NCBI GenBank assembly: GCA_963702075.1
Contig: OY969703.1
Span: forward strand, 2,528,203-2,592,202
Source of the DNA: an uncultured Actinomycetes bacterium
GTDB lineage: Bacteria; Actinomycetota; Thermoleophilia; Solirubrobacterales; 70-9
Direction of reading: 5' to 3'
Length of the DNA: 64,000 nt
Part shown: piece by piece, positions 1-64,000 of the stretch
Position numbering within the stretch: the stretch's first letter is position 1
Layout of the letters: every line of letters starts with the position of its first letter
The notes under the pieces: generated by a model
Databases searched by the model: none
What the model was told of the DNA's origin: nothing
The model's input: the letters and a program-made list of their open reading frames with translations, nothing else
Made by a program: the position numbers and the translations under genes

Positions 1-271
1 CGGCGCCGTCAACGTCAACGACGTGATCGTCAACTACGTCGCGATGGACGTGCCGATGGGCGGGTGGAAGCAGTCAGGGATCGGGTTCCGCCACGGCGAG
101 TACGGAATCAAGAAGTACTGCCGGCCGGAGTCGCTCCTCGTCACCCGCGTCGGCGGCAAGCGCGAGCCGACCTGGTACCCCTACACCAAGGCCCGCCGGG
201 GCCTGATCAACCGTGTCGCCCAGGCGTTCAACGCTCGCGACTGGCGCCGGCGGCTCGGGCTCAAGCGCTGA
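1..271 (+). CDS. aldehyde dehydrogenase family protein, C-terminal fragment (5' end outside window)
   Basis: Frame is open from the window edge (GAVNVNDVIVNY...). It contains the ALDH C-terminal motif ...PMGGWKQSGIGFRHGEYGIKKY.... Confidence 0.75.
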   Translation, partial: GAVNVNDVIVNYVAMDVPMGGWKQSGIGFRHGEYGIKKYCRPESLLVTRVGGKREPTWYPYTKARRGLINRVAQAFNARDWRRRLGLKR

Positions 272-292
272 GGGACGGAGGTTCTCTTGTAG

Positions 293-408
293 GGAGGGGT
301 GGGTGTCCCTCTCGAAACCTGGGTTCCTCGCCTCGAAGTAGCTGTCTCTCGCTGAGTGGTCTGTGCGAGGAACAGGACGCCGGTCCCGAGAGGGACACCC
401 ACCCCTCC
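293..408 (+). promoter_or_regulatory. long perfect stem-loop (22-bp stem) between ALDH stop and metH
   Basis: 293-314 GGAGGGGTGGGTGTCCCTCTCG is the exact reverse complement of 387-408. A nested 9-bp stem pairs 323-331 with 365-373 inside the loop. Confidence 0.5.
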
Positions 409-494
409 GAGCGACAGTCCCTGACAGACGCTCAAGGGCGGAAGCGGCCTTAAAAGCTCGGTGTCTCAGTCGTCCTGTAGCTGCGTGTCGTAAA

Positions 495-622
495 GGGGGT
501 CGGCACCCCTCCGTAGGAATGTTCGGCTATATGCAATCTGATTTTTGCGGCGAAGCCGCATCAGGTTCTCCCCGCAGCGAAGCGGAGGGGAGGTCAATTC
601 CGGAGGAGGGGTGCCGACCCCC
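495..622 (+). promoter_or_regulatory. second long-range stem (18 bp) enclosing sub-hairpins, ending 45 nt before the metH ATG; candidate riboswitch or attenuator, class unassigned
   Basis: 495-512 GGGGGTCGGCACCCCTCC is the exact reverse complement of 605-622. Internal hairpins include GCGGCGAAGCCGC (about 547-559). It shares the 9-mers GGAGGGGTG and CACCCCTCC with the first hairpin. Confidence 0.4.
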
Positions 623-666
623 TGTACAGGAGCCGTGCGTACGGACCCCGGTACCCTCGTAGGTTC

Positions 667-4252
<3,586 letters not shown>

Positions 4253-4263
<11 letters not shown>

Positions 4264-5128
4264 AGCGCTCCGGCATCTCTGCCGGGTGCAGCGCCGGGCG
4301 CTGCCAGTTGCGGCCTTCGTAGGCTTCCTCGAAGCCGGCCCGTTCCAGGTTGTGGACGATGGCCGACCAGGACGCCAGATCGCATTCGCCGACCTCGACG
4401 AAGACGGTGTGGCATCCCGCCCGGTGGGCGTCGAGCAAACGCCGGTGCAGCAAGGCCGCGTTGCAGCCGCGCCCCCGCGCGTGCTCGAGCGTCGTACCAG
4501 CCCCGAGCTGTGCGACCCCGTCCGCAATCAGCATCGAACCGGTCGAGACCGGGATCTCCTCCGGCCCCAGCGCCGCGGTGTAGCAATGCCACCCGTCTTG
4601 CTGCGGCAGCGAGAAGAACAGCGTCCCCGCTACCAGCGGCATATCGAGGGCTTCGGCGGCGATCGTGCTCAGCCCTTCGCCTTCGGCTTCGTCCTCTCCC
4701 AGCCGGTAGATGACGATGCTGGGATCGATGGTGAAGTCTGGCGGCGAGCCGTCACGGACCAGTTTCACCCAGCCCGTTCCCTGCTCGTAGCCGCGCTCGT
4801 CCAGCCAAGCCTCCGCCACCCCCGCGCCGGGCCTGCCGGCGGCAACCGGGATCCGGTAGTCGACTTCGCGGGCTCGCATCCATTCCACCGCTGCCGCCAG
4901 ATGACCATCGGCGACGGCGGTGGGCTCCGCCGCTCCCTGGATCTGCTGCAGCAAGTGGACTTCGGGCAGGTCGCCGAAGGCGGTGGCCTGCACCGGCCCG
5001 AACGTCTCCACTTCAACTCCTGATTCAGAAACTGCTTCCGGAACTACCGAGTCCCACATGTCGCGCCGGAAGCGCTGCGCGACCCTCTCCAATACTGCCG
5101 AGTCGTATCTCACGGCTCCCCTTCCCAA
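4253..5128 (-). CDS. GNAT family N-acetyltransferase (two-lobed)
   Basis: 291 aa. The C-terminal lobe carries a GNAT acetyl-CoA motif (HARGRGCNAALLHRRLLDAHRAGC...ERAGFEE). The 3' end overlaps metH convergently by 11 nt. Confidence 0.6.
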
Positions 5129-5270
5129 GTTCGCGTGAGTGTTTTGGCCGATTGCTCGACTCTATGCACACCACTGTGGATTCGTCAAGGAACCTTGTCG
5201 ATCTGGCTAAGAAGTCATGCGAGCCCGCGCCTGAGACCCTCGAAGGCGGGCCGTGTGCCCTTTATCGAGA

Positions 5271-7598
5271 CTAGGCGACGCCACCGCGTTTGGCGCCGCC
5301 GGAACGGGCGCGCGGGTGCGGTTCGAGCCGCACCGGAGCGGTCTGGACCGCCTGCACTCGCAGATCGCTCCAGGTGAGCCCCTCGCGAACGAGCGCCGGC
5401 AGGCCGAGGCCCACAGCGGTGGCGATCTCGACCGCCTGGAGGATCACGCCATAGGCGAGGGCGTCGGCGGTGCTGATCCCGAAACCGGTGTGCAGAACGC
5501 TGATCACGGCAAGCTGGAAGACGCCGATATTGGAGGGCGTCGCCGGCACCACCGCGGTGACGTTGACCGCGAAGAGGACCGCTGCGGCGGCTCCGATCCC
5601 GGCCTTGCCGTCGAGCCCGAGGGCATAGAGCAGCGCCCAGCAGGCGCAAAGTTGGATCGCCCAGGCACCGAGCTGCGCGGCGGCAGCGGCCGACCCTTGG
5701 CGCGGATCGCGGAAGACGGTGAGCCCGGCGCGAACCTGCACCAGCGCCCGGTGAATCGCCCCACCCAGGCGGGCCAGGCGGCCATTGCCGTTGCGGCGCA
5801 TCAACAGTGGCGCAATCAGGAGCACCAAGAGGATGAGCACCGGCAACAGGCTGAAGGCGAAGATCTGCTTCGTCCCCGAGTGGAAGAGCGGCGTGGTCGA
5901 GACGATGATCACCCCGAGCAGAACCAGCGCGACCAGGTTCAGCATCGTCTGCGATACCAGGGTCCCGAGCAGGACCGGGAACGTTTCCCGCATTCGCCCG
6001 CTTCGTCGGGCCAAGGTCAGCGCTCGCGCAGGCTCACCCAGGCGCGCGGGCAGCGTCGCCGACATCAGCACCCCGATCATCGTCGCTGAGGTGACGTCGC
6101 GGCGGCGGATCGGCCGGTTCGGCAGCGCCGCCCGGGCGATCCAGTACCAGGAGGCTGCACGGAAGAAGAGTGAAGTCGCCATCAGCGCGCAGGCGATCAG
6201 GACCCAGGTTAGGTTCGAGCGGACGATGCTTTCGACGACGTTGTCGATGCCGATCTTCTGCGCGGCTAAGAGCGTGAGGCCTACCCCCAGCAGCCCTGCG
6301 ACCCCCAGCCCAACCCGCCTGGCGACGACGCGGCCCCTGTTGCCGGCCTGAGCAGGCGCAGGGTCGAGCGAGGGCAGCCGCTCCGCCCGTCGCTTCGGAT
6401 TGCCGTCGGCGGGCCGGATCCCCGCCCAATGGGCGAACTTTTCTCCCGCCGTCGCCGGCTTCGGCGCCGCGATCGCGCGCTCGTAGACCGCCGTCACCTG
6501 ATCGGCCACCCGTGGCCAGGCGTACCGCCGGGCGCTGCGACGCGCGGCCGCGCCCATCTCGAGCAGGCGCTCGGGCTCGTGGTGGACCCGCTGCAGCTCT
6601 TCGGCCAGGCGCTGGGGGTCGCCCGGGGGCACCAGCAAGCCGTCGACCCCGTCGCTGACGACGTCGCTGTACCCGGCGATGGCGGAGGCGATGACCGGGG
6701 TGCCGGCCGCGAAGGCCTCGGTCAGGACCATCCCAAAGCTCTCCCCGGACAGCGAGGGGGCGCAGAGGACGTCGGCGCGGTGCAGCTCATCCCAGAGGCT
6801 TGGCCCGGAGACCCGGCCGCGGATGTCCATGAAGCGCAGCAGGTCGGGGTCGGCGACGTAGCGGAGCACATCCTCCCGCTCGGCGCCGATCACGGTGAGC
6901 TTGCATGGCACGTGCTCGACCAGCGCGTTGAAGGCGGTCAGGAGAATCGGCAGACCCTTGCGCTCCTCCGGCCGGCCGACGAAGAGGATCCGCAGTTCCT
7001 CGGAAGGCGCGACCGGGTCGGTCGGCGCGGCTTCGACGTCGACCCCGTTGGGGATGATCGTGTACTCGCCGCCGAACCAGCGGCGGCCCGTCCAGGCTGC
7101 GGCCTCTGAGACGGCGATCCGGGCCGAGAGGCGGTTGAAAAGCCGACGGGCGCCGACGGCGGTGGCGATGTAGTTCGGCAGCGGCTTGGTCGCATAAGCG
7201 TGAAAGGTGCCGACGACCGGGTCGTGGGCGGCAAGGGTCGCGTTCCAGCCGACCAGCGGCACCAGCGGCTCATGGACGTGAATGACGTCGAAATCGCCGG
7301 CGCGGACGGCGCGACGTGGCGCGACCACGCCGCCGGCCGGGAAAGGTGCCAGGTTGGAGACCGATCCGTTGGCCCCGAACCCGGCCGTGCGACCGAGCGG
7401 GATCAGGTATTCGGGCAGCTCGCGGCGTTCGGCCTGCGCCCGGTGAAGGACGCGGCTGACCCGCCCAGGCGGGTCGACGGGAGCGAGGACGCGGACATCG
7501 TGGCCACGCCCGAGGAACTCCTCGGCCAAAGCCTCAACGTGCCGGTTCACGCCCCCCTGGTAAGACCAGGAATATGGCGAGACGAGACCTATGCGCAC
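5271..7598 (-). CDS. fusion protein: GT4 glycosyltransferase (N-terminal) plus flippase-like / lysyl-PG-synthase-type transmembrane domain (C-terminal)
   Basis: 775 aa. The N-terminus MRIGLVSPYSWSYQGGVNRHVEALAEEF...ESFGMVLTEAFAAGTPVIAS is PimA-like GT4. Residues from about 430 to 775 form about 8 predicted TM helices resembling the UPF0104 flippase-like domain. Confidence 0.75.
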   Translation of the reverse strand: MRIGLVSPYSWSYQGGVNRHVEALAEEFLGRGHDVRVLAPVDPPGRVSRVLHRAQAERRELPEYLIPLGRTAGFGANGSVSNLAPFPAGGVVAPRRAVRAGDFDVIHVHEPLVPLVGWNATLAAHDPVVGTFHAYATKPLPNYIATAVGARRLFNRLSARIAVSEAAAWTGRRWFGGEYTIIPNGVDVEAAPTDPVAPSEELRILFVGRPEERKGLPILLTAFNALVEHVPCKLTVIGAEREDVLRYVADPDLLRFMDIRGRVSGPSLWDELHRADVLCAPSLSGESFGMVLTEAFAAGTPVIASAIAGYSDVVSDGVDGLLVPPGDPQRLAEELQRVHHEPERLLEMGAAARRSARRYAWPRVADQVTAVYERAIAAPKPATAGEKFAHWAGIRPADGNPKRRAERLPSLDPAPAQAGNRGRVVARRVGLGVAGLLGVGLTLLAAQKIGIDNVVESIVRSNLTWVLIACALMATSLFFRAASWYWIARAALPNRPIRRRDVTSATMIGVLMSATLPARLGEPARALTLARRSGRMRETFPVLLGTLVSQTMLNLVALVLLGVIIVSTTPLFHSGTKQIFAFSLLPVLILLVLLIAPLLMRRNGNGRLARLGGAIHRALVQVRAGLTVFRDPRQGSAAAAAQLGAWAIQLCACWALLYALGLDGKAGIGAAAAVLFAVNVTAVVPATPSNIGVFQLAVISVLHTGFGISTADALAYGVILQAVEIATAVGLGLPALVREGLTWSDLRVQAVQTAPVRLEPHPRARSGGAKRGGVA

Positions 7599-7643
7599 GG
7601 GCGATCAAGAGTAGATCATCGGTCGGCAGGCGCCGACGAGCAG

Positions 7644-7853
7644 TCAGCGCCAGGCCAGCGCCAGAACGGTGCCGATCAGGCCGAGGATGCCGACCCCGAC
7701 CGTGCCGGCGAGGCCCCAGCCAATCTGGATGAGAACCCGCTTCAGGGCTGCCACCTCGCCCCGAAGTTCCCGGACGTCGTCACGGATCTCGGTGACGCGT
7801 CCGTTCAGATCGTCGAGACGGGAATCCGTCCAAGTGGACCTCATTGCCTCCAT
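7644..7853 (-). CDS. small coiled-coil protein with C-terminal TM helix (paralog of 12118-12330)
   Basis: 69 aa. GGAGG lies 3 nt upstream of the ATG. It has an N-terminal STWTDSRLDDLNGRV motif and a C-terminal hydrophobic helix. It sits between two co-oriented envelope genes. Confidence 0.55.
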   Translation of the reverse strand: MEAMRSTWTDSRLDDLNGRVTEIRDDVRELRGEVAALKRVLIQIGWGLAGTVGVGILGLIGTVLALAWR

Positions 7854-7877
7854 GCCTCCAGCCTAGGGAGCAAAAGC

Positions 7878-9653
7878 TCAAATTTGGGTCACAGAAGTGT
7901 AACTTTTCGTCTGTGACGATGTTTTCTCGCTCTTTGCACTGCTTTCTGCCCAGGCGAAGCCGGTGAAGACGAGCAGGTAGGCGGCGCCGATCTCGAGCAG
8001 GAGGGCGCCTGAATCGTTGGCGAGGGTGCCGATCGCGGTGGCGGCCAGCGCGCCCAGGAGTCCCGCTCGCATCGCCGGGCGTCCCTCCAGCCAGGCGCTC
8101 AAACGCTCCCGCCGCAGGTAGGCGAGCGCCCCGAGCACGAAGACCACGGGCAGGAACGCCAGCAGGACGGGTCGGACAAAGCTGTGGGCGGAGAGCTGAA
8201 GGCGCCGCTGGGCGACGTCGGCGAGGTCGCTGAGACCGCCGGCGTCGAGCACAGAGCGGGTCAAGTGGGCGTTGGCGCCGCTGAGCAGGTCGATCAGCGC
8301 GAGCAGCGCGAGCACGGCAAACGGCGCGGCGATCACGGCCAGGGCCGCGGTGCGCCGGCCGCGGCCGGCGACCGTGACGGCCGCAACCACGGCCCCGACC
8401 GGGAAGACGATCGCGGCGCCGACGTCGGCTCCGAACCGACCGGCGGCGAAGACGAAGGCGGCGAGCAGACCCACCCCCACGAAGGCAACCACTCGAGCGC
8501 GCTCGGATGCGCTTCGCGCGAACCCGGTTAAAGCGGCGCCGGTGCCGGCGACCACGAGCACCGCCAGCAGGGCCTCGAGCTCGTTGCCGATTCCGTAGAA
8601 GCGCACCCCCAGTCCCGGATTTGGCCCCAGCAGCGAGAGCGAGGTGAGCGACGACCCGGCGATCGCGTCGACGGCGTAGGCGGACACCGTCAGCGCCGAA
8701 GCGATCGCGAGCGCTCGGTAGCCAGGCAAGGCCCAGAGCGTTAGCGCCGCCAGCAGCGGCGATAGGAGCAGCACCAGCAGCTGTTCGGCGCTCTCCCCCG
8801 GTTCAAGCGCCGCTCCGAGCAGGAGGACGAGCGGCAGGTAGACGATCGCGAGCGCGACGACCTTCACCGCCGCCCGGGCCCGCCGCCCGCGGCTGAGAAC
8901 CGCCGCCAGCAGCAGGGCAACCAGCCAGATGACGGCGCTCAGCCCGATCACCGGCCCGCGCCGCGAGGAGATCACGTCCATGCGGTCGACCAGCGATCCG
9001 ATCGCCGCCGGGTCAACAGATCCCTCCGAACGGATCGGCTGCCCCGACATCTCGCTTGGCACCGGAATTCCGAAGTGCCGCAGGATCGTCGGCGCTACGT
9101 CAGTTGAAAGCACGTACCCATCCGTGCGCGTGCTATCCGAGGTGAGGTTGCCGTGGAAGCCCCCGCCGGCGATGCCGATTGAAACCGGTTCATCCGACTT
9201 ACCCGTAGGCCAGGCGATCGCGATCAGGAGCGCATCGCTTCTTGGCGGGGGCAGCCGGTCGAGGGAGGTCCGGGCGATTTCCGAGAACTGGGAGCGGACG
9301 TTGTTTTCTCTCAGCGTTCTCTTCAGGAGATCGGGCACGATGTCGGCGGGCGCGGATTCGGCCCGTTCCACCACTTCCAGGAACCAGCCCGCTCCACTTC
9401 TGTGCTCCGGCAGTGGCCGGTCGTAGAGGGAGTCGAAGACCCGGTTTCCCTGGCCGACGTCGAGGTACGTCTGCAATGGCGGAACCGTCCCGAGTCCGGC
9501 GCTCATCACCCCCGGCGAGAGACCGGCGTCCGCCAGCTGCTCGACCGTCGTATCGCTCGGCAGCCAGGCCAAGATCGCCCTCTGCGGTTGGGCGGCGGCG
9601 GGCGCCGGGGCCACCATTAGTCCCGTAAGAAGCAGCGCTATCGTGGCTCCCAT
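7878..9653 (-). CDS. membrane protein: exported alkaline-phosphatase-superfamily-like domain plus polytopic membrane domain
   Basis: A signal/TM segment MGATIALLLTGLMVAPAPAAA is followed by the motif STDVAPTILRHFGIPVPSEMSGQPI, typical of sulfatase / LTA-synthase-type domains. About 10 TM helices follow. The ORF could start at 9740, but 9653 avoids a long overlap with hemQ. Confidence 0.55.
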   Translation of the reverse strand: MGATIALLLTGLMVAPAPAAAQPQRAILAWLPSDTTVEQLADAGLSPGVMSAGLGTVPPLQTYLDVGQGNRVFDSLYDRPLPEHRSGAGWFLEVVERAESAPADIVPDLLKRTLRENNVRSQFSEIARTSLDRLPPPRSDALLIAIAWPTGKSDEPVSIGIAGGGFHGNLTSDSTRTDGYVLSTDVAPTILRHFGIPVPSEMSGQPIRSEGSVDPAAIGSLVDRMDVISSRRGPVIGLSAVIWLVALLLAAVLSRGRRARAAVKVVALAIVYLPLVLLLGAALEPGESAEQLLVLLLSPLLAALTLWALPGYRALAIASALTVSAYAVDAIAGSSLTSLSLLGPNPGLGVRFYGIGNELEALLAVLVVAGTGAALTGFARSASERARVVAFVGVGLLAAFVFAAGRFGADVGAAIVFPVGAVVAAVTVAGRGRRTAALAVIAAPFAVLALLALIDLLSGANAHLTRSVLDAGGLSDLADVAQRRLQLSAHSFVRPVLLAFLPVVFVLGALAYLRRERLSAWLEGRPAMRAGLLGALAATAIGTLANDSGALLLEIGAAYLLVFTGFAWAESSAKSEKTSSQTKSYTSVTQI

Positions 9654-10359
9654 GGCCGATCGCACCTTTGCCAAGTTCAGCTTCTTCAAGATCGATCCCG
9701 CCTGGCGCCGTCGCGACGCCGAGCTCCGCGCGGCCGACAAGCGAGAGTTCCTCGCCGCCTGCGAGGACTTTGCCGTCGACCGCTCGCTGCGCGCCTACTC
9801 AACCATAGGCACGCGCGGCGACGTCGACCTGGTGCTGCTGACGCAGAGCCCGAACCTGAGCGACATCCACACCTTCCACGTCGTCCTCGGCCAGAGCGGC
9901 CTGGCGAAATGGACCACCACCCCCCACTCGTTCCTCTCGATGACCAAACGCTCGCCCTACTCGGCCGAGGACGCCCGTCCGGAGATCTGCACCAGCGAGC
10001 GCAAGTACCTCTTCCTCTACCCGATGGTCAAGCAGCGGCGCTGGTACGGGCTGCCGCCGGAGGAGCGCGGCCGGATCATGAAAAGCCACATCGAGGTCGG
10101 CCGCCGCCACCCGGAGATCACGATCAACACGACCTACTCATACGGGATCGACGACCAGGAGTTCGTCGTCTGCTTCGAGGGCGACGATCCAGGCGAGTTC
10201 CTCGACCTCGTCAACGAGCTGCGGCCAACCGAGTCGAGCGAGTACACCGAGCGGGAGACGCCGATCTTCACCTGCGTGGCGATGTCGGTCGCGAAGGCGC
10301 TCGACGCCCTCGACGGGACCCCCAGCGCGGTCGGCGCCGGTGCCCCGGCGCTCGGCTGA
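9643..10359 (+). CDS. hemQ: chlorite dismutase family protein / coproheme decarboxylase
   Basis: 238 aa, with FAKFSFFKIDPAWRR...LFLYPMVKQRRWYGLPPEERGRIMKSHIEVGRRH typical of actinobacterial HemQ (ChdC). Confidence 0.8.
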   Translation: MAPMADRTFAKFSFFKIDPAWRRRDAELRAADKREFLAACEDFAVDRSLRAYSTIGTRGDVDLVLLTQSPNLSDIHTFHVVLGQSGLAKWTTTPHSFLSMTKRSPYSAEDARPEICTSERKYLFLYPMVKQRRWYGLPPEERGRIMKSHIEVGRRHPEITINTTYSYGIDDQEFVVCFEGDDPGEFLDLVNELRPTESSEYTERETPIFTCVAMSVAKALDALDGTPSAVGAGAPALG

Positions 10360-10390
10360 CGATCGTCTTTCCCTATTCTTTCGCGCTCCA

Positions 10391-11797
10391 ATGAGCAAGA
10401 TCGGAACCGAAGAGACCCCCCTGCGCGTCGCCATCGTCGGCGCCGGCCCCAGCGGCTTTTACGCCGCCGAGCACATCCTCAAAGACGGCGACCTGCACGC
10501 CCAGGTCGACCTCTTCGACCGCCTCCCCAGCCCGTTCGGCCTGGTCCGCGGCGGCGTCGCCCCGGACCACCCGAAGATCAAGTCGGTAATTCGGGTCTAC
10601 GAAAAAACCGCGGCCCGCGACGGCTTCCGCTTCTTCGGCAACGTCAAGATCGGCCACGACGTCGAGGTCGAAGAGCTGGAGCGGCTCTACCACGCCATCG
10701 TCTTCACGGTCGGCTGTGAGACCGACAGGCAACTGGGGATCCCGGGCGAGGACCTACCCGGCAGCCACGCCGCCACCGCCTTCGTCGGCTGGTACAACGC
10801 CCACCCCGATTACGCCGACCGTGAGTTCGACCTCTCCAGCGAGCGCGCGGTCGTGATCGGCAACGGCAACGTGGCGATGGACGTGGCCCGGATGCTGGCC
10901 CTGACCGACCACGAGCTGCGCCAGACCGACACCGCCGACCATGCGATCGAGGTCCTAGATCGCAAGCAGATCCGCGAGATCGTCGTCCTCGGCCGCCGCG
11001 GCCCGGTCCAAGCCGCCTTCACCAACCCCGAGATCAAAGAGCTCGGGGAGATGGAGGACGCCGACGTCGTCGTCGACCCGCAGGAGGTCGAGCTCGACCC
11101 GGCCAGCCGGGCCTTCCTCGAGTCCGACGAGGTCGACAAGACGACCCGGGTCAACGTCGAAACGCTGAAGGAGTTTTCCGAGCGTGAGCCCGAGGGGAAG
11201 AAGCAGCGGATCGTCCTCCGTTTCCTCTCCTCCCCGGTCGAGATCAAGGGCGACGGCAAGGTCGAATCGATCGTGGTCGGCCGCAACGAGCTGGTCGAGG
11301 ATGGCGGGGCGCTGCGTGCCAAGGACACCGGCGAGCGCGAAGAGCTCGAGTGCGGGCTGGTCCTGCGGTCGGTCGGCTACACCGGCATCCCGATCGAGGG
11401 CGTTCCCTTCGATGAGAGCCGGGGCCTGATCCTCAACGAGGGTGGCCGCATCCTCGACTCCCACGACGCCGGCCACAAGGTCGGCCATTACACCGCCGGC
11501 TGGATCAAGCGCGGGCCCTCAGGCGTGATCGGGACCAACAAGAAAGACGCGCTCGAGACCGTCCAGCACCTACTCCAGGACGTCGAGGCGGAGAAGCTGC
11601 TGAGCCCGGAGAAGCCGGACCCGGTCGCCGTCGAGGACCTGCTGCGCGAGCGCAACATTCGCTACGTCAGCTTCGAGGACTGGCAGGCGATCGACCAGGC
11701 CGAGGTCGGCCGCGGCGAGCCGCACGGCCGCCCGCGGGTCAAGTTCGTCCGGGTCGAGGAGATGCTCGAGACCCTCGGCGAGCCCGCCGCGAGCTAG
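10391..11797 (+). CDS. fprA: NADPH-ferredoxin reductase, FprA / adrenodoxin-reductase type
   Basis: RVAIVGAGPSGFYAAEHIL...FDRLPSPFGLVRGGVAPDHPKIKSV matches the FprA family. The start was moved to the ATG at 10391 (MSKIGTEE); the upstream extension overlaps hemQ. Confidence 0.85.
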   Translation: MSKIGTEETPLRVAIVGAGPSGFYAAEHILKDGDLHAQVDLFDRLPSPFGLVRGGVAPDHPKIKSVIRVYEKTAARDGFRFFGNVKIGHDVEVEELERLYHAIVFTVGCETDRQLGIPGEDLPGSHAATAFVGWYNAHPDYADREFDLSSERAVVIGNGNVAMDVARMLALTDHELRQTDTADHAIEVLDRKQIREIVVLGRRGPVQAAFTNPEIKELGEMEDADVVVDPQEVELDPASRAFLESDEVDKTTRVNVETLKEFSEREPEGKKQRIVLRFLSSPVEIKGDGKVESIVVGRNELVEDGGALRAKDTGEREELECGLVLRSVGYTGIPIEGVPFDESRGLILNEGGRILDSHDAGHKVGHYTAGWIKRGPSGVIGTNKKDALETVQHLLQDVEAEKLLSPEKPDPVAVEDLLRERNIRYVSFEDWQAIDQAEVGRGEPHGRPRVKFVRVEEMLETLGEPAAS

Positions 11798-12033
11798 TGC
11801 CCGCCGACCTCTCTGAGCTGAAGGGGATGATCGAGTTGGCGCTGCCCGGTGCCGCCGCCGAGGTGAGCGACGAAACCGGCACCGGCGACCACATCCGCGC
11901 CACGGTCGTCGCCCCCCAGTTCGAGGGCCTCTCCCGGATCGACCAGCACCGGTTGGTCAAGGCAGCGGTCAAAGAGCGCTTCGACGACGGCACGATCCAC
12001 GCGCTCTCGGTGAAGACCAGCCTTCCCGGCTGA
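11797..12033 (+). CDS. BolA family protein
   Basis: 78 aa. The GTG start overlaps the fprA stop by 1 nt. The motif GDHIRATVVAPQFEGLSRIDQHRLVKAAV...IHALSVKT is the BolA fold signature. Confidence 0.8.
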   Translation: MPADLSELKGMIELALPGAAAEVSDETGTGDHIRATVVAPQFEGLSRIDQHRLVKAAVKERFDDGTIHALSVKTSLPG

Positions 12034-12063
12034 ATTTCACACCTACGCGCGCATCTCTACGAC

Positions 12064-12078
12064 AAAATGTTACATTTT
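12064..12078. promoter_or_regulatory. AT-rich 7-1-7 palindrome AAAATGTtACATTTT flanked by GCGCGC on both sides
   Basis: Read directly from the sequence, 40 nt upstream of the 12118 ATG. It is an isolated AT island in GC-rich DNA. Confidence 0.25.
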
Positions 12079-12117
12079 GCGCGCCATACGTGCGATCTAT
12101 CCGCCTACGCTGGAGCC

Positions 12118-12330
12118 ATGAGATTGAGATCTACCTGGACCGATTCCCGGCTTGACGACTTCAAGGATCAAGTCAACGCCAACTTCAAAGAGCTTGGACA
12201 GCGCGTGGACCACCAGACTCACCGGATCGACACCCTTCAGCACACGATGGTGCAGGCCTTCATCGCGTTGGTGGTCATCATGGTCAGCGGCTTCATGGGC
12301 CTCGCAGGCTTGATCCTCACGCAGATGTGA
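12118..12330 (+). CDS. small coiled-coil protein with C-terminal TM helix (paralog of 7644-7853)
   Basis: 70 aa counted from the internal ATG, which is preceded by GGAG. It begins MRLRSTWTDSRLDDFKDQV and ends in the hydrophobic helix FIALVVIMVSGFMGLAGLIL. Confidence 0.5.
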   Translation: MRLRSTWTDSRLDDFKDQVNANFKELGQRVDHQTHRIDTLQHTMVQAFIALVVIMVSGFMGLAGLILTQM

Positions 12331-12361
12331 GCCGAGCAAGGCCTCTCCCTACAATGCCCCC

Positions 12362-12748
12362 ATGGCCGACCCAGAGCTGAAGAGCAAAATCGAAGAGTTG
12401 ATCGCCGCCAACCAGGTCCTGCTGTTCATGAAAGGGACCCCGGACATGCCGCGCTGCGGGTTCTCGATGCGCGTTGTCCAGGTGCTGGACCAGATCGACG
12501 TCGACTACGGCGCGATCGACGTCCTCCCCGCGCTGCAGCCGCTGCGCGAAGTGACGGCGGAGATCTCCGACTGGCAGACCTTCCCCCAGCTCTACGTCAA
12601 CGGCGAGTTGCTGGGCGGCTGCGACATCATCGAGGAGATGTTCGAGTCCGGCGAGCTGGCCGAAGCCCTAGGTGCCGAGCAGCCCGAGACCGCCCAAGTG
12701 CCGCAGGCCGCGCCTCCGGCGCAGTCCCCGCCTCTCCAGATCGAATAA
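12362..12748 (+). CDS. grxD: monothiol glutaredoxin (Grx4/GrxD family, CGFS active site)
   Basis: VLLFMKGTPDMPRCGFSMRVVQVL...WQTFPQLYVNGELLGGCDI is the canonical CGFS glutaredoxin. Confidence 0.9.
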   Translation: MADPELKSKIEELIAANQVLLFMKGTPDMPRCGFSMRVVQVLDQIDVDYGAIDVLPALQPLREVTAEISDWQTFPQLYVNGELLGGCDIIEEMFESGELAEALGAEQPETAQVPQAAPPAQSPPLQIE

Positions 12749-12775
12749 CCCGAATAAAAAGCTTCTGCGGTCTGA

Positions 12776-13153
12776 CTAAACCGCTGCTGCTGATTCCGCT
12801 GCGTCCTCTTTGACTTGGAAAGAGGAGCCGCAGCCGCAGGCCGCAACCACGTTCGGATTGTTGACCTGGAAGCCGGCGCCCTGCAGGCCTTCGACGTAGT
12901 CGACCTCCGAGCCGAAGACGAACTGCATGCTCACCTTGTCGACGACAACGGCGACGCCGTCGACCTCGAAGAGGTTGTCGTCCTCCTTGGCCTTGTCGAA
13001 GGCGAGTGCGTACTGGAAGCCGGAGCAGCCACCGCCGCGGACGGCAACCCGCAGCGCCTGCTCACCCGCGTCGGCTTGAGAGCCCAGCAGCTCGCCGATC
13101 TTCTCGACGGCCTTGTCACTGAGGGTGATCGCGGCTTGGGGCGTATCGGTCAC
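12776..13153 (-). CDS. erpA: iron-sulfur cluster insertion protein (HesB/IscA/ErpA family)
   Basis: ITLSDKAVEKIGELL...LRVAVRGGGCSGFQYALAFD...CGCGSSF is the A-type carrier signature. The start is set to the GTG at 13153; the upstream part of the 207-aa ORF has no coding character. Confidence 0.85.
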   Translation of the reverse strand: MTDTPQAAITLSDKAVEKIGELLGSQADAGEQALRVAVRGGGCSGFQYALAFDKAKEDDNLFEVDGVAVVVDKVSMQFVFGSEVDYVEGLQGAGFQVNNPNVVAACGCGSSFQVKEDAAESAAAV

Positions 13154-13173
13154 TTCACAAAGTGTAGCGTCAA

Positions 13174-13181
13174 ACGTCGGC
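13174..13181. repeat. target-site duplication, left copy (ACGTCGGC)
   Basis: An identical 8-mer directly abuts the outer end of both terminal inverted repeats (13174-13181 and 17376-17383). Confidence 0.8.
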
Positions 13182-13204
13182 GGTAGTGGGTCAGTTTGAA
13201 TCTG
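13182..13204. repeat. left terminal inverted repeat GGTAGTGGGTCAGTTTGAATCTG
   Basis: Exact reverse complement of 17353-17375, checked base by base. The match stops on both sides. Confidence 0.9.
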
Positions 13205-13315
13205 CCCCCCGCAAGCCGCCTCCACCGCTATAGGTTCCGCCGCGTCCAAGCGAAATAACGGCGGGGGCGCTGGTGGAACAGCCCCCCGCCTGGCACCGAA
13301 AGGCGGAACCTTCCG

Positions 13316-13585
13316 ATGCAGGCAGAGCGTACGGCAGCGCCGTTTGATGAAGACGACATATATGAGCAGGCGGTCCTCAGGCACGTCCTGATCGCGCAAC
13401 CGACGGTCTTGCGGTTGTGCGATCTCACCCGCGAAGTCCGGCCCGAACTGGGCGACTCAGACCCCGTGGACGCCGTTGAAAGAGCGGTGCGGGAACTGGT
13501 CAAGGTCGGCCTGCTCTACCGGGACGGCAAGTGCGTCCTGCCGACCCCGGCAGCGGTCTACGTCGGCGGAATGGACCTCGGATGA
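13316..13585 (+). CDS. hypothetical small winged-helix-like protein (transposon cargo)
   Basis: 89 aa. Its stop overlaps the next start (ATGA). The C-terminal pattern AVERAVRELVKVGLLYRDGKCVLPTPAA parallels the ORF at 13807. Confidence 0.45.
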   Translation: MQAERTAAPFDEDDIYEQAVLRHVLIAQPTVLRLCDLTREVRPELGDSDPVDAVERAVRELVKVGLLYRDGKCVLPTPAAVYVGGMDLG

Positions 13586-13803
13586 GCTGCGATGAGGTCG
13601 GCAAGCAGATCGGGCGCAACATCGCCGAGGCTCGCAGGCAGGCGGGGCTTTCGCAATATCGACTCGGCCTTCGTCTATTCATGCACCCGAACGAGATATC
13701 CCGGCTGGAGCGCGGGGTTGGCTGCCCTCGGCTCACCACGCTCATGCCAATCGCCCGGGATCTGAAGGTGCCGCTGACCGATCTCCTGCGGGGGATCGAG
13801 TAG
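13582..13803 (+). CDS. XRE-family helix-turn-helix transcriptional regulator
   Basis: MSCDEVGKQIGRNIAEARRQAGLSQYRLGLRL...ISRLERG...LTTLMPIARDLKVPLTDLL is a classic Cro/C1-type HTH. Confidence 0.8.
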   Translation: MSCDEVGKQIGRNIAEARRQAGLSQYRLGLRLFMHPNEISRLERGVGCPRLTTLMPIARDLKVPLTDLLRGIE

Positions 13804-13806
13804 GCG

Positions 13807-14052
13807 GTGCCCCCGAGCCGCAAGCACTGGCCGGCGCATCGCATCCCCCTCCAGAGGCCGGTGATGGCGCTGGCCCTGGAGGCTTACCCCCACTGGCGCA
13901 CGATCCCCGAGCTGGCCCGAGAGATCGGTGCCAGCGGGGCGCTGACGCGGTCGGTGATAGAGCTGATCCAGCTCGGGCTGCTGGAAAATCACGGCTCGGC
14001 TGTGCGGCCCACCAAGGCCATCGCCCACATGGAGCGCCTGAGCCTGCCCTAG
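13807..14052 (+). CDS. hypothetical small winged-helix-like protein (paralog-like to 13316 ORF)
   Basis: 81 aa from a GTG start; the start could instead be the internal M at 13864. TIPELAREIGASGALTRSVIELIQLGLLENHGSAVRPTKA resembles the MarR/ArsR-type recognition helix plus wing. Confidence 0.4.
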   Translation: MPPSRKHWPAHRIPLQRPVMALALEAYPHWRTIPELAREIGASGALTRSVIELIQLGLLENHGSAVRPTKAIAHMERLSLP

Positions 14053-14062
14053 GCTTTGAGCT

Positions 14063-14287
14063 ATGGCCAAGCGGAGCAAGAAGCCTGCTGACCTCAACCG
14101 CCTCGCCGCCGCCATCGTCGGCGAGGCGACCGACGAGACGGCCCAGAAAACGGAAAGCCAGCAGGCTCGGGCCGGACGCCTTGGCGGAAGGAAAGGCGGC
14201 AAGGCGCGAGCCGGTCAAATGACGCCGGAGGCACGTTCACAGGCCGCCCGCAAGGCAGCGCGAGCACGGTGGCAGCGAAGCGACTAG
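14063..14287 (+). CDS. small basic protein of unknown function (GGRKGGKARA...ARKAARARW motif)
   Basis: 74 aa, highly basic and low complexity. Its end overlaps the ATPase gene convergently by 4 nt. Confidence 0.35.
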   Translation: MAKRSKKPADLNRLAAAIVGEATDETAQKTESQQARAGRLGGRKGGKARAGQMTPEARSQAARKAARARWQRSD

Positions 14288-15531
14288 TCCGTGTACAGCC
14301 CGGATCTAATCCCCTCTAAGCGGACATAGGGGATCAGCTGGGGATTGATGAACTGCCACCGGTAGTTCCGCCTTACGCCGCTCTTCTTAAGTACAGGCCC
14401 TCTCTGCTTTTCCGTGAACTTGGCGAGGTGGCTCTGAAAGGCGTCAGTCGTGTAGTCGCGGCCCGTCATCTTGCTCAGTGGCTCGCGTAGCTGAACGGCG
14501 GAAAAGCGCCCTAGGAAATCCTTCTCGGCCAATGCGCAGGCAAGCAGCACATAGCGAAACAGCGTGCCTTTCCGGACCGACGCCACCGCTTTCGCGTATT
14601 CCTGCTCTACGGCTCCTGATGCATGCTGGAGGGCTGCTACGACGGCCGCATCTAGATGGCTCAAGCTAACCGTGCTATTCCCGCTGTCAATCGTGCTGCG
14701 GCCAGCCCAGAGCCCGAGAAGATGGGTGTAATGCGGGTATCCCTGGGAGAGTTCAGCAATCCGGGTGTCGACCCCTCGCTCATAGCTCAATCCGGCAAAG
14801 CGAAATCCCTTCTGGACGATCTCCGCTAGCTCCTCAACAGGCATAGGCGAGACCTGAACCGGCGCAATGTTCCGCGCGACAGACTCATGCCCCGCCATCA
14901 GGTCGGCCAGGGAATCGGCGACCCCGACGACCATGATCGTCGCGTCGGTGTCGGTGTCGGCGAACAGCTTAATCGTGTCCGCCATCAACTTGTGAGTCGT
15001 ACCTCCATTCACGGCAACGCGATCAAACTCATCGATGATGATGACCGGCGGGTTTGGCAACGACCGAACGTAGAGTCGAACGTCGTTCGGATGCTCGATC
15101 TCGGCATCGGGCATCTCAAGTCGCCCTACGACAGATGCAGCGACATCCTGAACAAACCCGATTTGGCGCTGCGTCACCTGGATCTCCTGGAAAACCTTCT
15201 TCCAGATGGACGAGAAATTGTCCTCGGAACTGCAAGAGACGAAGATTGAGCGCCTCCCCTGCGGCGCTTCAGGCTCCTGCACCTGGAAGGCGATCACACG
15301 AGCCAGCGAAGTCTTTCCAGTGCCACGGTCGCCGAAGAGGACAACGTGCTGCCCCTCCGTGTTGACGGCGTCGGTTGCCTGGTCTAGAAAGCGCAAGCGA
15401 CCAGCAAGGAACTCCGGGAGATGCACCGGCTTGTATGGAGTGAAAGCGTGGTTTAGCGCGTCGCGCGAAGGTGGCGCAGGAAGTTCAGGGGGCGCCGCTT
15501 TGCGGGTATCTCGGGGGTCGAGCATCTCCAT
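14284..15531 (-). CDS. AAA+ ATPase, Orc1/Cdc6-like (ATPase core plus C-terminal winged-helix-like region)
   Basis: 415 aa. Walker A is VVLFGDRGTGKTSLA and Walker B is PPVIIIDEFDRV. A sensor-like GVADS region is followed by a helical C-terminal domain. Confidence 0.7.
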   Translation of the reverse strand: MEMLDPRDTRKAAPPELPAPPSRDALNHAFTPYKPVHLPEFLAGRLRFLDQATDAVNTEGQHVVLFGDRGTGKTSLARVIAFQVQEPEAPQGRRSIFVSCSSEDNFSSIWKKVFQEIQVTQRQIGFVQDVAASVVGRLEMPDAEIEHPNDVRLYVRSLPNPPVIIIDEFDRVAVNGGTTHKLMADTIKLFADTDTDATIMVVGVADSLADLMAGHESVARNIAPVQVSPMPVEELAEIVQKGFRFAGLSYERGVDTRIAELSQGYPHYTHLLGLWAGRSTIDSGNSTVSLSHLDAAVVAALQHASGAVEQEYAKAVASVRKGTLFRYVLLACALAEKDFLGRFSAVQLREPLSKMTGRDYTTDAFQSHLAKFTEKQRGPVLKKSGVRRNYRWQFINPQLIPYVRLEGIRSGLYTD

Positions 15532-15627
15532 GAAAGAGCAATATAGAGGCTAGAACGAGCAGTAAAGCCCAGATTTTGGGCGCTGCCGCGCAATTGCCGA
15601 GCTTTTCCATCCGCTCGCTCAAGCAAA

Positions 15628-16473
15628 ATGGTCAGTATGAACAGGCTGAGCACGGAGAAGCGAGCGCAGATCATCGGCTGCCTCGTAGAGGGCAACAGCA
15701 TCCGCGCCACCGTGCGGATGACCGGCGCGGCCAAGAACACGATCGTCAAGCTGCTGGCGGATCTCGGCGAAGCCTGCGCCGATTACCAGGATGGCGTGTT
15801 CCAGCAGCTCCCCTGCAAGGTGGTAGAGGCCGATGAGATCTGGGCCTACTGCTACGCGAAGCAGAAGAACGTGCCCGAGCAGTTCAAGGGGACGCCGGGA
15901 TACGGGGACGTGTGGACCTTCACCGCCGTCTGCGCCGACACGAAGCTCGTCCCCTCCTGGCTGGTCGGCGAGCGCACCATGTACGACGCGACCTACTTCC
16001 TCGAAGACCTGGCGGGCCGGATGGCCGGGCGCATCCAGCTATCTACGGACGGGCACTCGATGTACGAATCGTCGGTGCGGCAGGCGTTCGGGGTCAACGT
16101 CGACTGGGCAGTGATCCAGAAGAACTACGCCGCCGACCCGAACCAGGGCGGCAAATACAGCCCGCCTGTCTGCACCGGGACCAAGCGGCGACCGATGAAG
16201 GGCGACCCTGATCCTGCGCGGATCTCCACCAGCTACGTGGAGCGCCAGAACCTGACGATGCGGATGGGCATGCGGCGCTTCACGCGGCTCACCAATGGCT
16301 TCAGCCGCAAAGTCGAGAACCTTGCTCACGCGGTCTCTCTGCACTTCATGCACTACAACTTCGCTCGCCCGCATCGGTCCCTGAAAGAGCGCTACCCGCG
16401 GACCCCGGCGATGGCTGCCGGCATTGCCGATCACATCTGGTCGCTGGAAGAAATCGCAGCGCTGCTGGACTAG
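15628..16473 (+). CDS. IS1 family transposase (single-ORF type)
   Basis: 281 aa. The N-terminal HTH is LSTEKRAQIIGCLVEGNSIRATVRMTGAAKNTIVKLL. The DDE core is EADEIWAYCYAKQKN ... STDGHSMY ... YVERQNLTMRMGMRRFTRLTNGFSRKVENL...HFMHYNF, which parallels IS1 InsB. Confidence 0.8.
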   Translation: MVSMNRLSTEKRAQIIGCLVEGNSIRATVRMTGAAKNTIVKLLADLGEACADYQDGVFQQLPCKVVEADEIWAYCYAKQKNVPEQFKGTPGYGDVWTFTAVCADTKLVPSWLVGERTMYDATYFLEDLAGRMAGRIQLSTDGHSMYESSVRQAFGVNVDWAVIQKNYAADPNQGGKYSPPVCTGTKRRPMKGDPDPARISTSYVERQNLTMRMGMRRFTRLTNGFSRKVENLAHAVSLHFMHYNFARPHRSLKERYPRTPAMAAGIADHIWSLEEIAALLD

Positions 16474-16540
16474 AATGCACAATTGCCTTTGACCACTCAC
16501 CTTGACTTCTATCTCCGCCTGCCGATAAGGTCCTCAAAGG

Positions 16541-16738
16541 ATGGCGGTGGAAATCGGCGCAACCGGTGGCTTTGGCGAGAGCGTGTCCCTTTCCGGGGAG
16601 GACGCTGCGCGCTTCGTAAATGAGGTCGCTCATCCGTCTACCGACGAGCGGCGCCTGTCGCATCTAGAGCGCTCGGACAGGGCTTACGAGCACCTGTTTT
16701 CTCCCGAGCCAATCAGCGAACTCCCTCCCTCGAAGTAG
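16541..16738 (+). CDS. putative antitoxin fragment (resembles only the toxin-binding C-terminal part of DUF1778/TacA antitoxins)
   Basis: 65 aa lying 3 nt upstream of the GNAT ORF. The segment SLSGEDAARFVNEVAHPSTDERRLSHLERS resembles the C-terminal region of TacA-type antitoxins. No N-terminal RHH is recognisable. Confidence 0.35.
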   Translation: MAVEIGATGGFGESVSLSGEDAARFVNEVAHPSTDERRLSHLERSDRAYEHLFSPEPISELPPSK

Positions 16739-16741
16739 TCC

Positions 16742-17350
16742 TTGGCAGCTCAGTTACGGCGCCTAGCGCTCCCCGTTGACGAGCAACTTTCCCGAGTAGT
16801 AGGGGAGTTCGACTGTCTGGGAGATGGCCACCAAGACGACTTGGTGGCCAAGAACGTCAATGGCTTCCTCTGCGACGGTCGCTGCGAGCAGGGGCTAAAG
16901 CACGGAATCAGCTCCACCTATCTCCTGCTCGATCCTGAGAAGGACCCCGCCTTGATCGGCTACGCCACCTTGACCTTCGACTCGGTACGACTGACGAACT
17001 CGGAGAAGAAGAAGATGGAGGAGCTAATTGGTATCGCCCAGTTCGGGGCGATCCGCATCCAGATGATCGGCGTCGATCATCGCCACCAGCGCACCCGCTG
17101 CGGCTCAATCCTCTTGGAGGCCATCACCGGGCTCGCCCGGAAACTCTCCCAGGACATCGCGGTGCGCTTCCTCTTGGCAGATGCCAACGTCAAGCGGATC
17201 GGGTTCTACGAATCAGCCGGCTTTGTCAGGAACCAGGCACAGCGCGAGGCTGAAAGAACGGATACCGAGCGGAGCGTTTCGATGCGCCTCGATCTGATCG
17301 ATCCGCCCAACGCGGACAGTCTCGACGGCGTGACATCAGTCGCCGCCTAG
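16742..17350 (+). CDS. GNAT-fold acetyltransferase, TacT/AtaT-like toxin candidate
   Basis: 202 aa from a TTG start. The layout FDC...FL...SSTYLLLD...LIGYATLTFDSVRL...IQMIGVDHRHQRTRCGSILLEA...RFLLADANVKRIGFYESAGF matches GNAT toxins. The stop lies 3 nt before the right TIR. Confidence 0.5.
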   Translation: MAAQLRRLALPVDEQLSRVVGEFDCLGDGHQDDLVAKNVNGFLCDGRCEQGLKHGISSTYLLLDPEKDPALIGYATLTFDSVRLTNSEKKKMEELIGIAQFGAIRIQMIGVDHRHQRTRCGSILLEAITGLARKLSQDIAVRFLLADANVKRIGFYESAGFVRNQAQREAERTDTERSVSMRLDLIDPPNADSLDGVTSVAA

Positions 17351-17352
17351 GT

Positions 17353-17375
17353 CAGATTCAAACTGACCCACTACC
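17353..17375. repeat. right terminal inverted repeat CAGATTCAAACTGACCCACTACC
   Basis: Exact reverse complement of 13182-13204. Confidence 0.9.
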
Positions 17376-17383
17376 ACGTCGGC
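17376..17383. repeat. target-site duplication, right copy (ACGTCGGC)
   Basis: Identical to 13174-13181 and abuts the right TIR. Confidence 0.8.
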
Positions 17384-17417
17384 GGCCCAATGCGACAGCA
17401 CGTCTAGAATCGCCTTT

Positions 17418-18293
17418 GTGAGCTCGCTCGCCGAGACCGCGGTCGTCTGCGACACGACCGGCTACCTGCCGACCGAGCTTGTGGCCGAGCGGGGGATCAA
17501 GACGATCAGCCTCTATGTCTCGGTCGACGGCCAGCAAGAACGGGAGTCGGAGATCGGCGACTTCGATGACTTCTACGAGCGCTTGCGGGCTTCCGAAAGC
17601 AGCGCGACGACTTCGCAGCCTTCGATCGGCGACTTCCTCGAGGTCTACGAGCCGCTGCTGGCCGAAGGGCGCGAAATCGTCTCGATCCACATCTCCGCCG
17701 GCATCTCCGGCACCTTCGAGGCGGCCGGGCAGGCGCGCGAGCGGTTGATCGAGGAAGACAAGGGGGGCGAGCGCCTGCACCTGATGGATTCGCGCTCGGC
17801 CGCCGGCGGCATGGGTCTATGCACCCTCGGCGCCGCCTCGGCCGCGGCCACCGGCGCCGACGCGGCCGCCTGCCTCGCCAATGCCGAAGAGACCCGAAAC
17901 AACCTGAAGATGTGGTTCGCGATCGACACCCTCGAGTACCTGCGTCGCGGCGGTCGCATCGGTGGCGCCCGCGCCTGGATCGGCGGGGCGCTGAAGATCA
18001 AGCCGATCCTCACTCTCGAGGAGGAGATCACCCCGGTCGAGCGGGTCCGCACCCGCGCCCGCTCGCTGGAGCGGCTGCGGGGCTACGCGCGCCAACGCCA
18101 GGAATCCGGTGCATACGGCTGGGTCGTCCAGTACATCCAAGACAAAGAGACCGCCGACGCCCTGGTCGAAGACTGCTACGAGATCTTCGGCTGTGAGCCG
18201 GCCTTCATCTCCGAGGTCGGTCCCGTGCTCGGCGCCCACGTCGGCCCCGGCCTACTCGGCGTTGGGTCAGTGCGTACCGACCTGATTGCCTGA
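17418..18293 (+). CDS. DegV family fatty-acid-binding protein
   Basis: 291 aa. VVCDTTGYLPTELVAERGIKTISLYV...TTSQPSIGDF...HISAGISGTF is the DegV signature. Confidence 0.85.
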   Translation: MSSLAETAVVCDTTGYLPTELVAERGIKTISLYVSVDGQQERESEIGDFDDFYERLRASESSATTSQPSIGDFLEVYEPLLAEGREIVSIHISAGISGTFEAAGQARERLIEEDKGGERLHLMDSRSAAGGMGLCTLGAASAAATGADAAACLANAEETRNNLKMWFAIDTLEYLRRGGRIGGARAWIGGALKIKPILTLEEEITPVERVRTRARSLERLRGYARQRQESGAYGWVVQYIQDKETADALVEDCYEIFGCEPAFISEVGPVLGAHVGPGLLGVGSVRTDLIA

Positions 18294-18297
18294 GCGG

Positions 18298-18528
18298 CTA
18301 ACCGCGCCGCTTGCGGCGGCGCAGCATTGCCCTCGCCCCGATGAAGAAGCCGACGGCGGCGGCGCCCATAACCAGCTGCTGTTTGTGCTCCTCGACCTGG
18401 CGGCGCCAGTCGGTCAGCTCGTTGACCCGACCGCGCAGGGCCTCGACCGAGCCGCCGAGCTCGCGGCGCTTGAAGTCGATGTCGCGGCGGATCTCTGCCG
18501 GGGAACGTCCTGGAGCACCGGTGGTCAC
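18298..18528 (-). CDS. DUF3618-like small membrane-associated protein
   Basis: 76 aa. SPAEIRRDIDFKRRELGGSVEALRGRV is followed by a C-terminal TM helix and a basic tail. It overlaps the upstream gene by 4 nt. Confidence 0.6.
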   Translation of the reverse strand: MTTGAPGRSPAEIRRDIDFKRRELGGSVEALRGRVNELTDWRRQVEEHKQQLVMGAAAVGFFIGARAMLRRRKRRG

Positions 18529-18974
18529 GAAGCCTCCTTTTCGAGCATCTCCTTGGTCAGCTTCGCCTCTTCGATCGCCTGTTCGGGCACCGGCGGCGAC
18601 CCCGCCTTGACCGCGCGGTAGGCGATGAAGCCGGCGAGGGCGGCGATCAGCAGGAAGATCCCGGCGGTGACGAAGTAGCCGGCCCAGATGTTGCCGCTGA
18701 ACACTTCTTCGCCGAGCAGCCAGGCGATCCCGTGCAGGATCAGGATCAGCGCCAGGAAGGCGAAGGTGCCGGCGGCGATGCCGACGACCGACCCTTTCGC
18801 GAGCTTGCTGACTTTGGCCGAGACCTCGGCCTTGGCGAGTTCGATCTCCTCGCGGACGAGGGTCGAGGCGTGTTCGGAGACGTCGACGACGAGGTCTGCG
18901 AGCGAGCGCTCGTCGGGCGGGGGCGGCGGTCCGGGGGGCGGGATCGGCGGCGGGTTTTGTACGGGGTCGGCCAT
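18525..18974 (-). CDS. holin-X / phage-holin-family (superfamily III) membrane protein
   Basis: 149 aa, with AGGAG 6 nt upstream of the ATG. LADLVVDVSEHASTLVREEIELAKAEVSAKV is followed by two TM helices. Confidence 0.65.
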   Translation of the reverse strand: MADPVQNPPPIPPPGPPPPPDERSLADLVVDVSEHASTLVREEIELAKAEVSAKVSKLAKGSVVGIAAGTFAFLALILILHGIAWLLGEEVFSGNIWAGYFVTAGIFLLIAALAGFIAYRAVKAGSPPVPEQAIEEAKLTKEMLEKEAS

Positions 18975-18983
18975 CGGTCGCTC

Positions 18984-19118
18984 CTACTCCGGCGGGTCCT
19001 CGTTGTATATGCGGCGATAGGCGATTGCCGCGGCCCGCGAGGCGGCGATGCTCGCCAGGGCGCCCATCGCGGCCAGCAAGCCGCTCCAGACCAGACGTTT
19101 GACCAGCTCGTTATCCAC
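18984..19118 (-). CDS. small ORF, DUF4235-like (below the ORF-track length cutoff)
   Basis: Hand translation gives VDNELVKRLVWSGLLAAMGALASIAASRAAAIAYRRIYNEDPPE (44 aa, GTG start). It ends 9 nt before the holin-X start. Actinobacteria commonly have this three-gene arrangement. Confidence 0.35.
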   Translation of the reverse strand: MDNELVKRLVWSGLLAAMGALASIAASRAAAIAYRRIYNEDPPE

Positions 19119-19196
19119 TCAGCTCAAACCTTTCCCCACGAGGACGCGGCAGTAAACCATTCGGCCCGGCGGCGCTAGAAGATGACGCCAAGACTA

Positions 19197-19796
19197 TTAC
19201 CGCGGCTCGAGCCCGTCGCAGATCGTCGTCACCAGGAGATCGCGCGCCTCGTCAAAATCGGTCTCCGAAGCCGGGATCGTGCCGAAGATCCAGCCCGAGA
19301 GCAGTTGCTCGACGGCGCCGTAGAAGGCCATCGAGGCGAACATCGGCGCGACGTCGCCACGCAGGGCGCCGCTCTCCTGACCCTCGACGACGATCTTGGC
19401 GATCCCCTCGTAGGCGCGGCGGATCTGCTCGAGGTGGGTCTGGCCGAACGAGTTGGCCGCCCGGGTGACCTCGACGATGATCACCTTCATCAGCTCCGGG
19501 TCGTGGCGGTAGGAGTCGAAGATGAAGCCGGCTACCGTGCCCAGCTTCTCCCGCGGCCCGCCTTCCTTGCGGTCGGCCTCCTCGATCGCCGCCAGGAGAA
19601 GCGACCAGCGCTCGATGAAGAGTTCGTTCAGGACCTCGTCCTTGGAGTTGAAGTAGTGGTAGACGAGGCCGTAGGCGACCCCGGCCTCGTCGGCGATGTC
19701 GGAGACGCGGGTCGAGTGAAAGCCCTGGCGGGCGAAGACGCGGACGGCGGCGTCGAGGATGAGGCGCCGTTTGTCGGCGGGCGGGGCCTGCGCCAT
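19197..19796 (-). CDS. TetR/AcrR family transcriptional regulator
   Basis: KRRLILDAAVRVFARQGFHSTRVSDIADEAGVAYGLVYHYFNSKDEVL is a TetR HTH. The start is set at the ATG that overlaps the nitrilase stop (ATGA). The ORF could extend to 19826. Confidence 0.85.
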   Translation of the reverse strand: MAQAPPADKRRLILDAAVRVFARQGFHSTRVSDIADEAGVAYGLVYHYFNSKDEVLNELFIERWSLLLAAIEEADRKEGGPREKLGTVAGFIFDSYRHDPELMKVIIVEVTRAANSFGQTHLEQIRRAYEGIAKIVVEGQESGALRGDVAPMFASMAFYGAVEQLLSGWIFGTIPASETDFDEARDLLVTTICDGLEPR

Positions 19797-20629
19797 CAGC
19801 TGTGGGACTCCGTCGCCTGCGGCCATATGTAAGCGTCCGGCTGGCGGTCGGCAAGCGAAGGCAGCGACTCGCGCACCCGGTCCTGGGCGGCGAGGTCGAG
19901 CTCGGCGGCGACGAAGCCCTCCCCATCGGGGGCGGTGGCGAGGACCACGCCCCAGGGGTCGACGACCATCGAGCGGCCAAAAGAGCTGTAGTGCGGCGGC
20001 GCTTCGCCGGACTGATTTGGGGCCACGACGAAGACCTGGTCCTCGATCGCCCGCGCCCGCAGCAGCACTTCCCAGTGGTCGCGACCGGTGGCGAGGGTGA
20101 AGGCGGAGGGGACGGCGACGATCCGGGCGCCGCGCAGGGCGAGGATCCGGAAGAGCTCCGGGAAGCGAAGGTCGTAACAGACGGTCATCCCGAGGACGAG
20201 GTCGCCGAGTGGCGCGACGACCGGCTCGGCACCGGGACGCTCGTGCTCGGACTCGCGGTAGGAGACGCCGCCGGCCTCGACGTCGAACATGTGGATCTTG
20301 CGGTAGACGGCGAGGTCTTCGCCGTCGGGACCGATCAGGACCGAGGTGTTGAAATCCTTCTCGCCGTCGGCGCCACGCTCGGAGATGCTGCCGGCGAGTA
20401 GATGGATGTCGAGCTCGCGGGCCCAGCCGCGGGCCGCAGTCAGGCTCGGGCCGTCGAGCGGCTCGGCCCCCGCGACCAATTCCTCACCGCCGGCCAGCAG
20501 GTTCCACTTCTCGGGCAGGGCGACGAATTCGGCTCCGCCCGCCGCTGCCTCCCGCACCAGGCGCTCGGCCGCGGCGAGGTTCCGCTGCTTGTCCCCGTTT
20601 GAATTCAGCTGTACCGCGGCTACGCGCAC
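19796..20629 (-). CDS. carbon-nitrogen hydrolase (nitrilase superfamily)
   Basis: 277 aa. MRVAAVQLNS...FVALPEKWN...MTVCYDLRFPELF shows the Glu-Lys-Cys catalytic triad context. Confidence 0.85.
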   Translation of the reverse strand: MRVAAVQLNSNGDKQRNLAAAERLVREAAAGGAEFVALPEKWNLLAGGEELVAGAEPLDGPSLTAARGWARELDIHLLAGSISERGADGEKDFNTSVLIGPDGEDLAVYRKIHMFDVEAGGVSYRESEHERPGAEPVVAPLGDLVLGMTVCYDLRFPELFRILALRGARIVAVPSAFTLATGRDHWEVLLRARAIEDQVFVVAPNQSGEAPPHYSSFGRSMVVDPWGVVLATAPDGEGFVAAELDLAAQDRVRESLPSLADRQPDAYIWPQATESHS

Positions 20630-20647
20630 CAGGTCTGTCCTCCGGTT

Positions 20648-20663
20648 GATTGACCCGTCAATC
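20648..20663. promoter_or_regulatory. 7-2-7 palindrome GATTGACccGTCAATC upstream of the nitrilase-TetR operon; candidate TetR operator
   Basis: Read directly from the sequence, 19 nt upstream of the nitrilase start codon. Confidence 0.3.
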
Positions 20664-20704
20664 GGCTATCCCAGTATATGAGCGCCTAGGCGCTTGGCGC
20701 GGCG

Positions 20705-21541
20705 CTAGAGGTTCAGCTGGCGAGCGACGATCCAGTCGAACAGGGGACTGGGAATCAGTGGTTGCACCCGTGCCTGCACCTTGGCGTCGAGCCCGACGAG
20801 GTAGCGGCTCTTGGGTCGCGGCGATTCGAGGGCGTGGGCGATCGCCTTCGCCACCTTCTCCGGTGGGATCCCGCGTTCGGCGGTGTCCTCGATCACCTTG
20901 CGGAACTTGTCCAGCGCCGCCCCGTAGAGCAGGTTCGTCTTCGGCGCCTTGGCTTCGATGTCCTCGGCTTTGCGCTGCCCCCGCTCCCAGATCGGGGTGT
21001 CGATCGAGCCCGGCTCGACGATCGCGACCTTCAGGCCCCAGGGGCGCAGCTCCTGGCGAAAGACGTCGCCGATCGCCTCGGTCGCGAACTTCGAAGCGTG
21101 GTAAGGGCCGCCGAAGGGAAAGGCGATCCGGCCGCCAATCGAGCTGAGAAAGACAACTCGCCCTTCGGCCCGGCGGATCTCTGCCAGCATCGCCTGCGTC
21201 ACCGCCACATAAGCGATCAAGTTGACCTCGAGCTGGTGGCGCAGATCATCCAGCGGCACCGTCTCCAGCGGTCCTGGGACCGCAACTCCGGCGTTGTTGA
21301 CGAGGCCGTCGAGGCCACCGTCGGTCTCACGCTCGATCAACTCGGCCGCGGCGGCAATCTGCTCGGCGTCGGTGACGTCGAGGGTGACCGGCGCAAGCCG
21401 CACCGAGGCCTCGGCGCGCAGGGAAGCGGCGTCCTCCTCCTTGCGCACGCCGGCGAAGACCTTCCAGCCGGAGGCGTCGAGGCGCAGCGCAGTGGCGCGG
21501 CCGATGCCAGTCGAGGCTCCGGTGACGAGGACCGATTGCAT
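20705..21541 (-). CDS. SDR family oxidoreductase
   Basis: MQSVLVTGASTGIGRATALRL ... YHASKFA is the classical SDR pattern (TGxxxGIG and YxxxK). Confidence 0.9.
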   Translation of the reverse strand: MQSVLVTGASTGIGRATALRLDASGWKVFAGVRKEEDAASLRAEASVRLAPVTLDVTDAEQIAAAAELIERETDGGLDGLVNNAGVAVPGPLETVPLDDLRHQLEVNLIAYVAVTQAMLAEIRRAEGRVVFLSSIGGRIAFPFGGPYHASKFATEAIGDVFRQELRPWGLKVAIVEPGSIDTPIWERGQRKAEDIEAKAPKTNLLYGAALDKFRKVIEDTAERGIPPEKVAKAIAHALESPRPKSRYLVGLDAKVQARVQPLIPSPLFDWIVARQLNL

Positions 21542-21651
21542 CCGATGAGGCTATACATGAGCAACCGTGGGCCCATCAAGCTCCCGAACAAGCGCCTCCC
21601 AGGATCTACGAGGGGGAGAGATTTGGCCCTTCCGATTCTTGACACAACAGA

Positions 21652-22568
21652 GTGGGGCAAGAATCGGATACGCGAAGCAAGCGAGCGTGGGAGCTCGCGG
21701 CGCGACAGCACGGCGTCGTCACCCGCCGACAGCTGCTGGCGTTGGGCTTCGGACGAAGGTCGATCGAACATCGGGTAGCACGTGGGCGCCTCTTCACCGT
21801 GAGCCTCGGCGTCTACGCGGTCGGCTGGCCGGCGCTCAATCAGAAGAGACGGTGGATGGCAGCGGTTCTGGCGGGCGGGAAGGACACGGCTCTGAGCCAT
21901 CGCAGTGCGGCGGCGCTGTGGAAATCGGCAACGAGGGCGATGGGATCGTTGTCAGTGTTCGACGGCGCTGTGAACTGCGACGCCAGGGAGTTCGGTTCCG
22001 CGGCCGCCCGAGCTTGGCGCCCGATGACGTTGTGCTCCGGGACGACATTCCGGTCACCTCGCCGGTGCAAACGCTTGTTGACCTCGCGACCGAACTCGAC
22101 CCCGTCGCGCTGGAGCGCGCGGTGAACGATGCCGACAAGCGCGACCTGATCGATCCAGAAGCGTTACGGGAAGACCTCTCGCGTCATAGCGGCGAACCTG
22201 GCATCCGTGTCCTGCGCCACCTGCTCGACAAGCTCTTCTTCCGGCTCTCAGACTCGGACCTGGAGATCTATTTCCGCCACATCGTCAATGTGGCAAGTAT
22301 CTCGATACCGCTCACCAAACATTGGGTGAACGGGTTCGAAGTGGACTTCTTCTGGCCTGACCTCGGACTCGTTGTGGAGATCGATGGCCTCCGCTATCAC
22401 CGAACGCCCTCGGCGCAGCTTCGGGACGCCCGCCGCGACCGGGCACACGTGATGGCTGGAATGACTCCTCTGCGCTTCACGCACTACGAGGTCCGCTACG
22501 AACCCGATCGCGTCCGCGCGGCGCTCACTAAGACGATCGCGATACTTCGGAAGCGCACCCGATTTTGA
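21652..22568 (+). pseudogene. DUF559 / very-short-patch-repair-like endonuclease-domain protein, interrupted by a single-base frameshift
   Basis: The N-terminal part (AWELAARQHGVVTRRQLLALGF...SHRSAAALW) is in one frame. The remainder (EIGNEGDGIVVSV...FEVDFFWPDLGLVVEIDGLRYHRTP...) is in the frame of the 21567 ORF. The switch is at CTGTGGAAATC (21916-21926), where one extra G would restore LWEIG. Confidence 0.6.
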
Positions 22569-22639
22569 CCACAGCCCGCTGGGGCGAAAATCCGATGCGG
22601 GGCTTGAACGCAGGTCAGGAGGCGTAACCTTGTGACGTC

Positions 22640-25600
22640 GTGAACGACCCCCTCAAGGACGATGCCGAGCGCAAGCAGGTAACGGTCCTCTTCGCCGACG
22701 TCAGCGGCTCGATGGACCTCGCCGAGCAGGAGGACCCGGAGGAGTGGCGCAAGATCATGCAGCGCTTCTTCTCGCTGCTGGCCGACTCGGTCAATCGCTT
22801 CGAGGGGACCGTCGACAAGTTCACCGGCGACGGCATCATGGCGATCTTCGGCGCCCCGGTCGCCCACGAGGACCACGCGCCACGGGCCTGTTACGCGGCC
22901 CTGCAGATGCTCGACGAGGTCGCCGGATATGCGGCTGAGCTGCGGCGCGAGCGTGGGCTCAACTTCTCGACCCGGATCGGGATCAACTCCGGCGAGGTAG
23001 TCGCCGGCGCGATCGGCGGCGGCGAAGGCTCCTACACCGCGATCGGCCACACCGTCGGCCTGGCGCAGCGGATGGAGGCGCTGGCGGAGCCGGGCAAGGC
23101 CTACCTGACCGAACACACCGCCGAGCTGGCGCGCGGCTTCCTCGACCTCCCCGACCTCGGCGAGTTCGAGATCAAGGGCGCGAGCCGGCCGGTGCGGGTC
23201 TTCGAGCTAGCGGGGGTCGGCCAGGCGCGCGGCCGCCTCGATCTCGCCCGCGAGCGCGGCTTCTCCCGCTTCGTCGGCCGTGAGCGGGAGATGGTGGCGC
23301 TGGAGGAGGCGCTCGCCCGGGCGCAGAGCGGCAAGGCCACGGCGCTCGGAGTCGTCGCCGAACCGGGGATCGGCAAGAGCCGCCTCTACCACGAGTTCGC
23401 CGAGCGCTGCCGCAGCGAGGGGACCGAGGTCTTCCAGGCGCAGGGCCAGGCGCACGGCAAGTCGATTCCCTTCATGCCGATCCTGCAGATGCTGCGTGCC
23501 TTCTTCGGGATCGGCGACAACGATGCCGAACAGCTGGCGCGGGAGAAGATCGCCGGGCGGGCGCTGCTGCTCGATGCCACCTTCGCCGACGACCTGCCGC
23601 TGCTGTTCGACTTCCTCGGCGTTCCCGATCCCGAGCGGCCGGTCCCGCAGATGAGCCCGGAGGCGCGGCAGCGGGCGCTCGCCGACGTCCTCTGCAAGCT
23701 GGTCGGCAACCCGACCCGGAAGAAGACGCTGATGCTGGTCTTCGAGGACCTGCACTGGATCGACGAGGGCAGCCAAACGATGCTGCAGGGCCTGATCGAG
23801 GGATTCGCCGACACCCGCACCCTCGTCCTCGCCAACTACCGGCCGGAGTATGCCCCGCCGTGGAACGAGAATCCCTGCTGGCAGGCGCTCGAGCTGGCGC
23901 CGCTGCGCCAGGAGGACACGCGCGAGCTGCTGCGCGACCTCGCCGGCGGGGACCCCTCGCTCGACGGCCTCGACGAGCCGATCCACGAGCGCACCGGCGG
24001 CAACCCGTTCTTCATCGAGGAGATCGTCCGCGAGCTGGCCGAGTCCGGCTACCTGGAGGGCGAGCGCGGTGCGTACCGGCTCGCCAAGCCGATCGAGGGC
24101 GCGGGGGTGCCGGTCACCGTGCAGGCCGTGCTGGGGGCGCGAATCGACCGTCTTGCCGGCGACGCCAAGCGGCTGCTGCAGGTCGCCTCCGTGCTCGGCA
24201 AGGAGGTGAGCGGCGAGGCGCTGGGGTCGACGGCGGGGCTCGAGGAGGAGGCGCTGATGGAGCGGGCTTTGCGCGAGCTGATCGACGGTGGCTTCCTCTT
24301 CGAAGCGGAGATGTACCCGCAGCGCCTGCTCGCCTTCCGCCACCCGCTGACCCGCGAGGTCGCTTACGGCACCCAGCTGGCCGAACAGCGGGCGGCCACC
24401 CATGCCAAGGCGGCGCAATCGCTGATCGCACTGAACCCACCCGACCGCTGGGACGAGCTTTCGGCCCTGATCGCCGATCACCTGAGGCAGGGCGGCGAGC
24501 GGCTGGAAGCGGCGCGCTGGTCGGCCCGCGCCGCCTACTGGGCCGGTCACAGCCGACCCCGCGATTCGCTGCGGCTCTGGCACGACGTGATGGAGCTGAC
24601 CGACGGCCTGGAGGAGGACGAGGAGGTCGCCGCCCTGGCAATCCACTCCCGCCTGCAGCAGCTGACCTACGCCTTCCGGGTTGGCATGGGTCGCGAGGAG
24701 CAGGAACGGCTCGCGGCCGAGGCGGAGGAGATCGCCACCCGGCGCGAGGATCTCCACTCGCTGGCGCTGCTGCGAGTGGCGACCGCGGTCCGCCCCGGCC
24801 TCGACCACTTCGCCGAGACCTGGCTCGCTGCCGTTCGCGAGTCGGTCGAGCTGGCCGACCGAGCCGGCGACCCCCACCTGCGCGTGGCGATCCGCTGCGC
24901 CGGCGGCTTCGCCTTTCTGATGACCGGAGACTTCGACGGCTTCGAGGCGGCGCTCGACGAAGTGCTGGAGCTGGTCGGCGACGACGGCTCGATCGGCGCC
25001 AACATCATCCTCGGCAGCCCCGTCGCCTGGGGGCTGATGGGCAAGGGGATGGTGCGCCGGGAGAGGGTCGAATTCGACGCGGCCGAGGAGCTGTTCGAGC
25101 GAGCTTTGCGCATCGCCCTGGAGGAGGACGATCCGGAGACCGCGAGCTGGGTCCGGAGCAACCAGGCGGGGCTGCTCGCGATGCGCGGCGAATCCGAGGC
25201 CGGGTTGGCGATCGCCATGCGAAACGTCGAGCTGACGGAAAAGCTCGGCGACGTGTTCTCACGCAGCCTCGCGCTCTCGAACCTGTCCTGGGTCCAGCTC
25301 AACAGCGGCGACGCCGAGGGATCGCTGGAGTCGATCGAAGAGTCCGAGCGCCTCTACCGCGAGCTGATGGACGAAGGTGGCGAGATGGCGGCCTGGCGGG
25401 CCCACCTGCGCTCGCAGGCGCTGCGCGAGGTGGGCCGTGCCGAGGAGGCCGTCGAGGCCGCGGAATGGGCCGCCGAGACCTCTCGCTCGCGGGGTCTGCT
25501 GTGGACCTACCCGGCGGCGATGCTGGCGCTGACCCGGGCGCTTACGGCTACTGGGCGGCCGGGCGCGCTGGAGGCGCTGGCCGAGGCCGAGCGGGTCGCC

Positions 25601-25705
25601 CTGGAGACCGGCGCCGAGACGCTGATGATCGACATAACCGCCGAACGAGAGGCGCTGGAGGGCGGAGGTGGGCCGCTGGGAGTTCGTACCCGCGGCGCCT
25701 ACTAG
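22640..25705 (+). CDS. class III adenylate/guanylate cyclase fused to a STAND-type AAA ATPase and TPR-like helical repeats
   Basis: 1021 aa. The cyclase core is VTVLFADVSGSMDL...FTGDGIMAIFGAPVAHEDHAPRA. A P-loop (AEPGIGKSRL) and a long helical C-terminus follow. No LuxR-type HTH is visible at the end. Confidence 0.85.
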   Translation: MNDPLKDDAERKQVTVLFADVSGSMDLAEQEDPEEWRKIMQRFFSLLADSVNRFEGTVDKFTGDGIMAIFGAPVAHEDHAPRACYAALQMLDEVAGYAAELRRERGLNFSTRIGINSGEVVAGAIGGGEGSYTAIGHTVGLAQRMEALAEPGKAYLTEHTAELARGFLDLPDLGEFEIKGASRPVRVFELAGVGQARGRLDLARERGFSRFVGREREMVALEEALARAQSGKATALGVVAEPGIGKSRLYHEFAERCRSEGTEVFQAQGQAHGKSIPFMPILQMLRAFFGIGDNDAEQLAREKIAGRALLLDATFADDLPLLFDFLGVPDPERPVPQMSPEARQRALADVLCKLVGNPTRKKTLMLVFEDLHWIDEGSQTMLQGLIEGFADTRTLVLANYRPEYAPPWNENPCWQALELAPLRQEDTRELLRDLAGGDPSLDGLDEPIHERTGGNPFFIEEIVRELAESGYLEGERGAYRLAKPIEGAGVPVTVQAVLGARIDRLAGDAKRLLQVASVLGKEVSGEALGSTAGLEEEALMERALRELIDGGFLFEAEMYPQRLLAFRHPLTREVAYGTQLAEQRAATHAKAAQSLIALNPPDRWDELSALIADHLRQGGERLEAARWSARAAYWAGHSRPRDSLRLWHDVMELTDGLEEDEEVAALAIHSRLQQLTYAFRVGMGREEQERLAAEAEEIATRREDLHSLALLRVATAVRPGLDHFAETWLAAVRESVELADRAGDPHLRVAIRCAGGFAFLMTGDFDGFEAALDEVLELVGDDGSIGANIILGSPVAWGLMGKGMVRRERVEFDAAEELFERALRIALEEDDPETASWVRSNQAGLLAMRGESEAGLAIAMRNVELTEKLGDVFSRSLALSNLSWVQLNSGDAEGSLESIEESERLYRELMDEGGEMAAWRAHLRSQALREVGRAEEAVEAAEWAAETSRSRGLLWTYPAAMLALTRALTATGRPGALEALAEAERVALETGAETLMIDITAEREALEGGGGPLGVRTRGAY

Positions 25706-26418
25706 CGCCGGCGCTCGAGCTCGGCGACCATCAGCTTGGTGTGGAGGGCGGCGATGAAGTCCTTCAGCGGCTGGGCGCCGGCTTCGAGCAGCTCCACCAC
25801 CCGCTCTGGCGGCACCTCGCCGGCTAGACGGTCCATCACCACGTCGACCTCCTGGCGCACCAACTCTTCCAGCGCCGCTTTGTAGCGCAGGGTGTCGTAG
25901 ACGGTGAAGCCGATCTGCTCGTCGTAGCCGCCGGCGCGGAAGCGGCCGATCGCCTCGATGATCGCCACGTCGGAGGGGGTGTAGCCGCGGCTGTTCGGGG
26001 TCAGGAGGCCGATCTCGGCGAGGCGGTCGAGGGCCTCCTTGGGGACGCCGTAGCGCTTGCGGACCTCGGTAGCGCTGGTGCGGGAGCGCTCGCCGGCCAG
26101 CGCCCGATCGAGGATCTGATCGCCGAGCTCGAGCATCGCCTTGGCCCGGTCGGGGTCCTCGTCGAGCACGTTCTTGATCGCCTTCAGCGGCATGAACCGC
26201 TCTTCCTGCAGGCGCTTGATCAGCTTGATCCGCTCGACGAACTCGGGCGGGTAGTAGGCCATGTTGCGGCTGGTCTTGACCGGCTCCGGCAGCAGGCCCT
26301 CGCGCAGGTAGTGCTTGATCGTCGGCCCCGGCACCCCGGAGGCCGCGGCCAGCTCGCGCATCCGCAGCAGGCCCTCGCCGTTGCTCTGTTGGGTGTCCGG
26401 GGTTCCGTTGGCGCTCAC
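25702..26418 (-). CDS. MerR family transcriptional regulator
   Basis: MRELAAASGVPGPTIKHYLREGLLPEP...NMAYYPPEFVERIKLIKRLQEERFMPLKAIKNVL is a MerR HTH. The GTG at 26418 overlaps the CoA-transferase stop (GTGA); the ATG at 26361 is an alternative start. The 406-aa track ORF is over-extended. Confidence 0.8.
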   Translation of the reverse strand: MSANGTPDTQQSNGEGLLRMRELAAASGVPGPTIKHYLREGLLPEPVKTSRNMAYYPPEFVERIKLIKRLQEERFMPLKAIKNVLDEDPDRAKAMLELGDQILDRALAGERSRTSATEVRKRYGVPKEALDRLAEIGLLTPNSRGYTPSDVAIIEAIGRFRAGGYDEQIGFTVYDTLRYKAALEELVRQEVDVVMDRLAGEVPPERVVELLEAGAQPLKDFIAALHTKLMVAELERRR

Positions 26419-27650
26419 GCGCGGAACTCTCCCTGCGACTCGGCGGCGGGGCCGGCGGCCGCGCCCGACTCTTTCATCGCAACGATCTCGGCGGCCGAGT
26501 AGCCGGCCTCCGCCAGAACCTCGTCGGTGTGCTCGCCGAAGGCCGGGGCCGGCCGGGTCGGGTCGGCTGGGGTGCGGCTCAGCTTCACCGGGTGGCCGAG
26601 CTGGCGGACCTTGCCGAGCTCCGGCTGATCGAGCTCGACGACCATCTCGCGGGCCTTGACCAACTCCGATCCGAGCGCCTCGTCGAGGTCGAGGACCGGC
26701 TCGATGCAGCAGTCGTGCTCGTCGTTGAAGGCAAGCCACTCGTCGCGCGTACGGGAGCGGAAGACCGCGGCGATCTCCTCCCACGCCTCCGAGCCCGGCG
26801 CCTCGAACTGCTTCTCGATCAGGTCGGGACGGCCGACGCCGTTGCAGAGGGCGGCCCAGAACTTCGGCTCCAGCGCTCCGCAGGTAACCCAGCCGTCGGC
26901 AGCTTCGTAGGGCAGGTAGCAAATCAACCCGCCGGCGAGCTGCTGCTCGCCGCGCCGCGGCACCTCCTCGTCGCAGAAGTAGCGGCCCGCGACCATCGCC
27001 AGCCAGGAGAGGGCGCCGTCGGCCATCGAGACGTCGACCATCTGCCCCTCGCCGGAGCGCTGGCGCTCGTGCAGCGCCGCCATCACCCCGAAGGCGGCCA
27101 TCAGCCCGCCGCCGCCGAGGTCGGCGATCTGGCCGGCCGACTGCACCGGCGGCCCGTCCTTGGCGCCGGTCAGCCCGAGCAGGCCGACCAGGCCGAGGTA
27201 GTTCATGTCGTGGCCGGCGCGCTGGGCGTAGGGACCGTCCTGGCCGTAGCCGGTGATCGCGCAGAAGACGATCCGCGGGTTCGCCTCGTGCATCCGCTCG
27301 TAGCCGACCCCGAGCCGGTCCAGCACGCCAGGGCGGAAGCCGTCGAGGACGACGTCGTGGCCGGCGACCAGCCGCAGCAGCGCCTCCCTCCCCTGCTCCT
27401 GCTTGAGATCGAGCCGGACCGAGCGCTTGCCGCGGTTGAGCGAGAGGTAGAGCGAAGAGCGAGTGCCGAGCGCTTGCTGCTCCTCGGAGCCGTAGTAGGG
27501 CGGCGCCCAGCGGATGTAGTCGCCCATGCCGGTGTCCTCGACCTTCAGCACCTCGGCGCCAAGGTCGGCGAGCAGCAGCGAGCAGAAGCCGCCCGGCAGC
27601 AGGCGGGTGAGGTCGAGAACCTTGACGTCGCTAAGCGGTAGACCGCTCAC
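26415..27650 (-). CDS. family III CoA-transferase (CaiB/BaiF)
   Basis: 411 aa. LSDVKVLDLTRLLPGGFCSLLLADLGAEVLKVE...GRRSVRLDLK-type motifs are present. Confidence 0.9.
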   Translation of the reverse strand: MSGLPLSDVKVLDLTRLLPGGFCSLLLADLGAEVLKVEDTGMGDYIRWAPPYYGSEEQQALGTRSSLYLSLNRGKRSVRLDLKQEQGREALLRLVAGHDVVLDGFRPGVLDRLGVGYERMHEANPRIVFCAITGYGQDGPYAQRAGHDMNYLGLVGLLGLTGAKDGPPVQSAGQIADLGGGGLMAAFGVMAALHERQRSGEGQMVDVSMADGALSWLAMVAGRYFCDEEVPRRGEQQLAGGLICYLPYEAADGWVTCGALEPKFWAALCNGVGRPDLIEKQFEAPGSEAWEEIAAVFRSRTRDEWLAFNDEHDCCIEPVLDLDEALGSELVKAREMVVELDQPELGKVRQLGHPVKLSRTPADPTRPAPAFGEHTDEVLAEAGYSAAEIVAMKESGAAAGPAAESQGEFRA

Positions 27651-28524
27651 GCTTCGGCACCCCCAGCAGCTCCCGCGCCTCCGCCACGCTGGCTGCGCGT
27701 CGGCCGATGTCCTCTGCCATCTGCCGCGCCTTGGCGATCAGCTCGCCGTTGGACTTGCACATCTCGCCGTTCGGCAGGTAGAGGTTGTCCTCGACCCCGG
27801 CACGGACATTGCCGCCGAGCACCAGCGAGGAAGCGAGCAGCTTCCACTGGTCGCGGGAGATGCCGATCACCTGCCACTGATTCGGCCCTTCGGGGCCGCC
27901 GGGGATCTGGTCGGACATCAGGGTGACGTTGCGGGGGGTCGGGCGGATGCCGCCGGTCACCCCCATCACCAGCGAGATCTGCAGCGGCGGCTCCAGCAGT
28001 CCCATGTCGACCAGCGGGTCGAGGTTGGCGACGTGGCCGGAGTCGAAGCACTCGTGCTCGGGCTTGACGCCGAGCTCTTTCATCGCCGTCAGGAACTCGA
28101 TGATCGTGTCGAAGCTGTTCTCGAAGACGGCCTTGAAGACGAAGTCCTTGCGCCGGCGCGAGTACTTCGCGTAGTTCATCGAGCTCATGTTCAGGGCTGC
28201 GACGTCGGGGCGGCAGGCGCGCAGGTACTCGATCCGCTTCTCGATCGGGATCCCAATTGCGCCGGTCGAGTAGTTGACGATCACGTCCCCGACCTCGGCC
28301 AGGATCGCCTCGGTGATCGCCTGGAAGTCCTCGATCTCATACGAGGGCGTGCCGTCGGGTTTGCGGGCGTGGATGTGGATCTGCGAGGCGCCCTCGTCGA
28401 CCGCGCGCCGCGCCTCGGCCGCGTACTCCTCCGGCGTGTAGGGGATCGCCGGGCACTGGTCGCGGTTGGCAATCACACCGCTGATCGAGCAGCTGATGAT
28501 CACGGGGTCGTCGAATGAGCTCAC
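27631..28524 (-). CDS. beta-keto acid cleavage enzyme (BKACE / DUF849, 3-keto-5-aminohexanoate cleavage family)
   Basis: 297 aa. PVIISCSISGV...IPYTPEEYAAEARRAVDEGASQIHIHAR...G is the family signature. Confidence 0.85.
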   Translation of the reverse strand: MSSFDDPVIISCSISGVIANRDQCPAIPYTPEEYAAEARRAVDEGASQIHIHARKPDGTPSYEIEDFQAITEAILAEVGDVIVNYSTGAIGIPIEKRIEYLRACRPDVAALNMSSMNYAKYSRRRKDFVFKAVFENSFDTIIEFLTAMKELGVKPEHECFDSGHVANLDPLVDMGLLEPPLQISLVMGVTGGIRPTPRNVTLMSDQIPGGPEGPNQWQVIGISRDQWKLLASSLVLGGNVRAGVEDNLYLPNGEMCKSNGELIAKARQMAEDIGRRAASVAEARELLGVPKRERSTA

Positions 28525-28582
28525 AACGCCTCCTTCTTCTGTTCCTTATGCCTGCATGACGAGCAAAAGGAACAACTGAACG

Positions 28583-30175
28583 TCATACCGGCATCACGCC
28601 GTGGCGTTTCTTCGGCTTCTCGACGTGCTTGTTGCGGGCCATCCGCAGCGCCTTGGCGATCGTCGGACGGGTCTCGCGCGGGTCGATGATGTCGTCGATC
28701 ACCGCGTTGCCGGCGGCGATGTACGGATCAATCTGCTGGCGAACCGCGTTCAGCATCGCCTCGCGGGTCGCCTCCGGATCCTCGGAGGCCTCGATCGCCG
28801 AGCGGCCGATGATTTCGACCGCGCCCTCGGCCCCCATCACCGAGATCTCCGCCCCCGGCCATGCGACGATCAGGTCGGGCTCGTAGGCCTTGCCGCACAT
28901 CACGTAGTAGCCGGCGCCGTAGGCCTTGCGGACGACGACGGTCACCTTCGGCACGGTGGCGCGGCTGACCGCGTAGAGCATCTTCGCCCCGTGGCGGATG
29001 ATCCCGGCGTGCTCGACTTTCGAGCCGACCATGAAGCCGGGGACGTCCTGGAGGAAGACAAGCGGGATGTTGAAGGCGTCGCAGAGGTTGATGAAGCGCG
29101 CCGCCTTGTCAGCCGAGTCGTTGTCGAGGACGCCGGCCAGCTGCTTCGGCTGGTTGGCGACGATCCCCGCCGGCTGGCCGCCGAAGCGGGCAAAGCAGGT
29201 GATCACGTTCTTCGCGAACTTCGGCTTCAGGTCGAACCAGTCGCCGTCGTCGACGATCTCGCGGATCACGTCGTACATGTCGTACGGCTGCCGCGGCGAC
29301 TCCGGCACGATCTCCATCAGCTTCTCGGAGGCTCGCTCGATCGGGTCGCTGACGTCGACGACGGGCGGCCGCTCCTCGCAGTTGCCCGGGAAGTAGGAGA
29401 GGTACTTGCGGACCGAGGCGATGCACTCCTCGTCGTCGGCGACCTCGAGGTCGCCGACGCCGGATTTGCGGCAGTGGACCTTGGCGCCGCCGAGGTCCTC
29501 CATCGAGATCTCCTCGCCGGTCACGGCTTTGGTCAGGTGCGGGCCGGCGAGCGCCATCGCCCCCTGGCCGGAGACCATCGGCACGAAGTCCGAGAGCGCC
29601 GGGATGTAGGCGGTGCCGGCGGCACACGGCCCCATCATCGCCGCCACCATCGGGATCACACCGGACATTTCCACCTCCTCGCGGAAGAGGTGGCCGGAGC
29701 CGGCGAAGAGCGAGCCCGCCGCCTCCTGGATGCGGGCGCCGGCCGAGTCGAGCAGCCAGACGAACGGCATCCGCTTCTGCAGCGCCATCTCGCGCAGCCG
29801 GGTGACCTTGAGCTCGCCGGTCATCCCCATCGAGCCGGCCATCACCGTGAAGTCGTAGGCGGCGATGCAGGTGGCGCGGCCGTCGACGTCGCCCCAACCG
29901 GTGACGACGCCGTCAGCCGGTGCCTCGACTCCGTCCATCGCCCGCTGGGCGAAGTGCGGGCGACCGTGGATGCCCATCTCGACGAAGGTACCCTCGTCGA
30001 CCAGCAGGTCGATCCGCTCGCGGGCGGTGAGCTTGCCGCGATCGTGCTGCTTGGCGATCTTCTCCTCGCCGCCGCCGAGCTTCGCCTTGGCGCGGCGCTC
30101 GTGCATCTGGGCGGTCAGATCGGCCAGGGAGGCGGTGCCGGGAAGCAGGTTCGGGGACTTCTCCTCGGTCGCCAC
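28583..30175 (-). CDS. acyl-CoA carboxylase carboxyltransferase (beta) subunit
   Basis: 530 aa from the GTG at 30175, which overlaps the upstream stop by 1 nt. GKLTARERIDLLVDEGTFVEMG...AYDFTVMAGSMG... shows the two-lobe CT architecture. The N-terminal 67 codons of the track ORF were rejected. Confidence 0.85.
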   Translation of the reverse strand: MATEEKSPNLLPGTASLADLTAQMHERRAKAKLGGGEEKIAKQHDRGKLTARERIDLLVDEGTFVEMGIHGRPHFAQRAMDGVEAPADGVVTGWGDVDGRATCIAAYDFTVMAGSMGMTGELKVTRLREMALQKRMPFVWLLDSAGARIQEAAGSLFAGSGHLFREEVEMSGVIPMVAAMMGPCAAGTAYIPALSDFVPMVSGQGAMALAGPHLTKAVTGEEISMEDLGGAKVHCRKSGVGDLEVADDEECIASVRKYLSYFPGNCEERPPVVDVSDPIERASEKLMEIVPESPRQPYDMYDVIREIVDDGDWFDLKPKFAKNVITCFARFGGQPAGIVANQPKQLAGVLDNDSADKAARFINLCDAFNIPLVFLQDVPGFMVGSKVEHAGIIRHGAKMLYAVSRATVPKVTVVVRKAYGAGYYVMCGKAYEPDLIVAWPGAEISVMGAEGAVEIIGRSAIEASEDPEATREAMLNAVRQQIDPYIAAGNAVIDDIIDPRETRPTIAKALRMARNKHVEKPKKRHGVMPV

Positions 30176-30978
30176 TAGCGTCCTTTCCACTGCGGGTCGC
30201 GTTTCTCGAAGAAGGCGGTGACCCCCTCGACGATGTCCTCGGTGGTGAAGGTGAGCGAGAGCTGCGAGCGCAGGAACTCGAGCGCGTCGTCGAGCGCCAT
30301 GTCCTGCTGGCGGTACATCGCGTCGTGGCCGAGCCGCATCAGCACCGGGCTCTTCGAGGCGAGCTTGGCCGCCCACTCGGAGACCGCCGCGTTGAACTCC
30401 CCCGCCGGGACCACCTTATTGGCGAGCCCGTACTCGACCGCCTGCTCGGCCGAGAGCCGCTCGCCCAGCAGCATCATCTCGTTGACCTTCTTGCGCGGGA
30501 CGTTGCGGTAGATGATCGACATGATCATGTAGGGGAAGGCGCCGACGTTGATCTCCGGCGTGCCGAAAGTCGCGCCCTCCTTGGCGATCACCAGGTCGCA
30601 GGAGAGGGCGAGGCCCATCCCGCCGGCGAGCACGTGGCCGTTGGCGGCGCAAAGCGACGGCTTCCCCAGGCGCGGCATCAACCGGAAGAACTCGAGGAAG
30701 AGGTCGGAGGCGAAGTGTTTGGCGACCAGCGGCGCGTCGGCGGCGAAGCCGCCGAGGTCGGCGCCGGCGCAGAAGACCTTCTCCCCCGCCCCCGTCAGCA
30801 CGACCGCCCGCACCTCATCGGAGGCTTTGGCGAGCTTCATCGCCTCGACCAGCTCGCTCAGCATCTGGCCGGAGAGCATGTTGCGCTTCTCCGGGTCGTT
30901 CAGGGTCACCGTGGCGACGCCGTCGGCCACCGCGTAGGCGACTTTCTCGCCGCTCCACTGAGGATCTCCTTGGGCCAT
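30175..30978 (-). CDS. enoyl-CoA hydratase/isomerase (crotonase) family protein
   Basis: 267 aa from the ATG at 30978. VVLTGAGEKVFCAGADLG...ANGHVLAGGMGLALSCDLVIA...FFEKRDPQWKGR is crotonase-like. The rest of the 836-aa track ORF is antisense shadow of the ACAD gene. Confidence 0.85.
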   Translation of the reverse strand: MAQGDPQWSGEKVAYAVADGVATVTLNDPEKRNMLSGQMLSELVEAMKLAKASDEVRAVVLTGAGEKVFCAGADLGGFAADAPLVAKHFASDLFLEFFRLMPRLGKPSLCAANGHVLAGGMGLALSCDLVIAKEGATFGTPEINVGAFPYMIMSIIYRNVPRKKVNEMMLLGERLSAEQAVEYGLANKVVPAGEFNAAVSEWAAKLASKSPVLMRLGHDAMYRQQDMALDDALEFLRSQLSLTFTTEDIVEGVTAFFEKRDPQWKGR

Positions 30979-31080
30979 CGGCGGGCACGATAGCACCGAA
31001 CTGAAAGTAGGAAGTGCTACTGTCCACTTCGCATTCGGGGGACCGGAGCGGTCCCGCAATTTCACCAGAGGAGAGAGATA

Positions 31081-32295
31081 GTGGCGACCGCGACCAACGA
31101 CTCCAGCGTCATCAAGCCCGACCACGCAGCAGGGCGCAAGCACTTCATCTTCAGCCAGGAGCACGAAGACCTGCGCGAGTCGATGGAGTCGTGGGTGAAA
31201 AAGGAGATGTGGCCTCACCGCAACGAATGGGAGGACACCTACTGGCCGAGCGAGAAGATGAAGCGCGCCGGCGAGCTTGGCTTCCTCGGCCTCTGCTTCC
31301 CGGAGGAGTACGGCGGCCAGGGCGGCGACTACTTCTACTCGCTGGTCCGGGCCGAGTGCATGAGCTACTCCGGCTCCGGCGGCACCAACATGGGCTTCGC
31401 GGTCCAGACCGACATGGTCCTCCCCCCCATCCACCTGCTCGGCAGCGAGGAGCAGAAGAAGAAGTACCTCGAACCGGGGCTGAAGGGCGAGAAGATCGGC
31501 GCGCTGGGAATCACCGAGCCGGGCGCCGGCTCCGATGTCGCCGGGATCCGCACCACGGCGATCCGCGACGGCGACGAATACGTGATCAACGGCTCCAAGA
31601 CCTTCATCACCAACGGGCCGCGGGCCGACTTCATCGTCCTCGTCTGCAAGACCGACCCGAGCGAGCGCCACGCCGGCATCACCCTCTTCGTCGTCGACCT
31701 GCGCGACGAGAACGGCGAGAAGGTCCCCGGCTTCACCGTCTCCGCCGAGCTGGAGAAGATGGGGATGCACGCCTCCGACACCGGCGAACTCGCCTTCGAA
31801 GACGTCCGCGTCCCCGCCGACGCCGTGCTCGGCGAGGTCGGCAAGGGCTTCTACCACATCGCCTGGGAGCTCCAGGGCGAGCGGCTGGTCGCCGCGGCCG
31901 GCTCCCACGCCGGCTGCGAACGGATGATCGAGAAGACCCTCGAGTACGCGAAGGAGCGGGAAGCCTTCGGGCGCTCGATCGGCAAGTTCCAGGCGATCCG
32001 CCACAAGTTCGCCGAGATGGCGACCAAGACCGAGGCGGCGAAGCAGTTCACCTACGCGACCGCCTGGCGCTTCGGCAACGGCGAGTACCCGGTGCGCGAG
32101 ATCACGATGGCCAAGCTCTTCTCCTCCCGCATCGCCTGCGAGGTCGCCGACGACTGCATCCAGATCCTCGGCGGCTACGGCTACATGAAGGAGTACGAGA
32201 TCGAGCGCGCCTACCGCGACGTCCGCCTCAACCGCATCGGCGCCGGCACCGACGAGGTGATGCTCGACGTGATCGGGCGGAGCTACGGGCTGTAG
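31081..32295 (+). CDS. acyl-CoA dehydrogenase
   Basis: 404 aa from a GTG start. GALGITEPGAGSDVAGIRTTA...FITNGPRADF...QILGGYGYMKEYEIERAYRDVRLNRIGAGTDEV is an ACAD signature. Confidence 0.9.
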   Translation: MATATNDSSVIKPDHAAGRKHFIFSQEHEDLRESMESWVKKEMWPHRNEWEDTYWPSEKMKRAGELGFLGLCFPEEYGGQGGDYFYSLVRAECMSYSGSGGTNMGFAVQTDMVLPPIHLLGSEEQKKKYLEPGLKGEKIGALGITEPGAGSDVAGIRTTAIRDGDEYVINGSKTFITNGPRADFIVLVCKTDPSERHAGITLFVVDLRDENGEKVPGFTVSAELEKMGMHASDTGELAFEDVRVPADAVLGEVGKGFYHIAWELQGERLVAAAGSHAGCERMIEKTLEYAKEREAFGRSIGKFQAIRHKFAEMATKTEAAKQFTYATAWRFGNGEYPVREITMAKLFSSRIACEVADDCIQILGGYGYMKEYEIERAYRDVRLNRIGAGTDEVMLDVIGRSYGL

Positions 32296-32301
32296 GGATC
32301 G

Positions 32302-32724
32302 ATGACCGGGGCCGAGCGGGTCCGCGCCTACTACGAGGCCCTGAACAAGGGCGACGCCGAGGCGGTCTCCGCCCACTTCACCGAGAACGCGGTCCATTAC
32401 TACACGCGCCTCGGACCGCACGAGGGAGCAGAGACGATCGGCCGCTACGCCGCCTTCGGCGTCGAGCAGATCGACGCCCAGTGGCACCTCGAGAACCTGA
32501 TCGAGCAGGGCGACCAGGTGGCGATCGAGTGGACGATGACCTGGCGCGACCCGGAGAAGGGCGAGCGGCGGCTCGACCGCGGGGCCGAGTTCTTCCTGAT
32601 CCGCGACGGCAGGATCGCCGAGGTCCGCGCCTACCACCACGGCGGCAAGAAGAACCCGCAGGGCGACCTGCTCGGCTTCGACCACGAGGGCCGCGGCTAC
32701 ACGATGCTCGAGGACGCGGGATGA
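32302..32724 (+). CDS. SnoaL-like / NTF2-fold protein
   Basis: 140 aa. RVRAYYEALNKGDAEAVSAHFTENAVHYY is a typical SnoaL polyketide-cyclase-like N-terminus. Confidence 0.7.
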   Translation: MTGAERVRAYYEALNKGDAEAVSAHFTENAVHYYTRLGPHEGAETIGRYAAFGVEQIDAQWHLENLIEQGDQVAIEWTMTWRDPEKGERRLDRGAEFFLIRDGRIAEVRAYHHGGKKNPQGDLLGFDHEGRGYTMLEDAG

Positions 32725-33899
32725 CCGTCGTCAAGGACAGCGGCGCCCGCGCCACCCTGCCGCCCTTCGGCGAGGAGCATGAGGAGCTGCGCCAGACCGT
32801 CGCCCGCTTCGTCGCCAACGAGATCGGGCCCCACGTCGACGAGTGGGAGGCGGCGCGGGAATTCCCCCGCGAGCTGTTCGGCCGCTGCGCCGAGCTCGGC
32901 TTCCTCGGGCTGAAGTTTCCGGAGGAGCTCGGCGGCCAGGGCGGCACCCATCTTCACGACGCGGTCTGGGTCGAGGAGCTGGCCCGCTCCGGTGGCTCCG
33001 GCGGCGTCGCCGCCGGGCTCAACGCCCACGCCTCGATCGCGATGCCGCCGATCTTCAAGTTCGGCACCGAGGAGCAGAAGCAGCGCTGGCTGCCCGCCGG
33101 GATCGCCGGCGAGAAGATCGGCGCCCTCGGGATCACCGAGCCCGGCGCCGGCTCCGACGTCGCCTCGCTCGCCACCACCGCCGTGCGCCACGGCGACGCT
33201 TACGTCGTCAACGGCGCCAAGACCTTCATCACCAACGGCGTTCGCGCCGACTTCCTCGTCTGCGCCTGCAAAACCCGCGAGGAGGGCGGTCACGGCGGCA
33301 TCTCCTTCCTCGTCCTCGAGCGGGAGATGCCCGGCTACGAGGTCAGCCGCAAGCTGGAGAAGATGGGCTGGCACTCCTCCGACACCGGCGAAATCTCCTT
33401 CACCGACGTCGAGGTTCCGGCCGAGAACCTGCTCGGCGAGGAGAACGGCGGCTTCAAGCTGATCATGGCCAACTTCGCCTGGGAGCGGCTGCTGATGGCG
33501 ATCGGCGCTGTCGGGGCGATGCAGCGCCTGATCGAGATCACCGTCGCCTTCGCGCTCGAGCGCGAAGCCTTCGGCCGCCCGATCGGCAAGTTCCAGGCGA
33601 TCCGCCACCAAGTCGCCGAGATGGCAACCAAGGCCGAGGCCTCCCGCGCTCTCACCTACAACGGCCTCCGCCTCTTCCACGAAGGCCAGGACTGCATCCA
33701 GGAGGTCTCGATGGCCAAGCTCATAACCCAGCGTGCCGTCCTCGAGATCGCCGACCAGGCCCTCCAGATCCACGGCGGCTACGGCTACATGCGCGAGTAC
33801 GGCATCGAGCGCGCGGTCCGCGACGCCCGCCTCGGCCCGATCGGCGGCGGCACCGACGAGATCATGAAGGAGATCATCGGCAAGACGATGGGTCTCTAG
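32721..33899 (+). CDS. acyl-CoA dehydrogenase (second copy)
   Basis: 392 aa from the ATG at 32721, which overlaps the SnoaL stop (ATGA). GALGITEPGAGSDVASLATTA...QIHGGYGYMREYGIERAVRDARLGPIGGGTDEI is an ACAD signature. Confidence 0.9.
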   Translation: MTVVKDSGARATLPPFGEEHEELRQTVARFVANEIGPHVDEWEAAREFPRELFGRCAELGFLGLKFPEELGGQGGTHLHDAVWVEELARSGGSGGVAAGLNAHASIAMPPIFKFGTEEQKQRWLPAGIAGEKIGALGITEPGAGSDVASLATTAVRHGDAYVVNGAKTFITNGVRADFLVCACKTREEGGHGGISFLVLEREMPGYEVSRKLEKMGWHSSDTGEISFTDVEVPAENLLGEENGGFKLIMANFAWERLLMAIGAVGAMQRLIEITVAFALEREAFGRPIGKFQAIRHQVAEMATKAEASRALTYNGLRLFHEGQDCIQEVSMAKLITQRAVLEIADQALQIHGGYGYMREYGIERAVRDARLGPIGGGTDEIMKEIIGKTMGL

Positions 33900-33925
33900 A
33901 CGCCCCAATTCCGAACTCGCAACAT

Positions 33926-33988
33926 TTGTCACCCGTGCGAGATACCCATTCGTACCAATCTATGGCATGCTATGGGCACGGGTGACAA
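33926..33988. promoter_or_regulatory. 13-bp perfect inverted repeat TTGTCACCCGTGC / GCACGGGTGACAA (37-nt spacer), with a third half-site at 34006-34015
   Basis: Read directly from the sequence between the ACAD stop and the HxlR-like regulator gene. The third copy TGTCACCCGG lies 36 nt before the ATG. Confidence 0.35.
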
Positions 33989-34050
33989 GGCTGCTAGGTA
34001 CCTCCTGTCACCCGGAAGCTCGTTAGCTAGTTCAGGAGAGGGGCCTCTAT

Positions 34051-35004
34051 ATGACACGGACGGGAGCACGTGCATTGACGGTGCTGGCTGCGCCACTCCA
34101 CGTGCACATCCTCAAGGCGCTCGAGGAGGGACCCAAGGGGCTCCTCGATCTCCATCGCGCGGTTGGCTCGCCACCCCAGAGCACGATGCGCGTCTACACG
34201 CGAACACTCGAGGAGTTGGGGGTGCTCGAAAGGCGGCGCCAGAACGAATTTCCGGCGACCGCCGAGTATTCGATAACCCCGGCGGGAGAATCTCTGCTGG
34301 AGGTCGCGGGCCTCTTGCAGGAGTGGCTGTTGACTGCGCCAAACGGGCCGATCCTGCTCGGGAGCATGGCAGCCAAGAGCGGAGTCAAGGCGTTGGTCGG
34401 TGGTTGGTCCTCCCACATCGTCCGGGCCGTCGCGGCACGGGCCCTCTCGCTGACCGAACTCAACGTATTGATCCCCAAGATCAGCTACCCGAGCCTCGAG
34501 CGCAAGCTCAGCGCGATGAGAAGCGCGAGCCTGGTCGAACCGCAGCCCGGCAGCGGTCGCGGCACCCCATGCGGACCCACGGTCTGGCTGCGCCAGGCGA
34601 TGATTCCTCTCGCCTCCGCCTCGGCGTGGGAGCGGAAGTTCGCCTCCGAGTCGGCAACCCCTATAGGCCGCCTCGATGTCGAGGCGGCACTCCTGCTGTC
34701 TCTCCCGCTGATCGAGCTTGACCCCGGGCACAGCGGTCGCTGTCGGCTGTCGGTCGAGATACGGGGAGGCTCCTCCCCCGCCATGGCTGGAGCAATCGTG
34801 GCAATCGAGGAAGGCAAGGTCGTCTCCTGCACCTCTCGCCTGGATGGCGACGTCCAGGCGTCTGCCTCGGGCAGCGCCCTTGCCTGGATGCGCCAAATGA
34901 ACGGCGGACCCTCGGGCCAGCTCGAGATGGGCGGCGACCTGTCTCTTTCGATGGCGGTCACCAATGCGCTGAGGGAACTTCGAGGCGCTTTGTCCCCGAA
35001 TTGA
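34051..35004 (+). CDS. transcriptional regulator with two HxlR-type winged-helix domains plus an SCP2-like C-terminal domain
   Basis: 317 aa. The first wHTH is HILKALEEGPKGLLDLHRAVGSPPQSTMRVYTRTLEELGVLERR...EYSITPAG. The second, degenerate copy is at about aa 120-200. The C-terminus ...LEMGGDLSLSMAV is SCP2-like. Confidence 0.5.
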   Translation: MTRTGARALTVLAAPLHVHILKALEEGPKGLLDLHRAVGSPPQSTMRVYTRTLEELGVLERRRQNEFPATAEYSITPAGESLLEVAGLLQEWLLTAPNGPILLGSMAAKSGVKALVGGWSSHIVRAVAARALSLTELNVLIPKISYPSLERKLSAMRSASLVEPQPGSGRGTPCGPTVWLRQAMIPLASASAWERKFASESATPIGRLDVEAALLLSLPLIELDPGHSGRCRLSVEIRGGSSPAMAGAIVAIEEGKVVSCTSRLDGDVQASASGSALAWMRQMNGGPSGQLEMGGDLSLSMAVTNALRELRGALSPN

Positions 35005-35259
35005 CGCCTTCGCGAATCGAAACGCGTCGGCGCGCAGAAATCTGCTCTTTGCAGGGAGATCACACTCCCTGCCATGCACCTCGACGGTCGACCCAGCTGA
35101 CTTCACCTGAAGATTTGGAAGCCCACGCCCAATCGGGTCTGATGGATCTCGAGGTACTTCCTACGACATAGAGGTGCTTCATTATTTCTCCTGAGAGGGC
35201 GGCGCCGACGAAGTGCCGCCCTCTATTTGTTCAGCGGACTAGGGACTAGAGTCCTCGGC

Positions 35260-35769
35260 ATGCGTTCCGGTGGAACGGTGCGGTGCGTGGATCCCCGGGC
35301 CTCACGCGGTCCGGTCTACCGCTGGTTCGCCCGTTTCTCGGCCTCGCGCTTCGGCTTCTGGCTGTCGCGCAACATCAGCTGGAAAGTCGACCCCTACCTG
35401 CTTCGCATGACCGGGGGACGGATCGGAACCGGGCTGATCATCCCCACCGGGCTACTGGAAACGCGCGGGGCACGGTCGGGGCAGCTTCGACGCAACGGGG
35501 TCATCTACTTTCACGATGGCGAGAAGGTGACGATCGTCGCCTCCAAGGCCGGTGCCCCCGAGCACCCCGCCTGGTTCCACAACGCCCGCGCCCACCCCGA
35601 CGTCCGCTTCGGGGGCCAGCCGTTCCGCGCCGAGGTGGTCGAAGACGATGGTGAGCGGACTCGGATCTGGGGGCTCGCCGACCAGGTGTTCCCGCCCTTC
35701 GCCGACTATCGCGAGCGCGCCGGGCGCAGCGGTCGCACGATCCCGATCCTGCAGCTGGTCCCTCGCTGA
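35260..35769 (+). CDS. deazaflavin (F420)-dependent nitroreductase family protein (DDN/DUF385)
   Basis: GLLETRGARSGQLRRNGVIYFHDGEKVTIVASKAGAPEHPAWFHNARAHPDV...IPILQLVPR is a DDN signature. A TTG at 35227 is an alternative start. Confidence 0.8.
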   Translation: MRSGGTVRCVDPRASRGPVYRWFARFSASRFGFWLSRNISWKVDPYLLRMTGGRIGTGLIIPTGLLETRGARSGQLRRNGVIYFHDGEKVTIVASKAGAPEHPAWFHNARAHPDVRFGGQPFRAEVVEDDGERTRIWGLADQVFPPFADYRERAGRSGRTIPILQLVPR

Positions 35770-35782
35770 TCGGGCGCGGCGC

Positions 35783-36511
35783 TCAGCGGCGGGGGCCGGT
35801 GTTGCAGCCGTGGTCCCTGCCCCAGCCGCGTTGGCCGTTGCAGTAGTCGAAGCCGGGGCCCCCGTAGAGCTGATCGGCGGCGCGGCCGCCGTAGAGACGG
35901 TCGTTACCGGCGCCGCCATGGCAGCCGTCCTGGCCCGGGCCCATGATGCAGATGTCGCGGCCGGGGCCGCCCCAGCAGCCGTCGCTGCCGGCGCCGTGGT
36001 GGCAGAAATCGTTGCCGCGGCCGCCGACGCAGTCGCTGTTGCGGTTGCCGGTGATGCAGACGTCGTTGTTGCCCCCGCCGATGCAGCGGTTGCGGCGAGA
36101 GCCTTCGGAGAAGCAGATGTCCCGCTCGCCTTTGCCGACGAACTTGTCCGAGCCGCGGCCGAGGTGGACGACCAGGGGCAGGGGCAGGGTCCTCGTCACC
36201 TTGACCATGTCGCCCTTCGGCCCCATCTTGACTTCGATCGCACCGACGCCGCGAGTCGAGCAGACGGCCTTGCGGTGGCCGCGGGTGAAGTGGCAGCCGC
36301 GTGGGTGGTGGTGGGCCATGTTGCCCTTGACCACGAGCTTGTTGTGGCCGCGCGGGTGCAGCCTCAGCGTCGACCCCTTGTGGGAGCCGAAGATGACGAT
36401 TTTGGAGACAGACGTGGCGGCGGACGGAAGTGCCAGGAGGGCCACTACCGCGACCAAGCCGACCAGCAGCCTGCGGCCAGGGGGCAAACGCATCGGGCGC
36501 ATATTAATCAT
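35783..36511 (-). CDS. secreted protein with Cys-substituted RTX-like (GGxGxDxCx) calcium-binding repeats
   Basis: 242 aa. The signal peptide is LLVGLVAVVALLALPSAATS. Six repeats read GNNDVCITG / NRNSDCVGG / RGNDFCHHG / AGSDGCWGG / PGRDICIMG / PGQDGCHGG. Canonical GAGNDRLYGGRAADQLYGG follows. Confidence 0.6.
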   Translation of the reverse strand: MINMRPMRLPPGRRLLVGLVAVVALLALPSAATSVSKIVIFGSHKGSTLRLHPRGHNKLVVKGNMAHHHPRGCHFTRGHRKAVCSTRGVGAIEVKMGPKGDMVKVTRTLPLPLVVHLGRGSDKFVGKGERDICFSEGSRRNRCIGGGNNDVCITGNRNSDCVGGRGNDFCHHGAGSDGCWGGPGRDICIMGPGQDGCHGGAGNDRLYGGRAADQLYGGPGFDYCNGQRGWGRDHGCNTGPRR

Positions 36512-36605
36512 GTGTATCGGCTAACAAAACGGAGACCTGAAGATCACACGCCGAATTTCCCGCATTTGGAGCAGAAAGATGATCTATTGCCCGGACGCAG
36601 CGAGG

Positions 36606-36642
36606 GCGAGGGGGCACCGAAGCGCTGCTGGCGCCCCCTCGC
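36606..36642 (-). terminator. GC-rich hairpin (10-bp stem, no U-tract) 23 nt downstream of the 1224-aa gene stop; possible I-shaped terminator
   Basis: GCGAGGGGGC (36606-36615) is complementary to GCCCCCTCGC (36633-36642). Confidence 0.3.
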
Positions 36643-36664
36643 GAGGCAGGCTTTTCTGGCTCCC

Positions 36665-39600
36665 CTAGCGGCTCTTCTTAGAGCGCTTGCCGCCGCAGCG
36701 AGCCTTCAGCGGCGGGTTGAACACATGCCGCTTGCCGTTTTGCCCGGTAAAGCTGGCCTTCGCACGGTGGTTGCCTCGACAGATGTTGGTGCTGTTGACG
36801 AGCAGGCCCTTCTTGCCGCCCTGCATTTCGAGGACGAACTTGGTCACCGGGGCGTCGGGAACCGCTTCGAAGGAGTTGCGGATCCCTCCGTCGACCGAGT
36901 CGATCCGACCGACGAGGTCGATGTCCACCTTCGCCGAGTGCAGCGCGGCTACGAGGTCGGGTAGCGGATGATTGGACGAGCGCAGGTAGACGCGCCCGAC
37001 CAGCGGTTCGTCGAGTAGAGGAGATACCGCTCTCGCGCGGCCATAGATGGACCGCTTGGGGCACTGACTGCCGTTGCCGTTGCCAGCCGCGAACTGGACC
37101 CGGGTGCAAATCGTGCCGATGTGCCCCTGTTCCAGGAACTCGGAGTGGGGAAGTTTGACTACGGCTGCCCCGATGTTGGCGTCGCCTTTGCGGGCGGTGA
37201 GAACGGCTTTGAGCGCCGGATTGGCTCCGCGCCTGGTCCCGCCCTTGAGGGTCAGCGCCAGCTTCGGCTTGAAGCCGAGACGGGCACAGTCGGCGGCCTG
37301 GAAGGGCGAGGTGACGTCAACTGGCGAAAGGCCGGAAACAGAAGCCGAAGCGGTCATCCGTTCACAGCTGGTCGGATTGAGGACGAAGTCCTTGCGGTCG
37401 ACGTAGATCCGGATGTCCCGCGCGTGGACGACGATCCCCTGCAGGATGTGCGGGATCGGGTCTCCGCTCGAGCCGTCGGTCGAGACTTCGGCCGTGTTCG
37501 GATCGACCTTCAGCCCTTGGCGGATGACGACGTTGCCGAGGTCGAAAGGACCGACCTTGGCCGTCGTGATCGCCACGACCGACAGCTTGGTCCCTTTATA
37601 CGGGCCGGCGAGATAGACCTTGCCCGGGGCGTAGGTCAAGGTCGGCCCCACTCCGGCACCCACCAGGGTCCGCCCGATCTGCGAGGCATCCGGGCAGCTC
37701 GGGTGTTCGAGCTCTTCCTGACCGCCGTTCGGCCCCGTCCTCGTGCGGGCCGCGGCAATCGCCGCATCCGAGCAGAACGGAATGCCGGACAGATTCCCGA
37801 TCACGCCCTTCGGCAGCTTCAGGGAGAAGGTCGTGAATTCCTGTTCCCCGTCCTGTCGCGTCAGTCGCACGTCCAGCGGCGAGTATTTACCGGCAGCGTT
37901 GTTCTCCGTCCCGGCGGTGAAGCCCGGCTTGAACGGCGGCGTCCCGCTCGGGCAAGCACTCCCGTTGGGCCCATGATCGACCGTGAACGAACTCGTCCTG
38001 GTGACGATCTCGTTTGGCTGTGGGTTGTTCGGATCCGCAGCGTTCCAAGGCGTGAACTTCGCCGTGATGTCGTACTTGCCGCACGTCGCCGGCATGACCA
38101 GCGGCGCCCGATCGCCTTCTTTGAAGTGCAGGTTGAAGGTGCTGAATGGGATCTGCGGCAGGTTGTCGAAGGTGGAAACCAACTGCCCCGTAGCCGGGTT
38201 CAGCTCCACCTTGCCAGCTTGTTTGACCAGGATTCCGCGGTCGGGAATCTTCGCCACCACATAGAGGGCGAGCAACGACCCGAAGGGGTTGTCATAAGGC
38301 GCGGCCACGTAGACAGATCCGTGAGCTTCCTCTTCGAGCAGCGGCGTCGTGATGTCGACGTTCCCGATCTTCGAGGATTCAGGACAACCTTCACCGGGCG
38401 TCGAATCGAACCTCTCCCGCGCGTAATCCGTCGGCGTGCAGGCGTCCAACCCATTTGCCTGCGACGGATTCACCGTTATCCCTTCGGGCAGCGTCACTTC
38501 AACCTTCTTCGCCTGCCCTTCGGCGACCTTCGCGTTCGGGTCCAGCAGCCCAGAGTTTGGCATGTCAACGCGGAAATCAAGTCCGCTCGCCGTTCCGGCA
38601 TCTGGGTTGGTCGGAGACGCCGCGATGCTCGGATTGAAAGGCACTTGGTTGCAGCCGACCATGTTCGGCTGCGTCGAGTTCGCTTGCTGGACCACGGTTC
38701 CGAGCGGGACATTCCAGGGTTCGAGTTCGACTCGGAAGTCGAGAGGACTTGCGCAGGAGACCGGCTGGCGAAGGAAAGCGGTTTCACCGAGGCCATTCGG
38801 CCGCCCGCAGGTTCCCTGTGCCCGGAAGTACACGCAGTTCCAGCCCCTCGCGCTGTCATGACGGGAGTCCCCCGGCGAGCCCCAAAGGCTCACCGTGCTC
38901 GAGAGGAAGTTGGCGACCTGGGTCGCGTTGTTGACCAATGCGACGATGCGGTAGCCGTTGTCGGGATCAACAGCCGTATCGATGACCACCGGGGTCCCGA
39001 CTGCCATGAAGCCAAAGCGGGCCGGCTCTCCCTCGGCGGGCACAAGATTGAAAACCGGCACAGCAACGCGGAGCAGGCCGAAGGTCGCCGGTTCGATGAT
39101 GGTGACCGTAGTGACCCCGACGGCGGTGGCATCGGGACATTCGTTAGTCAGTTCTTCGGTCGTGGTGAGGAAGCTCACCATCGGGCATTTGGGAGTGGCG
39201 GTTGCGCTGCCCACAAAACCCGCCGGCAAGGAGAACCGCACGTTTCGGGGGAGCCCCGGCTGTTCGATGAAAGCGTCTCTGCGGTTGCCTCCGTTCAGGG
39301 CCGCCGTGTTGAGCTGGATGGTCGTCGTCAGCTGAAAAGGATGGGCTCCAGCCCGGGTCGTGGGAGCGCCGCCCTCTTCTTCTGATTGTGAGGAGGTCTG
39401 TTCGATGCCGAAGGGGGTGGGTTCCGGGCTGACTTTGACGACCTGGGGGACCGAGAGCGAGGGGGCATTTGCGCCTGAAACGGTGACAGTGCCCGGCGCC
39501 CCGGCGACCGGCGGTTCCCCAATCAGGTTGGCGAGGATTTCGACTTCGATCGCTTCATAGGAGGGGAGCGTCTTTTCGAAGGTGCAGGAGACTTCTACCG

Positions 39601-40339
39601 GCGATTCGACCGTGCAGTCCACTCCGCCGATCGTTCCCTGGGCACCGGCGAACGCTTCGACTCCAGCTGCTTCCACACCCTCCGGCAGGTGATCGACGAT
39701 GGTAACCGGAGTTTCCGTGGCATCAACCGGAGCATCGCCAAGGTTCGTCAGGGTCAGGACGAGCCGGCCGCTGCCACCGTTCTCCAGAATTTTGGCTTTC
39801 GCGCTCCCCAGATTTCCGAAAACTTCGTTTTCGACTGGCTTGACACTAATGACGGGCTCGGCATGCTTCGGAACCGTGATCACGAACGGGGCACCGCCGA
39901 CAGGCCCGCCCGTAACTTTGACAGCATTCGTGCCGAATGCGACTTCAAGAAGCGCCTTTAGTTGTGCCGCAGTTTCGGTAGGCGGAAAGCCGGTGTTGTT
40001 TTCGCAGAAGACTTCCCCGAAGAAGTTCGCGGTGCCGAGGCAGCCGATCAGTTTGCCCCCGACCCTGAGTTCGATCGCCGCGATCTGAGATCCGAAGAGT
40101 TCCTTGGTTCCGGTTTCGATTTCCTGGACGTTGTCGGTTGGCTCCCAGAGGTTCGTCGGCCGACTACCGGTCAGAACCTGCCACCAAGGTTGAGGCGCCG
40201 CGGAGGCTTGGGCAGGCAGCACCGCGAGGGCGCCGAAAGCGAGGATGACGAGGGTGAGCTGCCTGAGCCGTAGGAACATGGTCGAGAACTCCCTGGTTGC
40301 GGCACGATCGAGATCGGGGGTCTGCTGCACGCGCCTCAT
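36665..40339 (-). CDS. large secreted protein of unknown function: DUF11/CARDB-like N-terminal region plus four tandem copies of an unrecognised module of about 170-200 aa (Cys-x(14-25)-Cys-Pro)
   Basis: 1224 aa. The ATG at 40339 overlaps the upstream stop (ATGA); an alternative ATG is at 40279 (MFLRLRQLTLVILAFGALAVLPAQASA, a signal peptide). Coding periodicity is consistent throughout. The repeats are described in the findings. Confidence 0.8.
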   Translation of the reverse strand: MRRVQQTPDLDRAATREFSTMFLRLRQLTLVILAFGALAVLPAQASAAPQPWWQVLTGSRPTNLWEPTDNVQEIETGTKELFGSQIAAIELRVGGKLIGCLGTANFFGEVFCENNTGFPPTETAAQLKALLEVAFGTNAVKVTGGPVGGAPFVITVPKHAEPVISVKPVENEVFGNLGSAKAKILENGGSGRLVLTLTNLGDAPVDATETPVTIVDHLPEGVEAAGVEAFAGAQGTIGGVDCTVESPVEVSCTFEKTLPSYEAIEVEILANLIGEPPVAGAPGTVTVSGANAPSLSVPQVVKVSPEPTPFGIEQTSSQSEEEGGAPTTRAGAHPFQLTTTIQLNTAALNGGNRRDAFIEQPGLPRNVRFSLPAGFVGSATATPKCPMVSFLTTTEELTNECPDATAVGVTTVTIIEPATFGLLRVAVPVFNLVPAEGEPARFGFMAVGTPVVIDTAVDPDNGYRIVALVNNATQVANFLSSTVSLWGSPGDSRHDSARGWNCVYFRAQGTCGRPNGLGETAFLRQPVSCASPLDFRVELEPWNVPLGTVVQQANSTQPNMVGCNQVPFNPSIAASPTNPDAGTASGLDFRVDMPNSGLLDPNAKVAEGQAKKVEVTLPEGITVNPSQANGLDACTPTDYARERFDSTPGEGCPESSKIGNVDITTPLLEEEAHGSVYVAAPYDNPFGSLLALYVVAKIPDRGILVKQAGKVELNPATGQLVSTFDNLPQIPFSTFNLHFKEGDRAPLVMPATCGKYDITAKFTPWNAADPNNPQPNEIVTRTSSFTVDHGPNGSACPSGTPPFKPGFTAGTENNAAGKYSPLDVRLTRQDGEQEFTTFSLKLPKGVIGNLSGIPFCSDAAIAAARTRTGPNGGQEELEHPSCPDASQIGRTLVGAGVGPTLTYAPGKVYLAGPYKGTKLSVVAITTAKVGPFDLGNVVIRQGLKVDPNTAEVSTDGSSGDPIPHILQGIVVHARDIRIYVDRKDFVLNPTSCERMTASASVSGLSPVDVTSPFQAADCARLGFKPKLALTLKGGTRRGANPALKAVLTARKGDANIGAAVVKLPHSEFLEQGHIGTICTRVQFAAGNGNGSQCPKRSIYGRARAVSPLLDEPLVGRVYLRSSNHPLPDLVAALHSAKVDIDLVGRIDSVDGGIRNSFEAVPDAPVTKFVLEMQGGKKGLLVNSTNICRGNHRAKASFTGQNGKRHVFNPPLKARCGGKRSKKSR

Positions 40340-43300
40340 CGCGAGGCCTTTCGGCCGTGGCCGGCTTTCCTGTGCTGGTGCTTGTGCTTGACGCAGCGAG
40401 ACTTGCCGTGACGGCGCACCTTCCGCTCGCCCTTTCGGCAGTGAACCTTTGCCGCCCCGACATTGCCTGGCCCAGAGAAGACCGAGCTCGACGGCGTGGG
40501 GTCATTCGGCGGCGTGCCATGTGCCTGGCATGCTTCGCCGAGGCATTCGACGCGAGGAGTGAGGCTCCCGGGACTGCCGTTAACGCGGGCATCGTAGACA
40601 TCCAGCTCCGAGTCTTCATCGACAGGATTGAGCCTCGCCGGCGTCATGAAGAACACGTCGTCGCCGCTTTCGCTGGCATCGAGGAATCCGGCTTCGCTTT
40701 TCCCGGTGCCCGAGGAGAGCAGCGACACGCAGCCGCCGGCACTCCTCGCGGTAGCCGCATCGCCGGAGGCCTGGCTGCAACTGCCCAGGACCGCGGGCTC
40801 GTACTGGTAGACATCCCATCCGCCGTTCGCGTCGGCTGGCACCAGCGAATCCGCAGCGTTGAAGAAAACGCGACCATTGTCGAGCACGGCCCGGGGGGAG
40901 TAGAGCGATATCTCGCTCAAGACATCGGAGACCGTGGGCTCGGGCAGAACGGCCTCGATCTGGTCCCCTTCCCACTGGCGGCGTGGATCCACCAGCTTGA
41001 TCACCCCCGCCAGTTCTCCTTCGGGAGCGGCGCCACTCGGCTTACAGGAGATACAGGCCAATTGGTCGACGTTTGCGTCGTAGCGATAGACCCGCTGGAC
41101 TGGTTCGCCGGTTTTGGAATCAAGGTTGTCGTTGCCGGCGAGAGGGCGCTCGGAGGCGAAGGCAAAGAAGCGGCCGCTGGGCGATGCGGCGGCACTCAGG
41201 CGTGAGGCGATCCCCTGCGAAGTACCCCAGTCATGTTCGTCTTCTTTGGAGAGAGTTCCTATGTAACGTACGCCCTCGCCCTTGCGCCAGACGTAGAGGT
41301 TTGGCTTTTCGGGGGCGGCGGTTTCACCCTCTTGGTTGGGGGCAGGGTCCAGAACCCCAAGAGCAACGAAGTAGACCGTCAAACCGTCATCGCCGACGCC
41401 GGGCGCAAGGCCCTGGACTTCGGCGCTTTCTCCGGAGAGCCCGGCGGGAACACTGATGTCGACGAGGCTGCTGCAACCAGATGCGACCGAGCCAGCCGGG
41501 ATCTCACACCGATAGAGGTCGCGTCCGCTCGGGCTGGCGTCGCCCGTCAGCTGCTGGGAATCGGTGAAGAAGACCGCGGTTCCATCCGTGCTCGCCCCCT
41601 GAAAGATCGGTTCTGACGCACCCGAACCGCCTCCCCCAAGGGGTACGTCGATCCGAACCGTTTCCTCGGCCACCGTGTCGCGCAGGTAGAGCGCGGTGAA
41701 GTTGTGAGCGCTCCAAAAGATGCGCGACCCGTCGCTCGAGATCGCGTTGTCAACCGTGTGGCCGGTCGAGATTTGATGGCCTCCCGAGCCGAGGGTTTCG
41801 GTATCCGCGAGCCCACCACCTTCCGTCGAGGGCAGAACGCTAATCGGCCGCAGCCCTCCCGCGCTCCATAGGTAGAGGCTGTTGAACGGCGGCGGCGGCG
41901 CCCCCTCGACAAGCGGCACCTGAGCATTCAGGACCACGTGCGCCATATCGGGCGTTGCCCCTGCGATGTTTACGGGGCCGAGCGGGTTTCGTGGATCGCC
42001 ACCGAATTCCGTACCGCCGGGAACGTTCCCTGCGGTGATCAGCGGCGTGAAGACAGGCGGGTCCGTGCTCTGCCGGAGATACGGGGTTCTTTCAGTCGCC
42101 TGGGAAGAAAGCCCCACGGTGGTGCGCGGTTCGACCAAACCCGCAGACAGGTCGCGGCCGAAGAGCTTGTATTCGCTCAGCGAGCCAACTGGAATCTGGG
42201 TGACGCTGCCATTGGGAAGGGTGATGTCCTTGGAACTCCACCCCGTTGCGGCCCGGCGAGCAAAGACCGTCGAAGCTTCAGCCGTTCGGTTCCCCGCCGG
42301 CTCTGGTTCGATCGACCCGCGGCTGGCGTAGACGATGCTTTCCCCGTTCGCGGCAGCCTGAACATGGGCATTTTGCGAGCCCTGGAGCACCGCGCCATGC
42401 TTATTCGGAGGCGACACGATCTCCCAGGCTCGCGAGTCGCTCAGCTGAAAACCGAGCGAACTGGTCTCGGTTCTGAACGTGTGGTTGGATTCCAGGGCCA
42501 GATTGCTTCCTTCTGAGTTTTCCGCGAGAACCCGGTAGTGGTAGACCGTGTTGGGGGCGAGGCCGGTTAGAGCCTGGGACACGCGGACACCCTTGTCGCC
42601 GCTGCCAATATCCACGGCAGTGGCAGGAACTGAGGTGCAGGGGTCGAGCGAGCAGTCTTCGAGCCCATATTGGAACACGTAGGTCGTCTCGTGAGAGCCG
42701 GGATTGATTTCAGCAGTCAACGTCGCCGAGTCGCCGCTGACTTCGGTGACGGAAATATGTTCGACCCGAGGCGGTCCCTCATATTTTTCTCTGGGCTTGA
42801 AGATCTCGACCCGGGAGGGCTCGCCGGTCACCGTGTTGGCGACGAAGATAGCCGTGTTTTCACCGTCGATTCCAACTCCTTGGGCAAATTCGACTTCACC
42901 TTCCTCGCCCACTCCTGCAAAGGTCGCCAGCAGGTTTCCCGCTTCGTCATACCATGCGATCTTGGGATCGGACACCTTCTGGGCAACGTAGACGTCATTC
43001 GTTGCTGGATCGACCCCCACCGCATAGGCAGCTGTCGCATCGACAGGTTCCGAGGCGGCAGTGTACGTCGTTAGAGGCGTAACCGGATACACCGAAGGGG
43101 TGAACTTAAGGACGGGTGCTCCGGCGGCATTTCCAAGATTGAGAAACAGGTCGCCATTCATGTCGACAGCGCCGTTGGCAGGATGGGGAGTGGAAAACAC
43201 CGTGATCTGTTCACCGGTTGAGGCAAAGATCGTCACCGTTTCGGCGAGAGTGTCGATTGCGTAGATATCGCCATTCGCGTCCACGGCCACGCCCGTGAGT

Positions 43301-43767
43301 TTGGCGAAGCCAGTAAGTCGATCAGTACCGGCGTCGGAACCGGCCGTGAACTCGGCCGGTTCCCCGTCCGGTTGGAAGACACGCAGGGAATTGGCGTCGG
43401 TGACGTAGAACTCATGGGTGGTCGAGTTGACAGCCACTTGACTCTCACCCGATCCCGCAGAGAGACCTAGACCGCCGATCACGTTCCCCGAGATGTAGCC
43501 AGCGGACCCTCCAAAGTTCGCCGGTTCTCCTCCCGAGTCGAATCTCAGCAGCGAGCCGTTGCCGCGATCGAGAACGTAGACCCAGTGTTCTTGCTGATCA
43601 ACTGAAATCGATCCCGCTTCTACGAAACTGCCTGGACCTATCCCGTCAGGTCCAAAGCTGCCGCTGAATTCGGGTGATTCGGCCGCAGAAGCCGACCCCG
43701 TGACGCTGAGGACGATCAATAGGCAACCAATCAACAGTGCCCCGCCGCTAAAGAGGCGTGCTCGCAT
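40336..43767 (-). CDS. large secreted protein: NHL-type beta-propeller, FN3-like domain, TolB/PD40-like beta-propeller and a basic Cys-containing tail
   Basis: 1143 aa from the ATG at 43767, which has GGAAGGGG 7 nt upstream. The signal peptide is MRARLFSGGALLIGCLLIVLSVTGSASA. NHL-like blades include YVLDRGNGSLLRFD, FYVTDANSLRVFQPDGE and IYAIDTLAETVTIF. The FN3-like part is LTAEINPGSHETTYVFQYG...NTVYHYRVLAENSEGS. PD40-like repeats include SSDGSRIFWSA, STDGTAVFFTD and DNGRVFFNAAD...WDVYQYE. Confidence 0.8.
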   Translation of the reverse strand: MRARLFSGGALLIGCLLIVLSVTGSASAAESPEFSGSFGPDGIGPGSFVEAGSISVDQQEHWVYVLDRGNGSLLRFDSGGEPANFGGSAGYISGNVIGGLGLSAGSGESQVAVNSTTHEFYVTDANSLRVFQPDGEPAEFTAGSDAGTDRLTGFAKLTGVAVDANGDIYAIDTLAETVTIFASTGEQITVFSTPHPANGAVDMNGDLFLNLGNAAGAPVLKFTPSVYPVTPLTTYTAASEPVDATAAYAVGVDPATNDVYVAQKVSDPKIAWYDEAGNLLATFAGVGEEGEVEFAQGVGIDGENTAIFVANTVTGEPSRVEIFKPREKYEGPPRVEHISVTEVSGDSATLTAEINPGSHETTYVFQYGLEDCSLDPCTSVPATAVDIGSGDKGVRVSQALTGLAPNTVYHYRVLAENSEGSNLALESNHTFRTETSSLGFQLSDSRAWEIVSPPNKHGAVLQGSQNAHVQAAANGESIVYASRGSIEPEPAGNRTAEASTVFARRAATGWSSKDITLPNGSVTQIPVGSLSEYKLFGRDLSAGLVEPRTTVGLSSQATERTPYLRQSTDPPVFTPLITAGNVPGGTEFGGDPRNPLGPVNIAGATPDMAHVVLNAQVPLVEGAPPPPFNSLYLWSAGGLRPISVLPSTEGGGLADTETLGSGGHQISTGHTVDNAISSDGSRIFWSAHNFTALYLRDTVAEETVRIDVPLGGGGSGASEPIFQGASTDGTAVFFTDSQQLTGDASPSGRDLYRCEIPAGSVASGCSSLVDISVPAGLSGESAEVQGLAPGVGDDGLTVYFVALGVLDPAPNQEGETAAPEKPNLYVWRKGEGVRYIGTLSKEDEHDWGTSQGIASRLSAAASPSGRFFAFASERPLAGNDNLDSKTGEPVQRVYRYDANVDQLACISCKPSGAAPEGELAGVIKLVDPRRQWEGDQIEAVLPEPTVSDVLSEISLYSPRAVLDNGRVFFNAADSLVPADANGGWDVYQYEPAVLGSCSQASGDAATARSAGGCVSLLSSGTGKSEAGFLDASESGDDVFFMTPARLNPVDEDSELDVYDARVNGSPGSLTPRVECLGEACQAHGTPPNDPTPSSSVFSGPGNVGAAKVHCRKGERKVRRHGKSRCVKHKHQHRKAGHGRKASR

Positions 43768-44096
43768 GAACTGTTCCCCTTCCTTCGCCGGTGTAACCGA
43801 CCGATACGCCCCGCGACTCGCGTCCCCGAGCCGGTTCCCCCCCTTGAGGGATGAGCTGAGCTGATTCCCACTCAGAAACCTAACGACTCCGGAGCAAACG
43901 GGGAAACTTTGTAGCCCAGACAAAAGTTCTGTCCTTGGCAGCGGGCTCAAAAGTTCCTGGAATTATCACTACAGCAAATATTCGCACGTGCATCCCTGAG
44001 CCCTCGACAGCTCCTCTTTTCATGTCTCTAAATGGGGTGGGGTGGGACCTATGCGGCCCCGCCCCTTCAATCCGTACTTCCTTGCTTGATATCGGT

Positions 44097-44792
44097 CTAG
44101 CATGTGAACGTCATATTCTGAGCGAAAGTCAACGTCCTTTCGCCATCCTGGGAAGCCGTCGTAGCTGCGCCTCCGTTCTGGCTCGAGGTGAGAGCGAATT
44201 TCGTGCCGGTTGTTGTGACCTGAGTCCACTTCTGTGTGCCGGTCGCCGGCGATTCGTACTTCACCGTCGCGGTTTTCTGTACTGCGCCGCACGTGGTCGG
44301 CGCGGTCATTTCACCGATGATGCCGTTGCCGTTGATGACCTCGCTCACCAAACCTCCCCCGCAGATGAACGAGGCAAAGTGCCCGGCGTTCGGTGTGAGC
44401 AAGATGCCGCGGACCTCGGGTGGCCCTTTCTCGAGGATGACGTTGTGCCCGATCAGATCTGTCGTTTTGATCGAGCCAGAGGCCTGGCCGGTGGACGTGC
44501 ATTTGCTGCCGAAGAGGTTCTCCGTGCAGTTGCTGAACGTCAGTGTGACTTCTGACGATGTCGTGGCCGTGGTTTGCTGGCCGGCGCCGGCGACAGAGGT
44601 ACAGGTCATTTTCAGGCTCGAACCGTCGGCTGTTACGGGGACCGTGTTCCCGATACTGGCCAGATTGAACGCAACCGGGAAGCTACCGTTCGCCGGATCG
44701 AGGCTCCATTCTCCGGCCGTAGCCAGGGCCGGCAGGACGAACATCGCTGCGCTGATCGCTGAGAGGGCGAGCAGGAGGATCTTCTTGCTCAT
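44097..44792 (-). CDS. secreted six-Cys protein, GEW family, tandem copy 1
   Basis: 231 aa. The signal peptide is MSKKILLLALSAISAAMFVLPALATA, followed by GEWSLDP. It has six Cys and ends ...MTFTC. It is about 90% identical to copy 2. Confidence 0.8.
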   Translation of the reverse strand: MSKKILLLALSAISAAMFVLPALATAGEWSLDPANGSFPVAFNLASIGNTVPVTADGSSLKMTCTSVAGAGQQTTATTSSEVTLTFSNCTENLFGSKCTSTGQASGSIKTTDLIGHNVILEKGPPEVRGILLTPNAGHFASFICGGGLVSEVINGNGIIGEMTAPTTCGAVQKTATVKYESPATGTQKWTQVTTTGTKFALTSSQNGGAATTASQDGERTLTFAQNMTFTC

Positions 44793-45069
44793 GTTTGCCT
44801 TTCACGTCTGGTCTCGGCAGGAGATCTGCGATCTGTTTGCCGGACTATTGTGTGCGGGTCGGCCGCTCTTTCGTCTGCCAACCCACCTTTCCCCCACATC
44901 TCTAGCCGCACACGGCTAAGAGCACAAAGATATCTGAGTTTTTTAGCGCAGTCACGTGATCACCTAGCGGAATGTCCCCGCACTCCCCAGAACAACGGGA
45001 CATCACCCTCGCAAAGGCACGCCTAATTGAGTTCTGCATGAACCTGACTCCTATTGGTGAGCGGAACCA

Positions 45070-45100
45070 CAAAAAGGCCGGGGGACAACTGGCCCCCGGC
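45070..45100 (-). terminator. rho-independent terminator after GEW copy 2
   Basis: The minus-strand RNA reads GCCGGGGG-CCAGUUGU-CCCCCGGC followed by CUUUUUG. It lies 30 nt downstream of the stop at 45130. Confidence 0.7.
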
Positions 45101-45129
45101 TCATTATTCAGTGCTAGATCGTCAACTTC

Positions 45130-45822
45130 CTAGCATGTAAACGTCATGTTTTCGGCGAACGTCACAGTCCCTTCGCCGTCCTGGGAAGCCGTCGTAGCTG
45201 CGCCTCCGTTCTGGCTCGAGGTGAGAGCGAATTTCGTGCCGGTTGTTGTGACCTGAGTCCACTTCTGTGTGCCGGTCGCCGGCGATTCGTACTTCACCGT
45301 CGCGGTTTTCTGTACTGCGCCGCACGTGGTCGGCGCGGTCATTTCACCGATGATGCCGTTGCCGTTGACGACAACGGCAACGAGTCCCCCGCCGCAGGAG
45401 AACGAAGCAAAGTGCCCGGCGTTCGGTGTGAGCAAGATGCCGCGGACCTCGGGCGGCCCTTTCTCGAGGATGACGTTGTGCCCGATCAGATCTGTCGTTT
45501 TGATCGAGCCAGAGGCCTGGCCGGTGGACGTGCATTTGCTGCCGAAGAGGTTCTCCGTGCAGCCGCTGAACGTCAGTGTGACGTTGCTCGATGTCGTGGC
45601 CGAGGTCTGTGAGCCGTTACCGGCGGCACTGGTGCAGGTCACTTTCAGGCTCGAACCGTCGGTTGTCAGGGTCGTGTTCCCGATACTGGCCAGATTGAAC
45701 GCAACCGGGAAGCTACCGCTCGCCGGATCGAGGCTCCATTCCCCGGCCGACGCAACCGCCGGCAGGGCGAACATCGCTGCGCTGATCGCCGAGAGGGCGA
45801 GCAGGATGATCTTCTTGCTCAT
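45130..45822 (-). CDS. secreted six-Cys protein, GEW family, tandem copy 2
   Basis: 230 aa. The signal peptide is MSKKIILLALSAISAAMFALPAVASA, followed by GEWSLDP. The Cys scaffold matches copy 1. Confidence 0.8.
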   Translation of the reverse strand: MSKKIILLALSAISAAMFALPAVASAGEWSLDPASGSFPVAFNLASIGNTTLTTDGSSLKVTCTSAAGNGSQTSATTSSNVTLTFSGCTENLFGSKCTSTGQASGSIKTTDLIGHNVILEKGPPEVRGILLTPNAGHFASFSCGGGLVAVVVNGNGIIGEMTAPTTCGAVQKTATVKYESPATGTQKWTQVTTTGTKFALTSSQNGGAATTASQDGEGTVTFAENMTFTC

Positions 45823-46082
45823 GCTTTACCTTTCGATTCAGGTCTCGGCAGGATGGTCTGGAACCTGTTCTTGCCGGACCAGTTGTGCGGGGTCGGCGGA
45901 CGCTTCCGTCGACCCGCTCTTTCCTCTACATCCCTAGCCGAGACGCAACTAATGGATCAAGGCATCCTGTTCATTCAGGGATATCCGTTGGTTCGGGCCT
46001 ACGCACTACCCCTGCAAATAGGCCAAAACCAATCTTTAGCTTTCGCAGAACTGTGCCCTCAAGTTAGGTCGGCGCTGGCGGA

Positions 46083-46538
46083 TCAGAGGATCCGAGGGCA
46101 GGTTTTCAAGCCGTAAGCCTTTGCTTCGCGCTCGAACTGAGGGACGCTTGACTGGAGCGCCTTTTTAGGTTCTTCTTCCATCATCTGGCTCGCGTGAGAC
46201 AGCGTGCTGACCATGTGGGCTACTTCGGCTCGATCCTTTTCGGGGGCCATAAGGGTTTCCAGTTGTTCCGCCTGGCCCTTCAGCGCTGGCGCGATTACTT
46301 CACGAAAACCGTCTTCAAGCTTGCTTTCAGCTTCAGCGGGGCCGCCGGGTAATTCCTTCCTCCAGGCATCGGCCGCGGCTTCCCGCTCCTGGGTTGCCTT
46401 CGTACAGATCGCGTCGGCTTGCTTGATGAACTGTGCCTTGGTGAGAGGCGCCGACGTTGCTTCGTCTCCCGAGCTTCCGCAGCCAGCTGCCATGCAAACC
46501 GCTGCTACCACTCCTATAACCATGATCAGCCTGTACAT
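46083..46538 (-). CDS. lipoprotein of unknown function
   Basis: 151 aa, with GGGAGGAG upstream. MYRLIMVIGVVAAVCMAAGCGSSGDE is a lipobox-like signal. The mature part is helical and charged. Confidence 0.65.
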   Translation of the reverse strand: MYRLIMVIGVVAAVCMAAGCGSSGDEATSAPLTKAQFIKQADAICTKATQEREAAADAWRKELPGGPAEAESKLEDGFREVIAPALKGQAEQLETLMAPEKDRAEVAHMVSTLSHASQMMEEEPKKALQSSVPQFEREAKAYGLKTCPRIL

Positions 46539-46653
46539 CGTGCTTCGTCTCCTCCCGCTTTGTTTGATCCTGAAACGGGATGAACGTACTGATCAGACGA
46601 GAATGTTCAAAGCAAAACTAAGGCGGCGCGCGCGGGAAGCTGGCGAAGTGGGG

Positions 46654-47160
46654 TTAGACGTGCGCGGCGGTCAGAGCGGCTGAGATCTGCTTTGCCCAGT
46701 CGCGGATCTCGGCCCAGTCGCGGCGGTCGCGGAACTCGCGTGGGATCCCCTCGACCATCGCCCTCTCCATGAAGCCGTGCGGCTCCGCCGGCAGGCAGCC
46801 GCCGAAGACGACGTGCTCCCTGCCGCCCAGCTCCTCGACCTTGTCGGTGATCTCCGGCGGCTCGGTCCACTCGGGGTTGTCCTTGGAGGGGTCGCCTACG
46901 GGGCCGGAGCTGAAGACCCAGAGCGGCAGTTGCCGCAGGCCCTTGCGGTGCTTCTTGAGGAAGTGGCGGGCGTCGCCGCGCCAGCGCTTCATGTAGACGG
47001 CGCTCCCTAGGACGACTGCGTCGTAGGGGTCGAGGCTTTGGACGTCTTCGGCTCGCTCGAGGCAGACTCCCAGCCCCTCTCGCCGCAGGGTCGCGGCGAT
47101 CGTCTCGGCGATCTCCGCGGTGGAGCCGCGTTTGGAGCTGTAGGCGACGAGGATTGTCAT
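46654..47160 (-). CDS. flavodoxin-like protein (flavodoxin_5 / HemG-like family)
   Basis: MTILVAYSSKRGSTAEIAETIAATL...YDAVVLGSAVYMKRW is flavodoxin-like. The start is set to the ATG at 47160. Confidence 0.7.
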   Translation of the reverse strand: MTILVAYSSKRGSTAEIAETIAATLRREGLGVCLERAEDVQSLDPYDAVVLGSAVYMKRWRGDARHFLKKHRKGLRQLPLWVFSSGPVGDPSKDNPEWTEPPEITDKVEELGGREHVVFGGCLPAEPHGFMERAMVEGIPREFRDRRDWAEIRDWAKQISAALTAAHV

Positions 47161-47284
47161 CGCTCCCGATTGTGCCTTACTGGACAGGGTGTCGCATCGT
47201 GCATTCGCCACAGAAGGCACGGCGGTTGTCCCGGGTGACGTGAACCGCGCTACGTTGGGGCCTCACCAACGCAAGGAGGCGCGG

Positions 47285-47719
47285 ATGCTCTCGTGGCTGG
47301 CAGGCAAGCTAATCGCCCACAACATGCGGAGGCTGAGGGAAGGCGACCCGTCGCCGACCGTGCGTATGTATGCCGAGGACGTCCACTTCACCTTCCCCGG
47401 CGACAGCTCCTTCGCTCCCGGGGCGAGCAATAAACGCGAGCTGACGCAGTGGCTCGAGCGGTTCGTCTCGCTGGGGCTGAAGATTTACCCCGACGAAGTT
47501 GTCCTCAAGGGCTTCCCATGGCGCCAGACCGTCTGCGTGCGCGGCCACATCCACCTCGACGATCCCGAGGAGGGCCGGGTCTACGACAACCGCTATGTGA
47601 TCTGGGGTCACATGGCTTGGGGCAAGATGCGCGCCTACGAGGTCTACGAGGACACGCAGCAGTCCAAGGCCCTTGACGAGTACCTGGCGCGGACCGGCAA
47701 AGAGAAGGTCGCCCGATGA
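47285..47719 (+). CDS. SnoaL-like / NTF2-fold protein
   Basis: 144 aa from the ATG at 47285, preceded by AAGGAGG. YAEDVHFTFPGDS...WLERF...YDNRYVIWGHMAWGKMRAYEVYEDT is NTF2-like. Confidence 0.55.
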   Translation: MLSWLAGKLIAHNMRRLREGDPSPTVRMYAEDVHFTFPGDSSFAPGASNKRELTQWLERFVSLGLKIYPDEVVLKGFPWRQTVCVRGHIHLDDPEEGRVYDNRYVIWGHMAWGKMRAYEVYEDTQQSKALDEYLARTGKEKVAR

Positions 47720-48132
47720 AGCAGCGCGTCAACCTGATCACGCTCGGGACCGGCGACCTCGCCCGCGCCCGCGGCTTCTACGAAGCGCTTGGCTGGAACA
47801 CCAACGCCGAGCCCGGCGACGACGTCGCCTTCTTCCAGGCCGGGGACATGGTCGTCGCGCTCTGGGACCGAGCCCGCCTGGCTGAGGACAGCTGCGTCGA
47901 GGACGGCGGCGGCTGGGGCGTCACCCTGGCGCTCAACTTCGGCTCGCCCGAGGAGGTCGACGCCGTGATCGAGGAAGCCCGCGCCGCCGGCGCGAAGATC
48001 GGCCGCGAGCCGGCCGAGACCTTCTGGGGCGCCTACAGCGGCGTATTCGTCGACCCCGAGGGGCATCCGTGGGAGGTCGCACACAACCCGCGCTGGACCG
48101 TCACCGAGGACGGCGGCATCCGCCTCGGCTGA
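47716..48132 (+). CDS. VOC (glyoxalase/bleomycin-resistance) family protein
   Basis: 138 aa. VNLITLGTGDLARARGFYEALGW...DPEGHPWEVAHNP is VOC-like. The start overlaps the upstream stop (ATGA). Confidence 0.8.
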   Translation: MKQRVNLITLGTGDLARARGFYEALGWNTNAEPGDDVAFFQAGDMVVALWDRARLAEDSCVEDGGGWGVTLALNFGSPEEVDAVIEEARAAGAKIGREPAETFWGAYSGVFVDPEGHPWEVAHNPRWTVTEDGGIRLG

Positions 48133-48229
48133 GCGGGCAGCCAGTGGCTGACTGGCCGGTCAACCAGGATCGCCGGTTCCCGGTAGCCTCCCGGCCCGAC
48201 TTTCTACGAATCGAAGGAGAGGCGGAGTA

Positions 48230-49060
48230 ATGGGACTTCTGGATGGGAAAGCCGCAATCGTCACCGGTTCGGCGCGCGGCATCGGCCGCGCCACCGCGGA
48301 GCTGTTCGTCAGCGAGGGCGCGAAGGTGCTGATCAACGACCTCGACGCCGACGTCGCCGAGCAGACGGCAGGCGAGATCGACGGCGAGACCGCGGTCTTC
48401 GCCGGCGATCTGACCAAGACCGGCGCTGCAGACGACCTGGTCAAGGCAGCGGTCGACGCCTTCGGCTCGGTCGACATCTGCGTCAACAACGCCGGCTACA
48501 CCTGGGACGGCGTCGCCCACAAGATGAGCGACGAGCAGTTCCAGGCGATGCTCGACATCCACACGATCGTCCCCTTCCGCGTCGCCCGAGCGCTCGCCCC
48601 ACACTGGCGCGAGGCGGCGAAGGCCGAGCGCGGCGAAGGCAAAGAGGTCTTCCGCAAGATCGTCAACACCTCCTCGACCTCGGGGATGATGGGCAACGCC
48701 GGCCAGGTCAACTACTCGGCGGCGAAGATGGGCGTCGTCGGGCTGACGAAAACGCTGGCCAAGGAGTGGGGCCAGTTCAAGATCAACGTCAACGCGGTCG
48801 CCTTCGGCTTCGTCGAAACCCGCCTCACCGGCGCCAAAGAGGCCGGTGAAGAGATGACCGCCCCCGGCGGCGAGAAGATCGAGCTCGGGATCCCCGAGCA
48901 GATGCGGGCGATGGCCTCGGCGATCATCCCGCTCGGCCGCCCGGCGACCCCGGAGGAGGCTTCCGGCCCGGTCCTCTTCCTCTGCTCACCGCTCGCCGAC
49001 TACATGCACGGCCAGGTGCTGAACGTGACCGGCGGCATGTTCGGGGGGATGTACACCTGA
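48230..49060 (+). CDS. SDR family oxidoreductase (FabG-like)
   Basis: GKAAIVTGSARGIGRATAELF ... NYSAAKMGVVGLTK is the classical SDR signature. Confidence 0.9.
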   Translation: MGLLDGKAAIVTGSARGIGRATAELFVSEGAKVLINDLDADVAEQTAGEIDGETAVFAGDLTKTGAADDLVKAAVDAFGSVDICVNNAGYTWDGVAHKMSDEQFQAMLDIHTIVPFRVARALAPHWREAAKAERGEGKEVFRKIVNTSSTSGMMGNAGQVNYSAAKMGVVGLTKTLAKEWGQFKINVNAVAFGFVETRLTGAKEAGEEMTAPGGEKIELGIPEQMRAMASAIIPLGRPATPEEASGPVLFLCSPLADYMHGQVLNVTGGMFGGMYT

Positions 49061-49098
49061 GCGACACCGGGGCGCGGCGCCCGCCGCGCTACCTCGAC

Positions 49099-49536
49099 GT
49101 GGGGGATCACATCTGGCCCGCCACGCGCCGCTTCATGGGCGCCCACACGTTCCTCTACCGGAGGACGGGTGGGCGCCTCGGCCACACCCTCCCGGGCGTG
49201 CCGGGCAAGATGCTCCTGCTCGACCACGTCGGCGCCAAGAGCGGGACGAAGCGCACCTCGCCGTTGCTCTACGTGCGCGACGGCAAGGACCTGGTCGTCG
49301 TCGCCTCCAAAGGCGGCTACCCCAAGCACCCGGCCTGGTACCACAACCTGATGGCCAATCCCGACACCACCGTGCAGGTCAAGGACGAGACGCTTGCCGT
49401 CCATGCCCGGACCGCGAAGCCGGAGGAGCGCGCGCGGCTCTGGGCGCTGGCCGTCAAGGGATACCGCGGCTACGACGATTACGCCGCCCGCAGCAAGGGC
49501 CGCGAGATTCCGCTGGTCGTCCTCGAGCCGCGCTAG
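49099..49536 (+). CDS. deazaflavin (F420)-dependent nitroreductase family protein (DDN/DUF385), second copy
   Basis: LLLDHVGAKSGTKRTSPLLYVRDGKDLVVVASKGGYPKHPAWYHNLMANPD...REIPLVVLEPR is a DDN signature. The start is GTG; the ATG at 49135 is an alternative. Confidence 0.8.
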   Translation: MGDHIWPATRRFMGAHTFLYRRTGGRLGHTLPGVPGKMLLLDHVGAKSGTKRTSPLLYVRDGKDLVVVASKGGYPKHPAWYHNLMANPDTTVQVKDETLAVHARTAKPEERARLWALAVKGYRGYDDYAARSKGREIPLVVLEPR

Positions 49537-49542
49537 CGGCGC

Positions 49543-50397
49543 CTACTTCGCGCGGCGCTCCTCGGCGACGGGGGTGCCTGCCTCGTCTGCAATCGCTTCG
49601 GGCGGCCAGGGGCCGGCCCAGTTGTCACGGGCGCCGTCGATCGTGATCGTCGTCCCGGAGTAGAAATCGCCCGCCGGCGAGGCGAGGTAGGCGACGAGCC
49701 AGGCCATCTCCTCGGGCCGGCCGGCGCGGCCGATCGGGATCGAGCGCTCGAGGTTGTCGACGACTACCTGCGGATACTTGGTCAGCAGCGTCTCGGTCGC
49801 GAACTGACCGGCGGCGAGGGCGACGGTCTTGATCCCGAACCGCGCCCACTCGACCGCCAGCGTCCGCATCATGTTCTCGACCGCGGCGCGAGCGGCCCCG
49901 GAGTGGACCATCCCCGGCATCCCGTTGTGTGGCGAGAGGGTGACGCTCAAGACCTTGCCCTCACCCTGTGGGATGAAGGCCTTGGTGGCGGCGGCGTGGG
50001 TCATCAACCAGGTGCCGAGCACGTTGAGGTCGATCACGGTCTTGAAGCCTTTGGGGCTGATCGACTCGGCCGGACTCAAGAACTGGCCGCCGGCGTTGTT
50101 GACGAGGACGTCGAGGCGGTCATGGCGCTCCAGCAGGCCGTCGAAGAAGCGCCCGACCGGCTCCTCCTCGCGGATGTCGAGCGTCTCGAACTCGAAGCTG
50201 CCGGGCAGTTCGGCCGCCAGCGCCGCCGTCTCAGCCAGCGGCTCCTGGCGCCGCCCGCAGGCGACGACGGTGGCGCCCAGGCGCGCCAGCTCCAGCGCCG
50301 TCTCCCGGCCGAGACCGCTGCCGGCGCCGGAGACCGCACACACCTGCCCCTCGAGGAGGCCGTCCCTGAAGACCCGCGAACGGTCGCATTCAGCCAT
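49543..50397 (-). CDS. SDR family oxidoreductase (enoyl/dienoyl-CoA-reductase-like)
   Basis: GQVCAVSGAGSGLGRETALELA ... NNAGGQF ... SGAARAAVENM is SDR-like. Confidence 0.85.
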   Translation of the reverse strand: MAECDRSRVFRDGLLEGQVCAVSGAGSGLGRETALELARLGATVVACGRRQEPLAETAALAAELPGSFEFETLDIREEEPVGRFFDGLLERHDRLDVLVNNAGGQFLSPAESISPKGFKTVIDLNVLGTWLMTHAAATKAFIPQGEGKVLSVTLSPHNGMPGMVHSGAARAAVENMMRTLAVEWARFGIKTVALAAGQFATETLLTKYPQVVVDNLERSIPIGRAGRPEEMAWLVAYLASPAGDFYSGTTITIDGARDNWAGPWPPEAIADEAGTPVAEERRAK

Positions 50398-50445
50398 CGA
50401 CGGCCAAGCCTATAGCCGCGCCGAGCCGCAAGAATCCCCTTCACG

Positions 50446-51357
50446 ATGAGCATCAGCGTCGAGCCACACCCCCTGCACGAGCCGCTTGCCGGCGGCACCC
50501 GCGGCGCCACCGTGGCGGTCGAACCCCTGGTCGCCGGGCACGTCGAATGGTCGCGGGCGATGATGGTCAGCCCCGGCGGCGGGATGCTGACCGCGAAGCT
50601 CTTGCGCGCGCTGCTGACCAACCAGAACCCCATCGCGGTGCCGGTGCCGGCCTTCCTGATCCGACATCCGAGCGCCGGGGCGATCCTCGTCGACACCGGC
50701 CTCCACCCCTCGATCGCGACCGACCCGCGCGAGAACTTCGGCTCGCTCGCCGCCCGCTTCAGCAAGATCACCCTGGAGCCGGGCGAAGACGTCCCCTCGC
50801 AGCTGCGCGAGCGCGGGCTCGAGCCGGGCGAGATCCCGGTCGTGGTCATGACCCATCTCCACCTCGACCACACCTCGGCGATCTCCGAGTTCCCGAGCTC
50901 CACCTTCGTCGTCTCGGAGACCGAGTGGCAGGCGGCCGCCCACGGCCCGAACCCGCTGATGAACGGCTACCGCCGGGCCCACTTCGACTACGCCTTCGAG
51001 TACCGCACGGTCGACTTCGACCGCGCCAACATCTCCTCCTACGCCGGCTTCGGCCGCACCTTCGACCTCTTCGGCGACGGCTCGATCCGCCTCGCCTTCA
51101 CCCCCGGCCACAGCGCCGGCCACATGTCGATCATCTGCCATCTCGCCGAGCGCGATTTCGTGATCGGCGGCGACTGCGTCTACATGCTCGCCCAGCTCGA
51201 CGGCGACGAGGCCGGGCCACCGCGCCCCCAAGACGCCCATAACTACCGCCGCTCACTGCAGGAGCTGCGTCTCTTCCGCCGCCAGTTCCCCGATTCGATC
51301 GTCACGCCCGGCCACGATCCGGACTTCTACGCCCAGATCAAGCAGCGCTACGAGTAG
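50446..51357 (+). CDS. MBL-fold metallo-hydrolase (lactonase-like)
   Basis: VVMTHLHLDHTSAI ... TPGHSAGHMS is the HxHxDH metallo-beta-lactamase motif. Confidence 0.85.
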   Translation: MSISVEPHPLHEPLAGGTRGATVAVEPLVAGHVEWSRAMMVSPGGGMLTAKLLRALLTNQNPIAVPVPAFLIRHPSAGAILVDTGLHPSIATDPRENFGSLAARFSKITLEPGEDVPSQLRERGLEPGEIPVVVMTHLHLDHTSAISEFPSSTFVVSETEWQAAAHGPNPLMNGYRRAHFDYAFEYRTVDFDRANISSYAGFGRTFDLFGDGSIRLAFTPGHSAGHMSIICHLAERDFVIGGDCVYMLAQLDGDEAGPPRPQDAHNYRRSLQELRLFRRQFPDSIVTPGHDPDFYAQIKQRYE

Positions 51358-52045
51358 CGAGCGCGTCGTGCATCGCGCGGACGCGGCCGAAGACCTCGGT
51401 CGCGACTTCGAGCTGACGCTCGCGGCTCGGCTCGCTCTCGACCGGGAAGGTAAGCGGCTCGCCGAACTGGACCGTGACCTTGGGGAAGCGCAGGCGCTTC
51501 CAGCTGCGGACCCGCTCGGAGCCGTAGATGCAGACGGGGACGATCGGCGCCCCGGTTTCGAGCGCGATGCGGCCGATCCCGGGCTTCGGCTCCCCGAGCT
51601 CGCCCGAGCGGGAGCGGCCGCCCTCGGCGTAGACGAGCAGCATCTCCCCTTGCTCGACCAGGATCCGCGCGGTCGTGATCGCCACCTCGTCGTGGTGGCC
51701 GCGGCGGACCGGGAAGACGCCCCCGTGCTTGTAGACGTAGGTGAGGACAGGCGGACCGAAGAGCTGGGATTTGGCCATGAAGCGGATCTTCCGGCGCAGG
51801 TATAGGCCGGCGAAGAAGTGGTCCATCTGGCTGAGGTGGTTGGGGGCGAGGACCAGCGGGCCTTCCTTCGGCACGTTCTCGACCCCGATCGCCCGCACCC
51901 GGTAGATCAAGAGCGTCGGGAGCGTGAGGACGATGCGGGCAAAGGTGTAGGTCCAGCCGACGCCCTTGCGCGCCGCCTCGTGGAACTGCGTGAAGTACTC
52001 CGCCGGGCGCGGGTCCTTGTAGACCTGTGGCTTCATCTCGGCCAT
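51338..52045 (-). CDS. plsC: 1-acyl-sn-glycerol-3-phosphate acyltransferase
   Basis: 235 aa from the ATG at 52045. LVLAPNHLSQMDHF (the HX4D motif) and VYAEGGRSR are present. The N-terminal 364 codons of the 599-aa track ORF overlap glpK out of frame and were rejected. Confidence 0.85.
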   Translation of the reverse strand: MAEMKPQVYKDPRPAEYFTQFHEAARKGVGWTYTFARIVLTLPTLLIYRVRAIGVENVPKEGPLVLAPNHLSQMDHFFAGLYLRRKIRFMAKSQLFGPPVLTYVYKHGGVFPVRRGHHDEVAITTARILVEQGEMLLVYAEGGRSRSGELGEPKPGIGRIALETGAPIVPVCIYGSERVRSWKRLRFPKVTVQFGEPLTFPVESEPSRERQLEVATEVFGRVRAMHDALATRSAA

Positions 52046-52104
52046 ATCGGGGTGGCGGCGAGGGTGGTCGCCGTGCTTCTGCCTACCCAGGCCGATCCGG
52101 CGGG

Positions 52105-53544
52105 TTACGCCCAGTCGCGGGAGCGTTCCAGCGCCCGGCCCCAGTCCGCCAGCAACGCCGCTCGCTGCGCCTCCTCCATCCGCGGCTCGTAGCGGTCCGC
52201 CTCCCGCCACATCTGCCCCACCTGCTCCAGGGACCAGAGGCCGGTGGCGATCCCGGCCAGGTAGGCGGCGCCGAGGGCGGTCGTCTCGGCGATCTCCGGA
52301 ACCGAGACCGGCGCCCCCAGCACGTCGGCCTGGAACTGCATCAGCCAACGGTTGACGGTGGCGCCGCCGTCGGCCCGCAGCAGCTCGAGCCGCTCGCCGC
52401 AGGCGGCCTCCTGCGCCCGCACCGCGTCGACGGTCTCGTAGGCGATCGCCTCCAGCGCCGCCCGCGCCAGGTGAGCGCGGGCGCTGCCGCGGGTGAGGCC
52501 GACGATCGTGCCGCGTGCATACGGATCCCAGTAGGGGGAGCCGAGGCCGGTGAGCGCGGGGACGAAGTAGACGCCGTCGTTGGAGTCGAGCGAGGCGGCG
52601 AGCGCCTCGGTCTCCCCCGCCTCCCCGATGATCCCGAGGCCGTCCCGCAACCACTGCACCGCCGCGCCGGTGACGAAGATCGCCGCCTCGAGCGCGTAGG
52701 AGACCTCCTCCCCGGTGCTGGCGGCGACGGTCGCCAGCAGTCCCTCCGGCGCCTGGGGCGGCTCGGTGCCGCTGTTGAGGAGGACGAAGCTGCCGGTGCC
52801 GTAGGTGTTCTTCGCCATCCCCGGCTGGTGGCAGGCCTGGCCGAAAAGAGCGGCCTGCTGATCTCCCGCGACCCCCGCCACCGGGACCTCGCCGCCGAAC
52901 TCGCTCGTGGTTCCGAAGACGCAGGACGAGGGCAGCGGCTCGGGCAGCCGCGCCGGGTCGACTCCGAGCAGCCCGCAGAGCTCCGTGTCCCAGGCCAACT
53001 TGCGGATGTCGAACAGCATCGTCCGCGAGGCGTTCGTGTAGTCGGTGACGTGGCGGCCGGTCAGCTTGAACAGGAGCCAGGAGTCGATCGTCCCGAAGAG
53101 CGCCCGCTCGACCCCCTCGGCGTTGCGCAGCAGCCACTCGATCTTGGTGCCGGAGAAGTAAGGGTCGATGGTGAGACCGGTCCGCTTCCGCACCAGCGAT
53201 TCGTGCCCCGCCTGCTTCAGCTCCTCGCAGCGCGCCGCGGTGCGGCGGTCCTGCCAGACGAGCGCGCGGTGGATCGGCTCGCCCGTCTGCGGGTCCCAGG
53301 CGACGACCGTCTCCCGCTGGTTGGTGATCCCGATTGCCTCCAGCTCGGGGCCGCCGGCGTCGGCGATCGCCTCGACGGCGACCCGCCGCGTCACCTCCCA
53401 GATCTCATTCGCGTCGTGCTCGACCCACCCCGGCCGCGGGAAGAACTGCTCGAACTCGGAGTAGGCGCGACCGGCAATCGCGCCGTCCCGGTCGAAGACG
53501 AGACAGGTGGTTCCAGTCGTCCCCTGGTCGATCGCGAGGATCAC
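52105..53544 (-). CDS. glpK: glycerol kinase
   Basis: 479 aa from a GTG start. ILAIDQGTTGTTCLVFD...GWVEHDANEIW...ITNQRETVVAWD is the FGGY kinase / GlpK signature. Confidence 0.93.
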   Translation of the reverse strand: MILAIDQGTTGTTCLVFDRDGAIAGRAYSEFEQFFPRPGWVEHDANEIWEVTRRVAVEAIADAGGPELEAIGITNQRETVVAWDPQTGEPIHRALVWQDRRTAARCEELKQAGHESLVRKRTGLTIDPYFSGTKIEWLLRNAEGVERALFGTIDSWLLFKLTGRHVTDYTNASRTMLFDIRKLAWDTELCGLLGVDPARLPEPLPSSCVFGTTSEFGGEVPVAGVAGDQQAALFGQACHQPGMAKNTYGTGSFVLLNSGTEPPQAPEGLLATVAASTGEEVSYALEAAIFVTGAAVQWLRDGLGIIGEAGETEALAASLDSNDGVYFVPALTGLGSPYWDPYARGTIVGLTRGSARAHLARAALEAIAYETVDAVRAQEAACGERLELLRADGGATVNRWLMQFQADVLGAPVSVPEIAETTALGAAYLAGIATGLWSLEQVGQMWREADRYEPRMEEAQRAALLADWGRALERSRDWA

Positions 53545-53550
53545 GGGGCG

Positions 53551-54342
53551 CTACTTCTGGACCCTGCAGGTGCGGATCAAGGTCGAGGAAAGCTTGCGCC
53601 CGTCGGCGAAGGTCATCGAGACCTTGGAGAAGGGGAAGGTCGCGCTGGTGAACCCGGCCGGGGCTGAGCAAGCGGCGCTCAGGTAGCTGTGCTTCTGCCC
53701 CCGGTAGACGAAGGTTCGCCGCAGCTCGAGGCTGATCTTCTTCAGGTAGCCCGAGCGATTGAGGCGGGCGGGCAGGGCGGCGCTGAGGGTCGTCCCGAAG
53801 GCGCCCACGTGCGCTTGATGGATGTGGAAGACGATGATGCGGCTGTTCGGCACCGGGTCGCCGCCATAGACGTGGGCGAGAATCGCCCGCTGGCCGTCGA
53901 TCACGGCATTGAAGGCGAGGACGCGCCCCTGCAAGGGGAAGCGGTCCTGTTCGGGCAACGCGAGGGCACCGAGGTAGCGGCCTTCGCCGACCAGGGCCGG
54001 CCGGCACGCTTCCAGCGCCTGCTGCGAGGTGGCCGGTTCGATCTGCGAGCGGCGGCAGGTCGGCAGGCCGCGGGTGTCGATGACGCCGCCACGGTTGATC
54101 GCGATCGAGATGTGGCGTAGCGCCGGCGGCCGTTCGCCCGAGAGGACCCTGACCGTGCCGTCGACCCGAACCGCGATCGGCGCCCGCTCAACTCGCGGCA
54201 GCGCCGTCGGGGCGATGCCGCCGTCGAACTTGACGAAGAGGTTCCCCCGCTCGACCAGCTCGGCTCGTGCGATCGACGCGACGAGGAGGCCCGCGATCAT
54301 GAGGCTGGTGAGCACGACAACCTTCTTTCCCCTCCGCTGCAT
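53551..54342 (-). CDS. secreted protein consisting of one copy of the Cys-x16-Cys module found four times in the 1224-aa protein
   Basis: 263 aa. The signal/TM segment is VVVLTSLMIAGLLVASIARA. LPTCRRSQIEPATSQQALEACRPALVGEGRY...PLQGRVLAFN aligns by eye with IGTICTRVQFAAGNGNGSQCPKRSIYGRAR...PLVGRVYLRS of module 4. The stop is 6 nt before the glpK start. Confidence 0.7.
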   Translation of the reverse strand: MQRRGKKVVVLTSLMIAGLLVASIARAELVERGNLFVKFDGGIAPTALPRVERAPIAVRVDGTVRVLSGERPPALRHISIAINRGGVIDTRGLPTCRRSQIEPATSQQALEACRPALVGEGRYLGALALPEQDRFPLQGRVLAFNAVIDGQRAILAHVYGGDPVPNSRIIVFHIHQAHVGAFGTTLSAALPARLNRSGYLKKISLELRRTFVYRGQKHSYLSAACSAPAGFTSATFPFSKVSMTFADGRKLSSTLIRTCRVQK

Positions 54343-54533
54343 CGAGCCAGACTAACGCCGGTCGACCTTCTCAGTGCCGAATTACCCAGACAGGCACAGT
54401 CGACCTCTTTCGTGCGCAACGAACTCAGGTGTCTTTGACCCCCCGACCGAAAGGCGTTAGACCGGTGGAGGAATCCGGGGCCCGTCCCATATACGAGGGT
54501 TTCAAGCAGGGCTCCTCAACACGAAAGGCCATT

Positions 54534-55208
54534 ATGAAAAGGCTATTAGTACTCTCAATTACTGCGCTCGCCACCACCATCCTAATTCTCCCAGCGGTAG
54601 CGTTTGCAGGAGAGTGGGAAATGGATCCTGCAGGATGGGCCTTTGCGGTCAACGGCGTCGGCAATACCGTCTTGACAGCGGGCAATAATGGAACAGTTAC
54701 CTGCACCGCTGAGCAAGGCATAGGCGCGTACAACGCAGGATCAAAGACGACCGGCACTATCGAGCTGACGCTGAACGGATGCAAGGAGTCGGTCTTCGGC
54801 GCCAACTGCAATTCGGCGGGTCAGCCCGCTGGCTCGATCACAACTACAAAAATGACGTTTACAAACACCTACCTCACCGACAATAAGACGACACCCGGGA
54901 TCACAATTCGAGGCACGGGATCCGAAGAGCACTATGCGACTTTCAGTTGCGCCGGTGGGCTGGTGCAGGTTGTAGTCAGGGGAACAGTCTTAGGCGACTC
55001 CGAGCTCGAATGTAATACCGAAACCAAAGAACATAAGTTTGTGTTTGAATCGGTTGCCCACGGCGTTCAGAAGTACATGCAGGTAACAGGGACAGGGTCG
55101 ACCGAGGATCTGACCGTGACGATGAATGGTGGCGCCGCCGTGACAGCGTCTATCGATTCCACAACAATCTTGAAATCCAACGAAGCTGGCAAAATTACAT
55201 GCGTGTAA
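54534..55208 (+). CDS. secreted six-Cys protein, GEW family, divergent third member
   Basis: 224 aa from the ATG at 54534. The signal peptide is MKRLLVLSITALATTILILPAVAFA, followed by GEWEMDP. Shared blocks with 44097/45130 are LTLNGCKESVFGANCNSAGQPAGSITTT, ATFSCAGGLV, QKYMQVTGTGS, NGGAAVTASID and a terminal ITCV. Codon usage is visibly AT-richer. Confidence 0.75.
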   Translation: MKRLLVLSITALATTILILPAVAFAGEWEMDPAGWAFAVNGVGNTVLTAGNNGTVTCTAEQGIGAYNAGSKTTGTIELTLNGCKESVFGANCNSAGQPAGSITTTKMTFTNTYLTDNKTTPGITIRGTGSEEHYATFSCAGGLVQVVVRGTVLGDSELECNTETKEHKFVFESVAHGVQKYMQVTGTGSTEDLTVTMNGGAAVTASIDSTTILKSNEAGKITCV

Positions 55209-55235
55209 TGCCGTAAGGGTTCAGGATGTTTACGA

Positions 55236-55267
55236 GGAGGCGCGGATAATCTGCGCCTCCCTTTTCC
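55236..55267 (+). terminator. rho-independent terminator after the third GEW-family gene
   Basis: GGAGGCGC-GGATAATCT-GCGCCTCC is followed by CTTTTCC. Confidence 0.6.
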
Positions 55268-55992
55268 TAACGACGCTGCAATAGGCGGGAGAGGAACACT
55301 AGGGCGAAGTCGCGGAGCTGGCCGGCGCGGTGGAGGAAGCCTCTGAGGTCCCGGCCGGTGGCGCGGTGCTCCAGGTCGAGCTCGTACTCGCGCAGGCGGT
55401 AGCCGCCGCGGACGGCGTCGACGGTCATCCCGATCTCCATCCCGAAGCCCTTGGCGAACGGGAGGGTCGCGCGCAGGGTCTCGACGCGGAGCGCTCGCTG
55501 GCCGGAGATCGGCGCCGTCGCCTCGGCGCCGCAGAGGCGCCGGATCGCCCAGTGGGCGAACCCGAGCGCGAGACCGAAGCCGCCGCCCAGGCGCCGACTG
55601 AAGGCGGCGACCGCGAGGTCGCACTCACCCTGCTCCACGGCCGCCACCAGCGGCGCCAGACGGGCTGCCGAGGCGCCGAGGTCGCCGTCGCAGAGGAGGA
55701 CGACCCGCGGCGGGGACGGCACGCTCAGCGCCGCCTCGGCGGCGGCGGTGACATTGCCGCCCTTGCCGTGGGAGCGGCCGCGCCGCACCACCTCCGCCCC
55801 CGCCAGCATCGCCGCCTCGGCGGTGCCGTCCTCGGAGGCGTCGTCGGCGACCCAGACCCTGGCCCCGGGAAATGCCTCGCGCAGCGACCGCACCGTCTCC
55901 CCCACCCGGTCGGCCTCGTTGCGGGCGGCGACGATCGCCGCCAGCCCTTCCCCTTCCCCCGCCGCCGGTTCAGGTCCCGGGTTAAGTCCCAT
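55267..55992 (-). CDS. GT2 family glycosyltransferase
   Basis: LAAIVAARNEADRVGETVRSL...VWVADDASEDGTAE...LLCDGDLG is GT2 (GT-A fold, DxD). The start is the ATG at 55992 or at 56016. The remainder of the 539-aa track ORF is shadow. Confidence 0.75.
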   Translation of the reverse strand: MGLNPGPEPAAGEGEGLAAIVAARNEADRVGETVRSLREAFPGARVWVADDASEDGTAEAAMLAGAEVVRRGRSHGKGGNVTAAAEAALSVPSPPRVVLLCDGDLGASAARLAPLVAAVEQGECDLAVAAFSRRLGGGFGLALGFAHWAIRRLCGAEATAPISGQRALRVETLRATLPFAKGFGMEIGMTVDAVRGGYRLREYELDLEHRATGRDLRGFLHRAGQLRDFALVFLSRLLQRR

Positions 55993-56014
55993 CACCGGGC
56001 TATTGTCCCCGGCC

Positions 56015-56227
56015 ATGGCAGACATCGCGGCACACATCACCGGCAACGTTTGGAAAATCGAGGTGGCAGTCGGCGACCAGGTGTCCGACGGCGACACCGT
56101 CGTCATCCTCGAGTCGATGAAGATGGAGATCCCGGTCGAGGCCGAAGACGACGGCGTCGTCAAGGAGATCCGCTGCGAGGAGGGCCAGTCGGTCAGCGAA
56201 GGCGACGTCCTCGTAGTGCTGGAGTAG
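56015..56227 (+). CDS. stand-alone biotinyl/lipoyl-domain protein (BCCP-like)
   Basis: 70 aa: MADIAAHITGNVWKIEVAVGDQVSDGDTVVILESMKMEIPVEAEDDGVVKEIRCEEGQSVSEGDVLVVLE. It carries the (E/A)-(S/A)-M-K-M biotinylation motif. Confidence 0.8.
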   Translation: MADIAAHITGNVWKIEVAVGDQVSDGDTVVILESMKMEIPVEAEDDGVVKEIRCEEGQSVSEGDVLVVLE

Positions 56228-56232
56228 CGGCC

Positions 56233-57039
56233 GTGGAGGGGCAGCTCGCGGGCGGCAAGCTCCTGCTCGACCAGCCGGCCGAGGCCGTCACGCGGTTGAC
56301 GATCTCCAACCCGGCGCGCCGAAACGCGCTCGACCACGAGATCCTCGACGCGATCGCCGAAGTCGTGCCGCAGCTCGACCGCGGAATCGAGAACCGCTGC
56401 CTCCTGATCACCGGGGCACCGCCGCTCTTCTCCGCCGGCTACGACATCGCCGGGATCCCCGACGAGAGCTTCGAGCGCGACGCCGAGGCGCTCGTCGCCC
56501 ATCCCTTCCACGCGGCGCTGGAGGCGATCGCCAAGCACCCTTGGCCGACCGTCGCCGCCGTCAACGGCCACTGCCTCGGCGGCGGCCTCGAGCTGGCGAT
56601 CACCTGCGACTTGCGGATCTGCGCCGAGGGCGCCAAGCTGGGGATGCCCCCGGCCAAGCTCGGCCTGATCTACGGCCACACGGGGCTGCGCAAGTTCCTC
56701 GACGTCGTCGGCCTGCCGCGGACCAAGGAGCTCTTCCTCACCGGCCGCAACTTCGACGCCACCCGCGCCGAGCAGATCGGCCTGGTCAACGACGTCGTCG
56801 CCGCCGAGAAGCTGGAGCGCGAGTCGATCGAGCTGGCGGCGGCGATCGCCGCGAACGCGCCGCTCTCGATGCGCGGCAACAAGCACGCGATCAACCTGCT
56901 GAGCGAGGTCGCCGAACTGACCGCGCAGCAGGAGGCGGGGCTGGTCGCTCTGCGCGAGTCCTGCTTTGAATCCGAGGACTTCCGCGAGGGCATCCGTGCC
57001 TTCGGCGAGAAGCGCCGCCCACAGTGGCAGGGGCGGTGA
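56233..57039 (+). CDS. enoyl-CoA hydratase/isomerase (crotonase) family protein
   Basis: 268 aa from the GTG at 56233. LLITGAPPLFSAGYDI...AVNGHCLGGGLELAITCDLRI...FGEKRRPQWQGR is crotonase-like. Confidence 0.8.
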   Translation: MEGQLAGGKLLLDQPAEAVTRLTISNPARRNALDHEILDAIAEVVPQLDRGIENRCLLITGAPPLFSAGYDIAGIPDESFERDAEALVAHPFHAALEAIAKHPWPTVAAVNGHCLGGGLELAITCDLRICAEGAKLGMPPAKLGLIYGHTGLRKFLDVVGLPRTKELFLTGRNFDATRAEQIGLVNDVVAAEKLERESIELAAAIAANAPLSMRGNKHAINLLSEVAELTAQQEAGLVALRESCFESEDFREGIRAFGEKRRPQWQGR

Positions 57040-57668
57040 GCGCGAAAGCGCGCAAAGCGCTGGCCGCCGCCGATCCGGCGATGGCGGAGCTGATCGAGCG
57101 GATCGGCAAGATCGACCTCGCGACGCGGCTGCGGCGGCGCAAAGAGGAGCGGCCCCCCGACGCCTACGGCGCCCTGCTGCGAGCGATCGTCGGCCAACAG
57201 CTCTCGACTAAAGCGGCGCGGACGATCTACCTGCGCGTGCTGGACCTCTTCGGCGGCACCACGCCTTCGCCCGAGCAGCTCCTGGAGGCAAGTGAGGAGG
57301 ATCTGCGCGGCTGCGGGCTCTCCGGCCGCAAGACCGAATACGTCCGCGACCTCGCCCGCCACGTCCTCAGCGGCGAGCTCGAGCTCGACATCCTCGAGGA
57401 ACTCGAGGATGAGGCGGTGATCGAGGAGATCGTCGCCGTCCGCGGCCTCGGCCGCTGGACCGCCGAGATGTTCCTGCTCTTCCACCTGCAGCGCCCCGAC
57501 GTCCTCTCCGGCGGCGACCTCGGGATCCGCAAAGCGATCCAGGTCGAGTACGGCCTGGCGGAGATGCCGACCCCGACCCGGGTGCTGGAGATCGGCGAGC
57601 CGTGGCGCCCCCACCGCAGCCTCGCCAGCCTCTATCTCTGGGAGTCCCTGGCCGCCGTCCCCTCATGA
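57024..57668 (+). CDS. DNA-3-methyladenine glycosylase II family (HhH-GPD) protein
   Basis: GQQLSTKAARTIYLRV...VRGLGRWTAEMFLLFHLQRPDVLSGGDLGIRKA is AlkA-like. The start is the GTG at 57024 or at 57036. Confidence 0.8.
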   Translation: MAGAVSAKARKALAAADPAMAELIERIGKIDLATRLRRRKEERPPDAYGALLRAIVGQQLSTKAARTIYLRVLDLFGGTTPSPEQLLEASEEDLRGCGLSGRKTEYVRDLARHVLSGELELDILEELEDEAVIEEIVAVRGLGRWTAEMFLLFHLQRPDVLSGGDLGIRKAIQVEYGLAEMPTPTRVLEIGEPWRPHRSLASLYLWESLAAVPS

Positions 57669-59137
57669 GAACCCGCTTCTGGATCAGCATCGCCGCCATC
57701 GCCGCGATCGCGCTCGGCTCGGTGATCGCCGCAGTCGGCGTCTACCGCAACGACGAGGGCGATTTCGACCGCGTGCAGAGCGACGACGCGGCGCGGGCCG
57801 CCCATCAAGCCGAAGCGGTGGCGGAGCTGTCGATCGGCAAGCTCTCGACCGCCGCGGCATTCGCCCAGACCCAGGGCGGACTCGACCGGCATGAATTCAA
57901 CGTGATCGGCCGCTCCTTGCTCGGCAAAGGCGCGCTCGACGGAGCCGGTTACGTCCCCCGGGTATCCGCGGCGCAGCGGGCTGCCTTCGAACGGCGGATG
58001 GGGTTCGAGATCAGCGAACGCCGCCTCGGGCCTCTGCTGAAGAAAGCGGCGGCGCGCCCGGACTATTTCCCGATCACGGTCGGGACCAGCGAAGCCGAAC
58101 AGCCGCAGCGGGTGCGCGGCTTCGACCTCGCTTCGGATCCGCTGCGCGCCCGCTCCCTGCGCCGCGCCCGCGACACCGGCCAGGCGGTCGCGACGCCGCT
58201 GGTGGGGCTCCTGATCGGCGGCACCGGAATCAACGTCTTCCGCCCGATCTACCGTGACGGCGCCCCGGTGGCGACGACCGCCGAGCGCCGCCGGGCGTTG
58301 ATCGGGTTCATCGCCGGCAGCTTCCGGGTCAACGACATCGCCGCCGCCGCGCTGGCGGTCCTGCCCGACGACGTCGAAGCGCAGTTGCGGGTCGACCGGC
58401 GGGTGGCGTTCGGACCGAGAGAACTCGAAGACGCGGCCACCGCGCCCGTCCACATCGCCGACCGTATCTGGCTGCTGACGGTCAAGGAGCCGGGTGGGCC
58501 GCCCGTCGGGCTGCCGATCGCCCTGGCGGTGCTGGGAATCGCCCTCGCCGCCCTGCTCGCCTCGCTGGTCGTCGGCTGGAATCGCGGCGAGCGGATGCGC
58601 GAGCTGGAACGGCAGGCCGGCCAGGATGCGCTGACGGGGCTCGGGAACCGGCGCCGCTTCGAGGAAGAGCTGGCGGCGGCGATGGCGCGCAGCCGGCGCG
58701 ACGGCACCACCGGCGCCCTGCTGATGCTCGACCTCGACCGCTTCAAGCAGGTCAACGACTCCCACGGGCACCCGGCCGGCGATCGCCTGATCAGGGAGGT
58801 GGCGGAGGCGCTGCGCCGCCGCACCCGGACGAGCGACTCGCTGGCCCGGCTCGGGGGCGACGAGTTCGCGGTGATCCTGCCGCGCTGCAGCGGCGAGGAG
58901 GCACTGGTCGCCGCCGAGGCGATCGCCGAGGAAATCCGCCGCCATCACCCCGAGGACGGCCTCGACCCGCTCACGGTGAGCATCGGCATCGCTCGCTTCG
59001 GCGAGGACCCCAAGGCCAGCGTCGCCACCATCGTCGCCGACGCCGACGCGGCGATGTACGCGGCCAAGGACGAAGGGCGCGACGGCGTGCGGGTGTTCGA
59101 TCCGGTCGCGGTGCGCGAGGACTTCGACCGCAGCTAG
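57665..59137 (+). CDS. diguanylate cyclase with extracytoplasmic CHASE-like sensor domain
   Basis: 490 aa. An N-terminal TM helix is followed by a periplasmic domain (GYVPRVSAAQRAAFERRMGFEI..., CHASE-like), a second TM helix and a GGDEF domain (RLGGDEFAVIL). The ATG overlaps the upstream stop (ATGA). Confidence 0.85.
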   Translation: MRTRFWISIAAIAAIALGSVIAAVGVYRNDEGDFDRVQSDDAARAAHQAEAVAELSIGKLSTAAAFAQTQGGLDRHEFNVIGRSLLGKGALDGAGYVPRVSAAQRAAFERRMGFEISERRLGPLLKKAAARPDYFPITVGTSEAEQPQRVRGFDLASDPLRARSLRRARDTGQAVATPLVGLLIGGTGINVFRPIYRDGAPVATTAERRRALIGFIAGSFRVNDIAAAALAVLPDDVEAQLRVDRRVAFGPRELEDAATAPVHIADRIWLLTVKEPGGPPVGLPIALAVLGIALAALLASLVVGWNRGERMRELERQAGQDALTGLGNRRRFEEELAAAMARSRRDGTTGALLMLDLDRFKQVNDSHGHPAGDRLIREVAEALRRRTRTSDSLARLGGDEFAVILPRCSGEEALVAAEAIAEEIRRHHPEDGLDPLTVSIGIARFGEDPKASVATIVADADAAMYAAKDEGRDGVRVFDPVAVREDFDRS

Positions 59138-60285
59138 GGAGCCAGGTCCCCCCGCAGGGCGAGGACGCGCTCGGCGGCGGCTTCGAACTGGCCCCGGTCG
59201 AGGGCATCGGAGCTCAATTCGCGGACCAGGGCGCGGCGGGCGGCCTCGGCCGGAGCGAGTTCGGTGAACAGGAGCAGGTCGCAGCCGGCACGGGCGGCGG
59301 CGAGGCCGCTCTTCGCCGGTCCTCCATAGGCGCCGACCGCGACGGTGTTGAGAGCGTCGGTCATCGCCACCCCCCGGTAGCCGATCCGCTCGCGCAACTC
59401 GCCGGTGACCAGCGCCGGCGAGAACGCCGCCGGGGCGTCGGAGAAGGCCGGGTAGATCGCGGTGCTGACCATCACCATGTCGCCGCCGATGCGGGAGTAG
59501 GCCGCGTACGGGGCCTCGTCGATCCGCCGCAGTTGCGCCTTCGAGAGGCCGATGCGGCCGACTTCTACGTCGGTGTCTTCGGGAGCCGCGCCGAGCCCCG
59601 GGAAGTGCTTCGCGGTCGCCGCCACCCCGGCCCGCTGCAGACCCGCCGCGAACGCCACGCCGTTCGCGGTCACCTTGGTCGCCGTCGAGCCGAAGCCCCG
59701 GTAGTAGTGCGCGGTCGAAGAGCCCGGCCTGGCGACGTCGAGGACCGGGGCGATGTCGACGTTGACGCCGAGGCTGCGCAGGTTCTCGCCGGTGCGCGTG
59801 CCTTCGCGGCGGCTGAAGGCGGGGCCCCGCTCGCCCATCGCCAGCGCCGAGACGCTCGGGGCGCCGTCGACCCGCTTGACCAGCCCTCCCTCCTGGTCGA
59901 GCAAGATCAGCAGCGGATCCCTGAGACCGGCCGGCCGCGGCAGCGCCTGCAGCCGGGCGATCAGGCGCCGGCCGGAGGGGCGACTGGGGAAGTTGCCGGC
60001 GTAGAGGACGACCCCGGCGAGGTCGCCGCGGCGGATCGCCTGCTTCAGTTCTGCCGGAACGGTGGTGCCGCTGAGCCCGACGACGATCCGCTCGCCCGCG
60101 AGCCGGCCGGGCGAAAGGGCGCTCGCGCGTTCGCCCTTGGACGCATCGCCGCCGCCGAACCCCGTGTGGCTGTCGCTCCCCGCCGGCCCCTTCCCCAGCG
60201 CCAGGCCGACCACGAAGGCGAGGATCGCCAGACACGAGAGCGTCCCCATCGCCGCCCGGCGCCGCCGCTTGACCGCCCGCTGCAT
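59134..60285 (-). CDS. glycoside hydrolase family 3 (NagZ-like beta-N-acetylhexosaminidase), exported
   Basis: ILLDQEGGLVKRV ... NVDIAPVLDV ... KHFPGLG is a GH3 signature. There is an N-terminal signal/TM segment. Confidence 0.8.
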   Translation of the reverse strand: MQRAVKRRRRAAMGTLSCLAILAFVVGLALGKGPAGSDSHTGFGGGDASKGERASALSPGRLAGERIVVGLSGTTVPAELKQAIRRGDLAGVVLYAGNFPSRPSGRRLIARLQALPRPAGLRDPLLILLDQEGGLVKRVDGAPSVSALAMGERGPAFSRREGTRTGENLRSLGVNVDIAPVLDVARPGSSTAHYYRGFGSTATKVTANGVAFAAGLQRAGVAATAKHFPGLGAAPEDTDVEVGRIGLSKAQLRRIDEAPYAAYSRIGGDMVMVSTAIYPAFSDAPAAFSPALVTGELRERIGYRGVAMTDALNTVAVGAYGGPAKSGLAAARAGCDLLLFTELAPAEAARRALVRELSSDALDRGQFEAAAERVLALRGDLAP

Positions 60286-60329
60286 GGCCCGATCCTAGGC
60301 GTCCGGGCCGCTTCCTAGGCTGCGCCCCG

Positions 60330-61454
60330 ATGCCCCCCTTGATCACCGCCGAGGAGGCCCTCGCCTACGGTCGCCAGACCGAGCACGCCGAGATCGAAGC
60401 CCTGGTCGAACGGGCCTGGGAGGTGCGGCGGGAGAACTTCGGCGACTCGACCGACATGTGCTCGCTGGTCAACGCCAAGTCCGGCGGCTGCGCCGAGGAC
60501 TGCGGCTTCTGCGCCCAGTCCCGCTACGCCGAGGCCGACACGCCGATGCACGCGATGATGGAGCCCGACCAGATCCTCGAGCACGCGAAAGCGGCCGAGG
60601 CCGCCGGCGCCCACCGCTTCTGCATGGTCACGCAGGGCCAGGGCCTCTCCAAACGGGACTTCGAGAAGATCCTCGAGGGCACCCGGCTGGTCGCCGAGCA
60701 GACCAACCTCAAGCGCTGCGCCTCGATCGGCCACATGTCGGCCGACCGGGCGAAGGCGCTGAAGGAGGCCGGCGTTCAGCGCGTCCACCACAACGTCGAG
60801 TCGGCCCGCTCCTACTACCCGGAGGTCTCGACCACGGTCCGCTACGAGGGCCGGCTGCGGACGATCCAGGCGGTCAAGGAGGCGGGCCTCGAGACCTGCG
60901 TCGGCGGCATCCTCAACCTCGGCGAGAGCGAGGAGCAGCGGGTCGAGATGGCCTTCGAGCTCTCCGAGATCGACCCCACCTCGGTCCCGATCAACCTCCT
61001 GATCCCGAAGGAGGGGACGAAGTTCGGCGAGCGCGAGGTGATGGACCCCTGGGAGGTCGTGAAGTGGATCGCGATCTTCCGCCTGATCATCCCCGGCGCC
61101 CTCTTCCGTCTCTGCGGCGGCCGGGTCGAGAACCTCGGCAGCATGCACAAGCTGGCGGTCAAGGCCGGCCTCAACGGGGTGATGATGGGCAACTTCCTCA
61201 CCACCCTCGGCGCCGAGCCGGCCGAGGACCGGGCGATGTTCGAAGAGCTCGGCCTCAACGTGGCCCGCCAGCCCGACAACGGCGCCAACCCGCGGCCGGA
61301 CAACCGCTCCGGCTGGCTCGAGGGCGAGGCGCCGGCGACGCCGATCGACGAGCTGGTCGACAGTCAGGCGGAGGCGAACTTCTGGGACCCCTCGACCCAG
61401 CTGCGGGTCGTCAAGAAGAAGGGCAAGACTCCCTCTTACCCACAGGCGGCGTGA
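60330..61454 (+). CDS. bioB: biotin synthase
   Basis: The radical-SAM motif GGCAEDCGFCAQS is followed by MVTQG...CVGGILNLGES. It has a C-terminal extension of about 40 aa. Confidence 0.93.
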   Translation: MPPLITAEEALAYGRQTEHAEIEALVERAWEVRRENFGDSTDMCSLVNAKSGGCAEDCGFCAQSRYAEADTPMHAMMEPDQILEHAKAAEAAGAHRFCMVTQGQGLSKRDFEKILEGTRLVAEQTNLKRCASIGHMSADRAKALKEAGVQRVHHNVESARSYYPEVSTTVRYEGRLRTIQAVKEAGLETCVGGILNLGESEEQRVEMAFELSEIDPTSVPINLLIPKEGTKFGEREVMDPWEVVKWIAIFRLIIPGALFRLCGGRVENLGSMHKLAVKAGLNGVMMGNFLTTLGAEPAEDRAMFEELGLNVARQPDNGANPRPDNRSGWLEGEAPATPIDELVDSQAEANFWDPSTQLRVVKKKGKTPSYPQAA

Positions 61455-62647
61455 CCGACGTCGCCGAGCGGCTCGAGGAGCTCCGCGAGCGCGGGCTCTA
61501 CCGGCGACTGCGGCTGATCGAGGGACCCCAGGGGCCGAGCGTCACGCTCGACGGCCGCCCGGTCCTGCTGCTCTGCTCGAACAACTACCTCGGCCTCGCC
61601 GACCGCGCCGAGGTGCGCGAGGCCGCCGCCGAGGCGGCGCTGCGCTGGGGCGCGGGCGCCGGCGCCTCGCGGCTGATCTCCGGGAACATGGAGCCGCACC
61701 GGCAGCTGGAGCGGCGGCTGGCGGCGTTCGAGGGCTACGAGGCGGCGCTGCTGTTCGGCTCCGGGTACCTCGCCAACACCGGCCTGGTGGCGGCGCTGGC
61801 GGGCAAGGGGGAGGTCGTCTTCTCCGACGAGCTCAACCACGCCAGCATCGTCGACGGCTGTCGGCTCAGTCGCGCCGAGACCTTCGTCTACCGCCACGGC
61901 GACCTCGAACACCTCGCCTGGGCGCTCTACCACCAGCGCGGGCGGCCGGCCCTGATCGTCACCGACGGCGTCTTCTCGATGGACGGCGACCTGGCGCCGC
62001 TGCCGGAGTTGCTGGAACTGGCGCGGCGGCACGGGGCGCGGCTGATGGTCGACGAGGCGCACGCCACCGGCGCCATCGGCCCCGGCGGTCGCGGCTCGGT
62101 CGCCGCCGCCGGCCTCAGCGGCGAGGTCGACGTCGTCGTCGGCACCCTCGGCAAGGCCCTCGGCTCCTACGGCGCCTATGCCTGCGCCAACGCCGAGACG
62201 ATCGACTTCCTCGTCAACACCGCCCGTCCCTTCATCTTCTCCACCGCCCCGCCGCCGCCGGCCGTCGGAGCAGCGATGACGGCACTGGAGCTGCTGGAAG
62301 CCGAGCCGGAGCTGGTCGACCGCCTGCAGCTGAACGCCCGGCAGCTGCGGACCGCCTTGGCGGGCCAGGGGCTCGGCGTCGGCGCCGCGAAAACCCAGGT
62401 CGTCCCGGTCCACGTCGGCGAGGCGGAGATGACGATGGACCTCTGCGAGGCCGCGCTTCAGCGCGGTGTCTTCGCCCAGGGCATCCGGCCGCCGACGGTC
62501 CCGGAGGGCGCCTGCCGGCTGCGCTGCACGGTGATGGCAACCCACTCCGCCGGGGACCTGGCCCAGGCCGCCCGCCAGATCGGCGCCGCCGCCCGAGACG
62601 TCGGCCTCGCCCCCACCTCGCAGGCCCTGACCGCCCGGGTCGCCTAG
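61451..62647 (+). CDS. bioF: 8-amino-7-oxononanoate synthase
   Basis: The GTG overlaps the bioB stop (GTGA). [11 protein letters not shown]...SGYLANTG...DEAHATG...[11 protein letters not shown] carries the PLP lysine motif. Confidence 0.9.
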
Positions 62648-62649
62648 CC

Positions 62650-63306
62650 GTGGCGGGTACGCCGGGCCTGTTCGTCACCGGCACCAGCACGGAAGTCGGC
62701 AAGACCGTCGTCGCCGCGGTGCTCGCCCGCACGCTCGCCGAGGAAGGCAAGCGCGTCGCCGTCTTCAAGCCGGCGGTGACCGGGCTCGAAGAGGAGGGCG
62801 AGACCGACCACGCGCTGCTGCGCCGAGCTTCCGGCTCGAGCCAGAGCGACGAGCAGATCGCCCCCTACCGCTACCAGCCGCCGGCCTCCCCCCACCTCGC
62901 CGCGGCGCTGGCCGGCGAGGAGATCGACCCCGAACGGCTGCGGCAGGCCGCCCGCGCCGCCGCCGAGGGCGCCGACATCTTGGTCTGCGAGGGCGTGGGT
63001 GGCCTCCTCGTCCCCTTGACCCCCACCTACCTAGTCCGCGACCTAGCCGTCGACCTGGGCTATCCCCTGGTCATCGTCGCCAGCCCCGGCCTCGGCACGA
63101 TCAACCACGCCCTGCTCACCCTCGAAACCGCCCGCGCCGCCGACCTAGATGTCGCTGCCGTGGTCCTCAATCCCTGGCCGGAGCATCCAACCGAGATCGA
63201 GTTCGACAACCGTGGCATCATCACCAGGATCGGCGACGTACGGGTCGCCACCATCCCCCAGCTGGATCTCAGCCACCCCGCAAACTGGCCGCCGATTCGA
63301 ATTTGA
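62650..63306 (+). CDS. bioD: dethiobiotin synthetase
   Basis: GLFVTGTSTEVGKTVVAAVLA is a P-loop, and ...CEGVGGLLVPL follows. Confidence 0.9.
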   Translation: MAGTPGLFVTGTSTEVGKTVVAAVLARTLAEEGKRVAVFKPAVTGLEEEGETDHALLRRASGSSQSDEQIAPYRYQPPASPHLAAALAGEEIDPERLRQAARAAAEGADILVCEGVGGLLVPLTPTYLVRDLAVDLGYPLVIVASPGLGTINHALLTLETARAADLDVAAVVLNPWPEHPTEIEFDNRGIITRIGDVRVATIPQLDLSHPANWPPIRI

Positions 63307-63358
63307 GCCTCGCAGTACCGGATCCACGCAAACCGTGGGCTTGGGCGAGCTCCGCCTC

Positions 63359-64000
63359 TTATTTTTCCGCCACGTAGAGGTTGCCGCCGGTGCGGTTCAG
63401 AGTGAGGGCCGCTCCCGTCTGCGCAAGGCTCAACGGGCAGGTCAACGGTTCCCCGGCATTCAGCGCCCAGGCTCCTTCCCAGGCAAGGGTCCCGGCCAGA
63501 TGATTGAAGAACGCCGTGCTTTCGGTCAGGGTGAATACGCAGATCGGCCCACCCTGTATTTCGACGGCCATACTCGGAGTGCCGCCGGCGCCGCCTTCCA
63601 CCGCGAGGAAGGATTGGGGGGCATTCGTTTGGAGATATCGGAATTTCGAGGTGTTGAAGGGCGCGTTGAAAGAGAGTCTCGCCGCCGGGGCTTTGCCGCC
63701 GAGGTTGGTTGCGCAGAGACCGGTTTTGCCCGATTCGAGCGTGATCGTTCTCATTCCTCCTCCCCCGGGGAAGCTCGAGCCGTCCGCGTTGAAGACCCCC
63801 GTGAAGCCGCCTTCGCTACAGGAGATCCATTCTTTGGCGTTGACCCGGAACTGGATGTCTTTGCCTGCGTTTATGGAGGCCTGCACCTGGCCGTTGTAGG
63901 TTCCACCGTTGCAAACCAGCGTCCCGCCAACCAGCTGCGGCAGGGCTTTGCAAAGCACGGTGTTGGTCGGCGCAGCTTTTTTCTGGACGAAGACCCATTC
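63359..64000 (-). CDS. Cys-containing, Gly/Thr-rich hypothetical protein, 5' end outside window (probably secreted)
   Basis: The frame stays open to the window edge (...EWVFVQKKAAPTNTVLCKALPQLVGGTLVCNGG...). The track M at 63958 is a GTG inside the open frame. It contains 6 Cys. Confidence 0.5.
   Translation of the reverse strand, partial: EWVFVQKKAAPTNTVLCKALPQLVGGTLVCNGGTYNGQVQASINAGKDIQFRVNAKEWISCSEGGFTGVFNADGSSFPGGGGMRTITLESGKTGLCATNLGGKAPAARLSFNAPFNTSKFRYLQTNAPQSFLAVEGGAGGTPSMAVEIQGGPICVFTLTESTAFFNHLAGTLAWEGAWALNAGEPLTCPLSLAQTGAALTLNRTGGNLYVAEK

Follow-up and report, generated by a model that had tools for sequence, protein, structure and literature searches.

The legs of integrin alpha chains (thigh, calf-1, and calf-2) and the Ig-like adhesins of the MSCRAMM and pilin types (ClfA, SdrG, Bbp, RrgA, FimP, and Sgo0707) are tandem disulfide-containing beta-sandwiches that form an extracellular stalk. 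In other systems, such as pilS/pilE-type cassettes and variable lipoprotein arrays, a variable family of surface or secreted proteins is present in many copies, and orphan cassettes lie close to an expression locus that is conserved. A third described architecture is the NHL/SGL beta-propeller with divergent InlB B-repeats (PF01436, PF08450, and PF18998).

We compared these systems with a locus in the window (the whole stretch of 64,000 nucleotides that we analyzed) that brings together three sizeable protein families, all unannotated, from an abundant soil order. One of them, the mod263 domain, accounts for about 1,450 clusters at 50% identity and has no Pfam model. The initial annotation proposed that a module family, to which it assigned both mod263 and the four-module protein BIG1224, and a six-cysteine family, GEW, are partners that occur together twice in the window, at 44-46 kb and again at 53551-55208. 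We think it likely that the GEW gene of the second site, GEW3, is an orphan, self-contained cassette of the GEW family of an accessory island that was inserted into a row of core genes, and that the partners of GEW proteins are the two giant proteins of that island, big1204 and BIG1224.

The accessory island and its GEW genes

The island lies on the minus strand and begins with lp152 (46083..46538), a small lipoprotein-like gene (GC3 of 0.63) that occurs only together with the island. Two GEW genes, GEW2 (45130..45822, −) and GEW1 (44097..44792, −), occupy what we term the cluster site and are 90% identical. The middle gene, big1204 (40336..43950, −), encodes a secreted protein in which an NHL-type beta-propeller is combined with an fn3-like domain. 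BIG1224 (36665..40339, −) encodes an N-terminal domain and then four diverged two-disulfide beta-sandwich modules (residues ~311-570, 571-800, 801-1022, and 1023-1224; M1 to M4). That the 1224-aa protein carries four related modules was already claimed in the initial annotation and is borne out by hhalign, in which the modules detect each other at up to 97.9% (M2-M4, with 95.5% for M2-M3 and 57% for M1-M3). Among 120 orthologs of BIG1224, all 20 cysteines from position 242 on are invariant, including every module cysteine, and the N-terminal cysteines 100 and 112 are found in 106.

Database searches gave few leads. Neither BIG1224, GEW1-3, nor mod263 matched a Pfam or NCBIfam family above the curated cutoff (there were sub-threshold matches at chance level only). 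PADLOC returned 0 families of anti-phage defence for six proteins of the group of mod263, GEW1-3, BIG1224, big1204, and lp152; Rfam returned 0 matches on the window at gathering thresholds; and a search of the literature gave nothing relevant.

The GEW family is uncharacterized, and we define it here by alignment. Its hallmarks are a signal peptide that ends in A-x-A, then G-E-W/F, and six conserved cysteines including a C-terminal one; 47 of 61 full-length members have all six cysteines. A search of PDB sequences with the GEW profile found nothing, and a scan of GTDB genomes with the GEW alignment returned only one locus, owing to a narrow search pattern. By tblastn, the window contains exactly three copies. 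The third, GEW3 (54534..55208, +), is an orphan paralog of the island's GEW genes that encodes a secreted protein of 224 aa with all of the hallmarks: its signal peptide reads …AVAFA|GEWEMD, and in the alignment its conserved cysteines are at 57, 83, 92, 139, 160, and 223. With 42% identity to GEW2 over 218 aa (BLASTP, E = 9e-45), it belongs with the genes at 44-46 kb, as had been supposed.

Our surveys covered ±10 kb around each locus. A GEW gene lies at most 1.8 kb upstream of big1204 in 22 of 25 non-redundant clusters, and these include clusters in unrelated contexts (L092 and L093) and tandemly duplicated clusters (L088 and L094). Some relatives have the island and others do not; in 10 loci, both it and GEW are missing. 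Taken together, the island is a mobile set of four genes with clear boundaries; it encodes secreted proteins rich in disulfides, one of which is fast-evolving and multi-copy. Mean GC3 across loci is 0.675 for GEW and 0.669 for the N-terminal domain of BIG1224, as compared to 0.906 for mod263. (The low GC3 of the island could also stem from family-specific codon or amino-acid usage, rather than from a foreign origin.)

The GEW genes show several features that we liken to pilS/pilE-type arrays. Within 10 kb of mod263 there are 1 to 5 copies (as many as 9 in L088, the locus with tandem clusters). Copies can face either way and sit in several different intergenic regions as well as at the junctions of synteny blocks, and close relatives differ in their number, position, and orientation. 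They also outpace their neighbors in divergence (median identity between loci of 37%, versus 64-94% for the flanking mod263). However, no recombinase or invertase is linked to the GEW genes, and we saw no sign of programmed variation. Also, GEW3 and the other GEW copies are probably not silent cassettes, because they have a promoter-like region, an RBS, and a signal peptide of their own.

The core row and the position of GEW3

mod263 (53551..54342, −) belongs to a row of core genes, GT2-mod263-glpK-plsC. The first gene of this row in relatives is a family-2 glycosyltransferase (GT2; 55267..56010, −), which in the window is cut off from the others by GEW3. The glycerol kinase GlpK (52105..53544, −; TIGR01311, 612 bits) starts 7 nt past the mod263 stop, and a PlsC-type acyltransferase (51338..52060, −) ends the row. 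Directly upstream of mod263, 62 of 63 loci have GT2 or a small ORF (s72) that follows GT2; directly downstream, 59 of 60 have glpK.

An enrichment of mod263-GEW adjacency across genomes, which would be expected of partners, was not found. Among the 63 loci with at least 900 nt upstream of mod263, GEW was the upstream neighbor in 0, and among 30 loci with ±3.5 kb of flank, it was within 1 kb in 0. Only one other, short contig (L014) has the divergent GEW|mod263 arrangement of the window; as it comes from another organism, the arrangement is not a one-off. Conversely, mod263 is kept in the 10 loci that have neither the island nor any GEW (L006, L017, L018, L019, L024, L025, L028, L034, L040, and L077). 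We also considered a 262-aa gene beside the GEW pair of L002 as a second mod263-GEW pair, but it is flavodoxin-like and unrelated (BLASTP E = 1.1). Nor is the second site "unlinked" or "independent" of the first: only 7.7 kb separate the end of GEW2 from mod263, within one conserved syntenic block. The case shows that families can seem to co-occur independently when in fact they share synteny.

Comparison with five close relatives delimits an insertion. Homology stops at 55291 and resumes at about 54290, and the 1000 nt between correspond to about 55 nt in the relatives, where the GT2 stop and the mod263 start overlap (in L001, for example, GT2 at 1389-2060 overlaps mod263 at 2048-2836). The inserted cassette of about 1 kb (54291..55290) has no homology in the closest relatives and has a GC content of 52-59%, versus about 70% in the flanks. 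GEW3 itself has a GC content of 0.53 and a GC3 of 0.60, the lowest GC3 of all copies, versus 0.905 for mod263, 0.946 for glpK, and 0.911 for GT2. No mobile-element genes or repeats flank the insertion.

The cassette also seems to bring its own signals. The initial annotation correctly placed a divergent ORF next to mod263; the spacer is 191 nt (54343..54533), GEW3 has a GAAAGG RBS, and the spacer carries an upstream signature of the GEW type (TTGACC … TTAGAC … CGAAAGG) whose motif is common to other GEW genes. Downstream, between the convergent GEW3 and GT2, there is a hairpin resembling an intrinsic terminator (55236..55260, +; 11 pairs, then CTTTTCC). A promoter-like site that matches the consensus (54558-54531, −) reads toward mod263 and overlaps both the right edge of the intergenic region and the start codon of GEW3. 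Because the 191-nt divergent promoter region is common to both genes, GEW3 and mod263 could still be co-regulated.

To account for these observations, we propose that GEW is a multi-copy family of secreted six-cysteine proteins, small and rapidly diverging, whose home is the compositionally foreign island, and that local duplication or recombination moved one copy by about 8 kb in this lineage. This copy, with a promoter-like region, an RBS, a signal peptide, and a terminator of its own, landed between GT2 and mod263 and split the near-invariant row. Its neighborhood with mod263 is therefore most likely accidental and not a second conserved pairing. We also considered a recent horizontal transfer of GEW3 from outside. 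We prefer a local relocation because the cluster site of close relatives has the same subtype: the nearest relatives of GEW3 are the cluster-site GEWs of L001, L002, and L013 (51-59% identity), while the cluster site of the window holds another subtype.

Another possibility is that GEW3 does nothing by itself at this site, being a duplicate that is silent or decaying and serves as a reservoir for gene conversion into the cluster-site GEWs. GEW genes do act as cassettes at many sites, with fragments or pseudogene-like pieces in L088, L090, and L094, and both the differing subtypes at the cluster sites and the exceptionally low GC3 of GEW3 would fit. We consider this improbable, given that the ORF is intact and full-length and retains its six cysteines and the signals described above. 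Furthermore, homogenizing gene conversion with GEW1 or GEW2 is unlikely because GEW3 has diverged from them to 42% identity.

A broader alternative to an accidental insertion is that the whole region of about 20 kb, the core row and the island together, is a supercluster for envelope biogenesis, so that GEW lies near mod263 because of selection for proximity. In the canonical synteny, mod263 and the island are always separated by 6-8 kb, and in a second class of genomes (L051, L054, L056, L065, L071, L073, and L083), the HhH-…-plsC block has GEW arrays directly on either side of it, at a distance of 2-3 kb. In some genomes, mod263 paralogs or domains even join the island (see below). This seems unlikely to us, as the intervening genes are unrelated housekeeping genes (a metallo-beta-lactamase fold, short-chain dehydrogenases, an F420H2-dependent quinone reductase [PF04075], a glyoxalase, and a flavodoxin), the island is missing from that site in 10 loci and found at unrelated sites in L092 and L093, and composition sets the island apart from the core genes.

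The 263-residue protein and the modules of BIG1224

As first described, mod263 encodes an exported protein (263 aa; signal peptide …IARA|ELVERG), with two conserved cysteine pairs, 96/113 and 225/259. Its family has 1558 word-indexed matches and 1457 clusters (50% identity, E ≤ 1e-3), with full-length homology, and C96, C113, C225, and C259 are invariant across the family alignment. The fold predicted by AF2 is all-beta with one helix (pLDDT of 93.3). Searches of PDB sequences with the mod263 profile found nothing, and Foldseek with the model gave no PDB match at E ≤ 1e-3. Its top-probability Foldseek matches are weak (probability 0.94-0.98) and are to integrin legs and MSCRAMM-type proteins (8gcd_A, 8t2v_A, and 4igb), the same chains that modules 2-4 of BIG1224 match.

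The initial annotation regarded this protein as a stand-alone copy of the BIG1224 module. The motifs and cysteine spacings that it quoted are present in the sequence, but the homology did not hold up: BLASTP, HMM, and profile-profile comparisons are all at the level of negative controls. BLASTP of mod263 against BIG1224 gave E = 0.31 on a stretch of 24 aa. An HMM of the mod263 family, built from 78 sequences (the protein of the window and 77 diverse members), had no match to BIG1224 among all ORFs of the window. With hhalign, mod263 versus the whole BIG1224 family and each module gave probabilities of 0.2-1.8% and E = 0.03-0.6, which is the range of the negative controls (E = 0.19-0.55); the probability stayed below 2% with progressively merged modules, with AF2-derived secondary structure, and with the subfamily of fused domains. 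Finally, when 150 diverse members of the mod263 family were searched with HMMs of the modules (hmmsearch), their scores were not shifted relative to shuffled and reversed decoys, except for P0159. P0159 might have been a bridge sequence between the module and mod263, but it turned out to be a real M4::mod263 fusion.

What mod263 and the modules have in common appears to be only the spacing of four cysteines, the order of secondary structure, and the broad class of beta-sandwich fold. Within the framework C-x14-26-C … C-x26-43-C, the spacings are 17/112/34 in mod263 and 15-26 / 94-110 / 26-43 in the modules. In the AF2 models, the order of DSSP elements is similar: strands, Cys, helix, Cys, 6-9 strands, Cys, hairpin, Cys.

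These findings bear on the reading that mod263 is a free-standing BIG1224 module and GEW its dedicated partner, so that the window shows a single two-family secreted system twice. In its favor, the four cysteines of mod263 match those of each module in order and are similarly spaced; the AF2 models agree in the order of secondary structure and both point to beta-sandwiches of integrin legs and adhesins; both proteins have a G-x-V/L strand motif 20-26 residues past the second cysteine; and the hhalign alignments to M1-M3, though weak, run co-linear with the G-x-V/L register. Also, in P0159 the mod263 domain follows an M4-like module as a fifth module would, a mod263 paralog is in an operon with BIG1224 in L090/L091, downstream of four GEW genes, and the divergent GEW|mod263 pair recurs in L014. 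Nevertheless, we doubt it. All of the sequence tests are at noise, the adjacency is missing in 62 of 63 upstream contexts, and GEW3 is a compositionally foreign insertion. In addition, mod263 persists without GEW or the island, and the reverse is seen in L088, L089, L092, L093, and L094, where no mod263-family gene lies within 10 kb of the island.

A candidate surface apparatus

As GEW is linked to big1204 and BIG1224, and mod263-family members occasionally join them, we conclude that a secreted multi-protein system exists. The secreted partnership suggested by the initial annotation survives in altered form for GEW and the giant proteins (the 22 of 25 clusters), but not for the GEW-mod263 pair, whose second locus is no independent instance. 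We propose that GEW proteins are variable, exchangeable partners or subunits of a disulfide-stabilized extracellular apparatus, which would consist of the propeller protein big1204 and a stalk of beta-sandwich modules, BIG1224, that resemble integrin legs and MSCRAMMs. From this architecture and from weak fold matches (TM-scores of 0.1-0.36), the apparatus is probably for adhesion or surface recognition. If so, then the island would offer a handle on the cell-surface biology of the largely uncultured Thermoleophilia, and the GEW arrays would exemplify paralog-driven local genome rearrangement.

The comparison to integrins and MSCRAMMs rests on the structural neighbors of BIG1224. By Foldseek, the best neighbors of the AF2 model of modules 2-4 are integrin alpha legs and MSCRAMM/pilin adhesins (E to 5e-6), and, as in integrins, a propeller "head" is encoded beside such domains (big1204) or fused before them. 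However, the TM-scores are low and there is no sequence similarity. Unlike in the MSCRAMM and pilin systems, we saw no LPXTG-type motif at the C-termini here, and no sortase gene among the loci examined. We regard the likeness as an architectural analogy, not as membership.

The mod263 domain would be a separate, widespread two-disulfide beta-sandwich that can serve the same apparatus when it is fused C-terminally or encoded in the same operon, plausibly as a docking domain or as a base close to the cell. The stand-alone core mod263, on the other hand, may work with the co-transcribed genes for envelope lipids and glycosylation. A bolder picture is of an undescribed, integrin-like modular surface apparatus in Solirubrobacterales, with big1204 as the head, BIG1224 as a four-module disulfide leg, small hypervariable GEW proteins as partners, and mod263, whether fused, in the same operon, or provided in trans by the stand-alone core gene, as a remote fifth module or a base. 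The GEW arrays would then be both exchangeable specificity subunits and recombination hot spots that reshuffle the chromosome around them. As a whole, we think that this picture is a long shot.

Judging from gene order and domain composition, mod263-family paralogs or domains have occasionally been recruited to the island. Besides the operon of L090/L091, in which the paralog lies downstream of BIG1224, a mod263-family paralog adjoins the island in L007, and the mod263 domain of P0159 is fused directly after a BIG1224-like C-terminus. Among the best 150 representatives of the mod263 family, at least 14 are fusions in which NHL/SGL propellers with divergent InlB B-repeats make up the N-terminal part and mod263 is the C-terminal domain. 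These fusions differ from the proteins of the window in that the window's mod263 stands alone and big1204 lacks a mod263 domain (by the mod263 HMM), but their propellers do resemble residues ~100-390 of big1204 (E to 2e-12).

Gene order around mod263 and GEW3

The mod263 gene (53551-54342, − strand) encodes a 263-aa protein with an N-terminal signal peptide (…IARA, followed by ELVERG) and cysteines at positions 96, 113, 225, and 259. On the other side of a 191-nt spacer, GEW3 (54534-55208, + strand) encodes a 224-aa protein with a GAAAGG ribosome binding site and a signal peptide that ends in AVAFA, before GEWEMD. These open reading frames and the assignment of GEW3 to the GEW family, both made in the initial annotation, held up: GEW3 is 42% identical to GEW2 (45130-45822, − strand) over 218 aa (E = 9e-45), and six cysteines are conserved in a 14-sequence alignment of the family. 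By tblastn, the window contains exactly three GEW copies (GEW3, GEW2, and GEW1 at 44097-44792, − strand), and GEW1 and GEW2 are 90% identical. The window is 67% G+C and resembles Solirubrobacterales DNA: every homologue with an organism name is labelled "Solirubrobacterales bacterium."

In public annotation, GEW3 is called as a 195-aa protein from Met30 onward, without its signal peptide (54534-54623). Given the GAAAGG site and the alignment with paralogues, the ATG at 54534 is the better start. Public annotation likewise gives later starts to mod263 (254 aa) and the module protein BIG1224 (1204 aa). A C-terminal cysteine followed by a short basic tail is seen in big1204 (…HCRKGERKVRRHGKSRCVKHKHQHRK…), BIG1224 (…ARCGGKRSKKSR), and mod263 (…TCRVQK), and GEW proteins end in …TC(V).

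To place these genes, we compared three sets of loci, all annotated by means of family HMMs together with reference proteins. The first comprised 80 loci from metagenomes, each with a mod263 orthologue (64-95% identical); seven more were found via GEW and mod263 homologues (L001-L007), and a further seven via BIG1224 homologues (L088-L094). The conserved block reads bioD-bioF-bioB; GH3; (GGDEF) HhH-ECH-biotinyl protein; GT2-(72-aa ORF)-mod263-glpK-plsC; LacB-SDR-F420-SDR-glyoxalase-flavodoxin; the island lp152-GEW(n)-big1204-BIG1224; and an RTX-like protein. Gene order in the window is identical, so what had been taken for a second, unlinked, and independent co-occurrence of the two families lies in the same block, only 7.7 kb from the first. 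Nor is the adjacency general. Where 900 nt or more of sequence preceding mod263 was available, its upstream neighbour was GT2 or a small ORF after GT2 in 62 of 63 loci and GEW in none; its downstream neighbour was glpK in 59 of 60 loci. Of the 30 loci that extend 3.5 kb or more to both sides of mod263, none had a GEW gene within 1 kb of it. The divergent arrangement seen in the window recurs only in L014, a 1.8-kb contig. Thus, the claim of a second independent pairing has to be given up. In L085 (2626-6704), the core gene has expanded locally: three mod263-family genes stand in tandem ahead of glpK, and GT2 was not detected on their upstream side.

GEW3 inserted into a core gene row

Nucleotide homology between the window and five close relatives ends at 55291 and restarts at about 54290; the site spans 1000 nt in the window versus about 55 nt in the relatives, where the GT2 stop overlaps the mod263 start (in L001, GT2 is at 1389-2060 and mod263 at 2048-2836). 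The inserted segment is 52-59% G+C versus about 70% in its flanks, and GC3 is 0.60 in GEW3, 0.905 in mod263, 0.946 in glpK, and 0.911 in GT2. The segment also carries a promoter-like signature (TTGAC, about 17 nt, TAGA/G, and a CGAAAGG ribosome binding site). The same signature precedes GEW genes at every site (window 54420-54533, 44793-45129, and 45823-46082, and the upstream regions of L001, L013, and L014), so the duplicated unit brings its own putative promoter. GEW3 and GT2 converge on a strong terminator-like hairpin (55236-55260; 11 pairs, 8 of them GC, then a T-run), which may be a bidirectional terminator. Together, these data show that GEW3 is an intact, self-contained, and compositionally foreign gene that was inserted into a core gene row.

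With its promoter-like motif and terminator, the GEW3 segment severs GT2 from mod263-glpK-plsC, so a promoter for those three genes must now lie in or beside the new intergenic region. The sole candidate found is a consensus match at 54558-54531 (− strand), which overlaps the GEW3 start codon.

The cluster site of the window holds a different GEW subtype. The GEW3 subtype (AGEWEMDPAGW…) is found at the cluster site of L001, L002, and L013 (51-59% identical), a distribution that fits a local relocation of the cassette.

Co-inheritance of GEW with the island

GEW, lp152 (46083-46538, − strand), big1204 (40336-43950, − strand), and BIG1224 (36665-40339, − strand) are present or absent together. 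In ten loci, flavodoxin is followed directly by the RTX-like gene, without the island and without GEW, and all ten keep mod263. Of 25 non-redundant clusters, 22 have a GEW gene upstream of big1204 at a distance of at most 1.8 kb; among them are clusters in unrelated genomic contexts (L092 and L093) and complete GEW(n)-big1204-BIG1224 clusters duplicated in tandem (L088 2560-23720; L094 3441-23678). The two L088 clusters are separated by a DDE transposase (14902-16287) and GEW fragments. The island genes share a low GC3 (0.60-0.79), and means across loci are 0.675 for GEW, 0.669 for the N-terminal domain of BIG1224, and 0.906 for mod263. Co-inheritance of GEW with big1204 and BIG1224 is thereby shown.

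In the window, the accessory island (lp152-GEW2-GEW1-big1204-BIG1224) occupies 36665-46538 and has a GC3 of 0.63-0.79; in 10 related loci, the corresponding site lacks it. No island gene matches Pfam or NCBIfam above the curated cutoff, except for a borderline NHL-repeat match in big1204. Directly downstream of BIG1224 is an RTX-type calcium-binding repeat gene (35786-36520, − strand; PF00353, 31.9 bits), a core gene (GC3 0.91) that is there with or without the island.

GEW copy number, position, and orientation differ among close relatives (0-5 copies within 10 kb of mod263, with a maximum of 9 in L088, where clusters lie in tandem), and median identity between loci is 37%. In L051, L054, L065, L071, L073, and L083, the HhH…plsC block is flanked by arrays of 1-4 GEW copies, located where rearranged or inverted synteny blocks meet, a pattern suggesting that local rearrangements are mediated or marked by GEW paralogues.

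We propose that the island encodes a putative disulfide-stabilised extracellular assembly in which a propeller forms the head, a beta-sandwich region forms the leg, and a small subunit is variable, and that its role would likely be adhesion or recognition. GEW3 may be an orphan copy that still feeds this putative assembly. We found no defence-system or RNA-family signal, and a literature search found nothing relevant.

The mod263 domain and the BIG1224 modules

The initial annotation had read mod263 as a stand-alone BIG1224 module and had named failure in profile-profile tests as grounds for rejecting that homology. BIG1224 (1224 aa) does contain four diverged repeats. We split a 120-orthologue alignment at 311/571/801/1023 and compared the resulting modules by hhalign: M2-M4 gave 97.9% (E = 6e-13), M2-M3 95.5%, M1-M3 57%, and M1-M2 20%. 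All 20 cysteines from position 242 on, which include every module cysteine, are invariant across the 120 sequences; two N-terminal ones (100 and 112) are found in 106 of them. By BLASTP, the best match of mod263 to BIG1224 has E = 0.31 over 24 residues, and a mod263-family HMM (the window protein plus 77 diverse members that are 31-56% identical to it) has no match in BIG1224 even at E < 10. By hhalign, mod263 against the whole BIG1224 family or single modules reaches a probability of just 0.2-1.8%, and this was not improved by a single merged-module profile, by AF2-derived secondary structure, or by use of the subfamily that is found fused at the C-terminus of other proteins. Negative controls gave comparable scores (GEW profile versus modules, E = 0.19-0.55; mod263 versus the BIG1224 N-domain, E = 0.49), so we reject the stand-alone-module reading as it was put. 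A weaker resemblance remains: four-cysteine order and spacing are similar in mod263 and the modules, as is the order of AF2 secondary-structure elements (pLDDT 93.3 for mod263 and 74.9 for modules 2-4). The best structural neighbours of both models, at low TM-scores, are beta-sandwiches of integrin alpha-legs and Gram-positive adhesins or pilins. We put remote homology at somewhat under an even chance.

The mod263 family comprises 1457 clusters at 50% identity and has no Pfam model, NCBIfam model, or PDB relative. The island and this unannotated domain family are real and uncharacterised, and on present evidence we consider them of moderate rather than high interest. Core mod263 might act with the glycerol-lipid and glycosyltransferase genes of its putative transcript.

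The family joins the island in some genomes, which lends the initial idea partial support, and does not in others (no mod263-family gene lies within 10 kb of the island in L088, L089, L092, L093, or L094), so the mod263 fold is an occasional accessory of propeller/leg proteins and not a partner of GEW as such. Among the best 150 family representatives, at least 14 combine an NHL/SGL propeller with InlB B-repeats (PF18998), are 600-1000 aa long, and carry the mod263 domain at the extreme C-terminus (for example P0134, P0136, and P0173), and their propellers resemble big1204 (E to 2e-12). The fragment P0159 is an in-frame fusion: its M4-like C-terminus (E = 2e-9) continues as a mod263 domain that lacks a signal peptide. 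In L007, a divergently oriented mod263-like gene adjoins lp152-GEW-big1204-BIG1224. In L090 and L091, where four GEW genes and big1204 lie upstream, the BIG1224 orthologue's stop codon overlaps the start of a 262-aa mod263 paralogue (38% identical, E = 6e-58). Such fused or operonic relatives could provide a putative cell-proximal base domain. In the same two loci (L090 13732-15602), the gene after the paralogue encodes a secreted protein of 361 aa that matches the HtaA domain below threshold (E = 0.0036).
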